From NCBI GenBank assembly GCA_965649765.1, contig OZ287748.1, positions 12,338,001 to 12,402,000 of the forward strand: a stretch of 64,000 nucleotides of DNA. Reading direction: 5' to 3'. The DNA is from Bispira polyomma. Its lineage: Eukaryota. The notes beneath the pieces were generated by a model, which did no database searches, was not told the DNA's origin, and worked only from the letters and a program-made list of their open reading frames with translations. The stretch's first letter is position 1. Each line of letters starts with the position of its first letter. Below, in pieces: positions 1 through 64,000 of this stretch. The translations under genes and the position numbers were made by a program.

Positions 1-1042
1 CAATATTTATGGTAAATAAAATGAAGGCGTTAAACCAACAATGCCCCCCTGGTAGGTTGTCAATGGTGGCAGGTTTGGCTGACCTCAGGACTTATGTCAA
101 ATACCAGCTTAGTAAAATGATATTAGATTCCCAGTTTACATTATAATAACGGAAACTATGAAGAAATGATTAGGCTTGGTTCAATATACTTCTTTTGGGG
201 TATATCTTCAATTGTCATTTTTTTTTCAAGTAATGTGTGTTTAAATTTCTCTTTCTATGATTGTATTTATTAACATTTTTTGTAATTACCCATTTTTGTT
301 CATATATCTGATTCTTATGTATGGTACTAAACATATATAATACATACAGAAACCCCTCAGTTATGATTGTGCACATGTCACATTCTGAACAACAATCTTT
401 GCCCACATACTTACTCGAAAGCATTATGGAATCATTTTGGGGACTGAATTATCAGCATGGGCTGCATATTGAACTTGACCTTACATAAACTAATTAATAT
501 AATATTGAGTATAGTATTAGAAATACTTAAAATATTATCTTTGTGGTAATAAAAAAAAACATACTTATATAATGATATTTCTGTTTTTCAGGAATTAAGT
601 TTTGCAAGAAATATGTAGGGACTATAAAACGTTGTATTATAAATCCTTTATGTTGAAATCCACTTGATCAAATAATTGCCTTTGTTTTACAGCTATTCTG
701 TTTTTTTTATACAATTATGTCATACTTGTTTATACTCCTAATTTGATTTTCATTCACTGTATCATGAAGCTGCAACTTTATTTTAAAAAGGCAGGTCGGA
801 GGGAGGTGTTATGAATTACATCAGAAATATCGTAATATGAGCTTTTATATGCTTTTTGTTTCATAAAAATTAATTATTGTCCTAGTTATAGCACAAACAC
901 TTTTGCGGGTCTATTCCGTTTCCGAGTGATATTCTGTGCTTTAGTAGTAACCGTTTCACTTAGGGATTTGACATACTTTCTAATGAGGTCAGCTATGACG
1001 TGTTACCGGACATGGGAATCCCAGAAGTAAAAGTGCCAGAAG

Positions 1043-3613
1043 TGTTATGTCTGTGCTAACTACTATCCACCGTGATATCATGTCTGTGTCCTACTTTATG
1101 GCCAAATGACTGATAAACGTGTAATAGGTGTAATATGGCAACAGCCATCTGTTTTTATAAAAATCACAATGCACTCTTCTATGAATTTGTTAAATAAATA
1201 ATGTAATGATATTGTATAACATTGCACCATAAATGAGCTTACTTACTTAAAATTATAAATAGAATAGGACAATTTATTATTTATTAGGCACCTGTAACCG
1301 TAGATTTTTAATGTAAAACATTATATTTCTAAATCAATTAATTCTTTCATTTTTCATATGAAATCCACCTATTTAAGAGAAATTTTTATGAGACACATAT
1401 AACATTAACCACGATAAAACAAGATATATGTTTTTATAAATATTAGCCATATATCTACACCCCCTACGTGGTTATTCTTAGACCCGTCATACAAGATTCG
1501 GGAAAAAATTGATTGAGAAAAGCCGTTGCTCTCCAAATAAACGAAGACCTGTGCACCAACCATATGGGAAATACACACCAGTCAGCCCACAGAAAATTCC
1601 GTTCAACTGAAACAGCACTTCTAAAAATTACCAGTGACATCAATATGATTTTAGATAGGGGTGGTGTAGTTGCCCTTACCCTTCTCAATTTGTCTGCTGC
1701 ATTTTATACAATTGACCACAATATACTTTCTGAATGCCTTAATTCTTGGTTCGGGCTATCTGACTCGGTTCTTCAATGGATTGAATCCTATCTTGAATGC
1801 TGTGATCAAATCATTAGGGTCAACGGAGCTAAGTCATCTCCTTTTGATCTCCCGCTCTGTGTCCCTCAAGGTTCTGTCCTAGGGCCCCTTCTGTTTTTAC
1901 TGTACACTTCTCTCCTCGCAAGTATAATATCCTCACACCACAATATCAGCTATCACTTCTATGCAGATGACACACAGATCTACTGCTTCCTCACTCCCAA
2001 AAAATGTTCTCAGATCCTGGAACAGCTTTCTAGCTGCCTGTCTTCGATTGAATCTTGGATGAGTAATTCAAAATTGAAACTCAACCCTGACAAAACAGAA
2101 TTCCTACTTATTGGCTCAAAACATAAGTGGGAAAAGGTTCTTGACTCCTGACTCTCCTTGGTAATAGCACTGTTCCTGCTGACAGTGCGAAGAACCTAGG
2201 AGTTACTTTTGACTCTGACTTCTCCTTCAAAAAACATGTCTCGAATATCTGTCGTTCCTGCTACTGCAACATCTGTGACTTTCGCAGGATTCAACGGCAT
2301 TTAACCTAAGAAAATGCCATTGCAGTGGCAAATGCCCTGGTATTTAGTCGACTAGATTACTGTAACTCACTTCTCTTTGGAATTGGACAGGGCCAAATAA
2401 ACAAGCTACCGCAAATACAAAATAACCGGTGCAGAATAGTAAGCCATGCTGGCCCTCGCACCCACACAACTTACCTGCTGAAACAATTACATTGGGTACC
2501 TATTGAGTTTTGTATTAAATTTAAGGTAATTGTCCTCATTTTTAAGACAGTCAATGTACATCAACTTGCCTACAAATCATCTATGCTGTCTCTCACCAAT
2601 CTCACCAGAGGCAATCGTCTCTCCACCTTTGGTTTCCTACCCAAAAAATCAGCTGGTTCAAAATCATTCTTAGTTGCAGCACCTGCTGAGTGGAACAGCC
2701 TCCCTACCAGTCTTCGGACTGAGACAAGCATCACAGGTTTCAGAAAAAAGCTAAAAACACATCTGTATCAGCTCGCTTTTCCACCCTAGCATCCATCTGA
2801 TGGTCACGACTGAATCTCTGATCACAAACCTTTTTCTGTCTGCCAGACTATGCTCTTGCACACTTGCTAGGATATGCGCCACAGAGGATGCCTGGTCATC
2901 GATTGTGGCACTATAGAAGTAAAAACATTAACATTAACAAGACGGCAGCCCCCAGATATCGATCATGTTGGAAGGTCTCCAACCTAAAATATGACCCAAA
3001 TCTGGGTATATTCGGAAAGTCAAGGTAACGACTGGCTGGGCTTACAATATTAAATATGGAAGACACTACCTGAAATATTTGGGTGTTCCAAGAGTAATGT
3101 CTCTGGTGATGACATGATCAGTATTCAGTGATTTAGTATTCTCAGCGTCCATGCAGGATAAACAATTATATTGGGCTAATCAAAACGTGCAGCAGATATT
3201 CATTAAAATCAACTATTATTTTACATCTCAGGTACAATTGAGGTTTCATTTGATTCATGAGAAAGCATCAGTTCGGGGCACAATATATTTATTGTTTGGA
3301 TTTTCTCAAGGTTCCTACATGTAGAACCATTTTCCAACAATAAAATTATGAAATTCATTCCACTGTTACAGGTGCTCAGTATATGTGTTTCACCCAAAAA
3401 ATGATAAATTGTCAGCTTCCATTTATATTTATAAGTCAGATCATTGATGATGCAATGTTATACAATATCATTACATTATCGAAGTCACAACATTAAAAGA
3501 AGAGTGCATTATGATTTTCTATAATATTTCACCTGTTACACCTTTAAGTCATTTGGCCATAAAGTAGCACACAGACATGTTGTTATGGTAGATAGTAGTT
3601 ATCACAGACATAA
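1043..3613. mobile_element. Degenerate DNA element defined by ~90-bp inverted repeats (1043-1136 / 3524-3613), containing a nested LINE
   Basis: ttatgtctgtgctaactactatccacc...ctactttatggccaaatgact...gtgtaataggtgtaatat aligns with the reverse complement of 3524-3613 at roughly 80% by eye; outer ends not resolved. Confidence 0.55.
1497..2936 (+). mobile_element. 5'-truncated, degenerate L2/CR1-group LINE (RT and C-terminus)
   Basis: Motifs HSTETALL-like (RSTETALL), VPQGSVLGPLLF, FYADDTQIY, KLNPDKTEFL, SRLDYCNSL, LHWVP and C-terminal AFPP*; stop/frameshift near 2150; 3' stem-loop and (ACATTA)n tail; candidate TSD acaaga at 1491-1496 / 2937-2942. Confidence 0.92.
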
Positions 3614-3709
3614 TAGTCCTTCTAGAATAGTACAAAATATAAGGCAGCGCCCCCAGCGTTGGTACTTTAAGTTCTGGGGTACCAGTCTTCTTTCAAATTG
3701 TAACGCTTC

Positions 3710-3734
3710 ATTGGTTGCAGATTACCCTATATAA
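3710..3734 (+). promoter_or_regulatory. Candidate CCAAT (ATTGG) plus TATA box of the YR element
   Basis: ATTGG at 3710-3714 and TATATAA at 3728-3734, upstream of the gag-like ORF. Confidence 0.3.
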
Positions 3735-4106
3735 GGCTGTGCTATTTAAATGTCCCGCCTTTTAAAAACAATAGCCGTTCACGGAACATCAATTTGAAGC
3801 AATGTTGAAGTTTTCTGCAGTTTTATGTTGTTTTTAGACTGTTTTAGAGAATTTTAATTTGTTTTGTCTGTTTTACATTGTTACTGAATTTTATCATGCC
3901 TTCGTTAGTGAGTTAGTGAATTGTTCTAAGTGTTTGGGTAGACATGCCCGACCGGTCGGGGCTGAATGTCAGTTAACAGTTAATGCTACTTCCATTGCTG
4001 ACATCGACCAAGGTGAGGAACACACAGATGCTAGTCTGGTTCAGGATGTGGGGGTGGGTACTGTGTCAAATCAAATACTTCTCCAGCTCCAGTCCATGAT
4101 CCAGAT

Positions 4107-4354
4107 AGGGCCTAGTGGTTAGCAAGCATTGCGATTCACAATCACTGGTCTCTCACCTCTGGGCGGCGTGAGTTCGAATCCTGTCGATGCCTATGTGGGA
4201 AAGGTGGTAGTTCCTTACTGTGGGCCGCTGGTTTCTCTGCAGAACCTTGACCGACTGTATGCAGTGTTTCCTCCAGCATTTCCAACTACCCGTCCCAATA
4301 TAACCTACTAAAAGGTACTAGAGTGGACGTTAAATATCCAAATTCAAATTCAAA
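4107..4354 (+). mobile_element. tRNA-derived SINE (family A) inserted in the gag-like ORF
   Basis: A-box-like ggcctagtgg, B-box-like gagttcgaatcc, (AATTCA)n tail; TSD tccatga(t/g)ccagat at 4093-4106 / 4355-4368. Confidence 0.92.
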
Positions 4355-7300
4355 TCCATGAGCCAGATGATGGAAAGAATGGATCAGCGTGTGCAACTCA
4401 CCGAGGCGGTGTTGGCAGCAGATGGAAACAAGAAAAAGGCCAGTAATTTGACTTCTTGCAATAGTTCTGTAAGCAATACGGCTGAAATAGCTACACCCGT
4501 CAATGTAGTAGAAAATGTTGAAAATGTAGTACCCAGTGTTGATTTTCTGAGAAACAACACACAAATTCAAAGCCACGTAAAACTTTGGTTGGCTGAATTA
4601 AAGCGCCTCAACGAAATCCCCAGTCAGGGTAAGCTAAAGTCTCAGAGGGGGAGCGGGATAGATGTTGGTATTAAACGTGGCCACAAAACCATGTCCTTAC
4701 CTGTAGTTTTTGGGCTAGGCCCACGTACAACGACTTGTCTATGAGCCAGAGGGTATGCAGCTTTAGGATTATTCAGGATGAGAAATCAAATTCTGTTAGG
4801 GAAATAATGCTCGAATACATGTCCAACCTTGTGGAGGACTCTGAAGATTTCTCGTGGGAGGCAGCAAAGGCTTGTCATGCTGTTGTGCTCACGCACATGG
4901 AAATGGACAAGCTTTCGTGGTCCGACGTGGACAAATGAAACCATTTAAGAAGGGCCCACGCCCAGAGATACATGTCGAGTAGCAGTACTACTCCGGCTAA
5001 TTCCAGTCGGGGCAGTAAAACAAGTGGCATGGCCAAACAGAGTGCAAATTGCAAATTTTTCCAAGATGGGTCCTGTAAGTTCCCCAGTAGTCACAAGACA
5101 GGAAACACGTATTTTAAGCATGTCTGTGAGACTTGTGGGGGCACCCATAAAAGTAGTGCATGAACCAGAAATGGGGTAAAAAACTGAGGGCCCACTGCAT
5201 TAACGCCCACTGCGTTATACTACCCAATCACCATTTGGGTAGTATGATTTATAATTCAAAATTTCGGAATCAGCATTTACTAGAGAAATCTGTTGTAAAT
5301 AGAATGTTGATGTATTACAGAGGTAAACAGACTCGCTGCACGAACAGCGACACTGTTTCAGTGGGAAGTAAAATATGTCAAAACAAGTCTTGAAAAATGG
5401 CCCCAAAGCCTTTCAATGCAGTAGAACTTTTTTCACAAGTAAACAAGGTGTGAAGCCACCTCAGTCAATGTTTAAAGGTGTCATAAATGCCAAGAATACA
5501 AGCATTGAAAGGGAAAATGGGTGTTGACATTTTGGGTGAATCCCGCTTTGTCTTGGCCACGCGAAACAAAAGAAACAATTCTGAGTCGGGAAAACGGCCT
5601 TCTACCACTGTTGTAAATGAGATGGGGGGTTCAAATTGTGTTACACAATAGATTTCTTCCACTCTGCCAAACCATTGTTGAACCCGGCAGCAATAGAGAG
5701 GAGGGTGGGGGAGGGGGGGGGGGGCAGAACAGGGTGTCAATATTGTATGTAAACAAAACGCCAGTGATCCAACTAGTGGCAATAGTAACCACATATTCAG
5801 CATTTTTGAAATGCACAACAAATTAAGACAAGATAGTAGACAAAATTTTAGGGGCCTCCAGCTTGCTGTTGAGTCGCAGTCAAAGGCTGACAAGTGGAGC
5901 AAATACCTTGAGAACTATTGGGACTGGCAGCTTCCTTTGCTATTAAGTATGGCTTCCCGTTAGATGTATGTAGGGATAACATAAGTCAGTCAGAAAATGC
6001 CAATCACAGTTCTGCAAATTGTTTTCCTGAACACGTGGAAACATATTTAAAGGCAGAATGTCAATTTGGGGCCATTCTGGGTCCTTTCACCAATCCACCA
6101 ATTAAAACCCTCCACTGTTCGGCGATGATGACTCGGGAGAAATCCATCTCGGCTAACAGGCGCGTTATTATCGATTTAAGCTGGCCACATGGCCAGTCAG
6201 TTAATGCTGGGGCTTCTCATGTAGGCGGCTTCATTATGCATTTGCTGCCTCAACTACCAGGGCCTATGACAGGATGTTTCGGCTGTTTGTCTCCTTTGGG
6301 GCCTTTATGAATTGGCCCCCATCTCAGGTGACTGTATTTAAACTCTTATGTTTTTTTGAGTTCCTAAATTATAATTCCATTTCAGCCTCATAAATTGCTA
6401 ACCACCTGTCTACAGTTAAAGCTAGGTGCATCCTGTTTTGTATTAATGTAGAGTGTTTTTCTGATCCAAGAATATCATATTTTAGTCGGGCTTTGGCTTT
6501 ACACAAACCACTGCAACCTAAACTTAAAAGCTTATTTGACATTCCCTTGCTCACGGCCCTTGTGTTGAAATGTGATAGCACATATATGGGCCAAATATTT
6601 AAGGCAATATATACCTGACCAGTTTTTTCAGTTTCTTACAACTGTCAAATTTGTAAACCTGGCTATGTTACTCTATTAATCAAGTAATCTAAAACCATGC
6701 AGACAAACAATGTAAGGAGGCGATGACGGACACCCATGTAAGGCGTCATTTGAAAAATGTCTTGCAGCTCCTGGGTTGCTAGCACAATAATCTTACTTTC
6801 CATGCTTTCCGGCGTTCAGGTGCCACGTTTGCTTTTAATAATAATGTCAACATACAGGACAGTCAACGACATGGCACCTGGCCGTCGGATTGTGTCTGGA
6901 GATATATAACCGATTCAGCCCAGGCTGGTTCTCAGGTTGCAGACTCTTTCAGATTGGCGCTACAGCACTACTCCTAGGTTTCTTGGGTTTGGTACTGGGT
7001 TTTCTGTCTCAGCTGTAAATATAAAATACAATACATTAATGTATAATAAATAAAACTTAAAACTGCTGCTGGGTGCATAATGTACTCTTCACAGTCTTAG
7101 TATAGCTTAAACTTATTACACAAAAAACTTCTGGTATGCCCTCTGAAACTAATTGGCATACTATCAAACCTTCAAGTATTTTAACTTAAGGTAGGGTAAC
7201 CTTACTGGTTCCTACCCAACTTAATTTAAGGTCAACGTTGTCTGACCTCAACTTTCACTAACTAATTTGAGGTGACCTTAGGGCACCCTTAGTGATTCTT

Positions 7301-9060
7301 AAACTTAAATTTAGGGTGACCTTAAGTCACTCATGTTTTTAATTTTGGTATTTAAGGTGATCTTAGGGCACCTCTATTCAAGCTCACAATCATTTAAGAT
7401 GGCTGTATGCCCCCTCCTTAATGGCTTAAACTGTACATAGAAACCTTAGAGCTAACACACTTCTAGTCACTAATAAATTTACCGCAAGTCGTTTTATTGT
7501 GTAACAATCCAAATTCATGTCCATCTCACTTTAACATATTACTTCACTGGTACCCTAGGGAACTGTGGTTGACTGTTGTACATCACACTATTCATGTCAT
7601 TAGTAAATTAATGTGTGTTTACGCCCCAATCGTATTCAGACTTTCTTATGGTATGTATGTCCCTTGTCAGTTGCAGTTTCAATTTACCGTATAATTAAAA
7701 GTTCATTGTTTTGCCTGATATCATTGTAAGAGGGTATTCTATACTTCATATGATCCCCTGGTGTCAATTCATTGTACCACAACTGATCTCTTGATGTAAT
7801 GGAGAGGGTTGTCCGAGATATTTATTAAATGACCCAGAGAAATGTAAGACATGTGTTCTCTTATGATAATTGTAAATGTTATTAATCCATTTTTGTATGG
7901 TGAACAGATACCATTCTGTAGTGTCTAATATATTATAATCCCCAGGCACACTGCGTTTACGAGTACTTGGTGGCATTCTGGGACCTCAAAATCATGATAG
8001 TTTGTTACAGGTCCTTAATAATCCTTAATCACTCGATGGTGTTCAATGTTTGTGGATGATCTTTTGTAACTATCATGATAAAACAAGATATATGACCATT
8101 ACGATTGTGTCCAGGTTTTCATGTTTGCAAGTTATTTCTTTCTACAATTGAACTGGTGGCAAGAAGTCTTTAATTGGTGGCATATTGTCAAACAAATGAC
8201 CTACAAGCGTTGGGAGTAGTTTCTGTCAGTCGTTGACCAGTTCAAATCACACAATCAAGTTTCGAGTGACAGTAACTACTTTCACAAAGTACAATAACCA
8301 TTGGCCGAGCATCAGCTTCTACCCCCAAACAATAGCTTTTTGTTATACCCCTGTTCCACTATGATGATCATAGCTCCTGACCATTACGATTGTGTGATCG
8401 AGGCCATTGTCAGGGAGGTCGCTGAGTTCCAACAAGTTGTCTTTTTGACTCGGGCCACTCACAGAGATGTTTAAAAACTTGTGCGAGTGGTTGTTAATTG
8501 GCTGATAAGTCATGGCATTCAGGGTCACTCGTAACCTACTCCCGAGTTATCGTTACCATCCAACGACTTATCCTTTTCACTCTGCCCCTCCCTCGACCAA
8601 AATTGTTTGAAAATTTACCACTCTAGATTCCGACTTATCTGCCCATCTTTTACAATAGGTCGGGCCATTTTGACTTGTCTTCCGCCCCCTCTGTCATGTG
8701 CTAAGAATAGATTATTTGATTCACCCCCATTAAAAAAAAATCGGGCCAACAAAAGATAGGACGTTGGAGCCGCCCGGGCAACAAAATAACTGGGGGGGGG
8801 GGGGGGGGACAAAAGATAGGTTGGTGGAACAAAAGATAGCTCAGGGTATCAAAAGATACCTCAGGCTCAGAATCGGATTGGTCAACAAGTACATTTGAAG
8901 AAGGGGACAGGAATTTTTAAAAGGCAGACAAGCCAGTATTCTTCATTTATTCATTACAGCATCTTTAAATAACTCTTCAACTGCCAAAAAATATTATAGA
9001 ATTTTATTATTAGTGAGAGAGGGTATTAGTTTTTTTTGTGCGTTAAACTTAGAAATTATA

Positions 9061-10258
9061 ATGGGCCCCAAAATGAGACCCAGATAGAGGAGGATAGAGT
9101 CAGTAGATGAGGAGCAGAGTCAGGAGTTTGACATGTGGGAGGCAGCAGCGGCAGCAGATGTGCCCATTGCAGACACACAGGAGGTGTCACAGGGGACACA
9201 GGATGAAGGGACACAGGATGAAGGGACCTACCAAATACAGAGGACACAGTTGGGGACAGTGAAGTGACTGGCTTTAGCAGGAGACAAAAAAGGGAAAGAT
9301 ACAAACAGTAGAATTGTATTATTAAAAGAAGATTAAGAGGAGACCATGGTAGACTTCTTAAAAGAGTACGAGTGGCTGTATAGCAAGTGTGACCCACTCT
9401 ACAAGGACACCCAGAAGAAGGATTTGAATTTGAATTTGGATATTTAACGTCCACTCTAGTACCTTTTAGTAGGTTATATTGGGACGGGTAGTTGGAAACG
9501 CTGGAGGAAACACTGCATACAGTCGGTCAAGGTTCTGCAGAGAAACCAGCGGCCCACAGTAAGGAACTACCACCTTTCCCACATAGGCATCGACGGGATT
9601 CGAACTCACCCGCCCAGAGGTGAAAGACCAGTAATTGTGAAGCGCAATGCTTGCTAACCACTAGGCCACCACGGCCCCCACCCACCCAGAAGAAGGACAT
9701 GGTGTGGCAAGAGTTCTGTGTCTCCAAGGGGTCAGATGCCGGCAAGGTGAAGAAGTGGTTCCAATCCCAGAGAACGATCTACAGGAAACGCAGTATGATG
9801 AAGTTGGGCTAAGCTCGACCAGATCTCACTGTGAGGCAGTCATAGGTGAAGGACATCTTTGACTTTGTCAGGCCACATATACTCCGCAACGGTCTGGATA
9901 GCACTGCCTGCCAGCCTTTCCAAGGAGTCATCAACCTGTGCCCAAAAGCCCTAACCCAAAAGTGGCACTTTTAGCAGAGCTAAGGAAGAGTCTGGACAGA
10001 ATGGAGTATACTATCTCCGGTTTCCTGGAGGATGTCTCCAGCAAGACCAAACCCGAGGGACCAAGTAGTGCCTTTCGTAAGTGGTTGTCTTTAAAAGCTG
10101 AGAAACTCCCGGGTCAGTACTTCAGCCATTTCAGAAGGGATTCCTTCAACCGCATCAGCAACCTACAAGAGAAGGCTTCCAGCAGTGCCACAGTTCCAAC
10201 CGCAGCAGTACCAAGCACAACCTTTTCCCACATACCAGATGTGCATACACACAAATGA
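9061..10258 (+). pseudogene. Harbinger-type MADF (Myb/SANT-like) DNA-binding ORF remnant, interrupted by a SINE
   Basis: Removing the SINE and one TSD copy gives EETMVDFLKEYEWLYSKCDPLYKDTQKKDMVWQEFC...VKKWFQSQRTIY...FDFVRPHI, followed by a C-terminal helix SAFRKWLSLKAEKL...F..FRR; internal stops. Confidence 0.8.
9423..9682 (-). mobile_element. tRNA-derived SINE (family A)
   Basis: Reverse complement of the 4107-4354 copy; perfect 15-bp TSD cacccagaagaagga at 9408-9422 / 9683-9697. Confidence 0.95.
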
Positions 10259-10344
10259 AAAAATATTCCCCCTACACATTTAACCACATTTTAGACAGTG
10301 TTTTTGATTGCCCTGAAAAGTGCCTTTTTGGGGTAGTTTTTGGT

Positions 10345-10600
10345 TCACACTCGGTCATTCTGCCAAGCCACTTTCCCCTCATTCAGGGAGTAGCCTATGA
10401 GTATCTCCCTCTGTTCTTTGGCAGCCCTCCTGGGATTTCTACAGTCAGGTGGGCTATTTTCTCTTGCAAGTGCTTCCTGTGGGATGGGTGGGTCTTCTTC
10501 TGGATTTGGGTGCTGCATTGCCATGTTAGATTGCAAGGAAAAGCATTTGGTCATTAATTCAGAACAAACAGGACAACTGATTATATGCTGTGTGATTTTA
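10345..10600 (-). pseudogene. C-terminal remnant of a PIF/Harbinger transposase, convergent with the MADF ORF
   Basis: ...RRAAKEQREILIGYSLNEGKVAWQNDRV* resembles the AK.QR..L..Y....G.VPWQ end of Harbinger transposases. Confidence 0.65.
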
Positions 10601-11434
10601 CAATAACAAATAAGAATAACGCATGGAAACCGGCATCACATGCACACCATCATAACAATTTTTACTAATTTGGCCACACTCCTTCAGGACAGTAGGTGCT
10701 ATTAAAGGTCTTTATTAAATGCATTGCACATGCACGTATGATGGTCTGCAGCCTGTCTTTGGTTATCTTACACAAATCACACACATTGATGAGACTAGTC
10801 CCTACAATTCTGAAACTGGTTGTCCAGATTCGCAGACAGGTAGCCCACTCATCTTAAGACTGGTCGTATGCTAATTGCCCACCAAAATTTATATACGACT
10901 GCCACTACAGCCTAGTACGACCTGTGGTCTATGCTCTTATACAGTTATAAATGTTTTAAGCATTTTCTCTGATAAGTGCCACTTAAACTTATCATCAGAA
11001 TTTTTATCAGTGTGAAGATGTACCTAATCCATAACGAATCATTTGTAAACAAATTAGATTAAATTATAATGTGATAAAATAAACACAGCTATTTGATAAT
11101 CACTAAATTGTAATTAAAAGTAGGAAATAAGTTCACATACTGGGGTAATGAGACCTGTAGTTGTTATTAGCTGTATTTTCTTCTACTTTGATGAGACTTG
11201 ACCTTAGCTTTACTGTCACAAGTTTAAGATGTACTACCATTATTGTCTTGCCGTTGATATTTGTTGTCACCATTTGTTACAATTATGATTTGCGGTTTCC
11301 AGTTTAACTTTGATCCAAGATGAGATGCACTATGCATTCATAGATCTTTCACCAAAGTATGTTTATTGTTTAGCTTTAACACTTAAGTATTATATCGCGA
11401 TGGGCAGTCTATTGGTGGAGGTAGTTCAGGGTAA

Positions 11435-12112
11435 TGCCCCCGTCCCACCGGCCTTCACGTAAGCAGTCGTTACAAAAATCAATTTGCGTATGGTTTGTGT
11501 GGTCTTTGCAGGAGCTGACATAATATACATAAACATACATAACCTGACGTGAGAGATGACATGCAACAAATTCATAATTTCAAACCACTTGAAATTTGGA
11601 CATGTAAACCATGAAAGATGGATGCGTGATTTAACGTACATATATTTGCATGAGCTTTGCAAGATGTGACATAGTATACCGTGGTTTGATGTATCCAAAC
11701 GAGTGTTTATGTAATACACGTAATACAGCGTAAGAATTCATAGAAATAGTATTACCTATGTCAACGTAAAAAGCGCAGCCTTACGAAAGATTACGAAGAA
11801 GAATGTGCATATAATGTTATAAATGACATGGCTTAACATAATATTATTCTTTAATGTGTCAATGTGCACCGTTTTATGTATATTTGCATGTCTTTGCGTA
11901 CAAATGCGTGCTATTTGATACGTAATTTTTACATGAACTGTTGCATCAGCTGCAAGTCTTTACAGGTATTAACGTGGATCTCTGGGTAAGTTAACTCCTT
12001 TGACGTAAAAAAAATATATAAATCTACTTCTGCGTTGACTTTTGCATCAAATATTTGCAAGAGCGCTGTGTGGTTAACATAGACTAAAGTCAATCCGGTG
12101 GAACTAAAAGCA
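11435..12112. mobile_element. Non-autonomous Harbinger-like MITE
   Basis: TAA at 11432-11434 and 12113-12115 flanks imperfect TIRs tgcccccgtcccaccgg / reverse complement tgcttttagttccaccgg; interior rich in acgta motifs. Confidence 0.55.
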
Positions 12113-13423
12113 TAAACGAGACCTAGCTATTACCTGAAGTTGTTTAATTATGAAAAAATCAAAACAAAGACCACTTTGTCACAACAAGTTCTCACCAGTC
12201 AAAACTCCCACAAGACAAGATTGTGATAATTTCTAAGGTTTCAAAACATACACCAAAACTCAAGTATGACGGTCAAATATATCAACAGAGTTCATAATGA
12301 CATTGATATCTTGCTCGAGTGGTTTGTTTGAAGAATAGAGAGGAACTACTTCAAAGTAATGGATCCGATGTGTTATTATCAGTTGTTTTATATTCATCCC
12401 ACATCTTGATTCACAGGTAATATTAGTGTGAGATCTATTTTGGATATACCCACATTTGATTTGGAAACAAACATATTGAATTAGCCTCAAAATTGGTTAC
12501 ATTTCTACCTTTGCCCTAACCATATCAAATTTGTCAAATTGAATATTAATATTCATACGAAATAGAAATTCTGCCCCTAAATTGAAGTCCTAAGTTTCTA
12601 TTCAATTTATGCAATAATATATAAAGGGCATCCAGTGATAGGTGGTATATCCTACTTCTTTTGAATCATTTGAATGGAATGGTTCCATTATAAATCATTA
12701 ATGACACTTGGACTGAATACATGGGGTGTTTTAGCGAGAGAGGGAGAGAGTAATGCGTAACTTGGCTGACTATGTGAGATTGTGAACAGGACAACTGGCT
12801 CATAAGCTGATATAAACAATGAACACCAAAACTGAAAGGTTTCTCATTTGCATGATCTACAGAATCATAACAGAGTATTAATACTCAGGGAAGTGGTTCA
12901 AGGATCAAAATTGTGTTTAGGTGATTTAGAAAGAACCTTGAAGAGAAATATGAGTATTTATGAATTCTTATGGATTTATCAGCTTCCAGTAAAACCATTC
13001 TCAAGGAGAGAGGCAATCAATACCTTAAGTAATGACAATAATTCGTGTGATACACAATCAAAGTGAACTATTAGATAATGACTGCTGAAAACCTCTGGAT
13101 ATCCAATTAATTGGTCATTTCTGTAAAATAACTAGTTAACACTGATTTATTGACTCTCACCAACAAAGAAAAAAACAAAAAACAAATCTTTGCGTATTAA
13201 ATGTACAAGACTTATGTGAAGCGAATATAACGTGGCCCACGTCACAAATGTAATTAAAAATTTACTGGTTGTGTTTCTCAATTTGTATCACTAATATGAT
13301 AAAAACGTCTATTTATTTATTTACACATTATTTATTTTTGTTTGCTTACGTTTCATAAAATAAAAACGAAATAAACGTAAAATCAAACATAGTGTGACTG
13401 CCCTATTTTAAACTGTGAGGGAC

Positions 13424-15137
13424 ATCTAATCTAATCTAATCTAACCGTACTTTTATAGCGCTTAATCTTTGTACAACAAATTCTAAGGCGCAACTAACCT
13501 AAGCATTAATCAAAAAAAAAAAAATCAGAAATGGGGGACGGATGGTGGTCATAACCAGAGAGACTACCGGGATGGTTGCGATGGCTAAGGTGGAAAGGCC
13601 TGTTCGAAAAGGTAGGCCTTCAGTTTACTCCTAAAAGAGGAGAACGTTTGAGTCAAGCAAACATGATCAGGCAGGCTGTTCCATATGAAGGGGCCATCAT
13701 GAGCAAGGCAATGATTGAAATGTACTTTGTATTTGTGGATGCGAGGGTCAAAAGTGGGAATGTTAAGATATAACTTATCAGGGTTACTGCGCCTAGTCCT
13801 GACTGAGCATGTATATTTGGATAGATGGGGGCTGAAATAGGTGGGTGATCCAGAATTTAGAAAGTTGTATATAATTGTTGCAATTTTGAAAGCAACACGA
13901 TATTTTATTGGGAGCCAGTGGAGTGACTTAAGTACAGGAGTAATATGAGAAAATTTAGAAGTTTTGGCCACGATGCGAGCCAATGAGTGTTGAACGTTCT
14001 GAAGACGTTTGAGGTCACTACAAGATAGGGAACGGAACAAAGAGTTGCAGTAATCAAGCCTACTGCTGACCAAGGCGTTGGGAACAGTGATTGCAGTGGA
14101 TTTGGTTAGATAACGCCTAATTCGCCTGAAATCATGGAGGCCAACAAAACATGATCTACACACGGATGCAACATGGTTGGAGAAGGAGAATTCAGAGTCA
14201 AACAACACGCCCAGGTTGTGTACTTTGTCAGCTGGGAAAAGCCTGCTGCCAAGAATATCAACTGGGAAACAGCTGGACAGTTTTTCCCGTTGCAACTTGG
14301 AGCCAAACAAAATAAACTCTTATCAGGGTTCAGCTTGAGTTTATTTGCTGCCATCCAGTGTTGTACATCGACAAGGCAGTTCTGTAAGGAGGTGAAAGCT
14401 GCCTGGGCAGAATCGGGTGTAAGGTGGATGTACAATTGGGTATCATCCGCATAGAAGTGAAAGTTTATGTCTTTGTATGCAGCAATGATCTTGCTGAGTG
14501 GGGTGGTATACATTGAGAACAAAATAGGACCCAGGACTGAGCCCTGGGGAACCCCAAATTTTAACCATGTAGGGTCGGACAAGATGGTGCCAATTTTGAC
14601 CGATTGGAATCTATCAGACAAATACGCCGTGAACCATTTAAGTGCAGTACCGTTGATACCAAACCAAGATGACAAGAAGAACTTTGTGATCAATAGTATC
14701 AAATGCCGCTGACAGATCCAGCAGTACTAAGGCAGTAGGCATACCTTTAGATAAAGATATATGAACGTCATTTTTGATGCAGAGTAGTGCAGTCTCTGTA
14801 GAATGACCACTTCTGTACGCTGACTGATACTTATTGCATAGATTACTAACGTCGAGATGTTGTTTGATCTGTAAGGCGACCACGCGTTCAACCAACTTAG
14901 AGATATAGCAAAGGCCTGAGACAGGACGGTAGTTTTTCAAGTCAGCCTTTGGGAGAGAAGATTTTTTTATTAAAGGAGTGATAATGGCTTTTTTGAAATC
15001 ATTTGGAAAGACGCCATTGACCAATGAGAGGTTAACAAGTTTGGTGATTGAGGGCAATAAAATGTCAATACATTCCTTAACAAGGAATGTAGGCCACGGA
15101 TCTAACAAGCAAGATTTTACGGGTGATGTAAGTATAA
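13424..15137 (-). mobile_element. 5'-truncated L2/CR1-group LINE with frameshifts
   Basis: Overlapping ORFs 14638-15108, 14106-14702 and 13585-14310 carry NYRPVS, HSTETALL, LDLSAAFDTIDH, GVPQGSVLGP, FYADDTQLY, SRLDYCN, LHWLP and AFPP*; 3' stem-loop and (TTAGA)n tail. Confidence 0.95.
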
Positions 15138-17561
15138 TCCACTTCTCTGTCCAGTCAAAGATTGCTAAATCTCGTAATAGAGTGTGTAATGAGTTCTGTG
15201 TTAAATACTCAATATCTCGTTATAGTGAGTTGATCTTTATTTTTTAAGACTCTAAAATAGTCGACTCTTGTGCAAAGGTGAAGGTTGCTGGAAATCTTCA
15301 TTTACCAGAAAGCGATATTGGTTTTACAAATGTAGAACTGCAAAGTTTAAAGGAGAACTAGACAGTTACAGAAGACCATACAGAAATCAGTGAAGATTGG
15401 TGCCTCGAATTACACTATAAATATATATCTCTCCTTTCAAACTTTATGGGTCTTCTTCACTTTTCCATATGGGTTCTTAATTACTTCCGGTAAATCACGC
15501 AGCCTCAGTTTTTTGGTGACGTTCGCCTTTAATACTCAAGAGTTTGGCTCCTAGAACACAGAGGCTAAATATGGTACATGAATTCATCGGGAAATATAAG
15601 AAAATATGATCAGTTGCTGCCATTTTGGAATTCCTAGTGCACCTCGTCCGATAGGATATTACTCAGCCTCAGTCAGCATCGCTAAATTTTGTTTTACGAG
15701 TTGTTCAGACCCCAATTCCTCATGTGGTATACAAAGCCAAAGACGCTCATGTGGAGTTCTTGAAAATTTAAAGAGATCACCACAATATGCACGTTTATTT
15801 GAAATGTTGGAGATAGAAATAAACTTAGGGACTGCAGGACACTACATTTTTTTCAGTAACATACCACACAGACTCTCTTGAAACATAATGGAAGTTATCC
15901 CTTTTGATCAATGTATTGTTACTTTAAGTCACAATAATGTACCACTATTTGTAAGCAGGGTGCAAGAGGCAAGGACCTAGGTCACACAGTACACTGACCG
16001 TGTATCCAAGTAACCATTCATCCTTGATGTTCAGAATGACCGTGTTTGGAAAAACATCAACTAAAATAGTATTGCAGCGTTTATGATTCTTTCCCAACAA
16101 AGAAACTTATATAGAAAATACTTCCTAAAATTAAAGTGTTTTTTTTTTAATGTAAGAAATTAGCACAAGTCAACAGACGACTTGTGTATACCTTAAACCC
16201 TAGACAGATGACAGAGGTACCATATGAATTGATGTGTACACAACTTAATTATTTGGTCTCACAGACGGTTCTGTCAAGTGCTATACAACCCTATAATGTG
16301 TATGTGATTCTATTTTAGCATAGCCAAACAGGGTGTCTTATTTGTAAACTCCCTGGATGAATGGTGTCAGGTCTACCTATATGCTGACAAAGTAAGAATG
16401 GGACTATCAATATCTGCTCTTATTTCTTGGTTAACCTCCACACCAAGATGGTGGTAGACTGTCAACAATTACACTTTTAAGTCAAATTCGACAAAATATT
16501 CAAGCCCATCACTGTATACACGGTACTCAAGACTCAAGTGCTATTTTATGGCATAGCAAATTAAAAAACCAAAACCTTATCTCCCATACATCTTGTAATC
16601 AGATTTACCACTAACTGAAAAACTGTACTTATTAGGTCTGGTTAAAACTATTGGTATTAAAATGATCTTACAATTTAGGTTATATTTGGAATTACTTTTT
16701 GTATTGATTCAAAAACATGACTTGATATATATAAGAAGTAGATATTTATGTTATCAGTTTGTATGACTGCTATACCTGGTATCAGGTGACATAAAACCAG
16801 TCAGATTTTACAAAAAGACAACTATCATTTTCATGTATCATATTGCTTAAAGTTCGGGTCTATCAATAGCATTGTACACATGGTGTTGATTCGTTATATG
16901 GGTGATAGTGTACTTTATTGTCTATAATAATGCCTAGGTCACACCTACAAGTACGATTGTAGCCATTCGAATACTTGCACAGTTGAATTTGCAATTATCA
17001 GCAAAAAGTCATTTTTGGGTTGAAATGTTGAAAAATGACATATTCTTCCCTTAGGGCAAGCTAGGGAAATCTATTCTCACATTCATAGAACTAATGAAAC
17101 AACTAAAGATGAAACAAAAACTCTCGCTTCCAATCGTTGGGCTCAGGACAGCATCATAGCTCTATGATGGACTCGGACATCAAAAATAGACAGATCAAAA
17201 CATATTAATTCATAATTTGTCCACAAGGTCTTCCAAGGAACTTTGATGAAAGTTCTTAAGCATACCCCATTAAAGCAGTACTTTGTCATATGTTGATGCA
17301 AGATTTTTTTTTATTGGTGAAACTTTTATAGAATCTAATGTAGGCATTCATTTTAGCCAAAAACATTGCTTCTACCACCGATGTTTCGAACAGTTTGAAA
17401 CAGTTGTAGCATCAATGAAAACATATCTGGAGTTGAATGAGATGCTCACAGGTTGAGACCAGCATGGAAGAACTCTATTTGACACGATTTAAAATAATAT
17501 AAAACATTGTTTTATAAACCAGTTTAGTTCAGTATATAGACATGAATTGCAAGTTGATGGA

Positions 17562-17781
17562 TTTAAATTTGAATTGGGATATTTAACGTATATTGGGATG
17601 GGTAGTTGGAAACGCTGCATACATTTGATCAAGGTTCTGCACTGAAACCAGTGGTCCACAGTAAAGAACTACCACCTTTACAATATAGCCATCGACGTGA
17701 TTCGAACTCACGCCGCCCAGAGGTGAGAGACCAGTGATTGTGAAGCGCAATGCTTGCTAACCACTAGGCCACTGCGACCCC
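17562..17781 (-). mobile_element. tRNA-derived SINE (family A), unit 1
   Basis: 15-bp TSD ttgcaagttgatgga at 17547-17561 / 17782-17796; internal deletions relative to the other copies. Confidence 0.92.
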
Positions 17782-18021
17782 TTGCAAGTTGATGGAACAA
17801 TTTGGTCTAATTTATCATATACTTATATAGGGCCTTAATTCCTGTACTTGATGTCATTCACATTGACCCCAGCATGTTTTTGCTCTTAATCTGTGTAGTG
17901 TAAAAGAGAAAGGTGGATGTCACTCTCTGATCTGGATCAAGGGAATGTTTCTAACCTTATGTGTTGTTAGCTATCTACAACAACCCGGAGTTTCCCTCTT
18001 GGTGTATCAAGGAATATCAGG

Positions 18022-18740
18022 ATAAAACTGTGTAGACTGGGTTGATAGAATGGCTTATCCTGTAGGACATGGAGTACTATGTAAAACTTTGTGGACTGGG
18101 TTGATGGAAGAGCTTATCCTGTAGGACATGGGGTACTATATATAAAACTATGTAGACTGGGTTGATGGAAGAGCTTATCCTGTAGGACATGGAGTATTAT
18201 ATAAAACTGTGTAGACTGGGTTGATTGAAGAGTTTATTCTGTAGGACATGGAGTATTATATAAAACTGTGTGGACTGGGTTGATTGATGAGCTTATTCTG
18301 TAGGACATGGAGTATTATATAAAATTTGTGGACTGGGTTGATAGTGGGGCTTATCCTGTAGGACATGGGGTACTATATATAAACCTGTGTAGCCTGGGTT
18401 GATAGAAAAGTTTATCTTGTAGAACATGGAGTACTCTATATAAAACTGTGTAGATTGGGTTGATAGTAGGGCTTATCCTGTAGGACATGGAATACTATAT
18501 AATACTGTATATACTGGGTTGATGGAAGAGCTCATCCTGTAGGACATGGAGTATTATATAAAACTGGGTGGACTGGGTTAAAGGAAGGGCTTGTTCTGTA
18601 ATAAATGGAGTATTATATAAAACTGTGTATACTGGGTTGATGGAAGAGCTTATCCTGTAGGACGTTGGGTACTATATATAAAACTTTGTGAACTGGGTTG
18701 ATGGAAGAGCTTATCCTGCAGGACATTGGGTACTATATAC
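18022..18740. repeat. ~59-61-bp minisatellite, ~12 copies (also 22577-23295 and 27132-27850)
   Basis: Consensus approximately ataaaactgtgtagactgggttgatggaagagcttatcctgtaggacatggagtattat. Confidence 0.95.
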
Positions 18741-19725
18741 AAGTGCAAATATTCTGAATAAAGATGATTAGCTTTTGTTTTTGCGATAACTTTTGTATAT
18801 AATTGAAAATAAACATATCTACACCAGGTCCTCAACAGACCAGTTTCAATAACTCAGACATATTGAGACTTTATTTTAACTCAACACAGACAACCTTCTA
18901 TATTTGTTACTTAAAACACTACCTATTTACCTTATATATAGTAGATATGTCACTAGTACAGACAGGTATATGCCTCTCTCAGAGGTGGTGGGTAATTCAA
19001 ACAGTGCATCATCTCTCCAATGTATAATGGTCCAATTGACCACCTCTGTGTACTAAAGGTGTAGAGTGTATACATACATACATCTGTGTCAACTCTGCAT
19101 ACAAAGATCCACTTTCTCTTTAGTCCTTTACTTAATGAAGTGTGATTTAAGAAATTGTCAAACACGACACAGATAAACATCTATTCAACTAAATTAACCC
19201 CCATTACCACCAACACCCATGTTGTTTATGCTGGATTTAGCTTTAAACACTGGTAAAAGCTAGGCTTTATTTTGTAAAATTTCTTCAACCATAACTGAAA
19301 TAAAAACAGGCTATCTTGTTAAAATACACTTCTGTTCACAACCACTATTTTAGAAAAATAATTTAAGACGAAAGCGCCTCAGGGCAATTAAAAGCCTCTA
19401 TAACTTAAAGAAATTAATTTAAATTCTAAATTGTAATAAACCAATGTCATGTTTATCTCCTCAATATAATGGTTCAACAAGTTTGTCTTAGGTATGTGTC
19501 CTAATAAACAAGCGTGGCCCTCTATAGTCTAGGTTTGCAGAGGACAATAGGTGTCTTGATGCTCGCTACAGAAGGTATACATCATGACAAAGGACATTTT
19601 TGTTGTTCAACCTCCTTAATAATAAACTACCAACCATATAAACACAAACTATGGGGGAAAGAGGGCTCACAGTGACGTGGTCTCTGACAATGGTCTGGGT
19701 CTTAGTATAAACCAATACTAGGTTG

Positions 19726-20025
19726 ATTTAGTGTACCACATGACTGGTAAATTTAGTGTTCTCCATGACTGGTAAACTTAGTGTAAACCAAGACTGATTA
19801 ATTCAGTGTAAACCATGACTGGTTAATTTAGTGTAAACCAGGACTGATTAATTTAGTATAAACCATGACTTATTAATTTAGTATAAACCAGGACTGATTA
19901 ATTTAGTGGAAACCATGACTGGTAAAATTAGAGTACACCAAGACTGATTAATTTATTGTAAACCAGGACTGGTTAATTTAGTGTAAACCATGACTGATTA
20001 ACTTAGTGTAAACCAAGACTGATAA
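19726..20025. repeat. ~25-bp minisatellite, ~12 copies (also 24281-24580 and 28836-29135)
   Basis: Consensus approximately aatttagtgtaaaccatgactgatt. Confidence 0.95.
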
Positions 20026-22116
20026 ACCTTGTATTTGCTACTTAGTGTACATTATACATGTGAAACTAACTTGCCCATTAGGATTATTTTACTGAGCTCA
20101 TGATATAAGTAAAAATATAACATATAACACAATTTATTCTTATGACACAAGTTAGGTGTTGTAATAATAGTTAGACCAGAATGTTTCATTACCACCCACA
20201 GGATTAGTCAGTATATCTGTAGTAGCAGTAGGTATTGACAAAAGCTGTAACTTGTTTGGTGCATGAATAAAAAAAAAGTGTCCACAATATCTATTGAAAA
20301 AGACAGTCACATATATAATATATTGATATGTTGTAAAGACAAAGTCATAAAATAATACATGAATAATTGTATTGAAAATATGCACTGATAAACATTGTAT
20401 TTGCAATCACAAACAATAACTGTTCAGATACCATTAGCGACAGGTTTGTCGAGACTTGTGTAAAAAATAGGACTATCTTATGTGGTTTATTTTTTAACTT
20501 CGCTAGCTTTTGTGTATGCTTTTTAATATGTTCATTTATACATTTAAACAATATATTGTATATTGCACGAAATTTGGACCTCTTATTTACTATATTTTGG
20601 GTTTTGAAACTTGAACTAACAAGTAGATACAATCAATAAGGTAGGTCTATAAACATACAACACTGTATCTAATTATGACAGTACCGCCTTATAATATATA
20701 TATCCAATTTTGGTAGTAAATGTACTACCTCACAAGTACATAACTAATTATGGCAGTGTACGCCTTACAGAATATATCAACTACCAAATTAAGGTTCAAG
20801 TTTCATGAAAAATAAATATATTTTGCTTTGATTACACAAAACACATGCAGAATAATAAACTTTATAATATTTATTAGAAATATAATAATAATCGATCTAA
20901 ATTGATCTTTAGTTAATAAAATGGGATTCCCATGGAAGAGAATGTAAAGAAGTAACAACAACAAATCTAGTTCAGAATTATACAACTACAATCACTTTTA
21001 AGATGGTGGTAGACTGTCAACAATTACACTTTTAAGTCAAATTCGACAAAATATTCAAGCCCATCACTGTATACACGGTACTCAAGACTCAAGTGCTATT
21101 TTATGGCATAGCAAATTAAAAAACCAAAACCTTATCTCCCATACATCTTGTAATCAGATTTACCACTAACTGAAAAACTGTACTTATTAGGTCTGGTTAA
21201 AACTATTGGTATTAAAATGATCTTACAATTTAGGTTATATTTGGAATTACTTTTTGTATTGATTCAAAAACATGACTTGATATATATAAGAAGTAGATGT
21301 TTATGTTATCAGTTTGTATGACTGCTATACCTGGTATCAGGTGACATAAAACCAGTCAGATTTTACAAAAAGACAACTATCATTTTCATGTATCATATTG
21401 CTTAAAGTTCGGGTCTATCAATAGCATTGTACACATGGTGTTGATTCGTTATATGGGTGATAGTGTACTTTATTGTCTATAATAATGCCTAGGTCACACC
21501 TACAAGTACGATTGTAGCCATTCGAATACTTGCACATTTGAATTTGCAATTATCAGCAAAAAGTCATTTTTGGGTTGAAATGTTGAAAAATGACATATTC
21601 TTCCCTTAGGGCAAGCTAGGGAAATCTATTCTCACATTCATAGAACTAATGAAACAACTAAAGATGAAACAAAAACTCTCGCTTCCAATCGTTGGGCTCA
21701 GGACAGCATCATAGCTCTATGATGGACTCGGACATCAAAAATAGACAGATCAAAACATATTAATTCATAATTTGTCCACAAGGTCTTCCAAGGAACTTTG
21801 ATGAAAGTTCTTAAGCATACCCCATTAAAGCAGTACTTTGTCATATGTTGATGCAAGATTTTTTTTTATTGGTGAAACTTTTATAGAATCTAATGTAGGC
21901 ATTCATTTTAGCCAAAAACATTGCTTCTACCACCGATGTTTCGAACAGTTTGAAACAGTTGTAGCATCAATGAAAACATATCTGGAGTTGAATGAGATGC
22001 TCACAGGTTGAGACCAGCATGGAAGAACTCTATTTGACACGATTTGAAATAATATAAAACATTGTTTTATAAACCAGTTTAGTTCAGTATATAGACATGA
22101 ATTGCAAGTTGATGGA

Positions 22117-22336
22117 TTTAAATTTGAATTGGGATATTTAACGTATATTGGGATGGGTAGTTGGAAACGCTGCATACATTTGATCAAGGTTCTGCACTGA
22201 AACCAGTGGTCCACAGTAAAGAACTACCACCTTTACAATATAGCCATCGACGTGATTCGAACTCACGCCGCCCAGAGGTGAGAGACCAGTGATTGTGAAG
22301 CGCAATGCTTGCTAACCACTAGGCCACTGCGACCCC
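22117..22336 (-). mobile_element. SINE family A, copy carried in unit 2
   Basis: Same sequence and TSD as 17562-17781, offset +4555. Confidence 0.92.
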
Positions 22337-25300
22337 TTGCAAGTTGATGGAACAATTTGGTCTAATTTATCATATACTTATATAGGGCCTTAATTCCTGT
22401 ACTTGATGTCATTCACATTGACCCCAGCATGTTTTTGCTCTTAATCTGTGTAGTGTAAAAGAGAAAGGTGGATGTCACTCTCTGATCTGGATCAAGGGAA
22501 TGTTTCTAACCTTATGTGTTGTTAGCTATCTACAACAACCCGGAGATTCCCTCTTGGTGTATCAAGGAATATCAGGATAAAACTGTGTAGACTGGGTTGA
22601 TAGAATGGCTTATCCTGTAGGACATGGAGTAATATGTAAAACTTTGTGGACTGGGTTGATGGAAGAGCTTATCCTGTAGGACATGGGGTACTATATATAA
22701 AACTATGTAGACTGGGTTGATGGAAGAGCTTATCCTGTAGGACATGGAGTATTATATAAAACTGTGTAGACTGGGTTGATTGAAGAGTTTATTCTGTAGG
22801 ACATGGAGTATTATATAAAACTGTGTGGACTGGGTTGATTGATGAGCTTATTCTGTAGGACATGGAGTATTATATAAAATTTGTGGACTGGGTTGATAGT
22901 GGGGCTTATCCTGTAGGACATGGGGTACTATATATAAACCTGTGTAGCCTGGGTTGATAGAAAAGTTTATCTTGTAGAACATGGAGTACTCTATATAAAA
23001 CTGTGTAGATTGGGTTGATAGTAGGGCTTATCCTGTAGGACATGGAATACTATATAATACTGTATATACTGGGTTGATGGAAGAGCTCATCCTGTAGGAC
23101 ATGGAGTATTATATAAAACTGGGTGGACTGGGTTAAAGGAAGGGCTTGTTCTGTAATAAATGGAGTATTATATAAAACTGTGTATACTGGGTTGATGGAA
23201 GAGCTTATCCTGTAGGACGTTGGGTACTATATATAAAACTTTGTGAACTGGGTTGATGGAAGAGCTTATCCTGCAGGACATTGGGTACTATATACAAGTG
23301 CAAATATTCTGAATAAAGATGATTAGCTTTTGTTTTTGCGATAACTTTTGTATATAATTGAAAATAAACATATCTACACCAGGTCCTCAACAGACCAGTT
23401 TCAATAACTCAGACATATTGAGACTTTATTTTAACTCAACACAGACAACCTTCTATATTTGTTACTTAAAACACTACCTATTTACCTTATATATAGTAGA
23501 TATGTCACTAGTACAGACAGGTATATGCCTCTCTCAGAGGTGGTGGGTAATTCAAACAGTGCATCATCTCTCCAATGTATAATGGTCCAATTGACCACCT
23601 CTGTGTACTAAAGGTGTAGAGTGTATACATACATACATCTGTGTCAACTCTGCATACAAAGATCCACTTTCTCTTTAGTCCTTTACTTAATGAAGTGTGA
23701 TTTAAGAAATTGTCAAACACGACACAGATAAACATCTATTCAACTAAATTAACCCCCATTACCACCAACACCCATGTTGTTTATGCTGGATTTAGCTTTA
23801 AACACTGGTAAAAGCTAGGCTTTATTTTGTAAAATTTCTTCAACCATAACTGAAATAAAAACAGGCTATCTTGTTAAAATACACTTCTGTTCACAACCAC
23901 TATTTTAGAAAAATAATTTAAGACGAAAGCGCCTCAGGGCAATTAAAAGCCTCTATAACTTAAAGAAATTAATTTAAATTCTAAATTGTAATAAACCAAT
24001 GTCATGTTTATCTCCTCAATATAATGGTTCAACAAGTTTGTCTTAGGTATGTGTCCTAATAAACAAGCGTGGCCCTCTATAGTCTAGGTTTGCAGAGGAC
24101 AATAGGTGTCTTGATGCTCGCTACAGAAGGTATACATCATGACAAAGGACATTTTTGTTGTTCAACCTCCTTAATAATAAACTACCAACCATATAAACAC
24201 AAACTATGGGGGAAAGAGGGCTCACAGTGACGTGGTCTCTGACAATGGTCTGGGTCTTAGTATAAACCAATACTAGGTTGATTTAGTGTACCACATGACT
24301 GGTAAATTTAGTGTTCTCCATGACTGGTAAACTTAGTGTAAACCAAGACTGATTAATTCAGTGTAAACCATGACTGGTTAATTTAGTGTAAACCAGGACT
24401 GATTAATTTAGTATAAACCATGACTTATTAATTTAGTATAAACCAGGACTGATTAATTTAGTGGAAACCATGACTGGTAAAATTAGAGTACACCAAGACT
24501 GATTAATTTATTGTAAACCAGGACTGGTTAATTTAGTGTAAACCATGACTGATTAACTTAGTGTAAACCAAGACTGATAAACCTTGTATTTGCTACTTAG
24601 TGTACATTATACATGTGAAACTAACTTGCCCATTAGGATTATTTTACTGAGCTCATGATATAAGTAAAAATATAACATATAACACAATTTATTCTTATGA
24701 CACAAGTTAGGTGTTGTAATAATAGTTAGACCAGAATGTTTCATTACCACCCACAGGATTAGTCAGTATATCTGTAGTAGCAGTAGGTATTGACAAAAGC
24801 TGTAACTTGTTTGGTGCATGAATAAAAAAAAAGTGTCCACAATATCTATTGAAAAAGACAGTCACATATATAATATATTGATATGTTGTAAAGACAAAGT
24901 CATAAAATAATACATGAATAATTGTATTGAAAATATGCACTGATAAACATTGTATTTGCAATCACAAACAATAACTGTTCAGATACCATTAGCGACAGGT
25001 TTGTCGAGACTTGTGTAAAAAATAGGACTATCTTATGTGGTTTATTTTTTAACTTCGCTAGCTTTTGTGTATGCTTTTTAATATGTTCATTTATACATTT
25101 AAACAATATATTGTATATTGCACGAAATTTGGACCTCTTATTTACTATATTTTGGGTTTTGAAACTTGAACTAACAAGTAGATACAATCAATAAGGTAGG
25201 TCTATAAACATACAACACTGTATCTAATTATGACAGTACCGCCTTATAATATATATATCCAATTTTGGTAGTAAATGTACTACCTCACAAGTACATAACT

Positions 25301-26671
25301 AATTATGGCAGTGTACGCCTTACAGAATATATCAACTACCAAATTAAGGTTCAAGTTTCATGAAAAATAAATATATTTTGCTTTGATTACACAAAACACA
25401 TGCAGAATAATAAACTTTATAATATTTATTAGAAATATAATAATAATCGATCTAAATTGATCTTTAGTTAATAAAATGGGATTCCCATGGAAGAGAATGT
25501 AAAGAAGTAACAACAACAAATCTAGTTCAGAATTATACAACTACAATCACTTTTAAGATGGTGGTAGACTGTCAACAATTACACTTTTAAGTCAAATTCG
25601 ACAAAATATTCAAGCCCATCACTGTATACACGGTACTCAAGACTCAAGTGCTATTTTATGGCATAGCAAATTAAAAAACCAAAACCTTATCTCCCATACA
25701 TCTTGTAATCAGATTTACCACTAACTGAAAAACTGTACTTATTAGGTCTGGTTAAAACTATTGGTATTAAAATGATCTTACAATTTAGGTTATATTTGGA
25801 ATTACTTTTTGTATTGATTCAAAAACATGACTTGATATATATAAGAAGTAGATGTTTATGTTATCAGTTTGTATGACTGCTATACCTGGTATCAGGTGAC
25901 ATAAAACCAGTCAGATTTTACAAAAAGACAACTATCATTTTCATGTATCATATTGCTTAAAGTTCGGGTCTATCAATAGCATTGTACACATGGTGTTGAT
26001 TCGTTATATGGGTGATAGTGTACTTTATTGTCTATAATAATGCCTAGGTCACACCTACAAGTACGATTGTAGCCATTCGAATACTTGCACATTTGAATTT
26101 GCAATTATCAGCAAAAAGTCATTTTTGGGTTGAAATGTTGAAAAATGACATATTCTTCCCTTAGGGCAAGCTAGGGAAATCTATTCTCACATTCATAGAA
26201 CTAATGAAACAACTAAAGATGAAACAAAAACTCTCGCTTCCAATCGTTGGGCTCAGGACAGCATCATAGCTCTATGATGGACTCGGACATCAAAAATAGA
26301 CAGATCAAAACATATTAATTCATAATTTGTCCACAAGGTCTTCCAAGGAACTTTGATGAAAGTTCTTAAGCATACCCCATTAAAGCAGTACTTTGTCATA
26401 TGTTGATGCAAGATTTTTTTTTATTGGTGAAACTTTTATAGAATCTAATGTAGGCATTCATTTTAGCCAAAAACATTGCTTCTACCACCGATGTTTCGAA
26501 CAGTTTGAAACAGTTGTAGCATCAATGAAAACATATCTGGAGTTGAATGAGATGCTCACAGGTTGAGACCAGCATGGAAGAACTCTATTTGACACGATTT
26601 GAAATAATATAAAACATTGTTTTATAAACCAGTTTAGTTCAGTATATAGACATGAATTGCAAGTTGATGGA

Positions 26672-26891
26672 TTTAAATTTGAATTGGGATATTTAACGTA
26701 TATTGGGATGGGTAGTTGGAAACGCTGCATACATTTGATCAAGGTTCTGCACTGAAACCAGTGGTCCACAGTAAAGAACTACCACCTTTACAATATAGCC
26801 ATCGACGTGATTCGAACTCACGCCGCCCAGAGGTGAGAGACCAGTGATTGTGAAGCGCAATGCTTGCTAACCACTAGGCCACTGCGACCCC
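26672..26891 (-). mobile_element. SINE family A, copy carried in unit 3
   Basis: Same sequence and TSD, offset +9110. Confidence 0.92.
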
Positions 26892-29800
26892 TTGCAAGTT
26901 GATGGAACAATTTGGTCTAATTTATCATATACTTATATAGGGCCTTAATTCCTGTACTTGATGTCATTCACATTGACCCCAGCATGTTTTTGCTCTTAAT
27001 CTGTGTAGTGTAAAAGAGAAAGGTGGATGTCACTCTCTGATCTGGATCAAGGGAATGTTTCTAACCTTATGTGTTGTTAGCTATCTACAACAACCCGGAG
27101 ATTCCCTCTTGGTGTATCAAGGAATATCAGGATAAAACTGTGTAGACTGGGTTGATAGAATGGCTTATCCTGTAGGACATGGAGTACTATGTAAAACTTT
27201 GTGGACTGGGTTGATGGAAGAGCTTATCCTGTAGGACATGGGGTACTATATATAAAACTATGTAGACTGGGTTGATGGAAGAGCTTATCCTGTAGGACAT
27301 GGAGTATTATATAAAACTGTGTAGACTGGGTTGATTGAAGAGTTTATTCTGTAGGACATGGAGTATTATATAAAACTGTGTGGACTGGGTTGATTGATGA
27401 GCTTATTCTGTAGGACATGGAGTATTATATAAAATTTGTGGACTGGGTTGATAGTGGGGCTTATCCTGTAGGACATGGGGTACTATATATAAACCTGTGT
27501 AGCCTGGGTTGATAGAAAAGTTTATCTTGTAGAACATGGAGTACTCTATATAAAACTGTGTAGATTGGGTTGATAGTAGGGCTTATCCTGTAGGACATGG
27601 AATACTATATAATACTGTATATACTGGGTTGATGGAAGAGCTCATCCTGTAGGACATGGAGTATTATATAAAACTGGGTGGACTGGGTTAAAGGAAGGGC
27701 TTGTTCTGTAATAAATGGAGTATTATATAAAACTGTGTATACTGGGTTGATGGAAGAGCTTATCCTGTAGGACGTTGGGTACTATATATAAAACTTTGTG
27801 AACTGGGTTGATGGAAGAGCTTATCCTGCAGGACATTGGGTACTATATACAAGTGCAAATATTCTGAATAAAGATGATTAGCTTTTGTTTTTGCGATAAC
27901 TTTTGTATATAATTGAAAATAAACATATCTACACCAGGTCCTCAACAGACCAGTTTCAATAACTCAGACATATTGAGACTTTATTTTAACTCAACACAGA
28001 CAACCTTCTATATTTGTTACTTAAAACACTACCTATTTACCTTATATATAGTAGATATGTCACTAGTACAGACAGGTATATGCCTCTCTCAGAGGTGGTG
28101 GGTAATTCAAACAGTGCATCATCTCTCCAATGTATAATGGTCCAATTGACCACCTCTGTGTACTAAAGGTGTAGAGTGTATACATACATACATCTGTGTC
28201 AACTCTGCATACAAAGATCCACTTTCTCTTTAGTCCTTTACTTAATGAAGTGTGATTTAAGAAATTGTCAAACACGACACAGATAAACATCTATTCAACT
28301 AAATTAACCCCCATTACCACCAACACCCATGTTGTTTATGCTGGATTTAGCTTTAAACACTGGTAAAAGCTAGGCTTTATTTTGTAAAATTTCTTCAACC
28401 ATAACTGAAATAAAAACAGGCTATCTTGTTAAAATACACTTCTGTTCACAACCACTATTTTAGAAAAATAATTTAAGACGAAAGCGCCTCAGGGCAATTA
28501 AAAGCCTCTATAACTTAAAGAAATTAATTTAAATTCTAAATTGTAATAAACCAATGTCATGTTTATCTCCTCAATATAATGGTTCAACAAGTTTGTCTTA
28601 GGTATGTGTCCTAATAAACAAGCGTGGCCCTCTATAGTCTAGGTTTGCAGAGGACAATAGGTGTCTTGATGCTCGCTACAGAAGGTATACATCATGACAA
28701 AGGACATTTTTGTTGTTCAACCTCCTTAATAATAAACTACCAACCATATAAACACAAACTATGGGGGAAAGAGGGCTCACAGTGACGTGGTCTCTGACAA
28801 TGGTCTGGGTCTTAGTATAAACCAATACTAGGTTGATTTAGTGTACCACATGACTGGTAAATTTAGTGTTCTCCATGACTGGTAAACTTAGTGTAAACCA
28901 AGACTGATTAATTCAGTGTAAACCATGACTGGTTAATTTAGTGTAAACCAGGACTGATTAATTTAGTATAAACCATGACTTATTAATTTAGTATAAACCA
29001 GGACTGATTAATTTAGTGGAAACCATGACTGGTAAAATTAGAGTACACCAAGACTGATTAATTTATTGTAAACCAGGACTGGTTAATTTAGTGTAAACCA
29101 TGACTGATTAACTTAGTGTAAACCAAGACTGATAAACCTTGTATTTGCTACTTAGTGTACATTATACATGTGAAACTAACTTGCCCATTAGGATTATTTT
29201 ACTGAGCTCATGATATAAGTAAAAATATAACATATAACACAATTTATTCTTATGACACAAGTTAGGTGTTGTAATAATAGTTAGACCAGAATGTTTCATT
29301 ACCACCCACAGGATTAGTCAGTATATCTGTAGTAGCAGTAGGTATTGACAAAAGCTGTAACTTGTTTGGTGCATGAATAAAAAAAAAGTGTCCACAATAT
29401 CTATTGAAAAAGACAGTCACATATATAATATATTGATATGTTGTAAAGACAAAGTCATAAAATAATACATGAATAATTGTATTGAAAATATGCACTGATA
29501 AACATTGTATTTGCAATCACAAACAATAACTGTTCAGATACCATTAGCGACAGGTTTGTCGAGACTTGTGTAAAAAATAGGACTATCTTATGTGGTTTAT
29601 TTTTTAACTTCGCTAGCTTTTGTGTATGCTTTTTAATATGTTCATTTATACATTTAAACAATATATTGTATATTGCACGAAATTTGGACCTCTTATTTAC
29701 TATATTTTGGGTTTTGAAACTTGAACTAACAAGTAGATACAATCAATAAGGTAGGTCTATAAACATACAACACTGTATCTAATTATGATAGTACCGCCTT

Positions 29801-30235
29801 ATAATATATATATCCAATTTTGGTAGTAAATGTACTACCTCACAAGTACATAACTAATTATGGCAGTGTACGCCTTACAGAATATATCAACTACCAAATT
29901 AAGGTTCAAGTTTCATGAAAAATAAATATATTTTGCTTTGATTACACAAAACACATGCAGAATAATAAACTTTATAATATTTATTAGAAATATAATAATA
30001 ATCGATCTAAATTGATCTTTAGTTAATAAAATGGGATTCCCATGGAAGAGAATGTAAAGAAGTAACAACAACAAATCTAGTTCAGAATTATACAACTACA
30101 ATCACTTTTAAGTGTATATGTTTTAAATCTTTCGAACATTTACATTTAGGTGAAACAGTTTATGAAAAATAATATATTTAAATAAACAATGACAAACAAT
30201 TCAGTGACTTAGTGTGGTGACTTCTGTACAGCTTG

Positions 30236-33200
30236 TTATAATTTGTTAAGATTATTCAGAGAAACATAGTTACTTCTGGGGATATTGCCATTCTCCTTGG
30301 GAAAGAATTCAGAGTCCAAGTCGTCATCGTTTTCAGGGTAGTCTGTCATGGATTGCTCATAGTTCCATTCCTGGTCGCTTTCCCCCACATAAATGAGAAT
30401 ATCCACTTTATTCCCCTCAGCAGGTTCTAAGACCATAGTATCCAGTTTCTCTTTGATTTCATTCAGGGCCACACTTTTGGTCCTCATAATAAGTGTCAAC
30501 CAGTCGATACCTCCACCCTTTTTATCTTTGTCTTTGCCACCTTTGTCTTTGCCACCTTTGTCTTTGCCACCTTTGTCTTTACCATGCTTATCTTTGCCAC
30601 TCTTATTCTCTTTGTCTTTACCATTCTTATCTTTGTCTTCTTTTTTCTTCTTTTTCTTGCTTTTCCCAATGCTCCCCTTCTCACTCTTTTCAATGTCTAT
30701 AGCACAGGACATTAAAGGGTCTTTGACCATGAGGAGGCCTGGGTATGCCTTGTCACTGATCTTCTCATTAGCATTGGCATCCTTGCCTTTCACTTGGTCA
30801 CCTTTCACCTGGCAGTCTATATTCTTCTCCATCTCACTGTTGTTTTTGTCACTTTCACTTTCACTTTCCTCCTCTTCCCTTTCCTCCTCCTCAGACTCGG
30901 GTTCCTCTTCTATATCAAACACAAACTCATACATAGGCCAAGGCTGGCAGAAGTTTTTGATAATTTCCTCTAACTTGGATTTGAAACTCAGCAGCTGTGT
31001 TTCTACATCCGCCTTCCCAGGTTTAAAGACATTTCTGAACATAAAAGGTGCAAACCCCCCTGCCATTGTGGCAAGCATTTGATTGGTGGAGGACATGTTG
31101 TAAGATTCTCCGAAGGATAGCACTACTATGAAGACAAATACTAGAAATAAGATGATGAGCAGAAACTTGCGGGTGGCGTCTATCAAACTCTTGTACACAG
31201 GTCCCGGCGCCCCGGCTGCGTTAATCTGACACACATCTTCAAATAACTTCTTGGGAATACGAGGAGTGTCCTCCTTGTCTATGAAGAGAATGAGGTCATT
31301 GATGTCCCAATGGAAAGGCGTCTTATAGGAGATGTCATCAATAGACTCATACTCTGCCTGGTCACTGGCTTCAGCAGCCTTAAAGCCTCTGTTCTCCTGT
31401 ATGTGGGAAGGTAACTGTGTGTACTGCTCAATGTCTTTACCCAGACGATACTTTATTTCTGAGAAGATAGCTTTATTGAGCTTTAAGTACTTCTTGTTGA
31501 CATTACTGTAGCAGTCATAGCTGTAGAGCACCACCAAGAACAGTAGAGTTCCATACTTTAGCACTGTGGAGGCATTGACTATGATACCCATCATAGTGAA
31601 AGACATGATCTCAGCCACAAAAGTCACTATTTCAGACATGACCAGCATGGCGGCATACAGTGTGAGGGTAGCCATCAGTGCGAGAAAGAAGCTGAAGAAC
31701 CACCTACGGACATTCGGAGAGCAATAAAAGAAGGTCTCTCTGGCAGCCTTTCTTGTTGTTCTTGAATTTAGTCTTTTCAATACATTGTCAGCCTGAAAAT
31801 GCTGAGGTGTGGGCTTGAACTTTTCGCGTCGGTTTTCGACTTGACCATTAAAGGTGTGTAGAAAGATCCTGCAGCTGATAAAGATGAGAGGAAGACAGTA
31901 AATAGAACAGGCCAGAATAGAAACAGGCAGCAGCAGCGGCCAGAAGATGACACCAATAAACAGTCCAAATATACCATATTTTTTAAAAGGCCACAAACAA
32001 TTGCTGATCAGCATTTCGAAGGCTTTTAACATAGACAGGCTCTTCAGGTCTGAAAACGCATCCATGATTGCTTGCTGGAATCGTGTCTTCTTGTCAGTAC
32101 CACTAAAATATGCTATTGTAAATCCTGACATAAAGTAGATGACATAAATAGTGAGGTATATTGGGTGTGTTGGTGTAAGGAACTGCATCAGTCGATAGTT
32201 GTAATACATGACTAGGCCTACTCTATCTGCAGCTTCGTGTCTATCCACAATCTCAGGATTCTCAAATATATAGTAAACTATTAGCCTGATATAGAAGGGA
32301 GTAGGCAAAAATAATACTAATAGGATTCTGCCAAAAAGATTACAAACATCTATCCATTGTTTTTCCTTTGTTTGCCCAGTCTTGATGCAACCCGCAATAT
32401 TTGCATCACAGCAATCACTGAATGCATCTAGTTCCCGCATTTTACACATGAAAATGGCCCTTGATAGACTATCGATCATGCCTACGGGAACAGAATTTTC
32501 CAGCAATAGCTTTCTGTAGTTTACCGTTATGTCAAACTGTGATATTTTAATGGGGATAATCAGTTCCCCGGGTAATTCTGCCACAATGCGCCTGCACTTT
32601 TCAAAATCTCTTCGGTTACGTAGGTCCACCACATGATCAGCATCGATATCCTGAGCCATGTCTCTCCTACAGACAGCTAGCTTTTTGTAGAGAGGTTCTT
32701 TGAGTTTGATATAGTAATCCATGCTGTCCATAGCCGCGGTGTATATCCAGTCTGGCATTAACATTGGTCCAAAGATAAACACACAGATTGTTAGGGTACC
32801 AAGTAAGATGTCTAAGATACTTAGCCACTTATTAGGGAGATCAGCCATACATTCCACTGACTTACTATCAGTTGGTTCATAACAACACCTGTCTGTGAAC
32901 TTGGCCATACCACTGACCTGTTCTATGTACTGGTGACAGACACTGGACTGTCCCTGGTACACCACTACTTCACCGGTTTCATCCAGGTCCCTCAGTACTA
33001 TATCCATCACTGCTAGAATTTTTTCATCCTCTCTAAGTTGACCTAAGCAACCATATGGGAGGTCTTCCAGTTCCACATCCAGTTTGACTATGCCGAATGA
33101 AAGTGTCATGAGGGAGAGGACTCCGTAGTTGAAGGCCAGATTGAGGATGGTCTGTCCGTGACTGGAGGCCACGCGTGCCCAGTTCTGGGGTTTATAGTTC

Positions 33201-33502
33201 CAGGTATTGTTCACTTCTAGTGGGTTTACATCGTAACCTTTGACGGTCATCTTGTACTCTATCAACTTTGAGAACTCGAGGGAGTTGAGGACGACTTGGT
33301 GGATGCCTTTATCCGTAGGACGTAAAAGACACTGGGTGGTGAGGTTGTTACCACTGTACGACCAGCTAAGTTTGTGCAGCAGGGATGAGTTCAGACGACT
33401 GACATCCAGATAGGAAGGAAAACCTACAGGTAATGTATCCACCTGATGGCATAGGACTGCAAGGTAGACCAGTGGGATGGTCCAGACTAAAAGCTTCTCC
33501 AT
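30236..33502 (-). CDS. Uncharacterised multi-pass membrane protein, single coding exon (~1,088 aa)
   Basis: Uninterrupted ORF from ATG at 33502; MEKLLVWTIPLVYLAVLC is signal-peptide-like; Cys-containing N-terminal region; about 9-11 hydrophobic segments; acidic then Lys-rich (KDKGG)n C-terminal tail. Confidence 0.9.
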   Translation of the reverse strand: MEKLLVWTIPLVYLAVLCHQVDTLPVGFPSYLDVSRLNSSLLHKLSWSYSGNNLTTQCLLRPTDKGIHQVVLNSLEFSKLIEYKMTVKGYDVNPLEVNNTWNYKPQNWARVASSHGQTILNLAFNYGVLSLMTLSFGIVKLDVELEDLPYGCLGQLREDEKILAVMDIVLRDLDETGEVVVYQGQSSVCHQYIEQVSGMAKFTDRCCYEPTDSKSVECMADLPNKWLSILDILLGTLTICVFIFGPMLMPDWIYTAAMDSMDYYIKLKEPLYKKLAVCRRDMAQDIDADHVVDLRNRRDFEKCRRIVAELPGELIIPIKISQFDITVNYRKLLLENSVPVGMIDSLSRAIFMCKMRELDAFSDCCDANIAGCIKTGQTKEKQWIDVCNLFGRILLVLFLPTPFYIRLIVYYIFENPEIVDRHEAADRVGLVMYYNYRLMQFLTPTHPIYLTIYVIYFMSGFTIAYFSGTDKKTRFQQAIMDAFSDLKSLSMLKAFEMLISNCLWPFKKYGIFGLFIGVIFWPLLLPVSILACSIYCLPLIFISCRIFLHTFNGQVENRREKFKPTPQHFQADNVLKRLNSRTTRKAARETFFYCSPNVRRWFFSFFLALMATLTLYAAMLVMSEIVTFVAEIMSFTMMGIIVNASTVLKYGTLLFLVVLYSYDCYSNVNKKYLKLNKAIFSEIKYRLGKDIEQYTQLPSHIQENRGFKAAEASDQAEYESIDDISYKTPFHWDINDLILFIDKEDTPRIPKKLFEDVCQINAAGAPGPVYKSLIDATRKFLLIILFLVFVFIVVLSFGESYNMSSTNQMLATMAGGFAPFMFRNVFKPGKADVETQLLSFKSKLEEIIKNFCQPWPMYEFVFDIEEEPESEEEEREEEESESESDKNNSEMEKNIDCQVKGDQVKGKDANANEKISDKAYPGLLMVKDPLMSCAIDIEKSEKGSIGKSKKKKKKEDKDKNGKDKENKSGKDKHGKDKGGKDKGGKDKGGKDKDKKGGGIDWLTLIMRTKSVALNEIKEKLDTMVLEPAEGNKVDILIYVGESDQEWNYEQSMTDYPENDDDLDSEFFPKENGNIPRSNYVSLNNLNKL

Positions 33503-36500
33503 TTTTATGGTAGTTGTCACTGACTTATTACATATGGATAATTATAGAACTAATACTATCTTCTCGCTATAAACCAGTAAATGTTCACCTGTTAAAACTG
33601 TTTAATTATATTATAACACAGTTTCTTTTACACGAGTTTGATGGTGTTGTTACTGTTGTCAAATATACTATGTTAGTACCAACCTATAGTTACTGGCTTG
33701 TAAACACCATTGACAGTATAATTAATATACAAGTGTTTATCTTTCTCTTCAGTTTCTCGCTCTCACAGTGAACACTAGTTTACAATAATCTCTGGTTCAA
33801 CACTCTTTGGTCTGTCTTCCCAAAAATATGAAGTACACTTGACTTTCGGATTCAAATCAGAAATTCCAAATCAAAGAAAGCCTTACTTATTAGTTTTGAC
33901 CGTGGGTTTTTACATACCCTTGAAATCTCTCTACCCCAATATATAATAAGGTACTGTGTTTTTATGACTGCGCCACTACTCAATGGCTTCTCCTCCATAG
34001 ACGTCCTTTCAGTGTGGGGTGGGGTGCAATTGGCTAAGTAAAAACTCCATTTATGAGATTTCTTTTCACAAGTATTCACCAGTTTTGTTTAGTCTTCAGG
34101 CGTTTCTTTATTCTATTCATGTATTATTTATCAATCCATAAATCAAATAAATCATGTTTTAATATCCTATTTTAAAAATTGCAGATTTGCATAAAAGATT
34201 CTTATTCTATAAATAAACAGTTTCTGTATTTCTGCTTTATTTTCTTTTAACAGTTGAAGTTAGCAATACACCTTTGCTCTGATATACATGTAGGTTATTA
34301 TATAAGTATTCGATTTTACACTGTTATATACAACCAATCACTGAGATACCTACACAATTATCACTCTTGACATCCCACACTCGAGGTCTCTATCATTCTA
34401 TTTATCTCTACTGATTCATCTCCACTCATTTTTGGCCCATGTATACAACTAGCCAACTAGATAATTTTATATGTACATACAAATGTTTATTATCTCTGGT
34501 CCTGCTTGATCAAAGTCATATCAAATGACATTAAGTGATCATCGTTTATTTGCTGTGTTCTATATTAATGGTAACCGGTAACTGGTTTATATTCAAGTGG
34601 TTAATAACCTTTTCAGCAAAATAACATCTGTGATGTTTGGGCTGACCCCTTTCAAGATACAGAGCTATAGATTCTGAAGTCTATACCTTATTCCACATGA
34701 AGAGACGTTATATTAATACTAGATTGTCACAAGCCCAAGGTATATCCCTATTTTATACACGTGTTTGAGCTCGGCTAAGATCGTCACATCTTATATAGGA
34801 GAACACATACCATGTACCAATATTGCCAAACTATTTTGGGTGTCAGAAGAGGGTTGTTCGTGAATCATCGTGGAATGCATATTCATGAGGTAGTTTCCGT
34901 TTTATTTTTTTAATGGCCTTACATATCCTAGTGGCGGCCTGTTCTAGAAGATGACAAGCGTCTACAACAACGTGGTCACCCAAGTTTTATAGCTATGTCT
35001 GCGTGGTGGCTCTGTCGCTTTTATTATATATAAATATCAGCTTTTATTTACACTCTATCAACATGTAGCCAACACACCGGGCTGGTATGGACTTGTATGC
35101 CATATTTCTGTGTTGGTGGACTTCATTAATCTCTGTCGCTATGGTTTATTGGCAAGAGAAGTTTTAGTAGCAAGCATCTAAACATGGTTACAACTGTGTA
35201 AGTTGTGGAGAGGGGGGGGGGGGGTGTATCTCTGATGTGTTATTTATGGTGCCTTTGTATAAACATATGGAGCTCTCACCTGTACACTCCTATACAAAAA
35301 GGTCCACCTTTCACAACTGACAGGCCTAATCCATTCATACTCTCAAGGTCTGATTAGCATAAACATCATTGAGAAGCTGTATTTCTTATTAATCACTCCA
35401 TATAGAGACAGACCATTGATCTCACACTCTGATCTCCTAAGTTCCCGGGTGACTGGGTCCTGGTTTCCCTGAAAGAAATCTTTTAATTATGAAAGAGATG
35501 TACCGTCATTACTCTGGCACAGAATCAGGGACAACCTAAACGATTCTGTACATATTTCTCTGTGGCACCTGATGCAACTACCAACAAGGAAGCATTCTCA
35601 ATAAGTGGACGTCATTAAAAATGAATTTATGGCTGATGAGTTTGGATTATAGCAAAAATTAATTCCCAGTGAAAATTTTGTTAAATTTGTATTGATCTCG
35701 TTACTAAAAAATTAGCCAATAGTGAAAACTATTCCAATGAATTACTTAAAAATATTGTAAATTGATGAAAAATTTTTCTGTCCCAGCTAAAATTTTATCA
35801 ACTGATAAAGTATTTCTTTTAACTGAGTTAACACTATGGTTAAGGTACAAACATGAAACATCTCTCTATAAAATTAAAACTATAAAACAGTGTGTATCTT
35901 GAAGACCCCACTTAGTGAGGCCTGATAAATAAGGGTTGTAAGACCTTCAAATGGTATGTACAAATGTACAAGTACACCAATTAGTCTGTATATAAACCCA
36001 TGCACTAGTGTGGTGTGTGAGATTAGCCCAGTCAGTCACCATCACTTAAGACTTTTCTCCTCAATCTATTAATACATGGGGTTAACTCACGTCTTTCTCA
36101 TTGGTATAAGATTTAGGAAAAGACACACTGCACATTAAAGACACGGTTGGAAAGGCAGGACATTCTTAAATCAACAGAACAAGATAAACTCCTTAGTTTG
36201 ATGACAAAACAAAAACTCATTTTAATGTGTATGTGTGAAGGGGGGGGGGGGGGGGCATTGAAGCACGGCTTGAGCTCAGTTATTAAATGTTAAAAGGGGG
36301 TTTAGTATGTCCAGTATAAGTATATAAGGACGAGTGGGCCTCACACGGTTATATTTACACTTCTAAATGAGCTTACACACCAAAAATGGCCACTTCAATG
36401 ATGAACAAATCTTTTATAATGGATGAATGGACCGGGGTTTGTCCTTTTATTTACTTGAGTTTTTATGATTGGCCCTCTATTATAATCTATATATAAAAAT

Positions 36501-36678
36501 AGGATTGTATAGACAAAAGTTAAAAAAACTCACACAACAACCTAAAGAGGTGTTGGCCTCATTTAAAATATTTTGTTTTGTTTTTTTCTCTCTTTTGTCA
36601 ACATCTTTAAGAAATGTCACAGAGATAGACTATACAAATATAAAGTACAAATGGTTACACACTCGTTTTCTATATATA

Positions 36679-36722
36679 TCTCTCACCTTTGGGTGGCGTG
36701 AGTTCGACTCCCGTCAATGCCA
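36679..36722 (+). mobile_element. SINE family A fragment (B-box region) between (TA)n tracts
   Basis: tctcacctttgggtggcgtgagttcgactcccgtcaatgcc matches the family A head. Confidence 0.65.
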
Positions 36723-37239
36723 AGATATATATATATATATATAGGCATGATTGTAAATGTGTTCTATTTTAAATCAGATGTACTATTGATAGCTTTATCA
36801 GGTTACTGCAGATAGTTTATGTAAGAGTGAGAAGACTATACTGATCAATGGGGACTTCAATGCCAGCATATCTGGAGAAGAAAATATTTGTTCATTAAAT
36901 TTATCTTTAACCCTGTATTCTTTTAAATTTTAAACAGAAACAGATATCATAACTGTCTGGACTCTTGCGGTAGATGAAAAAACTACCATGAATGCCATCA
37001 TATCATTTTTATTTTATATTTGAAGCAATTATTTTTTTTGAAATTTTAGTTTGTTAAAAGTTTTAAGTATTGTGCCTCTTACTTATATTTTAAAATATAT
37101 TGTTTAAATTTTTTTAATTTGTGTATCGGGTAAAAAGCAACAAAATTTATAAACAAGAATAGATTAAAACAAAATATTTATAATCATTTTACTGAAACCC
37201 CTAATATAAAATGGCAGTGTTTGTTGGGTGTAACATGCA

Positions 37240-37560
37240 TATCCTTTGTCTAATGATTGGGAGTTGGTCTGATGATCAGAAGGTTCTGGGTTCTATTCCC
37301 AGTACCGGCCAATAGTTTCATTGGTGAGATAACGTCCTTCGGCAAGATGTGTACACACATTTGCCTAGTGGCTTGGATAACCACTTAAAATGGCGGTCCT
37401 CTGTCACTGGGTCCTTTCCCTAGTGACGGGCTAAAGATCCTTGGGGACGTTGATACATGGTGTCATCCTCAAACCTCTCTCTTCAGTTAGGGGAATGACA
37501 GTAACTGAGGCAGTTGACTGTTGCAGTCAGGAAAGGGTTAATTAGCAATCTTAGATGAAG
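37240..37560 (+). mobile_element. Old tRNA-derived SINE of a second family, with a CORE-like central motif
   Basis: A-box-like gtctaatgattgg, B-box-like gggttctattccc, then gtccttcggcaagatgt resembling the CORE-type gtgtccttgggcaag motif; ends approximate. Confidence 0.5.
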
Positions 37561-39886
37561 GTAGATATATGAGTATAAATCTGATTACAGCTACAATGCC
37601 TATGTATAAATACATATTATGAAAAATCACATACTACTACAGGGTTTTGTTAAAGTTATATACAAGTAATGTAGCACTTATAGCACGCAGACAGACCCTA
37701 GTTTACATATACACACACAAACACACATTCCATAACTCAGTTTATTCTTCATCTTTCAACTTGTGTCTATAAAAATGCATCCCCCGTCATCTGTAGACCT
37801 GTCTTTTTAGTACACCAAAGTATTGTGAAACATACTCCAAAAGAACTTTTTATTGATTTCCACCCACCATGACACGCGCGTGTATTATTGTCCCACTGAT
37901 TATTTTAATGAGGGATTTCCGGTGATGAGGGAGAGGGTTTACGACAACCAATTCATTCACAAACACGTGTATAAAAAGAGCCGACGCCCTAAAGTAAAAT
38001 ATTGCCTAATTTAGAGAGATGTGTTTTTTTTCTGTAAAAACGTCATTTCAGACAATTTAATTTATATTTGGCATAGTCACGCAATGCAGCCATCATATTT
38101 CCATATTAAATTAAAAAAAAAAAAAATGCCAACATTTATGTGAAGATTACATCAAATTGATTTGCTAAACTATACATGACATGAAATCCAAACACTAATA
38201 TTAATATTCCATGACACCAGGTGGGTACTAAAGTGAATATTACTTGAAATTGTCCACTTCAACTTTTTTTTTTTAATTTGGAATTACAAATTGAAGTTTT
38301 GAAGAACACTTCAAATTAGAGCTACACAGGATTAATGACAAGAGGAAAACAAATAACCAATAACAGACACAAAAGTGTTAATAATTGTTACAGTCTATCT
38401 CACAAATGCTTCAAACCACCTTACAGTAGTGCAACGGTGTCAGACATTCCTATGTTGTAGTCCAAAATTATACCATATCTTTGGACGACTCAGAATCAGC
38501 AACACCATGTTAAATGCGTACAGTATGAGCAGCATAAGGTCTGAGTTACCCACGCTGACTCATTGTGTTATAAGCAACCCTGTATGAGGGCATTATGGTG
38601 TCACCCTTAAATGGGGAAGGCAAACCCCTTTGCTCATTAGCACATAATTTCGATTTCTTATCTCGATTTATTGACTCAGTACGTAAACTTTTTGACTTAT
38701 TATCTTGATCTATTAACTCAATAAGTCTACAATTAAAACATCTCTTTGATGTGGTCCTAATAGTCTTCTGTATCAAATACTATTATTTACTTCTTGTTAT
38801 CAATTAAAATCTATATTTGATGTGATCCTAATAGTCTTCTGTACCTAATAGTTACTACTCTGTACTTCTTGTTGCAAGACAAGTTGACATTTGTTTTAAA
38901 ACATGGCAATGTCACCCTTCTGCATGACTAATATTATTCAGTTCCCCAGGGTCCATAGTCAAGATATTAAATTTAATAAGGTGGAGTAACACAAAAAAAT
39001 ATTGCGGTAACGATTTATTAGTAACTAAATTTGGCATGAGTGTTTACAATCAGGTTCAGTCGGGGTGAGATAGGGAGCCTCCAGGTTACAGTAAAACTAC
39101 ATGTGTGTGTTTTAGTATAGCTTTGCTGATATGTAGGCATGGCCTGTTCTTATATAATGTGTTACTGGATAATGGGTAATGTGGCCTGGTTCACTAGTGT
39201 ATACACATTTGTAGGTATACACACCATATGATAGTGGTGTGATCTTTAGTAGCTCTCATTTCAGTGCACTGTATATAAATCATTAGCTGGCTATGTGTTG
39301 GCACATGTTTGGCACATAACTGTCTGAAGTATTTGTATTAATTCTGTCAAATGCTCAGGTTGTCTGGGCAAGTTTTGGTTAAAATGTGTAGGAAGTTTAG
39401 CACACATAGTTCAGAGTAAAGTTCAACTTTCTAACCCAAGGTTCTGGGGGGCCAGACAGTGGTCTCTATATAAACCCAGATATTTGTGAAACCAAATGAG
39501 TTTAAAATAAGTACCAGTGCTGATGTAAAAATAATTAAGAGTGAGGGCTGACATTACCTCCCACTGGTACTTCCTTTAGACACTGCTGTACTGGCTGTTA
39601 GATTGTTGGTCGGACAAACTTGTGATCTTGTACGGACAAACTTAACCACTGAGTTAATGGTGACCATGGTATCCTTGTGCATGAGGATTGGTATCAATAG
39701 ATACTAGTGTGAGATAGTAACTAGTGGTTGGCTCATAGTCTCCAGGTGTGTAGGGGAGATTGATGACTATTTACTTGGTAATTAGTGCTCGGTCCCAGTG
39801 CCACTGTATGGTGAACTTATTTAACAGTCAGGACGTGTCTTTAGCAGAACGAAGTGCATCGTCACTATTTTTTTAAAAAATATATT

Positions 39887-41026
39887 ATGCAAGATCAGCC
39901 TGATTGTACCCCCAAGAAAACTGCATTTTGCTGTAGCTGCAGTACCACACATTTGAAGGCAGTAGGAGGCGACTGCCCGTTTGCTGTGTCCTCAGGCTCC
40001 ATGGCAGATCACCCTGATGCTGACCTGCAGATGTCCCAACCTCAGATGTCTCTCACTCCAGGCCAGATGTCTCCAGCAACACGAGATGGTCACTCTGTGC
40101 ATTCAGAGGAAGGTAACCCAGTCGATGATAAGCTCGATGCTATTCTTAGGCATTTAACGAGACTTGACGATAAGATTGAGCAAGTTAAGACAGATACCCA
40201 AAAAGATTTGAATCTGAACAAACGTCGTGATTTGGCTGTTACATCCCCTCCACGCACAGGGTACGTTCCCGACCCTGCTCCTCGTTTACCAGGCTACACA
40301 GCTGCAGAGGCTGAAAGTACTGACAGATTAGTTGTTCCCTCAGCAGCATTCTTGCGTGATAATATTGGCTTGCAGAAGCAAGTGGATCGTCAGTTACAAG
40401 TGTTAGACAAAAATGACAAACAAGAAGCTCAAGGTAAAAAAATTAAATCTGGGTTATTCAGAAATGGTGATAATAATGTTAAAAACGAAATCAGTTGGCC
40501 GCATGAACATTGTTTCGGATCGGATCGTTCTAGCATTGCTTATGATAACCTTACTGCTCTGCAGTTCTGTCAGGGTTTTATTGGATGTGTTTTGGCGGAA
40601 TCAAATTCACAAGTTAGGAAAAATATGTTAAAACATTGCCAGTATTTGTTTCAGGACGCCCAAGAAACCAATTGGTTCACCACTAAAACGGCACATAAAA
40701 TTGTCCTTTTGAAAATCGAAAGAGGTAAGCTCTCCTGGACGGATTTTCAGGCAGTTAGCTCATTGAGAGCTAGGTATACTCAGAGGGCCATACAGCCAGT
40801 TCACAATTTCAAAAAATCTAACTCGAAGCCGGCTGTGCTTTGTCGATTTTTCAACAGAGGGCATTGTACACATGACAATGATCATATAGAGGACAATACT
40901 ACACAGCGCCATGCTCGTGCATATTGCTTCAAAACAGTCAAGCGGTTTATAACTTTGCATGCGGAACCCAACTGCTTTCGTAAACAAGGCCACTCAGCTA
41001 AAACATCAAAAAACGAAGGAACCTAG
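39887..41026 (+). CDS. Gag-like ORF1 of the YR retrotransposon
   Basis: First ATG at 39887; N-terminal C-x2-C-x3-H, coiled-coil DKLDAILRHLTRLDDKIEQV, WPHEH, C-terminal Cys/His knuckles CRFFNRGHC..H. Confidence 0.85.
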   Translation: MQDQPDCTPKKTAFCCSCSTTHLKAVGGDCPFAVSSGSMADHPDADLQMSQPQMSLTPGQMSPATRDGHSVHSEEGNPVDDKLDAILRHLTRLDDKIEQVKTDTQKDLNLNKRRDLAVTSPPRTGYVPDPAPRLPGYTAAEAESTDRLVVPSAAFLRDNIGLQKQVDRQLQVLDKNDKQEAQGKKIKSGLFRNGDNNVKNEISWPHEHCFGSDRSSIAYDNLTALQFCQGFIGCVLAESNSQVRKNMLKHCQYLFQDAQETNWFTTKTAHKIVLLKIERGKLSWTDFQAVSSLRARYTQRAIQPVHNFKKSNSKPAVLCRFFNRGHCTHDNDHIEDNTTQRHARAYCFKTVKRFITLHAEPNCFRKQGHSAKTSKNEGT

Positions 41027-41043
41027 GTACTTGTGCCAGTGTT

Positions 41044-42945
41044 ATGCAAGGGGACGTTGTATATTCAAAATTTTACTATAATTCTGATGTAAATCATTAT
41101 GGTAGATCAAAAATTATGTATAATGATTTTAAAAACAATAGTGCTCACACTGGCAAGGTATCTGAGGCGATTTGTCCAAGAGTGTTTAAGAATAGTGGTA
41201 AAAGTTATAATAGTTTTAAAATTGATAAAGTACAAACAGTACAAAACCCTAGTGCACAATACCATTCCATGATTACAGATGTTAATCTTAGTGCAGAGAC
41301 AAAGTATAATGTAAATAGTGACTATGGTGCTTGTAGCCTGCTTGACGTCAGTTTCCCCCCCCCCCCTGATATAATTGACATTAATTCTAATGCATGTGTA
41401 AACCAGAATTATAATTGTGAGAGTGATAAAGCTAATGAAATACATATGATCCAAAACACTGGTAGGGGAATACAGGAGGGATTCCCTGACGTCATGCAGG
41501 GGGGCACTCACATGGTGGGAAATTCCATTATTGATAATACATGTATGGAAGAACACGTGCTTGATGATGTGGTTAGTGATCAAGGTGCAGAGGCACTTAA
41601 CACATTGCAAGGCTTTGGCTTTGTTAGACACACAATTCTCTTATATGTACTCGAGGATAAATCCTCCACACTCGAGGTGTTGTCACTTGAACAGTGGGTT
41701 ACTGAGGCCTATAACATTGTTGCTAATACTGGTGTTCCAAATTATAAAGGCGCTCGGTTGCAAGTCAATGCTGAACTCAACCTTAAATTATGGTTTGATC
41801 TGTTAAAAAATTACCATGATCCTATATTGTTTGAGTACCTTCGTTTTGGTTTTCCTTTGTGTATTGATTATAACACATTCCAGTACACCACTGTTTGTGA
41901 CAACCACCCTAGTGCAATTCAATTTCCTCAGGACGTGGAAGTCTATTTTAAAAAGGAATTACAGCATAATTCCATAGCAGGCCCCTTTGAAATACCTCCT
42001 ATAGCTCCCTTACATGTGTCTCCTTTGTTGTCACACCCTAAAACAGGAGATACTCGACGTATTATAGTGAATCTTTCTCACCCTTTTGGTGATTCAGTTA
42101 ACAGTAATGTCTTAACAGACGAGTATGATGGCTATAAGTTCACTCTTACATATCCTTCAGTAGACAACATTGTGGATGAGATTGCAAAATTAGGTTCTTC
42201 TGCGCTTTTATATAAGCTGGACGTAAGTCAGGCTTTTAGAAATTTGCGCATCGATCCCAGGGACTATAGTGTTATGGGGCTGCATTGGGCAGGAAAGTAT
42301 TTTATTGACGTCAGTGTTGCGTTCGGTTATCGGCACGGTAGTGCCCAAATGCAACGCATTGGCGACTTCCTACGTCACATCATGGCCTCAAACGGCTACA
42401 CTATGTTTCCGTACATCGATGACGTCATAGGCGTCCAAAATCAACAACAAGCAAATTCTGCGTTTCATATGCTTAAGGCATTAATTGAAAATTTGGGTTT
42501 ACCCCTTAATCTCAAGAAAATGGCTACTCCTCAGCACGAAGTGACGTGTATGGGGATACTAATTAATACAAAAACTGGAACATTGCGTATACCAGATGAC
42601 AAACTTCTCGAAATTGTAACTATCTGCAGAGAATGGCAGAATAAACATTTTACACATAAGTTGTTAAGAGTGCGTTGTGACAATGAAGCAGTGGTACATG
42701 TGTTAAATAATGGTCGTACTAGAGATCCTCATTTGCTTTTATATGCTCGTTCTATATGGTGCTTGGCTGCAAGCCATGATATTTGGTTACAGTATTCACA
42801 TATAGCTGGGGTCCAAAATGACAAGGCAGATTGCCTTAGTAGGTGGTTTTCCACCAATGTCAACAAAGATGTTGTGAATGAATTGATAAAATGCCAATGG
42901 TATCAAGTCCTTGCAGACTTTTACATTCCAAATTATGATATTTAA
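41044..42945 (+). CDS. RT/RNase H ORF of the YR retrotransposon (internally deleted)
   Basis: FGFPL, RRIIVNLS, KLDVSQAFR, FGYRHG, PYIDD; joins directly to the RNase H C-terminal part RCDNEAVV...HIAGVQNDKADCLSR. Confidence 0.9.
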   Translation: MQGDVVYSKFYYNSDVNHYGRSKIMYNDFKNNSAHTGKVSEAICPRVFKNSGKSYNSFKIDKVQTVQNPSAQYHSMITDVNLSAETKYNVNSDYGACSLLDVSFPPPPDIIDINSNACVNQNYNCESDKANEIHMIQNTGRGIQEGFPDVMQGGTHMVGNSIIDNTCMEEHVLDDVVSDQGAEALNTLQGFGFVRHTILLYVLEDKSSTLEVLSLEQWVTEAYNIVANTGVPNYKGARLQVNAELNLKLWFDLLKNYHDPILFEYLRFGFPLCIDYNTFQYTTVCDNHPSAIQFPQDVEVYFKKELQHNSIAGPFEIPPIAPLHVSPLLSHPKTGDTRRIIVNLSHPFGDSVNSNVLTDEYDGYKFTLTYPSVDNIVDEIAKLGSSALLYKLDVSQAFRNLRIDPRDYSVMGLHWAGKYFIDVSVAFGYRHGSAQMQRIGDFLRHIMASNGYTMFPYIDDVIGVQNQQQANSAFHMLKALIENLGLPLNLKKMATPQHEVTCMGILINTKTGTLRIPDDKLLEIVTICREWQNKHFTHKLLRVRCDNEAVVHVLNNGRTRDPHLLLYARSIWCLAASHDIWLQYSHIAGVQNDKADCLSRWFSTNVNKDVVNELIKCQWYQVLADFYIPNYDI

Positions 42946-42951
42946 TTGTAG

Positions 42952-43913
42952 GCATTCCCTTGGCCTCCAATCTACTATCTCTGGCTTGCAACCGAATTCC
43001 TAGTGCACTGAGGCAGAAAACTACTCAAGCATACAAGCAACAATTTAGACTGTTCTTGGCTCTGGCCATTTATTTACAAATACCCGATTGTACTCAGTTG
43101 TCATACATCTTGATATTTTTGGAATATCTTCATCAATGTGGCTTTAAACAGCCTACTATTGCAAATTATCTCTCTGTGCTTAGGCACTATTTTGGGTTTT
43201 ATAGTCTTCAAGCTGCAGCTCTAGAACATAAAAAAGTCACAATGATTTTGAGGGCCATGGCCATTAATGCTCCCTATTCACCAAAATTTAAAGGTGTTAT
43301 ATCTATTCCAATATTGCAAAATATTGTAAAGAGGTGTGACAAGCTGTCTCATGGGTATGTGTTTAAAGCATTGTTTTTAGTGGCATTTTTTGGTTATGCT
43401 AGACTGTCAACCTTGGTTCCTAGTTCTAGAAAAGACATTTCGGATAGGAGTCTATTAAGGAAAGATTTTATTGATACCTCTTTGGGAATGCATATTGTAT
43501 TTCCACGTACTAAAACGCACCAGGCGTATTACCAAAGTCACCCTATTTCTATTCCTTCTTCCTCTTTATGTCCAGTTCAGGCTGTAAAAAACATGTTTCG
43601 GTTAATACCGTCTTCTCCGAGTTCATTGGCTTTTGTCATTCCAAACAAAAAATCTTTTACTCCTTTATTAGCTTCCAAGGTTAGACAGACCCTGGCTAGA
43701 ATCATAACCTTGTTGGGGTATGAACCTGCACATTTTACATTCCATGCATTTAGAAGGAGTGGTGCTACATTTTCATTTAATAATAATGTGGCATTTGAAG
43801 ATATACGTGTACATGGTAGTTACAAGAGTGATGCAATCTGTACTTATCTTCAAAATTCATCTGCTGCTCCAAAAGTGGCCATTTCTTTCCAAAAACTTTT
43901 AATCAGTACTTAA
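42952..43913 (+). CDS. Tyrosine recombinase (ORF3), no in-frame N-terminal ATG
   Basis: Catalytic R (YARLS), K (RTKT), HxxR (HAFRRSGA), H (VHGSY), Y (CTYL). Confidence 0.9.
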
Positions 43914-45425
43914 TTACTACCCCTACAAATTTTTGGGCTTGGGTCAGCCCCCTTTTATTCTCTACTGCAATTTTGATCTGGCCTCTATTCATAATTAGAT
44001 GGCTTTATATGTTAGTGTTTCCAACTTCTTGTTGTATATTAGAACCAACATTTGTTGTTAGTATTTAACAATTTATGTTATGTTTAAATATGTTTAAAGT
44101 AGAAAATAAATTGCCCAAACTATAATTCACATTGTTATTAATCTTGTATGTAATTGGATTGCATCTTTCCTTCTCCAACTTCCATCTTTGAGAGCCCTCC
44201 ATGGGCGCACATGATAGTTTGCCTTTGGTCTATCTTTCCTATGGATTGGATTTCCATAGTTACTTGGTCATAATACTCACACTTTTAGTATTGCTAGCAA
44301 TCGAACTATAGACTGAGTAGCATCTACTAAGGTTGTATATACAGTTTAAGTTTTAAAGTAAGTGCATGAGGTCACCATAGCATAAGGTTGTGAATTTGAT
44401 TAAAGTTTGAAGTTAAGTATGAAGTGAGATAAACGATTACATTATGTACTATATAACGTGTTTCATGTGAAAAAAGATTGGAGCTCATTTGAAGAATATT
44501 GAAGAGTGCACAATGATTTTATATGAGCTAGACTACGAGACAGAAAATCATTGTGCGCTCAATAAGATAGGGTTGAGCAAGCCTTGAAGAGAGCCTCGTG
44601 CAAGCAAAAGATCGCGTGAAGCTGACATTACAATGATCCTCCTTAATCACCTAATTACACGGACACAGGGGATATGATTAGACTGCATCATTGTTCATGA
44701 TATATATTACACCCAATCTATGAAATTGTCCAATTCGTGAAATTTTGAGCTGCCCATTTCACAAAATGAGTAAAAAAATTATTTCCCATTTTTTTGGTTT
44801 ATACATTGTTCACACAGACATTAAGCAAATACATATACAATGACAAAAGAAAGTACTAAATTAACATGGAAATCATACATTTATATCCAACAATACATAC
44901 GGCTGAATTTAATCGAGGTACTTTTCATTTTATTTGGAAAAAGAAATCTTTCTGACTTTTCAACTTTTATTTCTGGCCAAAACATCCTCAGAAAGAGGAG
45001 AGGCAAACAATGAGGGTCATGTGATGCCACCGGACCTGCCAATTAATAATGTGAACAATTGTGTTGATATATGCTTACTTGTGCACTAAAATTTAAATGG
45101 TCAAATATAGGAATAGTGTTTTGTTGGTCAAGTGTCAAATATACTTGAGTACTCATTAAATATGAGTATATTATATTCATACTTATTATGCTGTGTTTTG
45201 AATTTTTCTACTTTATTACTGTGACTAAACAATTAAATTTAGTTTTATCATCATAGACAATTAAGTATCTTTGCATTTGACTGATAAGTAAATAAGCTCT
45301 TACTTTGGACCACCTGAAGTGACACTTTTAGTGTTGTTGTATAAGTACATTAAGGCAACTATTATTTCAAGTGTAGTTCATTATTTGTTGTTAATTTTTG
45401 GTGAAGACTTTGTAAAACAACAGAG

Positions 45426-48400
45426 ATGTGTGACCATCTCATTTCTGTGTTGCGGAGTGTCACAGTTGAGCCAGTGACAGTGTTGTTCTATTTGGCGACC
45501 AGTTTCCAAATGCCCACAGATGACGCACTCTGGTACAGGAAGGTCTGCCTTCAGCTTTATAATGATAAAGAACTGTGTGCAAACATCAATGCCAATGCAA
45601 GCTATGCTGAGATGGAAAAAGAAGTGCAAAGTGTGAATTCTCAATGGAATTTCTTCAGACATGCTTCATTTGCAGTGACAGCCATGGTGACATCATTTCT
45701 CTATGGCTCCTGGAGTGATCGTATCAGCAGGAAGTTGCCTATACTCTTACCACTGTTTGGACTGGTGCTTGGTTGCTCTATCAATATAACATCTGCTATC
45801 TTTATCACATCGTCACTGTATTTTCTCTTGATGTCCAGTGCCCTGCATGGTATTTTAGGGGGAATGTTGACCATGTTAATGTCTACCATGAGCTATATCA
45901 GTGACGTCAGCACACCAGAGTCAAGGACACTGCGCCTCTCCATACTCTATGCCAGTGCTAACACAGGTTCTTTTATAGCATACACATTGTCTGGTGTGAT
46001 ATTTGATCTGACTGGATTTGTTGGTATGTATTCTATATGTCTTGGTTTAAGTGGCATGAGTATAGTGTATGCTGTTTGTTTTATCAAAGATATTAAGCCT
46101 CAAGGTTCAGAAAATCACAGACTGCAAAATGAGGACTCATTAGAGGAAAAAGAAACTGTCAAGCCCACTGATGGAGAGACAAAATCAAATTGTTGCAAAA
46201 GATACTGCGATGTCAAACATGCGAAAGAAGCCTTCTTGGTGACATTTCAGCATCGCGACAATAACCACAGAGTGCACATTGTGACAGTTCTGGTGGTTCT
46301 GATATTTTATTCAATAGGTTCTTGTAAGTACTATATATATTAATATCTTATTGATCCCACATGTTATAATTCCAATTAAATTTATTATTTCAAAAAGATG
46401 TTGCAAAGTACCTTCAAAGACTTTTCAGATTTTGATTGACCCATCCAGAGTTGTCTTGTGTGTTAGATGTGTTGTCACAGATGTTTTTGGCACATAACGG
46501 TGTTAGAGAAGTAGGAGTTCTGACTCCTTTACTTTTCAATATTTATATAAATCAGGTAAGTATTTTATAACGATGATATTGTATTGAGTAGTCCTTCAAC
46601 AAAAACACTATTCTACATATAGGGGTAACCAGCCTGATGTTTTATTTAATGAATCTTAGACTATGCACATGGCAGTCTGTCACAATTATGACGAAAAAGG
46701 TTCTCTTTATAAAGTCTGAAAGTGAAATTTTAACACTGGGTCCAATGCCTGTGATAATTCTTAATGGGTATTTACCTATAAAACCTGAAGTTTCTTGTTC
46801 ATATGTTGTAGGTACAACTGTGCAGTACCTGTATTTAAAACATCCACCCTTGGGGTTTAGTCAAACTATGTATGGTTTCTTTGAAGGATGGTCCATGTTC
46901 ATGAGACTGACAGTGAATGTTTTCTTTGTACCCATGTTAAAGAAATGTCACTTACCTGACATTCCACTACTCATTTTAGCACTGATTTCACATGTTATGT
47001 CAGTGGTGCTGATGGCATTCAGTAAATATACATGGATGGTGTTCTTGGGTGAGTCTATTCTTCCTTAGGATAAGATTTATCTTCACATTTTTGTACATTT
47101 TAGGAACAAACAAACGATCCACATAGCACAAATATTGAATAACATATTTGGCTAGATCACTCTTGACTAACATCAAGTTATACAATTTTACTGAAGCCAT
47201 ATTACATAAACTAAGGAAATCCAAAGATATATTTTATCTGCTCTTATTATTTTCTCCAGAAGTTTGTTAAAAACATCAATACGGTCATGTGTTTACTGTT
47301 GTAGTGTTACCTGCTTTTAGTTTGATATATATAGTTACATTGTTCTCTATATTTTTATCAGTTTATTTTGGTTTTTAGTTCCAGTTGTGGCCTATATGTC
47401 TTATGGTATATTTACTTTTTTGAGGAGTTTTATATCCAGTATGGTAAGGACAGATGAGTTAGGTAGGTGTAAAGCTAATGTAATAAAGAAGGCAGTACTT
47501 TAGATCAATCCTATACACTAGTCAACATAAGACATAGTAATCCAGATAACACATTATTAAACATTTTAATCTTTATTAGTTTTATATATTGTTCTGATTT
47601 CTTAACAACTATATGAATGATATAATTTAATGAAATGCTATAGTCACTATCTAGCCAGTACCATGACGTATCAATCATATACCACTCTTCACTTCAACCT
47701 CTTAATGGTTAGTCATGTCTTACAAGGTAAAATCTTTGCCGTGTTTGCTGTCCTGGAGAACCTTGGTAACATCCTGGCCATAGCTCTCTTCTCCTACTTC
47801 CTGTATCCTCAGACCATTGATATATTTGCTGGATTCACTTATCTATTCCAAGGCTTTATCATGCTGATACCTATTGGCATTGCAGGGTAAGTCATAAGCT
47901 TTAGTTAGTTATCATGCCGATACCTATTGACATTGCAATGTGAGTCACACAAGCTTTATTAGTTAGTTATCATGCTGATACCTATTGGCATTGCAGTGTA
48001 AGTCGTTCGCTTTAGTTAGTTATCATGCCGATACATATTGGCATTGTAGTGTAAGTAACAAGTTAATTTTAGTTATTTATCCTGCTGATACCTATTGGCA
48101 TTGCAGTGGAAGTCAAACAAGCTTTAAGTACTTCAAAATAGATATTTTACTTAAACAAACTAATGTGCAATACTACAACTTGTATATCAAAAACATATTA
48201 TACAGGTAAACATATATATGTAAGTAGCTCATAAATATGTGGTATCCATATAGTATTAATTTCAGCACCAGTTTTTAAATAAGTATTGGTACATGCAAAT
48301 AGTAGTACTATCACTTTGGCATATTAAATATTACAAATAATTGTCTAATTATGTTACAAGTGTGTGTGACTCAACATACTGTCTCTTTTAGATAAATGTT

Positions 48401-48726
48401 TATAGCTTTATAGCTAGACAATCATAACTTTATATAGTATGTGTCATGTAAAAACATTACATTTTGTGTGGATCTAGGTGGCTGTTCATTGACTTGAGAC
48501 ACAGAACCCCATATGCAGAACTTAACGAAGGTCAGAAACATTTTACTCACATAAAACTTCTACTCACTATTTGCCTATATATATAATATTAATATTAGCT
48601 AAGCCATAATGCATTTTCATACCTACTTTTTTACTAATTATATCTTTTGTTTGTCTTTCAGGAGATGAAGTCCGGTCTGAGAATACAGCTGATATACCTG
48701 CCCCTGTTTTAACTGAAGAAACATAA
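45426..48726 (+). CDS. SLC46/PCFT-like MFS transporter, paralogue 1; exons 45426-46323, 46812-47048, 47379-47462, 47727-47886, 48478-48530, 48662-48726 (498 aa)
   Basis: TVEPV, KVC...LC, GSWSDRISRK, MSYISDVS..ESRTLR, YLYLKHPP, RSFISSMV..DELGKIFA; all introns GT-AG with matching phases (1,1,1,2,1); total 1,497 nt ending TAA; C-terminal YAEL. Confidence 0.9.
47856..48128 (+). repeat. ~53-57-bp tandem repeat (5 copies) derived from the exon-4 end and its splice donor
   Basis: Unit ttatcatgctgatacctattggcattgcag(g/t)GTAAGTcataagctttagttag. Confidence 0.9.
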
Positions 48727-48878
48727 TGCAATCAAAAACAGAGATACTATACACAATAAGTGTATAAAAGCTTACTATCTTGAAGATTGCTGCAACATTT
48801 CAGGATATGTACCTGAATACACATTCATTCCACACCAAAGTGGACAAGCTCGAGTTTACCTAATGATACATGGCTGTC

Positions 48879-49123
48879 TTTGAATTTGGATATTTAACGT
48901 CCACTCTAGTACCTTTTTAGTATTGGGACGGGTAGTTGGAAATGCTGGAGGAAACACTGCATACAGTTGGTCAAGGTTCTGCAGAGAAACCAGCGGCCCA
49001 CAGTAAAGAACTATCACCTTTCCCACATAGGCATCGATGGGATTCGAACTCATGCCGCCCAGAGGTGAGAGACCAGTGATTGTGAAGCACACTGCTTGTT
49101 AACCACTAGGCCACCGCGGCCCC
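48879..49123 (-). mobile_element. Full-length SINE family A just downstream of the paralogue 1 stop codon
   Basis: Starts GGGGCCGCGGTGGCCTAGTGG on the minus strand; TSD gatacatg(g/c)ctgtc at 48865-48878 / 49124-49137. Confidence 0.95.
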
Positions 49124-50949
49124 GATACATGCCTGTCATCTATCATATGTTCCTATATTAACTATGTCCTATCTTGTCCAAGATTGTCAATTGTTGAATA
49201 AAATGTATATGTCTATGAAGATAACCATGACCAACACTACACATCTTTTGTAGACAACATCAGGAGATTATTAAAGGACACTGTATTTAAATTACCATTA
49301 AATGTGACCTTTAAATATTGTTGTTTTTGACGATCTCGGTGAGATAGTTTATATGTCATTTCATTTAAGCAAATTCTGAACTAAATTGAACAGGAACTTG
49401 AAGAAAAATACTTTAACATGTCAGCTGTTATTGCAAATATTACCAGTCCATGTCATAAATAGTTGTCTTTGAGTCTATGTTGATGGCAGATTCATAAGAT
49501 CATTTAAACTGCTACACAATACTAGACAGCGATTCTTTATATGGTTTATATCAGAGAACATCATAATTTCAGGTGGTATTACTATTAAAGTAAACTTACT
49601 GTTTGATGACATCTTCAACAATCCACTTTATTGCTGTGTAGCTTCTATACAGATATACACTATATTATCTGTTACAAACAATTATTCACTGTCTTTGAAC
49701 TTTGCGGTTCTTTGTATAACTCCATTTCAATAAGGCAATATATATGTATATATATCTCTTGTGATTGGATTTCTGGTGACCTTCACATTTTACACCAAAG
49801 TCGAGAGTTGCTTCATCAAGATCGAGTTCTATGCAACACGAAGATCACCACACTCTTCCCTGTCAACGAAGAATTCTATTTTATGATAAATGAGTCCCAT
49901 ACCCTTACCAGAAACCCTTGTGGTATCGGCAGCAAGTGTTTTAGCCTGCTTACCATCCAAGCATACTATAACTTAGTTTTCAACAAGTGATGAACCTACT
50001 GGACCATAACTCTCTTTATAAGACCAAAAACTTTCCATCACAATCTCTTGGCATTAAAAGGAATGACTGTTAACACCTCTTGTACAGTCATGCCAAGCAA
50101 GAACGCTATCCTCCTTCAGCCACTTTATCAACACCGTAGGGTGTGTTATAAGCGTCACTTCTGAGAGTTGACGGCAACAGATGGGGTGAATCAGATGATT
50201 TTGTAACATTTTACTTTTATTTTAAAAATTGACTTCTTGTTATAATTATTGGAACTGGTGACATTAAATAAAAGGTCAAAGTATGATGAGATTAACAGTT
50301 ACATTTATAAAAATTATTCATAAAAGGCTTTTGAAAATCTGGTTACTTGTAAGAATTACAGGGAACTCCAGGTTGCAGTAAAAACATTAGTAGGGTTGGG
50401 TGTATTAATGAAGTATATGGTACATTTACAGTCAAAAGACAGTCCCTGAATGGGAGTACCAGGAACCCAAGACAATTCATAGTCACATGTATTAGTAAAG
50501 AACTTCTTCTTTGACACCTTAAATGATGTAAAACAGTATCAAATGGGCAATTTAGAGAATATAGACCATAAATATCACCATTCACCATCTATGCTACATT
50601 TATGCAAATTAAACAAATTATTAATTTAGAAAAGCCTGTTGGAATAATCAGCAGAAGTATTATGCTTCACTTTCTCAAAGGTTCCTGTTCAAATTTGGAC
50701 TATAACCTGAGTTAAGGAACAAACTAGGAATGCTACAAACAATCACATGTGGAATTCCAAACATTATTCTTTATGATAGTCTGCTAACTTATGGATTGTT
50801 GTTACTGATTACTTAGATAATCTTAGATTCATTAGATACCCAGGATTAAAAAAAAGTTGTATTGGTAACTAGGCTGCTAGTACAATGTTATTTGAAAATG
50901 TTAATAACTTAAAAGGGATGGAACAGTGGTCATCTGCTTGTATTTGTTG

Positions 50950-51727
50950 CTTGATAAGATGATCTCGTGCTCACAATTTAGTTTTCTCGTTCCCACAAGA
51001 TAAATAAGTTGTGAGCACAAGATCATGTTGATCTATCTCATTATAATGAGAAAATTAAGTTGTGAGCACAAAATTATCTTGTGATAACAAGACCTTGTCT
51101 GATGCCGTACAGTAGTGAGTTGCAGTAATCCAATCGAATTGCAACTGCATTTTCCAAAGGTAGGAATCGACGAACCCTTTTGATGGATATTGAACTAGCA
51201 GGATCAACAGAAGTTTAATACATGTCAAAAGCGACTATTAGATTTTTGGCAGGGTCAGCAGGAAAAGTGTTGTTACTAGAGGAGAGTTGCAGATAAAACA
51301 TTAAAAATCTTTTCATACTGACGTTTAGAAATTCTGTTTTATCTGGGTTTAATTTCAGTTTAGAATGATTAATTCATGATTAAATTGAAGTGTGGCAGCA
51401 AGAGAGCTAATGGAGAAGTCGGCAATTTTTTTTTTTTTTTTTTTTTGGAGGGGGGGGGGGGGGGAGTATATATTTGTGTATCATCTGCATAAAAGTTTCA
51501 TATTCTGCTGTGAGGATATTACCAAGTGGAGTTGTGTACAGTGACAAAACAAACAAGATTATTTTGTCATAAAAATATAATGTTATTATAACAAGATCAT
51601 CTTGCTCTCACAACTTAATTATCTTGTGGAAACGAGAAAATTGAATTGTGACCTTCTTAAGATCTTCTTAGTTGTTATCATAGGATAAGGGGTGTAAAAA
51701 TGTGCATGTCCTAAACGGGGCTCTGTA
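50950..51727. mobile_element. Non-autonomous DNA transposon remnant with long subterminal inverted repeats
   Basis: 50971-51026 matches the reverse complement of 51596-51651 (tcacaatt..ttttctcgtt.ccacaagataa.taagttgtgag); right end catgtcctaaacggggctctgta. Confidence 0.6.
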
Positions 51728-51740
51728 TGATTGTCTGTTA

Positions 51741-52376
51741 AAGCCTGGTCACGCTGGAGCTATGTGTGTGTGGCGTTTTCAATTGTTTAGAAACCTAGTA
51801 CAGACGTACTAGAAGGTAATGCAAAAGTGAGGATCCCTGGTGCGTTCTTTCCCGGATGTTGCTTAACGAATGATATCGTTCTGGAAACGTCTCCGTTTGG
51901 TCTGCTACCACAATTATTTCAAACTGTTTGAAACAATTTTGTCACAGCTCCCGTTTATCCACACTTTTTTGTTCGTCCCGGAACGTTTCCGAAAGTAGCA
52001 TAGACGTATCAGTAAGTAGCTCTACATAGTAGTAGGTAGCGAGGAAGTCCCAGTAAGTAATGAGATCGTCTCCACTCGTCCCCATTAGTCAAAAACGTTT
52101 CACTAAGTAGCAGAAGGCAACAGAACGCACCAGTAAGTAGCAGTATAAAACATCTACATAGTAGGAGGTAGTGATATCCTACCAATAAAGTGTTCGATTT
52201 TTTGCCCCTGCTTCATGTGTTAAAGTACAAACATCGCCACAAAACGTCACAAAAACGTCACAATCGACTCCCCCTTTATGAGAATGACGTTACTCTGACA
52301 CAAAACTACCGCGTTTTCAGTGTACATTGCTTAGGTACGTTGAGGGACATTAACACGTGTAGGTGTGACCAGGCCA
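51741..52376. mobile_element. MITE-like element (possibly Harbinger)
   Basis: TIR gcctggtcac at 51743-51752 and gtgaccaggc at 52365-52374, with TTA nearby on both sides; interior agtaagtagc repeats. Confidence 0.55.
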
Positions 52377-52582
52377 TTAACAATCTCTTAGGTAACTGCA
52401 CTTAATACATTTAATACCTGATACTACTTGACTGATAGCTAGAGCTTAGTTCTACCTTTGATATTAATCACATGGTTAGTATCTGGATAAGTAGTGCAAA
52501 AAAGGACTGTCTATTACTTGTCAGTATGGTTTTTGGTATTGTTTTCAGTACTTGTCATAGAGAAAGCAATAAGGACTAAAAT

Positions 52583-53917
52583 ATGTCAGAAATGTATTCA
52601 AAGGTAGTTTCTCTGATTCGTAGTTTAACAGTGGAGCCAGTGACAGTGTTGTTCTTTTTGGCGACCAGTTTCCAAATGCCCACTGATGATGCACTCTGGT
52701 ACAGGAAGGTCTGCCTTCAGCTTTATGATGATGCAGAACTGTGTGCAAACATCAATGCCAATGCAAGCTACGCTGAGATGGAAAAGGAAGTGCAAAGTAT
52801 GAACTCTGAATGGAACTTCTACAGAAATGTTTGTTTCTCCCTACCATCCATGTTGACTACATTTCTCTATGGCTCCTGGAGTGACCGTATCAGCAGGAAG
52901 ATAACCATACTCTTACCACTGTTTGGGGTGTTGGCTGGTTGCTCTGTCAATATAGCATCTGCTATCTTTATTACATCATCCCTTGGTTTTCTCCTGATGT
53001 CTAATGCCTTGCAAGGTATGCTTGGGGGAATGATGACTATGTTGATGTCTACCATGAGCTACATCAGTGACGTCAGTACACCAGAGTCAAGGACACTGCG
53101 GATCTCGGTCCTCTATGCCAGCTCAAACATTGGTTCACTTTTGGCATACACTGTTTCTGGTGTTATATTTGACCATACTGGTTTTACTGTCATGTATTCA
53201 CTTTGTATTGGTGTTGTGCTTCTGAGTATATTCTGTGCTATTTTCTTTCTCAGAGACATTAGACCTACCGATGGTCGTGTGGAAAATACTCAAAATGAAC
53301 ATTTAGGAAAACAACAGGTGGATATTACACCCAGTGACAGCAGAGGAATAAAAGCTAGTTGCAGCAAATTCTGTGACATCAGTCATGCTAAAGAAGCCGT
53401 CTTAGTGACATTTCAGCATCGCGAGAATAATCACAGAATGCATATTGTGGCAGTCCTAATGATTCTGTTGTTTTATATGGTTGGTGGCTGTAAGTACATG
53501 AGTATGTCTTTATATTAATTTTGAAAGTGAATTTAAACAATGAAGTACATCATTGTACAAACACGTATGTGTGTTATATAGGTTGTGCTTTACTTGTGTC
53601 ATCCTAAGTCCAATGCTTGTAGTTATCAGGTGGAGATATTTACCTAAAGCCTGTAGTTTATTATTCATCTGTTGTAGCTACAGCTGTACAATATCTGTAT
53701 TTAAAACATCCACCCCTGGGGTTCAGTCAGACCATGTATGGCTTCTTTGAAGGCTGGCATATTTTCATAAAACTGACAGTCAATGGTCTCTTTGTGCCCG
53801 TGTTAAAGAAGAGGTATAATGTGGCTGACATCCCACTCATGATCATTGCACTGATTTCACACATGATGTCCACAGTGGTACTGGCACTGAGTACATACAC
53901 CTGGATGGTCTTCATGG
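52583..53917 (+). CDS. SLC46/PCFT-like transporter, paralogue 2; exons 1-2 only (52583-53489, 53678-53917)
   Basis: Strong similarity to paralogue 1, with the same phase-1 intron positions; exons 3-6 not recognised in this window. Confidence 0.85.
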
Positions 53918-53996
53918 GTAAGTCAGTCATATATTGTAACTCAAAGTTTAATGTTAGTAGTCTACAAATAAATTTCCAAAACCATAAATTTACCAG

Positions 53997-54705
53997 GGGC
54001 CGTATTCACTAACAGACTCAGCCAAGTCTTAGGCTTAAAGTTAAGACTTTTGTCTTAACTTTTGGGGAAAAAAGACTAAGACAAAAGTCTTAGTCTTAGC
54101 GATATTCACAAAGCAGCTAAGCCTAAGTTTTAGCTTAGCCAAGGGCTTAACTTTAAGACAGGTAGGTAGTGGGCTTAACTTTATAGTAAAAAGTCTTAGG
54201 GTTTTTACACAACTTTTACAAATAAAACATTGTAAATTTGAAGTGCATGACAAACTATAAACATTTAACTATGGTATTATGATATCAAATAGCAAACAAT
54301 CCTTACTGTAACCTGTGATAAGTCAAACAAAAAGTAGTATTATTTCTAACATATTTTGAATCATATAGTCTTTGAAGGGGAAGCCAGTCTTAGGCATTTC
54401 TTAAGTCTAAGTCCAATGAAAGAAAATAATTTCTTATTTAATGATTTTTTTTTTACTCTGGGAAGTTCATATAGCCATAATTAATTATATAGTATATGTG
54501 TATGTGTAAAAATGTAAATAATATTTTGTATAATAGTAAAAAGAACAATTTAAATTTAAGACTTTTGTCTTAACATAGTCTTAGCTAAGTCACCTTTTGT
54601 GAATACCATTTTAAGACAAAACTTAGCTAAGACAAAAGTCTTAGATTTAAGACTGGGCTTAGCCTAAGTTTTGGCTTAGTTTAAGACCGTTAGTGAATAC
54701 GGGCC
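53997..54705. mobile_element. PIF/Harbinger MITE with CAG TSD
   Basis: 17-bp TIR GG(G/C)CCGTATTCACTAAC; CAG at 53994-53996 and 54706-54708; subterminal ttaagac/gtcttag repeats. Confidence 0.88.
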
Positions 54706-54784
54706 CAGAGATATAAAAATAGCATATGCTTAACAATTATCTAAGAGTTTATTTGAACTTGGTGTAGGTGACAGGAGTAAACTG

Positions 54785-54851
54785 ACTGCCTTATATATTA
54801 TTGGTATAAAATATATTTCGAACTCCAGTGGGTGTTCTCATCAGAGGCTGT
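54785..54851 (-). ncRNA. Type I hammerhead ribozyme in the 3' pLTR
   Basis: Exact reverse complement of 56889-56955. Confidence 0.85.
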
Positions 54852-55714
54852 AAAAAATTCACCTTTTTTAAGACTTAAGGTGGAAAAATGGACTCCGCCT
54901 GACTCCGCCTGTTCCGGCGGAGCAACTGGGCGGAGCAGAACTCTAAGTGGGCTCTGACTCAAAGGTATTCATTATAGAGACCATAGAACCTGTCCTGGTG
55001 AATAAGTGATGTCCTGGTTGGGGATATTTGTCCATATAGTGGAGTACACAAAGGTAACATTTTTAATGTGAATTTACCAGAGTGTTTAAAAGTTGTTATG
55101 GTTGCCAGTGGGTTGACCAATGGTGAGCCTCCACATATAGAGGTGGCTCTAGTGGTGATTCCACCAGTAATGGCTGGTGTAGTTACTAAATTCAAATCAT
55201 TAATAACTAGGGTAATATTGGTTGACCAGTAGGGGAGCCTCCACAGTTTGGGGTGGCTCTAATGATCTGTACTAATGGGTTACTGTGTATACTGTTGGGG
55301 TGGGGTAAGACACAGTAACCCTAATTAGTAATGTTCAGCTAAAACGGAAGGGAATGTTATTATAGTTATAGGTAGTTGACTACATAAGTAATATAGCTAC
55401 CAAACTATTGATAGGGTGACACAGGAGGGAATGAACAGAATAAGTATTTCATGTACATATTGGTTTAATACTAATAAAGTATAAACAGGAAAAACAACCT
55501 AAATAGGTGGTGTGAATAATCCACCAATGAATATATATATGCAGTAATATAATTAGAAAGAGATTAGGTATTAACTCTAATAATTAAAACCCTATTAGGG
55601 ATAAAGATACTAATAATTTAATAATTGAAGCTTATAGTATAATGGATCATTCGGTAGTAATCCATCCAATATAGTATGATACACAAAATAATACCTATAT
55701 ATTGAGATATTATC

Positions 55715-56491
55715 CTATAAATCCCTGCATATGTTTTCTAGACACTCTAATAGGTGGAATTCTTTACTACTAGAGTCCAAGGGTAAGTTGCCCCACTGAC
55801 TGAAATTAGTTTGCTGTGGCGGTATAGGGTCCTCTAGATTAAGAGTGTCCCCAAACTGGACAGAAACTGGAAGGGAAAGTCCTAGGTGGTCATGTTCTTT
55901 CAGGTACTTTGTAGTGTAGTAACAAGGTAACTCCTTTCCAGGTGTTGCTGGAGAGGAGGTCATGATAGGATCATAAGCAGTAGGTTGTTCATCTAGCATC
56001 AGCACATGTGGTGAGGTGGCCGCTGAGCAGAGCCTGGTAGGGTTTATCTGGGTAGACTTCTCCCTCATAAAAACAGGTGATGTGTTCACTCCCACATGTG
56101 TGTTCTGTCTATAATCAGGTAGGATTGACAGATCAGTTTGGGTTGAATTGCTCGCCCAGGTGGTATGTGAAATGGTTTCAGTGGTGACGACACAGCCCAT
56201 CAGGTTGTGAGCTGAGGGATTGTGTTGCGCTAAATCCAAGATGTCATCCTGTGAGAACAAATCCGGGGAATAAACTTCTGTGTCAACACAGTTTAAAATG
56301 TTTTTGAACATTACATCTGTTTGGCTGTTTGGGCAGTGAGATGTGTGCCTCTTTAAGTAATCAGGTCTCCTGAAGGCCTTATTACAAAGTGTACAGTGGA
56401 TTCTGTATTCCTGATGTCTTGATTTGAGGTGTCTCTTTAAATTCGACTTCCTGCTGAAGGTGGTGTGACAAATATGGCAAGTAAACCACAT
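55715..56491 (-). CDS. Intronless zinc-finger protein (258 aa; one C2H2 and one C2H2/C2HC finger) inside the PLE
   Basis: CHICHTTFSRKSNLKRHLKSRH and CTLCNKAFRRPDYLKRHTSHC, then a Ser/Thr/Pro-rich tail with STQT/STQI motifs; intact from ATG to stop. Confidence 0.85.
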   Translation of the reverse strand: MWFTCHICHTTFSRKSNLKRHLKSRHQEYRIHCTLCNKAFRRPDYLKRHTSHCPNSQTDVMFKNILNCVDTEVYSPDLFSQDDILDLAQHNPSAHNLMGCVVTTETISHTTWASNSTQTDLSILPDYRQNTHVGVNTSPVFMREKSTQINPTRLCSAATSPHVLMLDEQPTAYDPIMTSSPATPGKELPCYYTTKYLKEHDHLGLSLPVSVQFGDTLNLEDPIPPQQTNFSQWGNLPLDSSSKEFHLLECLENICRDL

Positions 56492-56651
56492 TATTCAGAA
56501 TTAGTTTAATTGCTAATATCAATCACAAAAAATTTTTCTCACAAAAATAATTTTTTAAAAAAGAAAGGTGCCACTTGTATATGGGCAATTCAAATACAGC
56601 TTGTATTGTGTAGTCAGACAAAATATCCAGGTAAGTAAGGTGAATTGCCTG

Positions 56652-56729
56652 GTGACGGTGACGTCATAATGCCCTGATCGTAACGTGATGTTAAATGGTG
56701 CGTTACTTCAGAGTGACGTTGTGACGTCA
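56652..56729. promoter_or_regulatory. Cluster of CRE/ATF sites upstream of the zinc-finger ORF
   Basis: Perfect TGACGTCA at 56659-56666 and 56722-56729, plus TGACG half sites. Confidence 0.45.
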
Positions 56730-56888
56730 ATAGAGCCTGGATAGGTGTTTGAGCTCTGTTGAGTGAAGGGCCCAATATGAGAATATAAAGGGTAAGGGGG
56801 CATTAGGGTAAGGGTGCCAGGTAAGAGTCAGGCGGAGTCAGGCGGAGTCCATCTTTCCACCTTAAGTCTTAAAAAAGGTGAATTTTTT

Positions 56889-56955
56889 ACAGCCTCTGAT
56901 GAGAACACCCACTGGAGTTCGAAATATATTTTATACCAATAATATATAAGGCAGT
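56889..56955 (+). ncRNA. Type I hammerhead ribozyme in the 5' pLTR
   Basis: Stem I acagcct/aggcagt, CUGAUGA 56896-56902, stem II GAAC/GUUC, GAAA 56921-56924, stem III uauauu/aauaua, AUA cleavage triplet ending at 56948. Confidence 0.88.
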
Positions 56956-57022
56956 CAGTTTACTCCTGTCACCTACACCAAGTTCAAATAAACTCTTATA
57001 TTATTCACTTGGGTATATAGTC

Positions 57023-57808
57023 ATGAGTGTAAGTGACACAGCTCTCATCCCAGCACTTAACCACCTAGCAGTGGGAGGAAGTTCAGCTTTCAATACTCCA
57101 GAGACAGGTACACCTATACCTGGCAACAGTTTGAGTAATGAAACTCTGAGCCTACTTGAGGAAGCAGCCAATAAACTTGGAGCCCCACCCAATCCTAAAA
57201 AAGGAATGAAAAGGAGACGCATTGAGTCACCAGCAGATGACTCAAACAACACCAGCAGAAATGAGTACCCTATTGAGGCCAAACCACTCTATCTTAAAGT
57301 GAAAGCCCTCTACAGGAAGAAGATCAACACTGCCACCACAATCCAGGCTATCAAGCTACACCTGAAGGATGGGACATTTCCTGTCCAGACCAACTTTAGG
57401 AGTACCCTCCCGCAGAGCACCAATGATCACTTTAGAATGAAATGGAGTGAAGCTTGTAGCTCATTCAAAAGACAGCTAACCAGCATGCTTTCTGACAAAC
57501 TCAATTCAAGGTACTCAGATTACAGATCTGAGATAACAGCTAAAATGAGTGAACTCAAAGCAATTCTCTCAGAAGCCCAATTTGAGGAGATCAAAGATAG
57601 TCTCCAGTTGAAGTACAAGTCAGCAGCCACAACCAAAATGACTGCAAAACTCAATGCAAAAAATCTACCAACCAAAATAGAACCCCCTGTTAAGAAAACA
57701 AAAAAGGAAAACAGGAGACCTGCACCAAGAACTACCAGGCCAAAAAATGACCTTAAGGAGCTGAGACAGTTACTCACTACTCTCAATAAGAAGTTTTTGA
57801 ATAAATGA
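57023..57808 (+). CDS. PLE upstream ORF (261 aa, basic, helical/coiled-coil, NLS-like KRRR)
   Basis: Intact ORF directly after the 5' pLTR; LKDGTFP...F..KW..ACS..KRQL resembles N-terminal extensions of some EN+ PLEs (from memory, unverified). Confidence 0.7.
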   Translation: MSVSDTALIPALNHLAVGGSSAFNTPETGTPIPGNSLSNETLSLLEEAANKLGAPPNPKKGMKRRRIESPADDSNNTSRNEYPIEAKPLYLKVKALYRKKINTATTIQAIKLHLKDGTFPVQTNFRSTLPQSTNDHFRMKWSEACSSFKRQLTSMLSDKLNSRYSDYRSEITAKMSELKAILSEAQFEEIKDSLQLKYKSAATTKMTAKLNAKNLPTKIEPPVKKTKKENRRPAPRTTRPKNDLKELRQLLTTLNKKFLNK

Positions 57809-57979
57809 ATGATTACTCTTATTCATGTTCTTACTTGTATTTAAAGTATATTGTATATAACTATATTGATTCCATTAAAAACCTGTTATTGTTACTTTGT
57901 TGTTATTACTACCTTGGTTACTAACGGAGCTCAAAATTACACCTCAGTAGCTAGTAAACAGATATCCACTGGTTTAAAG

Positions 57980-60366
57980 ATGGAAAGATCTGATTACTTT
58001 AAAACCTTAAATCTTATCAAGGAGAAGGCTAAAACAGCCCCTCCAGGGATATTACCTCCTGGCAAAACCATGGAGGCCCTGATAGGCCACACTGTAATTA
58101 ATCTATCAGATTCCAATCTCAGTGATGCCCAAATAAGTGCACTTCAAAAAGGCTTAACATTTTGCCCAACCCCAGGCCCACCAAATAAATCAAAAATTTG
58201 GTTGGACTTCAAGGAATTCCATAGGCGTCTTTGCTTAAAATATCATTTTTACAATGACAATGGTCAACTCAGTGATTTGACCCAGTCTGACTCCGAATTG
58301 CTTGAATTTTTGGCATTGAACTTAGAGGAAAGTGAAAATCCCTACAAGGATATTCACCAAAAATTTGTGAATAAAAGCTCATGGAAACCACCAAGAATAC
58401 ACTAATCTCTTAAAATTTTCCAAAGAGCTTTTAAATCCAGCCTCTTAAACAGTAAGACCTCCCACAAAAGATCCAAAAATCTTACCAAGGCACAATACTC
58501 AGGCCTCAAAGAACTTAATGACAACCCAGACATTGTCATCAAGAAGGCAGATAAAGGCTCAGCAGTAGTAGTTATGAACACCACTGATTACCTGAGAGAA
58601 GGGTATAGACAACTCTCAGACACCAATTTCTATACTAAACTGGACTCTGATCCTACTGTAGACATCTCCACCAAAGTGTCTAAAACCCTACACCAAATGA
58701 AACATAAGGGGCTCATTAGTGATAAAAATCTTGAACATTTATTACCAGATAATTGCTCAGAAGGCAGATTTTATCTCCTACCAAAAATTCACAAAAAAGG
58801 TGTGCCAGGCAGACCCATTTGTAGCTCAGTACAGCACCCCACCAGTAGAATCAGTAAGTTTGTGGATGAACATATTAAGAAATATGTACCACAGACAAAA
58901 TCATATATTAGAGATACTCAAGACTTTATCTCTAAACTCAGAGATTTAGGCTAAATACCTGAAGGTGCAATTCTTTGCACTTTAGATGTGTCATCACTCT
59001 ATACCAACATCCCAAATCATGAAGGTATACTAGCAGTGGCTGACCACCTCAGAACAGACCCCACCAAATCACCTATAGCTAGCTTCATACTGGACCTAGT
59101 CAAATTAGTTCTTCACAGTATGAATTTTGAATTTAATGGTGATCATTATATCCAAATAGGAGGTACAGCTATAGGCACATCACTTGCACCCAACTATGCT
59201 AATCTTTTCATGGACAGATTTGAGACAAAAGCACTAAAAGGCTACCACTTAAAACCATTAGTGTGGAAAAGATTTATCGATGACATCTTTATGATTTGGA
59301 CCCATGGTGAAAATGCGTTAATGGAATTCGTGAATTATCTAAATAATATTCACCAAACCATTAAATTCACATATGAATACAGCAGAACCCACATAGATTT
59401 TTTAGACACAACAATCAAATTTAATCCACCCTGTATAACAAACCCACTGATACACACTTGTATCTTCACCACACCTCAGCACACCCAAAAAGTGTTTTGG
59501 ATAAAGGTCCATATGGGCAATACCTCAGACTTAGGCGCATATGCACACTTAATGAGGATTTCACCAGTAATGCCAAGAAACTCACTGAGTACTACCTTGC
59601 TCGTGGTTACCCCATTAAATCCCTCAGGGGTCACTTCAGAAAGGCTAACAAATTCACTCAAGCACAATTACTTGCAGTAAATAAAAGGGAGCAAAATGAC
59701 CCTCCAGTTTTAGTAACTGAATACAACCCAATGAACCCTGATATTAAAGGGCTCATTAAAAATAATTGGAATATTTTCCAACACACAGATGACCTAAAGA
59801 AAATATTCAATGAAAAACCTATCATTGGATTCAAGAGGCTACCTAACCTCAGAGATAAACTTACCTCTGCCAAAATTCTGTACCCTGCAGACAGCTGTGA
59901 ACAGTCATCAATAGACCTCCCACCTGTCTGTACCAGATTGGGCAAGTGCATATACTGCCCCAAACTTAAGAAACTGGATCAGTTTACCAGTTTTCATACA
60001 AAAAAGGTTTATAAGTGTATTAATCTCCCACCAAAACCCCGTCTCACATGTGAATTATATAATTTGATTTACATGATCAACTGTAATCAATGTGGATTAC
60101 AATACATAGGGGAAACCAAGAGGCCATTTAGACAAAGGATGTATGAACACATAAGTGTCAGCAATCCAAAACTACAATCATCCACCCCAGTATCAAGGCA
60201 TTTTAGTCAGAAACAACACTCTGCTAAAAATATGGAGTTTAGTATTGTCCATTGGTTAGGTCTGGATAATAAGGCAAATAGTACAGGGCAACGCAGGCGT
60301 CAGGAACTGTACTATATATGGGCCTTACCAACCCTAACCCCCACTGGGATTATTATATTTGTGTGA
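57980..60366 (+). pseudogene. Penelope RT plus GIY-YIG endonuclease ORF, disrupted
   Basis: VINLS, KGLTFCP, KKADKG, FYLLPKIHK..GRPI, LDVSSLYTNIP, GTAIG..APNYANLFM, RFIDD, CxxxxxCxxC linker, IYMINCNQCGLQYIGET...RMYEH; TAA stops at 58403 and 58952, frameshift near 59420. Confidence 0.93.
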
Positions 60367-60453
60367 TGAGGCCCTCTTACCTGGCACCCTTACCCTAGTG
60401 CCCCCTTACCCTTAACAATTATCTCTTTATTGCATAACACACATTACACAATT

Positions 60454-60490
60454 GTATTCCCCCCACGAATATAACTCGTGGGGGGAATAC
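60454..60490. repeat. Perfect 15-bp-stem hairpin
   Basis: gtattccccccacga-atataac-tcgtggggggaatac. Confidence 0.9.
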
Positions 60491-61073
60491 GAGGTCTTAA
60501 TGTCTTAACATTTTTATCTGCACACTGTTAGTCTCAGTAATAGGAGCAAAGTTAACACTAACCAAATATTTTTTCTTACTGTCACCGGGACTAAGGCCAA
60601 AATCAGAGACCAAAACCCTGAGCTTAAGATAAGGACCTTTTGTAAATACGGCCCAAGGAATTGTAAAATATGTTATTCACCTTTGTCAACCCCTGTTGTA
60701 TATTGGTTAAATTGTTGTTCCGATGATCAGAAGGTCCCGAGTTTAATTCCTGGTACTGACTGTTAGTTTTATTAAGTACTATCTCCAGTGGGAGATTAAA
60801 GATACTTGGGGACATTGATAAATGATCATCCTCAAGCCTCGGCACCCATAGTGGCTGCCCATGAGGAAGCGCATTTGAAATGACCCTACGTTTTATAGAA
60901 GGGCTGTAACAAATGTCACATTTCATTTTATTATTGAATAAGTACTTAATATGAACTTTTGTGAGAAATTAGCCTGTGAGTATTTGTCCAAAGTATTGGG
61001 AATTGAGTATTTTCTGTATATCTAATATCCATACAAATACTTGCTGTAGACCAGTAGTTTACAGCTCATCAAC

Positions 61074-61162
61074 ACTGGTTCCCTCCATCAGTAAATCTGA
61101 CCGTCATGGTATTATCTGAGCTATTGAAAGTGACGTAAAACCCAACACTAAATTTAAATTTA
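61074..61162 (+). mobile_element. 3' tail fragment of a further SINE
   Basis: cctccatcagtaaatctgaccgtcatg...ttgaaagtgacgtaaaacccaac resembles SINE tails ending in gaaagtg(a/g)cgttaaa; family A also ends in gacgttaaa. Confidence 0.45.
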
Positions 61163-61458
61163 TTTGTAAGGGTGTATTGGGACACCCCATGAACAAATAC
61201 CTAACCTGCCAGGTCTTGCCTGAAAAAAAGCAACAGCTTGATGCATTTCAGCTGCAAGTGTTAAATGATAAGAATACAGTCAGGAACATGTCAATGTCAA
61301 AATTCTGTTGTTCAACTCATGTTTGTCGCAGCTCAACAAATCTAATCTTTGATAGCGCTTATCTCTGTGCTAGCGGAGAAAAATAATTTGACAATTTTAT
61401 ATAGCCATTGGACGTACAGAGGTCGTGATCATGGAAACGCTGGAAAAATTTAAGTAGG

Positions 61459-61768
61459 CTAAGGTGGAAAAGCCTTGCTAAATAGGTAGGTTTTGAACTT
61501 TTCCCCCAAAGGCATGTGAAAAGGCAGTGTGAATATCACGAGCCAGATTATTTCACACCTCAGGAGCATCATATTGGAAACTATTGTTAAAATGTCTTTT
61601 TGACCTGTGAACCGATCATACAAAGGTAGGTAAACTTGCGTTGACATGTATAGGAAGACAAGTAAGGATTTAAATACTGAAGGAGACCTAAATTAAGATA
61701 TTTATAGACCAAGGTAGCAGTTTTGAATATTACTCTGTACTCAATAGGCAGCCAATCATAAAGAAAGT
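61459..61768 (-). mobile_element. 3' fragment of an L2/CR1-group LINE
   Basis: DWLPIEYRVIFKTATLVYKYLN...KFKTYLFSKAFPP*, homologous to the end of the 13424-15137 element. Confidence 0.8.
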
Positions 61769-61770
61769 TC

Positions 61771-62200
61771 TACCCCCCTTGTACCCCCCCTTGTACCCCC
61801 CCATGTACCCCCCTTGTACCCCCCCTTGTACCCCCCTTGTACCCCCCCCCTGTACCCCCCCTTGTACCCCCCTTGTACCCCCCCCTTGTACCCCCCTTGT
61901 ACCCCCCCTGTACCCCCCCTTGTACCCCCCTTGTACCCCCCCTTGTACCCCCCCATGTCCCCCCCTTGTATCCCCCCCTTGTACCCCCCCCTTGTATCCC
62001 CCCCCTTGTACCCCCCCTTGTACCCCCCCCCTTGTATCCCCCCCTTGTACCCCCATCCCCCGCCCCCTGGATCACCTATGCATCCTACTATATAATGTAC
62101 TTGTAGCCCCCCCCCCTGTACCCCCCCTTGTATCCCCCCCTTGTACCCCCATCCCCCGCCCCCTGGATCACCTATGCATCCTACTATATAATGTACTTGG
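61771..62200. repeat. C-rich (CCCCCCTTGTA)n satellite plus a ~80-bp direct duplication
   Basis: About 25 units of 10-12 bp; the block ...cccatcccccgccccctggatcacctatgcatcctactatataatgtacttg occurs twice. Confidence 0.95.
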
Positions 62201-63390
62201 TGTTACTATGGGAAATATTATGGTAGCATAATCTAGTAACTCTACTCCCTATAAAATTCAGTAGGTCTGTAATCCTTAGTAAGTGATTCGTGTAACAGTG
62301 TAGCTGTAGCTTACTATGGCTTTACTAAAAGAAAGAGTTTACTGGGATATATACCTTATACTTGTTTTAGGATTGTTTGTGAAACTGGGACCTAAATACT
62401 TTATAGTATTGTATGAAATTATTAGAAAATATTGCAAAGCTATGGCAACAATTAAGTATTCCATTTGACTGGATTTCATCCAAGTTATTTTCAAGTAAGA
62501 ATGAATGTAAGAAAAAAACATGTGATTAATTATAGTGGTGCTTGGTGTAAGTTAGTAAGGATAAAAACTATTTCTCTATTTTAAGGTTTTAGGTTTAAGT
62601 ATCTTATATTGGTACAAATTCGTGTTCAATGACAGTAAAAACTCAGTATTAAAATGTGATTGAATTACAAATAGAATATGGGACTTTTGTCGGTGAGAAT
62701 GGTGGTATCTCAACAATTATTCTTATGTTGCACATTCATTTATAACCTTGCCCGCTGAAGATGTTTGGTGGGCCTTCAGTTTTGTTGTGTGTGTCCCATT
62801 TTTAGGGAGGCCCTCTTATGACATACAGTTCTTTTTCACCCTTACCAGAATCAGAGAGGCTCAGTGACATAGTGGTTAATGGGCGGCTTGCACTTTCACA
62901 TTGGCCATGCTATTTTGCCTGCATACCCCCTGCGATAAAAATGTATGTTCATCGGCAAACCAAACACACTTTTTAGGCACGGTCAGCTTTCCAAATATGG
63001 TCATGCTGGGTATGACAGAGAGTGTAACACGTTATTTAACAATTTATTAGTGTGTATAGAAGAATCCATTGCGTTTTCTCCTGCTGGGCAACCACGTGAG
63101 AGTGCGTATATTGCAATCGTAATAGGATCCTTGTAGGTATGCAGAAAATGTTATTCGATTATTGTAGGGCTTCTGCATATTATGGGTACTTTGTACATAC
63201 CTTGTACATACCTTGTACTATTTGCAGATCAGCGTGCTTTCTGGCCAGGATCCTCACATGTCCTGAGGTATCTGGCAGGGGATTAAGGAAATCTGGATAG
63301 GTCACTATATAAGGACCAAAAAGCTGGCCTTCCATTCATTGTATTCATAGCTTTTGAGGGACACACATTCTAAAACTATTTGATTAGGTC

Positions 63391-63635
63391 ATGGCTCTTG
63401 AAAGAAATGAATTTCTAAATATTTTAGTAGATGTACAGTTAACCAGAGATTAATCGAACTTAGCCATGTGTCAGTATTATCTGAGAAGATATAGGTAAAG
63501 ACCAAGGAGGAGTGTTTGGCTACGGAGCTTACTGGCAAGAAGGCCACAATATGGTCAATATGGGCACTTGATGGCTGAGCTGGCAATTAAGGATCAGACT
63601 GCCTTTAAAGAGTTTGTGTGGCTCGATCTGGCACT
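63391..63635 (+). pseudogene. N-terminal remnant of a Harbinger (HARBI1-like) transposase
   Basis: Manual translation gives RPRRSVWLRSLLARRPQYGQYGHLMAELAIKDQTAFKEFVWLD, with upstream in-frame stops. Confidence 0.7.
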
Positions 63636-64000
63636 TGCCTCCCATCTCTTATGTCATGGGTTAGAATCTTAGCCGCGGCTTTATTTAGCAAAGTTGGCAG
63701 TTACTTGCCGATGGCCGGTGGGTGACAGCACAATCTTGACCAACTAGTATGCATTGCTCTCCCTCACCACTAAAACTGACCCATACAATGTTTACAAAGC
63801 GATGTTAAACTGCAATCAATCCAATAATAGAGAAGTATGACACATGCTACAAAAAGGCTATCAATCAACCCTGGATGTAGGCTTGCCTTTACGATTCGTT
63901 TTCTAGCCACCTAGAGTTTAATGTATGGATTCAGGGTTGCCCACATCACAATTTTAATTATTGTTATGACAATGCTGTGATGCCATTTTTGAAGAGTATC

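What the first reader, a model, noticed from the sequence alone, without database searches (positions are those of the whole stretch)
40430..42962. Tyrosine recombinase probably expressed by splicing to the Gag N-terminus
Seen: the YR ORF has no ATG for roughly its first 100 codons but is preceded by ttgtAG|gc att ccc ttg (AG at 42950-42951), a phase-1 acceptor. Gag has CAA G|GTAAA (GT at 40434), a phase-1 donor. The diverged element has CAG G|GTAAGC (GT at 4629) at the homologous QGK position. Joining gives an in-frame Gag(N ~182 aa, with coiled-coil)-YR protein that skips RT. Inference: a retrovirus-like subgenomic spliced mRNA makes the integrase as a Gag fusion.
Basis: partly seen in the sequence, partly recalled or inferred. 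Interest (0 to 1): 0.7.

Follow-up and report, generated by a model that had tools for sequence, protein, structure and literature searches.

The report
Retrotransposon splices Gag onto recombinase
This jumping gene, and its distant relatives in other organisms, carry matching RNA-splicing signals in the middle of their structural gene and just before their DNA-inserting enzyme, so they likely make that enzyme as a spliced hybrid protein rather than by the ribosome slip proposed in a review, a step not yet seen in RNA.

Summary
Observation confirmed. 39032-44315 is a Ngaro-like tyrosine-recombinase (YR) retrotransposon. GT 40434 and AG 42950-51 are both phase 1; YR has no Met until codon 102. 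Across 20 families in this genome, the donor Gly is GGT+A in 18 of 18 readable families. None of 59 other conserved four-fold sites exceeds 0.77 agreement. A phase-1 YAG sits at the YR start in 20 of 20 families, while the RT-to-YR frame takes all three values. Distant metagenome relatives repeat this: best donor phase 1 in 13 of 13, best acceptor phase 1 in 37 of 44. Public RefSeq models from amphioxus and a hemichordate are about 500-600 aa Gag-N/YR fusions; in the two I could check, the join is at the homologous Gly. Best reading: a spliced mRNA makes Gag(N)-YR, and pol is likely made by a -1 frameshift. No RNA run was available, and no precise intron-less copy was found. The mechanism was not found in 7 literature searches; the key reviews were unreadable, and one is quoted as proposing frameshifting. 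This scan has reported the same idea on other DNA of this and other genomes.

The parts
39032..39536 (+). A1 terminal repeat (starts TGGCATGAG)
   Evidence: Shared left end of family copies; A occurs twice in the full-length copy L037; A-to-B joint 39536->43941 in contigs
39887..41026 (+). gag-like ORF, 379 aa: putative N-terminal Cys/His motif, coiled coil 78-117, linker, helical domain ~200-300, C-terminal Cys/His-rich region
   Evidence: no Pfam hit; no clear fold match
39887..40433 (+). predicted coding exon 1 (Gag N-terminal 182 aa + 1 nt)
   Evidence: the donor falls in the low-confidence linker 177-199 of the model
40434..40439 (+). predicted 5' splice site AAG|GTAAAA, phase 1, inside the Gly codon of QGKKIKSG
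   Evidence: GGT+A in 18 of 18 families versus 59 control sites; -2/+5 compensation p=0.005
41008..41014 (+). A AAA AAC slippery heptamer in gag frame, predicted -1 frameshift into RT/RH
   Evidence: same heptamer near the gag stop in 7 of 18 family representatives
41002..42945 (+). RT/RNase H ORF (YIDD), lying inside the predicted intron; this copy has an in-frame ~390-nt deletion in the RNase H part (junction 42646-42653)
   Evidence: Pfam RVT_1; deletion seen against siblings
42930..42951 (+). predicted 3' splice site, T-rich tract + TAG, 6 nt after the RT stop, phase 1
   Evidence: YAG in 20 of 20 families, T at -5 and -6 in 16 of 20 each
42952..43913 (+). predicted exon 2: tyrosine recombinase, 320 aa, SAM-like core-binding domain plus R-K-H-R-H-Y catalytic motifs; first own Met at codon 102
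   Evidence: Pfam PF02899, PF00589; motifs; family profile matches Cre
43941..44315 (+). B terminal repeat with AATAAA at 44105; this copy lacks the A2-B2 pair
   Evidence: a joint 39031->44316 fitting an empty site is seen in 3 of 3 runs
4334..6965 (+). decayed YR element of a distant clade (KSQRGG type) with the homologous donor GT at 4629; most of RT and the acceptor are deleted
   Evidence: related clade L201-L213

Best explanation
This is a Ngaro-like retrotransposon whose conserved phase-1 donor in gag and phase-1 acceptor before the recombinase likely remove pol as an intron, giving a predicted ~500-aa Gag(N-half)-YR fusion protein. Unspliced RNA would give Gag and, likely by a -1 frameshift at A AAA AAC, Gag-RT/RNase H, and would be the genomic template. 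The spliced RNA would supply the start codon the recombinase lacks. The Gag N-half (coiled coil and Cys/His motif) probably tethers the recombinase to the Gag particle so that it reaches the cDNA. Shown: element structure, site positions, phases and their conservation. Inferred: the splice itself, the frameshift and the tethering role.
For: Donor: GGTA in 18 of 18 families at 85% nt clustering. The Gly six codons on is GGG 9, GGT 7, GGC 2. Of 59 conserved four-fold sites none has more than 0.77 of one base (median 0.47); 15 other Gly sites use T at 0.356, giving p~9e-9 if families are independent. The base after GGT stays A while the residue changes among K, R, N and I. All 3 families lacking A at -2 have G at +5; 14 of the 15 with A at -2 lack it (Fisher p=0.005). 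In 60 further Gag loci, 31 of 31 with an in-frame Gly were GGTA, 4 motifs had no Gly and 25 had no motif. Acceptor: YAG in 20 of 20 families, 77 of 81 copies, and 46 of 60 further loci. RT-stop-to-AG distance is 3-19 nt with YR frames 12/5/3. Other organisms (80 metagenome loci): best acceptor phase 1 in 37 of 44 dereplicated elements, p=1.6e-7; best donor phase 1 in 13 of 13, versus 19 of 52 in slid control windows; RT-to-YR frame 12/11/8. Public models: of 6 hits over 450 aa among the best 150, 3 are Gag-N/YR fusions (Branchiostoma hybrid XP_078682739.1 and XP_078682969.1, Glandiceps XP_077986280.1); 4 more Branchiostoma proteins of 540-600 aa. Two were checked against full-Gag models and join exactly at the Gly before K-x-x-x-S-G. 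Starting at Met102 would drop the SAM-like domain at residues 23-87.
Against: No RNA junction was observed. No precise intron-less genomic copy was found among 200 fetched stretches plus the window copy or in 30 scored DNA candidates of 377; the one near case, L133, is an imprecise deletion. 10 of 20 families have a Met near the YR start, and 4 of 20 have YR in the -1 frame with a slippery-type heptamer in the overlap. The RefSeq models are predictions whose RNA support I could not see. Three other public models join YR to RT instead (P0143, P0108, P0172). Families are related, so the p-values are optimistic. One distant copy has GGC (L206). In 7 of 44 metagenome elements the best acceptor was out of phase.
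Confidence: 0.88

Rival explanations
1. YR is translated from the unspliced RNA by programmed ribosomal frameshifting or readthrough at the RT/YR border, as proposed for Ngaro by Poulter and Butler 2015.
For: The review is quoted in PMC13003380. YR is in the -1 frame in 12 of 20 families, including the window's, and 4 of those have a slippery-type heptamer in the overlap. One RefSeq model is RT-YR (P0143).
Against: In the window the overlap is 4 nt with no slippery site. 9 of 20 families have under 7 nt of overlap and 3 have YR in frame behind the RT stop. In metagenome relatives frames are 12/11/8 and 19 of 31 have no overlap. It does not explain the invariant GT in gag.
Confidence: 0.05
2. 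The acceptor is real but pairs with another donor (in the 5' leader or at the end of RNase H), or YR starts at its own nearby ATG; the gag GT has another role.
For: 5 of 20 families have a Met 4 codons after the acceptor. GenBank models P0108 and P0172 join the RNase H end to the same YR start.
Against: The conserved Gly at the RNase H end (RT 603) uses all four third bases. 10 of 20 families have no usable Met, and 28 of 31 metagenome elements have no Met in the first 15 residues after the acceptor. Donor and acceptor phases match in this genome and in the metagenome relatives.
Confidence: 0.05
3. The motifs are by-products of protein conservation and AT-rich codon bias.
For: The window's donor alone is unremarkable, and the G-K context forces GGN-AAR.
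Against: Third positions elsewhere are saturated. At the acceptor the codon before G is always N-Y-A although the residue varies. In L236 the donor survives as AGT AAG, a Ser codon.
Confidence: 0.02

Closest known systems
Ngaro-like YR retrotransposons (order DIRS); definitions read in passages of PMC9210276, PMC3783388, PMC8547959, PMC6681497
   Same: gag, RT/RH, YR in that order; A1-ORFs-B1-A2-B2 split direct repeats in relatives; no methyltransferase domain found
   Different: No hydrolase ORF after YR (longest frame under 90 aa in 7 copies). YR expression is described only as probable frameshifting (Poulter and Butler 2015, seen as a quotation in PMC13003380), whereas here the evidence points to splicing onto Gag.
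Plant Ty1/Copia spliced subgenomic shGAG RNA (PMC5580714, abstract read)
   Same: Conserved alternative splicing inside a retrotransposon sets protein output
   Different: There the spliced RNA makes Gag only; here it would skip pol and fuse half of Gag to the integrating enzyme
Retroviral and gypsy env, and foamy virus pol, expressed from spliced RNAs (recalled, from no call)
   Same: The downstream-most gene is reached by splicing out the upstream genes; Gag-Pol by -1 frameshift in many retroviruses
   Different: The spliced product here is the recombinase and carries about 180-235 Gag residues, not a short leader

Membership tests
Ngaro-like retrotransposons | gag, RT/RH and YR ORFs on one strand in that order | tested here: met
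Ngaro-like retrotransposons | split direct repeats A1-ORFs-B1-A2-B2 | tested here: met
   Full set in family member L037 and in L047, L050, L080, L087, L096, L104. The window copy itself has only A1 and one B.
Ngaro-like retrotransposons | no methyltransferase after RNase H | tested here: met
   Pfam on 4 long RT/RH ORFs shows RT and RNase H only, with RNase H ending near the stop
Ngaro-like retrotransposons | RT/RH phylogeny groups with reference Ngaro elements | not tested
   No reference Ngaro sequences were in hand
PAT-like retrotransposons | methyltransferase domain together with split direct repeats | tested here: not met
   No Dam/MT hit in 4 RT/RH ORFs and little room after RNase H
DIRS1-like retrotransposons | inverted terminal repeats with an internal complementary region | tested here: not met
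   Self-comparisons show direct repeats; no terminal inverted repeat in the window element
Elements with a spliced subgenomic mRNA | junction-spanning RNA | not testable with these tools
   No RNA holder listed; runs X1-X3 are contigs that also cover the flanks

The most novel reading that the evidence does not exclude
Across a wide animal branch of Ngaro retrotransposons, pol lies inside one ancient phase-1 intron, and the integrating enzyme is made as a Gag(N)-recombinase fusion whose Gag half loads it into the particle. This would be a three-protein expression plan (Gag, frameshifted Gag-Pol, spliced Gag-YR) that replaces the frameshift model in print and means annotated stand-alone Ngaro YR proteins lack about 180 residues.
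Probability: 0.75. Interest if true: 0.72.

Novelty: new variant of a known kind. Interest (0 to 1): 0.62.

Why it matters
How YR retrotransposons make a recombinase with no start codon has been left as a guess (frameshifting). A conserved splice gives a precise, cheaply testable answer. It defines the likely true protein for biochemistry, predicts that host splicing controls mobility by setting the ratio of genomic RNA to recombinase mRNA, and suggests how an element without a protease or Gag-Pol-integrase polyprotein gets its recombinase into the particle. It would also correct many gene models in animal genomes.

Tried and rejected
RNA evidence: no RNA holder listed. Runs X1-X3 (at most 2 samples, 1 study) are contigs, and no 40433->42952 joint was among those shown (15 shown and 6 hidden; 15 shown and 20 hidden); this is no evidence either way. 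Intron-less copies: gag and YR hits were cross-referenced by eye from 7 protein searches and 120 stretches were fetched. Two had Gag-N near YR, both imprecise deletions (L112, L133). First homologue search: 44 hits, none over 370 aa. IMG/VR: no relative. Gag fold: best Z 5.3, no clear match; protein atlas uninformative. Alternative donor at the RNase H-end Gly: rejected. L273, a 561-aa YR frame, shows no recognisable Gag-N by eye and was not counted. Literature: 7 searches found no report of a Gag-YR splice. Goodwin and Poulter 2004 and Poulter and Butler 2015 are not held, and Poulter and Goodwin 2005 and Repbase reports were not seen; they may mention it. No supplements were read. Rows dropped before counts: families 5 and 20 (no readable Gag) from the donor test; 21 of 80 metagenome loci without a matched N-terminus or anchor, 14 near-duplicates and 1 without an AG from the acceptor test; only 13 of 80 had a readable Gag motif.

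Full report
What is there. The window lies in a 1.04-Gb, 75-contig genome. Three overlapping frames at 39845-41026, 41002-42945 and 42939-43913 encode a gag-like protein, an RT (Pfam RVT_1) and a tyrosine recombinase (PF02899, PF00589). Comparison with sibling copies fixes the element at 39032-44315, with repeat A at 39032-39536 and B at 43941-44315. One sibling (L037) and six relatives have the A1-ORFs-B1-A2-B2 layout. No methyltransferase or hydrolase was found, so it is Ngaro-like by structure; a tree with reference elements was not made. The window copy lacks A2-B2 and has an in-frame RNase H deletion.

Observation. The GT at 40434, the AG at 42950-51, the phase match, the first YR Met at codon 102 and the GT at 4629 are all as stated. 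The donor alone is moderate: 6 of 9 match to a recalled consensus, with 3 of 207 nearby GTs better and 14 equal.

Donor test. I fetched 80 of the 125 YR matches in the genome, spanning 96 to 42% identity; with the window they form 20 families at 85% nt. In 18 families Gag could be read, and all 18 have GGT followed by A; per copy, 64 of 64 with a Gly there, 17 of 81 unscored. The next Gly uses GGG 9, GGT 7, GGC 2. Across 59 conserved four-fold sites in Gag, RT and YR the commonest third base has median share 0.47 and never reaches 0.9. The sites also show the exon/intron trade-off typical of real 5' splice sites (own knowledge): all 3 families without A at -2 have G at +5, and 14 of 15 with A at -2 do not (p=0.005). 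Among 60 more Gag loci, 31 of 31 with a Gly were GGTA; 4 motifs lacked the Gly and 25 gave no motif. In the distant KSQRGG-type clade, to which the decayed element at 4.6 kb belongs, 12 of 13 loci were readable: 9 show GGT-A in frame just before the motif, one is frameshifted, one has GGT-A several codons further up, and one has GGC.

Acceptor test. YAG lies at the same phase in 20 of 20 families with T-rich positions -5 and -6, in 77 of 81 copies and in 46 of 60 further loci; most misses are truncated or indel-shifted copies and 4 are point changes. The distance from the RT stop is 3-19 nt and the YR frame relative to RT is -1, +1 or 0 in 12, 5 and 3 families. The acceptor is thus tied to the YR frame, not to RT. 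Against this, 10 of 20 families have a Met near the YR start, and 4 have a -1 overlap with a slippery-type heptamer.

Other organisms. A metagenome scan returned 80 loci at 26-42% YR identity. After dropping 21 without a matched N-terminus or anchor, 14 near-duplicates and 1 without an AG, the best pyrimidine-tract acceptor was phase 1 in 37 of 44 (background 46%; p=1.6e-7). In the 13 with a readable Gag motif the best donor within 75 nt was phase 1 in 13 of 13, versus 19 of 52 control windows; RT-to-YR frames were 12/11/8, and 19 of 31 have no overlap at all. A profile search returned six proteins over 450 aa among the best 150. Three are RefSeq Gag-N/YR fusions of 502-549 aa from a Branchiostoma hybrid and Glandiceps talaboti, one of them at four loci; one is RT-YR and two are Gag-RT-YR models. 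Four more Branchiostoma proteins of 540-600 aa look alike. For P0102 and P0157 the full-Gag models show the join at the Gly that aligns with the window's QGK. These are gene predictions; I could not see their RNA support.

Mechanism. Shown: the architecture and conserved, phase-matched signals. Inferred: unspliced RNA gives Gag and, through A AAA AAC at 41008 (7 of 18 representatives), Gag-RT/RH; spliced RNA gives about 182+320 aa Gag(N)-YR. The donor falls in a low-confidence linker between the coiled-coil region and the helical domain (mean pLDDT 57). The acceptor precedes the whole Cre-like recombinase, so neither domain is cut. A tethering role for Gag-N is a guess with no test.

What failed. 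No RNA holder was listed. The three runs are contigs with no such joint among those shown. No precise intron-less copy was found.

What is known. Passages read: PMC7192593, PMC9341512, PMC8547959, PMC3783388, PMC9210276, PMC2632668, PMC4157794, PMC3266345, PMC6681497, PMC13003380 and bioRxiv 10.64898/2026.05.21.726589; abstract of PMC5580714. PMC13003380 quotes Poulter and Butler 2015 that YR translation is probably by programmed frameshift. PMC3783388 notes that the YR ORF may be in frame or shifted in all Ngaro groups, which fits a frame-independent mechanism. Seven searches found no Gag-YR splice; two primary papers were not held. Eight earlier scan notes reach the same or a related reading on other DNA. 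They are not independent evidence; they led me to look for the frameshift statement and to search for intron-less copies.

Verdict. A real, strongly conserved feature of a known element type, with an expression mechanism I did not find in print and that contradicts the stated guess. Confidence 0.88, interest 0.62, new variant of a known kind.

Noticed in passing
window 39032-44315; L031-L040, L066, L067: The window copy and 11 of 12 examined family copies end at the first B repeat (A1-ORFs-B); only L037 has A1-ORFs-B1-A2-B2. This may reflect B1/B2 recombination or a regular replication product.
   Followed up: partly
A1 repeat of L031, L032, L034-L038: Copies carry tandem duplications of about 95-185 nt inside A1 at about three different positions; L037 has one in A1 but not in A2. 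Possibly a footprint of strand transfer.
   Followed up: no
window 39031/44316: Contigs of all three runs join 39031 to 44316, which fits an empty site, so the insertion is probably polymorphic.
   Followed up: partly
window 41008-41014: A AAA AAC in the gag frame 6-24 nt before the gag stop in 7 of 18 representatives; a -1 frameshift candidate for pol.
   Followed up: partly
window 42646-42653: This copy has an in-frame ~390-nt deletion in the RNase H region between 8-nt overlapping ends, not shared by the siblings examined.
   Followed up: yes
window 39887-39980: Near-invariant C15, C18, H22, C30 at the Gag N-terminus, a possible zinc-binding motif that would travel with the fusion.
   Followed up: no
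window ~16400-29900: Three near-identical tandem copies of a 4555-nt unit containing 59-nt and 25-nt minisatellites.
   Followed up: no
window 30236-33541 (-): 1101-aa open frame with low-complexity repeats and no Pfam hit.
   Followed up: no
window 45405-46343 and 52580-53518: MFS transporter-like exon with a duplicated copy about 7.2 kb away, 78-85% alike.
   Followed up: no
window 56788-60413: RT plus GIY-YIG fragments with inverted repeats, probably a Penelope-like element.
   Followed up: no
window 4109-4357 and 9420-9667: A ~250-nt repeat in inverted orientation brackets the decayed YR element; further copies near 17608, 22163, 26718 and 48950.
   Followed up: no

Follow-up and report, generated by a model that had tools for sequence, protein, structure and literature searches.

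The DNA window analysed, a 64,000-nt stretch of the Bispira polyomma genome, holds a Penelope-like element (PLE) insertion whose two arms lie head to head and whose outer ends are two fixed sites of the element, designated A and B. Both strands of a staggered cut of ~14 nt were likely primed, each at one of these built-in start sites; from the comparison of genomic copies, we give this reading a probability of about 0.7. The start sites are kilobases apart, in place of a 30–40-nt tail, and one of each is used. This arrangement is new, and no published description of such kilobase-split, one-of-each start sites was found among CC-licensed PMC and bioRxiv texts. That PLE arms are typically inverted has already been published (PMC8557442, PMC3846280), and so has the in vitro priming of both strands from two start sites that adjoin each other (PMC11167929).

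Structure of the insertion

Sequence comparison within the window confirmed a head-to-head Penelope insertion, in which two arms with a 40-bp overlap are flanked by a 14-bp target duplication (Table 1). The two copies of the 14-mer are identical, the match goes no further on either side, and the 64-kb window contains no third copy. With the two arms, they bear out the order given in the original prediction, namely duplication, inverted part, junction, uninverted part and duplication. The predicted arm boundaries also stood, except for the start of the inverted arm: base 56828 carries the family allele, and therefore the arm begins at this base and the junction is blunt and free of microhomology. 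The predicted 40-bp duplication at the inversion point is real (39/40 nt match between 60374–60413 on the plus strand and 56788–56827 on the minus strand) but is an incidental overlap that varies between copies. It was also considered as a PLE “tail” and rejected, because it sits at the inner junction and the overlap length varies widely. A second overlap of ~170 nt is formed by 54743–54911 (minus) and 56829–56997 (plus).

Element and target share 3 nt at 60411–60413 and 1 nt at 54742, so the true stagger of this copy is 11–14 nt. Both microhomologies had been predicted and are present, but the 3-nt one belongs to the fixed terminus B and not to an arbitrary internal site; the B end of the window copy (60410–60413) runs into the target duplication. 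Arm A extends 40 nt beyond site B. The inner end of arm B and five other arm ends are at the apex of the 54893–54935 hairpin or within 8 nt of it.

The right flank (60411–60500) is single-copy in the assembly, and the right junction (60384–60803) was spanned without differences by short-read contigs from three runs (two samples of one study, possibly the source of the assembly). No spanning piece was found for the left junction or the inversion junction among the short-read pieces listed. The empty allele of this insertion was not found, as no element-skipping joint was present among the joints listed (contigs of four runs; none at 99% likeness), and none of the RNA data listed contained the sequence.

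Table 1 Features of the insertion in the window.
Feature	Position	Strand	Evidence or remark
Target duplication, left copy, 14 nt	54729..54742	+	Identical 14-mer; family duplications peak at 14–15 nt
Arm A, 2,085 nt, sense on minus strand	54743..56827	−	Outer end 54743 is the fixed start site A
Second type I hammerhead motif copy, read through by arm A	54788..54848	−	Mirror of 56892–56952
GC-rich hairpin	54893..54935	−	Fold z = −4.47; 0/200 shuffles equally stable
ORF3, two C2H2 zinc fingers and uncharacterised C-terminal part, between site B and next site A	55715..56491	−	Pfam zf-C2H2, E = 7.5e-10
40-nt overlap, arm A beyond site B	56788..56827	−	Duplicate of 60374–60413
Head-to-head inversion junction, blunt, without microhomology	56827..56828	.	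Read from sequence
Arm B, ~3,583 nt, sense on plus strand	56828..60410	+	Outer end is the fixed start site B
Type I hammerhead ribozyme motif	56892..56952	+	Core by eye; three-stem fold; predicted cut 56948/56949
Site A, read through within arm B	56995..57005	+	61 family A ends inside an 11-nt span
ORF1, ~261 aa	57023..57808	+	46% identical to family 2 ORF1
ORF2, PLE reverse transcriptase, CX5CxxC linker and GIY-YIG endonuclease	57980..60366	+	Pfam RVT_1, GIY-YIG
Site B-equivalent span, ~45 nt past ORF2 stop	60408..60420	+	57 scored family B ends within 9 nt
Target duplication, right copy, first 3 nt common with element	60411..60424	+	Identical 14-mer

Coding content and classification

The reverse transcriptase motifs DKG, FIDD and LIYMINCNQCGLQYIGET are present in the alignment of ORF2, although the frame of the window copy is no longer intact: two stop codons interrupt it in frame, and 19 nt are deleted near 59424. 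ORF1 had no Pfam match above the cut-off and no usable Atlas match, and ORF3 is 39% identical to the corresponding ORF of family 2. The combination of Pfam RVT_1 and GIY-YIG domains is that of EN+ PLEs as defined in PMC8557442. Tandem and partial-tandem units that produce pseudo-LTRs with an inverted upstream copy were also found, read-through copies exist, and a family 2 tandem array has a period of 5,434. A hammerhead in the terminal repeat is predicted from the core and three stems, with 97 matches to the motif in the fetched copies; the energy of the three-stem fold does not go beyond shuffles (z = −0.62), and an Rfam scan returned no hammerhead and no other credible family. The optional 30–40-bp tail is absent, A ends and B ends each being confined to ~10 nt; membership of the EN+ PLEs stands, because the tail is described as optional. 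Both families depart from the single ORF of EN+ PLEs in having three. The linker between the reverse transcriptase and the endonuclease, CTRLGKCxYC, fits the CX2-5CxxC pattern of the Neptune and Nematis clades, and on this sequence feature the element is classified as a Neptune/Nematis-type PLE.

Family 2 is young, with copies 98–99% alike and open 810-codon frames. Non-autonomous derivatives of 1.4 kb have lost the ORFs and retained both start sites. Relatives in metagenome contigs are 30–56% identical and lie on short contigs; a further set of relatives in other genomes (P0001–P0007) is 67–72% identical.

Two fixed termini used one of each

The outer ends of the two-armed copies in the element's own family (family 1) are the two fixed termini A and B, which are separated by 2.05 and 3.4 kb of element sequence. 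Site A is located ~50 nt past the hammerhead ribozyme and site B ~45 nt past the stop codon of the reverse transcriptase-endonuclease. In the 5,461-nt unit of family 1, the second site is fixed to within ~10 nt, and family 2 has it at the corresponding position. Tandem copies read through both ends, so neither of them is the end of a transcript. A fold common to the four start sites was not found; two of them beat shuffles and two do not.

Copies were sampled via exact motifs or best matches. The family 1 census of 119 stretches, from which L136 at an edge was left out, gave 67 A/B head-to-head, 2 A/A, 1 B/B, 39 one-ended and 10 unclear cases. Head-to-head inversion is thus the commonest outcome in family 1, and not a special event; it is also the published typical PLE structure (PMC8557442, PMC3846280). 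None of the three same-site cases survived inspection: L057 proved to be A/B, its duplication measuring 15 nt; L120 arose through a later mirror duplication that took in host flank; and L033 lacks a duplication and extends past B. In related lineages, 22 of 34 copies are A/B, with duplications of 14–18 nt (one of 30), and the sole B/B case (L189) is again a mirror duplication. L178–L180 and L188 were left out of the related-lineage and inner-end counts, and L190–L191 stand outside all counts. The family 2 sample was chosen adjoining B, and short A/A copies would escape it. The second cDNA is not obligatory, because one-ended copies make up 39 of the 119 stretches and some of these have a full-length duplication.

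Target duplication and microhomology

A duplication score of at least 11 at the ends was obtained for 61 of 68 A/B insertions (window included) and for 1 of 400 mismatched end pairs. Duplication length peaks at 14–15 bp (14–15 nt in 38 of 59 clean cases), and a single copy was present at the paralogous empty sites of 11 of the 71 insertions tested; these results support the predicted staggered cut of ~14 nt. Mean microhomology was 1.98 and 1.97 nt at the two ends (n = 44 and 39) against 1.0–1.1 for two-sided nulls (0/5000 permutations); the one-sided null (0.82–0.88) is too lenient and was replaced by these. Eleven duplicate, microsatellite or doubtful loci were left out of the duplication-length and microhomology counts. 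The end-specific duplication and the ~2-nt microhomology at both ends support the proposal that both target strands were primed. Among 118 pooled ends, the duplication finishes with A/T in 106 and the third flank base is a pyrimidine in 97; the base preference beyond the duplication is alike at its two ends.

Inner ends and template

A family survey for inversion points had been suggested; the points and the arm overlaps vary from copy to copy, and the inversion point is accordingly not fixed architecture. A arms stop 0–9 nt from the predicted ribozyme cut in 11 of 65 cases, and among arms of 38–56 nt, 12 are A and 1 is B (p = 0.002). This distribution of arm ends suggests that the PLE hammerhead cuts in vivo. 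With ribozyme stops excluded, 8 of 40 copies have their two inner ends no more than 75 nt apart, against 2.1 expected, one of the eight (L060) carrying a 356-nt unassigned gap; within 20 nt, the count is 2 against 0.6 expected and is not significant (p = 0.12). Of the 19 A arms that reach B, 6 end no more than 55 nt from it (p = 0.004; this limit was chosen after the data were seen), and 13 of 19 go past B, some by 1.5–3.3 kb (L082, L085, L129). Passing B by such lengths on one RNA would need long strand displacement. L125 and two multi-switch copies were left out of the ribozyme-cut, inner-end and A-arm-stop counts.

In 13 overlaps of at least 299 nt, the partner arms agree to 98.1–99.8%, and no more than one other copy gives a better match; four short overlaps (L060, L123, L128, L150) have many better matches elsewhere. 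This similarity fits one RNA, two RNAs from one locus and gene conversion alike. Taking this similarity, the coincidence of inner ends and the A-arm stops near B together, we tentatively favour the copying of both cDNAs from one RNA molecule.

Proposed mechanism and alternatives

In the proposed reaction, the endonuclease would nick both strands ~14–15 nt apart to leave 3′ overhangs, and a reverse transcriptase-endonuclease pair would bind signals A and B, mostly on one RNA. Each overhang would pair with 1–4 nt at its signal and be extended toward the RNA 5′ end. A cDNA might stop at that end (often the hammerhead cut) or near the other complex, or continue by strand displacement, after which the two cDNA 3′ ends would be joined and filled in. 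The simplest template for the window copy would be one uncut ~5.63 kb transcript that runs from the hairpin apex through B to a second A, with arm B copied to the transcript 5′ end and arm A halted 40 nt into the B-primed part.

The same dual priming with a separate RNA in each half of the dimer, the A/B rule arising from protein asymmetry, is unlikely. It would explain without strand displacement that both arms copy the same 1–3 kb in L082, L085, L109 and L129. However, two independent RNAs, both with A and B, would be expected to give same-site pairs, and none with a duplication was seen; the partner arms are the closest or near-closest match in long overlaps despite many coexisting source lineages, and inner ends coincide above the shuffled level. 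Decidedly improbable is a single priming at A followed by fold-back or self-priming, possibly on an antisense transcript as was proposed in PMC3846280, end B resulting from resolution of the intermediate by the endonuclease, a route suggested for the tail in PMC8557442. Six arm ends, window arm B included, do lie at or near a palindrome apex, and in L052, L075 and L161 the two arms have almost the same end coordinate. Fold-back nevertheless requires that the sequence of one arm lie wholly inside that of its partner, and window arm B has ~3.37 kb that are missing from arm A; L058, L071, L094 and L145 join a 40–49-nt A arm to a 1–2-kb B arm with no sequence in common, and microhomology at B ends equals that at A ends. 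The use of one each of two start sites kilobases apart likewise argues against fold-back models.

In LINE-1 twin priming, reportedly described by Ostertag and Kazazian in 2001, the first priming takes place at the poly(A) and the second at an internal position that varies, and a minority of copies are affected. The insertion was originally likened to it, and the overall geometry indeed matches: an inverted 5′ part meets an uninverted 3′ part at a junction, a duplication flanks the whole, and both target 3′ ends prime. Above-chance microhomology and the tendency of A arms to halt near B also agree with a first strand primed from the RNA 3′ end and a second primed at whichever internal site offers microhomology. 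The analogy fails in its defining respect, however, since the second site is fixed; there is no poly(A) or A-tail, site A is internal to read-through copies, neither A nor B is a transcript end, and inversion is the commonest outcome. Opportunistic priming of the L1 type is thus very improbable. Just as improbable is an origin through DNA rearrangement after the insertion, through two independent insertions or through faulty assembly. The family does contain rearranged copies, with mirror duplication in L120 and L189 and multiple switches in L096 and L144, and the left and inner junctions of the window are absent from the independent contigs listed. Against this, a single duplication brackets both arms in 61/68 cases, the pattern recurs at about 90 loci, and short-read contigs confirm the right junction.

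Comparison with known systems

A typical EN+ PLE insertion consists of a partial tandem, an inverted 5′-truncated copy and a 30–40-bp tail at one end (PMC8557442, PMC3846280). The copies described here share with it the tandem native unit, the inverted upstream arm, one duplication round the whole insert (8–10 bp in Adineta), two non-identical outer ends and palindromes at some inverted junctions. They differ in termini 2.05 and 3.4 kb apart instead of 30–40 nt, no such tail at either end, an end B outside the hammerhead-bearing repeat, three ORFs instead of one and a duplication sharply of 14–15 nt.

For PAc (Poseidon of Anolis), nicking and extension of both strands, two internal start sites and a predicted dimer were reported in vitro; its start site is not homologous to the cut DNA, and the ribozyme is dispensable in vitro (PMC11167929). 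Both-strand use, two internal starts downstream of a hammerhead, AT-rich targets and a predicted dimer are common to the two systems, here as judged from genome copies. In PAc, the sites are adjacent without strand difference, homology to the cut DNA is absent and no RNA reads end at the ribozyme cut, whereas here the sites are far apart and used one of each, microhomology is ~2 nt and arms pile up at the predicted cut. Hammerheads are also carried by PLE terminal repeats and non-LTR retrozymes (PMC4209133; bioRxiv 10.64898/2026.07.22.740005), which resemble the present element in the type I hammerhead of the tandem unit and in short non-coding derivatives that retain it. Here, by contrast, the derivatives also retain both start sites and insert head to head, and arm ends record the predicted cut.

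Implications for PLE integration

The origin of the inverted arms and the one-sided tail of PLEs was called unresolved in PMC8557442. In ordinary families the ends are 30–40 nt apart, so that dual priming, fold-back and trimming by the endonuclease can hardly be told from one another. In the present families kilobases separate the ends and many arms have no sequence in common, and therefore fold-back is ruled out for those copies. The present coordinates of the two start sites, predicted ribozyme cut, stagger and nick preference are exact enough for an in vitro test. Tentatively, and at slightly less than even odds, PLE integration may be a concerted two-ended reaction in which a reverse transcriptase-endonuclease dimer holds two RNA start signals, loops out the RNA between them and primes one on each strand of a fixed 14–15-nt stagger; the 30–40-nt tail would be the shortest spacer, and here the spacers would have grown to kilobases with whole genes. 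If this is true, the RNA would program both junctions of an insertion.

Structure and surroundings of the insertion

The insertion consists of two outward-facing arms, A and B, which are joined head to head between two copies of a 14-mer. The geometry given in the original prediction (14-bp duplication, two head-to-head arms and 40-nt overlap) was borne out by sequence comparison; the 14-mer repeat is not extendable and has no third copy anywhere in the 64-kb window, and the 40-nt overlap contains one mismatch. The inversion junction is blunt because base 56828 equals the allele in read-through copies. The right junction is covered by contigs from three short-read runs (single study).

Coordinates of features in the window.
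Feature	Position	Basis or orientation
Target-site 14-mer, left copy	54729-54742	Direct sequence comparison
Target-site 14-mer, right copy	60411-60424	Direct sequence comparison
Arm A, outward-facing	54743-56827	Element sense on minus strand
Arm B, outward-facing	56828-60410	Element sense on plus strand
Arm overlap, 40 nt	56788-56827 vs 60374-60413	
Arm overlap, ~170 nt	54743-54911 vs 56829-56997	
C2H2 zinc-finger ORF	55715-56491	Minus strand
ORF1	57023-57808	
RT-endonuclease ORF	from 57980	
MFS transporter genes	45421-47055; 52580-53924	Tandem paralogs
High-copy element, terminal inverted repeats	53995-54708	
Three near-identical 4,555-nt units	16445-30000	

The insertion lies ~0.8 kb past an exon of the second MFS transporter gene and is probably located in an intron of that gene. 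The high-copy element is 20 nt from the insertion, and a sister Penelope-like element (PLE) in the genome stretch L109 sits in another copy of it, which provides an empty-site control. The 4,555-nt units, with 59-nt and 25-nt minisatellites, reflect either a recent tandem duplication or an assembly feature.

Element unit and open reading frames

Read-through copies of the family to which the insertion belongs (family 1) define a head-to-tail unit of ~5,461 nt (u1 = 56828) in the order hairpin, hammerhead, ORF1, ORF2 and ORF3. ORF2 has RT and GIY-YIG domains with a CX5CxxC linker, a type given as a mark of Neptune and Nematis in PMC8557442; by this motif, family 1 ORF2 would match that group. 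In the window copy, ORF2 is disrupted by two stops and a 19-nt deletion. Relatives in the same genome (family 2) show 63-65% amino-acid identity to family 1. In both families, ORF1 and the ~800-aa RT-endonuclease ORF are separate. ORF3 encodes a pair of C2H2 fingers and shares 39% identity with its family 2 counterpart; this zinc-finger ORF is conserved and often open in both families (in family 2, L179:1176-2027) and absent from non-autonomous copies. Short derivatives have their ORFs deleted and retain both start sites, A and B. The 1.04-Gb genome contains 332 exact matches to a 22-nt motif close to the end of ORF2. A family 2 head-to-tail array of at least four units (period ~5,434, 99-100% alike; G000:C2:59176063-59193296, stretches L178 and L179) fits multimeric or circular templates.

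Two fixed outer ends

The family 1 sample comprised 120 stretches, picked by a B-near motif (50), the RT region (10) and mostly an A-near motif (60). Among the 119 without edge truncation, 67 were head-to-head A/B, 39 one-ended, 10 unclear, two A/A and one B/B; L124 and L125 are a single, duplicated insertion. Site A is at u168-178, ~50 nt downstream of the predicted hammerhead cut, and site B at about u3583-3592, ~45 nt downstream of the ORF2 stop, with spacings of ~3.4 kb from A to B and ~2.05 kb from B to the next A. Family 2 (n = 34) gave 22 A/B, nine one-ended, two unclear and one B/B, the last of which proved on inspection to be a mirror duplication. Three family 1 candidates for same-site insertion were likewise rejected: L057 turned out to be A/B, flanked by a 15-nt duplication; L120 arose by mirror duplication taking in host flank; and L033 lacks any duplication. 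Secondary rearrangement at PLE ends was observed in L120, L189 and L057, the element end and host flank being mirror-copied or inserted inside the element.

By eye, each of the four start sites is followed ~9-15 nt downstream by a TTGGG motif in an AT-rich run; a shared fold sought among the four was not found. At B ends of L053, L066, L067, L094, L099 and L103 (family 1) and L163 and L176 (family 2), the final few template bases are repeated at least once ahead of the duplication, as would happen if the RT stepped back and began again at site B, a pattern that resembles repeat addition by telomerase.

Target cut and inner ends

A duplication score of at least 11 was obtained for 61 of 68 A/B insertions (the window copy included) versus 1 of 400 mismatched end pairs, and the length was 14-15 nt in 38 of 59 clean cases. 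Paralogous empty sites, i.e. another host-repeat copy in which both flanks enclose the duplicated sequence just once, were found for 11 of 71 insertions tested; the window insertion's own empty allele was not found in the assembly or among the short-read contig joints listed. Past both duplication ends the base preference is alike (A/T, then G/C, then two pyrimidines), the first flank base being partly biased by the definition of the end, and this is consistent with an identical nick on both strands. Microhomology is ~2 nt at A and B ends alike (~1.1 expected).

Arms are between 30 and 5,842 nt long. Because arm lengths and junctions differ among copies, the inversion point does not reflect native architecture; an identical inverted structure in all copies, which would have spoken against the original prediction, was not what the survey of family copies showed. 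Within its family the window insertion is not unusual. The hammerhead fold predicts an RNA 5' end at u122, and u122-131 is where 11 of the 65 A arms terminate. Six arm ends, including that of the window copy's arm B, map to the apex of a strong hairpin or close to it. Among 19 A arms reaching B, six (window copy included) stop within 55 nt of it and 13 continue past. Inner-end coincidence exceeds shuffled at 75 nt, and at 20 nt is not significant after removing ribozyme stops. Partner arms are 98.1-99.8% alike across long overlaps.

Proposed priming mechanism

From the genome copies, we infer a dual-site priming scheme for family 1. A staggered cut would leave two 3' overhangs, one priming at site A and the other at site B, most likely on a single RNA held by a protein pair; both cDNAs would extend toward the RNA 5' end and then be joined. 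Fold-back of one strand as the source of head-to-head arms cannot yield L058, L071, L094 and L145 because their arms share no sequence. Two RNA templates, one per arm, are possible, since 1-3 kb is common to both arms in some copies. The staggered cut and priming from both ends that were originally proposed are supported, but the analogy to L1-style opportunistic second priming does not fit, the second site being fixed.

PMC8557442 and PMC3846280 describe the typical PLE insertion as an inverted 5'-truncated copy with a 30-40-bp tail at one end; the former invokes endonuclease resolution and the latter, instead, self-priming on an antisense template. For the element PAc, as described in PMC11167929, both strands are extended from two adjacent internal sites bounding the tail, whereas the sites in families 1 and 2 are kilobases apart and one of each is used. 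In the open-licence literature searched, we found no PLE mechanism paper on Penelope twin priming and none on distant PLE start sites. The new aspect of this PLE family is that start sites separated by kilobases are used one of each, and this separation makes the dual-priming model unusually testable.

Follow-up and report, generated by a model that had tools for sequence, protein, structure and literature searches.

The window analysed here, a 64,000-nt stretch of Bispira polyomma DNA, contains a Penelope-like element (PLE) composed of three ORFs, one of which encodes a zinc-finger protein. As judged from sequence, this protein has roughly an even chance (about 0.5) of being an element-encoded, sequence-specific activator or anti-silencer with an internal promoter. 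We hold slightly less firmly that the element represents a taxonomically wide, previously undescribed group of "complex" PLEs, which would possess their own zinc-finger transactivator or anti-silencer, an internal CRE promoter, family-by-family co-evolution of fingers and sites, and swapped cassettes. Endonuclease-containing (EN+) PLEs have been described as one-ORF elements, wholly dependent on host transcription. A three-ORF zinc-finger PLE was described nowhere in the full-text literature searched, a scope outside which Repbase and Dfam entries lie.

The whole span is enclosed by identical 14-bp target-site duplications (TSDs), as the sequence-only reading had noticed, and the inverted 40-nt overlap that it had proposed (56788-56827/60374-60413) is 98% complementary (Table 1). 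The inverted pLTR arms extend over 177 nt (54735-54911/56829-57005). When the inversion is undone, the repeat unit comprises 5,461 nt, in the order hammerhead, ORF1, RT-GIY-YIG, CRE/CpG-rich spacer, two-finger zinc-finger ORF and promoter repeats. This colinear, all-sense unit, which the earlier reading had reconstructed, recurs with the same period in uninverted and tandem copies. The B. polyomma genome holds at least ten uninverted family copies (L002, L004-L009, L011, L012 and L014) and several tandem arrays, including L023/L024, and one array consists of four units with a period of ~5,434 nt. The repeat unit is a circular permutation, so that the zinc-finger gene can be called a "3' accessory gene" or the "first gene" with equal right. 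Both the 261-aa ORF1 and the 258-aa C2H2 frame were recovered at their predicted lengths, while the spacer between RT-EN and the C2H2 ORF is present but measures 343 nt rather than ~300 bp. The three-ORF architecture also stood, with one point omitted earlier: the RT-EN frame of the window copy is broken by two stops (58403-05 and 58952-54) and by two frame-breaking deletions near 59430-59460. The intact frame elsewhere in the family (L034, L035) has 839 codons. Contigs from three DNA sequencing runs span the whole element, and no empty-site joint occurred among the listed rows of these contigs; no RNA sequencing run holding the window element was found.

Table 1. Features of the window element (positions in the window)
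Feature	Position	Strand	Basis or remark
Left target-site duplication (14 bp)	54729..54742	+	same letters as 60411-60424
Inverted pLTR copy, stops at fixed end site A	54743..54911	-	>20 copies end there
Type I hammerhead, left-arm copy	54788..54848	-	98% identical to 56892-56952
Four GGCGGAG repeats (two per strand), predicted zinc-finger binding sites	54893..54935	.	directly upstream of hammerhead
Upstream pLTR promoter part / AT-rich 3' UTR of zinc-finger gene	54936..55714	-	colinear in family copies
Zinc-finger ORF, 258 aa	55715..56491	-	frame reading, Pfam zf-C2H2 E 7e-10
CpG-retaining cluster, candidate internal promoter of zinc-finger gene	56650..56750	-	CRE sites
40-nt overlap with right end, read as the 5'-truncated end of the left-arm cDNA	56788..56827	-	
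Two GGCGGAG repeats, truncated start of right arm	56831..56847	+	
Type I hammerhead, predicted cleavage after 56948	56892..56952	+	fold; conserved core in sequence
ORF1, 261 aa, long helical hairpin / coiled-coil protein	57023..57808	+	homologue in zinc-finger-less relatives
RT-GIY-YIG ORF, broken in window copy	57980..60366	+	frame reading, Pfam; intact in L034, L035
CX5CX2C linker motif, diagnostic of Neptune/Nematis PLEs	59929..59958	+	definition in PMC8557442
Short 3' tail, stops at fixed end site B	60367..60410	+	~21 copies end there
Right target-site duplication (14 bp)	60411..60424	+	same letters as 54729-54742

The element is best read as a Neptune/Nematis-type EN+ PLE, an assignment for which the RT trees held unnamed relatives only. 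It possesses a PLE-type RT with a C-terminal GIY-YIG endonuclease (Pfam RVT_1; GIY-YIG, E 1e-6) and a conserved CCHH motif (in the alignment, C-x2-C ahead of YIG and two downstream His). The pLTRs evident from tandem and inverted copies, the hammerhead within the pLTR and the TSD are all present, and the RT-EN linker CX5CX2C fits the Neptune/Nematis criterion CX2-5CxxC. The hammerhead folds into a three-way junction with a full core, and the same fold, with covarying stems, was found in two other species. An Rfam search returned no hammerhead match, and the ribozyme is identified instead by fold and core, the z-score of the fold not being significant by itself. ORF1 matched no Pfam, Atlas or PDB fold. 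The canonical single-ORF description does not apply, as the window and related families have three ORFs; since RT, EN and terminal structure match, we nevertheless filed the element as an EN+ PLE variant. Naiad and Chlamys, with an N-terminal GIY-YIG and no canonical hammerhead, were rejected because the window element has its endonuclease at the C-terminus and does possess a hammerhead. Athena and Terminon, with no endonuclease and with telomeric repeats after the hammerhead, were rejected because GIY-YIG is present and the ends abut AT-rich genomic DNA.

Neptune and Nematis share with the window element the RT with a C-terminal GIY-YIG and CCHH, the CX2-5CxxC linker, the hammerhead, tandem and inverted insertions, AT/(TA)n targets and variable TSDs (PMC8557442). 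However, they are described as single-ORF elements with a 30-40 nt "tail", whereas the window element has three ORFs, a second promoter-like patch, a dedicated zinc-finger gene and two insertion start sites 2 kb apart. The EN-minus Athena/Terminon PLEs resemble it in their multiple ORFs, coiled-coil ORF1 and hammerheads (PMC6431247), but they are telomeric and lack an endonuclease, while the window element has GIY-YIG, TSDs and interspersed copies. A separate ORF1 is less unusual than the earlier reading suggested, as it also occurs in zinc-finger-less relatives, and one published report describes a two-ORF Neptune (PMC12602865).

Insertions start at two fixed sites, A and B, 2 kb apart. End site A is situated ~50 nt beyond the point of hammerhead cleavage, and roughly one in two insertion ends falls ~50 nt downstream of the RT stop, with no 3' pLTR. 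The insertion flanks are AT-rich or (TA)n and share no common GC motif. We propose that RT-EN would nick AT-rich DNA and that, on a template RNA that may be multimeric or circular, cDNA would be primed at either of two fixed CTT(T)A sites, A behind the hammerhead or B behind the RT stop. In the window copy, one nick would have used A and the other B, and head-to-head joining of the two cDNAs would have produced the inversion. Poseidon PAc of Anolis is similar in that RT starts internally at fixed sites of the RNA, both target strands are nicked and extended, the targets are AT-rich and the templates tandem (Frangieh et al. 2024, PMC11167929). PAc differs in having a single ORF and in that its two start sites lie side by side downstream of the hammerhead, whereas in the window element one of them comes after the RT stop codon. 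The distance of 2 kb between the fixed priming sites is informative, as a separate matter, for how PLEs integrate and whether their template is circular.

In numerous copies and families, as well as in elements of other organisms, the zinc-finger segment lies downstream of RT-EN and before the hammerhead, in agreement with the arrangement first read from the window. The same gene order was found in sister families, with zinc-finger identity down to 37%, and other public assemblies yielded 16 elements that share it (RT 33-67% identical); distant families in the B. polyomma genome were compared by coordinates only. The gap between EN and the finger ORF is fixed at 309-331 nt in families with EN 60-98% identical. 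The zinc-finger gene is absent from many relatives. The dN/dS comparison that the sequence-only reading had proposed revealed purifying selection on the finger ORF, with values below 0.15 between subfamilies (dN 0.21, dS saturated), and pN/pS was 0.32 for shared versus 0.68 for private substitutions (p=0.035). Protein database searches with the finger ORF, the whole protein and the tail gave no matches, an Atlas search with the finger protein gave generic C2H2 clusters only, no relative was found on viral contigs, and no intron-containing host parent turned up in the searches. A captured retrogene found only here was rejected on these grounds, given the same position in many copies, families and other organisms, the purifying selection and the lack of such a parent in these searches.

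PLEs can carry host genes between pLTRs (PMC3846280), and the finger-bearing elements are not gathered in a single clean clade: their strict monophyly was rejected (AU p=0.014, under a simple model on a tblastn-projected alignment, excluding nine near-duplicate finger-less rows). It is nonetheless highly improbable that the gene is a passenger, a captured host zinc-finger retrogene hitchhiking without function for the element. The purifying selection between element lineages largely refutes this reading, and elements whose RTs are 33-70% identical have kept the gene in one and the same place, with its host parent not found in the searches. The dS of the finger cassette exceeds 2.9, as compared to 0.44 for RT, and the finger ORF appears to have been swapped between families as a cassette. 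Exchange so much faster than that of RT, as in arms races, together with the generic transcription-factor architecture, would fit manipulation of host genes in trans (e.g. stress, germline or silencing genes), the match to the element's own repeats being incidental. We consider this very unlikely, given that family-specific motif clusters lie within the element and are rarer in finger-less relatives.

The protein consists of two N-terminal fingers, a disordered tail and an acidic-hydrophobic C-terminus; an AlphaFold model is confident for the fingers and disordered in the tail. Finger 1 is C2H2, while finger 2 is C2H2 in the window copy and C2HC in other family copies. The finger genes of L049, L065, L067 and L071 are apparently intron-split, and their pieces were read singly, not joined. 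Tail residues 110-162 contain LC8-type TQT/TSP motifs and are twice as conserved as the flanks (dN 0.125 versus 0.27). The tails are enriched in TQT-type anchors (14 versus 8.0, p=0.03) and, by a post hoc pattern, in TQT variants (7 versus 1.1), whereas exact TQT is not enriched by itself (p=0.30). ASCIZ/ATMIN has a similar layout, its N-terminal C2H2 fingers being accompanied by a disordered tail in which several LC8-type motifs occur (PMC5963919), but the window protein has only two fingers and its LC8 binding is predicted; the likeness is one of layout.

The enriched anchors and the conserved tail, together with the failure of the recognition code in distant families (see below), would also fit a role in retrotransposition, in which the protein binds the DNA or RNA of the element, links the RNP to dynein via the LC8 motifs, or helps in targeting, the promoter repeats being host-factor sites. 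This role seems unlikely, in view of the insertion flanks, the result for exact TQT, and motifs and finger residues that change together in three close families.

The C2H2 recognition code, as we assume it, predicts GNGGAG for the fingers, which is matched by four GCGGAG before the hammerhead, a match spotted post hoc, after the sequence had been viewed. GGCGGAG is the top repeated 6/7-mer there (4 versus 0.43 in shuffles). Within the 150 nt preceding the hammerhead, the window family, L042 (shuffle p=0.0005) and L048 (p=0.004) each contain four code-predicted motifs, and cross matches among the three number 0-1. Changes in the finger residues are accompanied by changes in the repeated motif in the window family (GCGGAG) and two related families (CCGGTT in L042, GCGGAT in L048/L055). 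The motif-to-family permutation with 10 families gave p=0.009; a first permutation with 8 families gave p=0.11, and five families with the code fixed beforehand gave Fisher p=0.31 and permutation p=0.05 and are taken together not significant, the families in these tests not being phylogenetically independent. The code misfits six distant families, and several of the repeated motifs resemble host sites (GC box, Grainyhead, ETS). Repeated 7-mers before the hammerhead are more frequent in finger-bearing than in finger-less elements (p=0.001), and a "GG-core cluster" test gave p=0.10. CpG sites in the copies mutate 2-4x faster, and the repeated motifs contain CpG.

The motif match indirectly suggests an autoregulator or anti-silencer. 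Of the accessory DNA-binding roles raised earlier, the fixed third gene held and autoregulation or anti-silencing gained this indirect support, while a targeting factor found none. The match itself carries no sign, however, and the sites, 35-110 nt before the hammerhead beside a TATA-like position, could block initiation. A repressor or copy-number governor acting on the same predicted sites by negative autoregulation is quite unlikely: some members lack the acidic tail (the C-termini of L042, L044 and L046 are basic), but most end in acidic/aromatic segments, the last 30 aa being net-negative in 12 of 16 finger proteins, and finger-bearing families are numerous and recently active.

The unit retains two CpG-retaining promoter-like patches. 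The patch before the finger ORF contains two full CRE palindromes (56659-66 and 56722-29) and half sites (6 versus 0.24 expected), and the cluster also occurs in L042, L047 and L048. If the protein is an activator or anti-silencer, host CREB-type factors would drive this internal promoter after the RT stop, and the finger protein, possibly dimerised by the LC8 hub protein, would bind the inverted GCGGAG repeats directly before the hammerhead. Once bound, it would activate, or hold unsilenced, the pLTR promoter, yielding the hammerhead-ORF1-RT-EN RNA. Such a two-step cascade would resemble that of foamy viruses, from internal promoter to Tas to LTR. Tas is an accessory DNA-binding transactivator encoded downstream of pol, with an internal promoter, and acts on the terminal-repeat promoter (PMC8670036, PMC4929722); however, the proteins and element classes are unrelated, and the function is predicted for the window element. 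VANC of Arabidopsis VANDAL is likewise a transposon protein co-evolving with family-specific repeated noncoding target motifs (PMC5735166), but it belongs to a DNA transposon and has an unrelated fold, and anti-silencing here would be by analogy only.

A transcription-factor-like third gene with matching sites in the element's own promoter offers a testable answer to how PLEs escape silencing, and the short protein, the 45-bp site cluster and natural variants of differing predicted specificity provide the test material. If true, the window element would provide, among non-viral retrotransposons, a counterpart to Tas of foamy viruses and VANC of plants, and its relatives would form a natural series of two-finger/site pairs. 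Self-encoded transcriptional control would then extend beyond complex retroviruses and some DNA transposons to telomerase-related retroelements.

The Penelope-like (PLE) insertion consists of two arms in opposite orientation and probably resides in an intron of an MFS transporter gene. It is enclosed by a 14-bp target-site duplication (TSD), as the sequence-only reading had held. The parts which that reading assigned to the unit, namely pLTR/hammerhead, ORF1, RT-GIY-YIG (RT-EN) and the finger ORF, were all recovered, but it had missed that the RT-EN frame of this copy is broken by two stops and two frame-breaking deletions; the frame is intact in other members of the family. The spacer between RT-EN and the finger ORF, proposed as ~300 bp, is present but longer. 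Pfam searches detected two N-terminal zinc fingers, an RT and a GIY-YIG domain. The hammerhead, whose core is complete, folds into a type I three-way junction. Hammerheads of two other species match this fold, but differ in their stem sequences.

Features of the insertion and its surroundings (window coordinates)
Feature	Position	Strand	Remarks
MFS transporter exons	52583-54012 and downstream		adjoin the element; Pfam MFS_1, E 4e-24
MITE-like element	53996-54706		immediately left of the TSD; terminal inverted repeats, internal palindromes; related end at ~60600-60655
Whole insertion	54743-60410		identical target duplications at both ends
Left arm	from 56827	-	in order: shared 40 nt, 343-nt spacer, finger ORF, AT-rich stretch, pLTR and hammerhead again
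Finger ORF	56491-55715	-	258 aa
Right arm	up to 60410	+	partial pLTR and hammerhead, ORF1, RT-GIY-YIG, ~45-nt tail
ORF1	57023-57808	+	
RT-GIY-YIG	ATG 57980, stop 60366	+	
Hairpin	60441-60503		imperfect, 28 bp; immediately right of insertion
Minisatellite	61745-62000		C-rich, period 11-13 nt

When the inversion is undone, the arms yield a unit of 5,461 nt. The colinear three-ORF arrangement postulated from the sequence was borne out by genome alignment: RT, finger ORF and pLTR follow one another in ten other loci, and contig C9 carries more than two units in tandem. Eleven of 16 independent full-length finger ORFs (DNA identity 92-100%) have no internal stop or frameshift. Protein searches of the Bispira polyomma genome detected finger-ORF relatives at ~67, 61, 44, 41 and 37% identity, including a four-unit array with a period of ~5,434 nt, and no intron-containing host parent was among the matches. 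By their coordinates, the relatives begin 309-331 nt past an endonuclease match, and thus downstream of an RT, as the earlier reading had proposed to check, and ~0.9 kb upstream of an ORF1 match on the same strand. At 11.73-11.74 Mb of contig C12 (genome G000), a less closely related PLE family (ORF1 40% identical) is arranged in tandem with a period of ~5,965 nt.

All insertion ends that were mapped lie at either of two sites, each CTT(T)A beside AT-rich target DNA: site A, ~50 nt past the hammerhead cut, and site B, ~50 nt past the RT stop, with about 21 ends each. The queries used to select these loci end at the two sites, but nearly all copies do cease to match at that point. The insertions are of the A+A, B+B and A+B types, mostly joined head to head, and their inner junctions vary. 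The copy in the window is of the A+B type and by chance contains one full unit. Such ends are consistent with the reaction demonstrated for Anolis Poseidon (PMC11167929), which involves both strands and internal priming, but in the window family the two start sites lie 2 kb from each other. A multimeric or circular RNA template would be needed for cDNAs crossing more than one unit.

The order ORF1, RT-EN, two-finger ORF and hammerhead recurs on RT-relative contigs from other public assemblies: L048 (RT 67% identical; terminally redundant contig, unit of 5,363 nt), L055 (65%), L042 (57%), L043 (46%), L044 and L046 (43-44%; L046 a perfect tandem, 5,664 nt), L047 (41%) and L049 (38%). A metagenome scan added L060, L065, L067, L071, L082, L112, L116 and L126. 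The source samples appear to be mostly marine metagenomes with animal DNA. In the clade of L049, L065, L067 and L071, ORF1 and the finger gene both look interrupted, intron-like. In a distant clade (L112:3022-3302, L126:1726-2787) the finger ORF starts inside or right after the RT-EN stop, almost without a spacer. Many other relatives have no finger gene, and their hammerhead lies 200-450 nt past the RT stop; in one of these (L125:3711-3861), the hammerhead is preceded by host-type E-box/CRE repeats, at the place taken by family-specific repeats in finger-bearing elements.

In the RT tree, one group of 23 rows (SH-aLRT 91) includes 14 of the 17 finger-bearing rows and four finger-less rows, and its sister is finger-less. 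A single clade of all 17 was rejected (AU p=0.014), and thus losses, exchanges or repeated gains are implied. The CX5CX2C linker between RT and EN places the RT with Neptune/Nematis (definition in PMC8557442). ORF1, a predicted helical protein (pLDDT 80), is homologous to that of finger-less relatives (HHalign 93.8%), which leaves the third ORF as the only special one. Published reviews present EN+ PLEs as having a single ORF (PMC8557442, PMC6431247), in agreement with the sequence-only reading. An additional upstream ORF has been noted in one Neptune (PMC12602865), and host genes can be carried by PLEs (PMC3846280). Searches of full-text papers for PLE architecture gave no PLE with a dedicated C2H2 gene; such a family may already be catalogued in Repbase or Dfam.

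The proposed dN/dS comparison revealed that the finger ORF is constrained: against the sister subfamily (L039), dN is ~0.21 and dS is saturated, with a bootstrap upper bound of 0.15 on dN/dS. Between the same subfamilies, dS and dN/dS are 0.32 and 0.24 for ORF1, and 0.44 and 0.10 for RT. Given the saturated dS of the finger ORF as compared to that of RT (L039, L034 with intact RT-EN, and the window), the finger cassette seems far older than the RT divergence and may have been swapped by recombination, as judged from one sister sequence. Within the window family, pN/pS is 0.32 for shared and 0.68 for private substitutions (p=0.035).

CpG is strongly depleted in the element, and in its copies CpG sites mutate at 2-4 times the rate of other C/G, which suggests host methylation. 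Two patches look promoter-like. One is the spacer before the finger ORF, which keeps its CpGs and carries CRE sequences, two of them full palindromes, along with six half sites against an expected 0.24; clusters of CREs also occur in L042, L047 and L048, and the remaining spacers are just CpG-rich. The other patch directly precedes the hammerhead, and a TATA box is present at this place in many relatives. The standard C2H2 recognition code, fixed before L055 was considered, predicts GNGGAG as the target of the window fingers, and GCGGAG recurs more often than any other word in the 150 nt preceding the hammerhead (four copies, two per strand); the repeats are also present in the sister subfamily. 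In L048, one contact residue is changed (Arg to His at -1 of finger 1), and the resulting prediction, GNGGAT, is matched four times, as is NCGG(C/T)T in L042 (one palindrome counted twice). Cross matches among the three families number 0-1 (shuffle p 0.0025, 0.004 and 0.0005 for the window family, L048 and L042, respectively). In L055, a looser prediction is matched three times (p=0.19), and L067 fits weakly (p=0.04). There is no fit in L043, L044, L046, L049, L060 and L065, most of which have atypical contact residues. Motif permutation gave p=0.009 among ten families, and p=0.05 (Fisher 0.31) for the five blind families alone. Independently of the code, repeated 7-mers in this 150-nt region are more frequent in finger-bearing elements than in 22 finger-less ones (p=0.001, relatedness ignored). 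Some of the motifs are similar to GC-box, Grainyhead or ETS sites of the host. Since this is so and the first match was post hoc, the motif matches are suggestive of self-binding rather than proof.

In the AlphaFold model, both fingers are confident (pLDDT 81-97) and the tail is disordered. Activation domains are typically acidic segments rich in aromatic residues and leucine; the tail ends look similar, 12 of 16 being net-acidic and often aromatic- and leucine-rich. Residues 110-162 are conserved like the fingers (dN 0.125 versus 0.11; flanks 0.27) and contain short motifs similar to LC8-binding sites, with TQT/TQI anchors and favourable flanks (rules from PMC6607443). Across the 16 tails, Q-anchored motifs are mildly enriched (p=0.03), but exact TQT is not; the tail of L126 contains two TQT motifs of canonical form. 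The nearest functional analogies would be Arabidopsis VANC and foamy-virus Tas.

We conclude with high confidence that the three-ORF architecture is real, conserved and selected. The finger protein is predicted to bind the promoter repeats before the hammerhead, with a probability of about 0.65, and there is an even chance that it acts through them as a putative activator or anti-silencer. Self-regulation via these repeats is the preferred mechanism.
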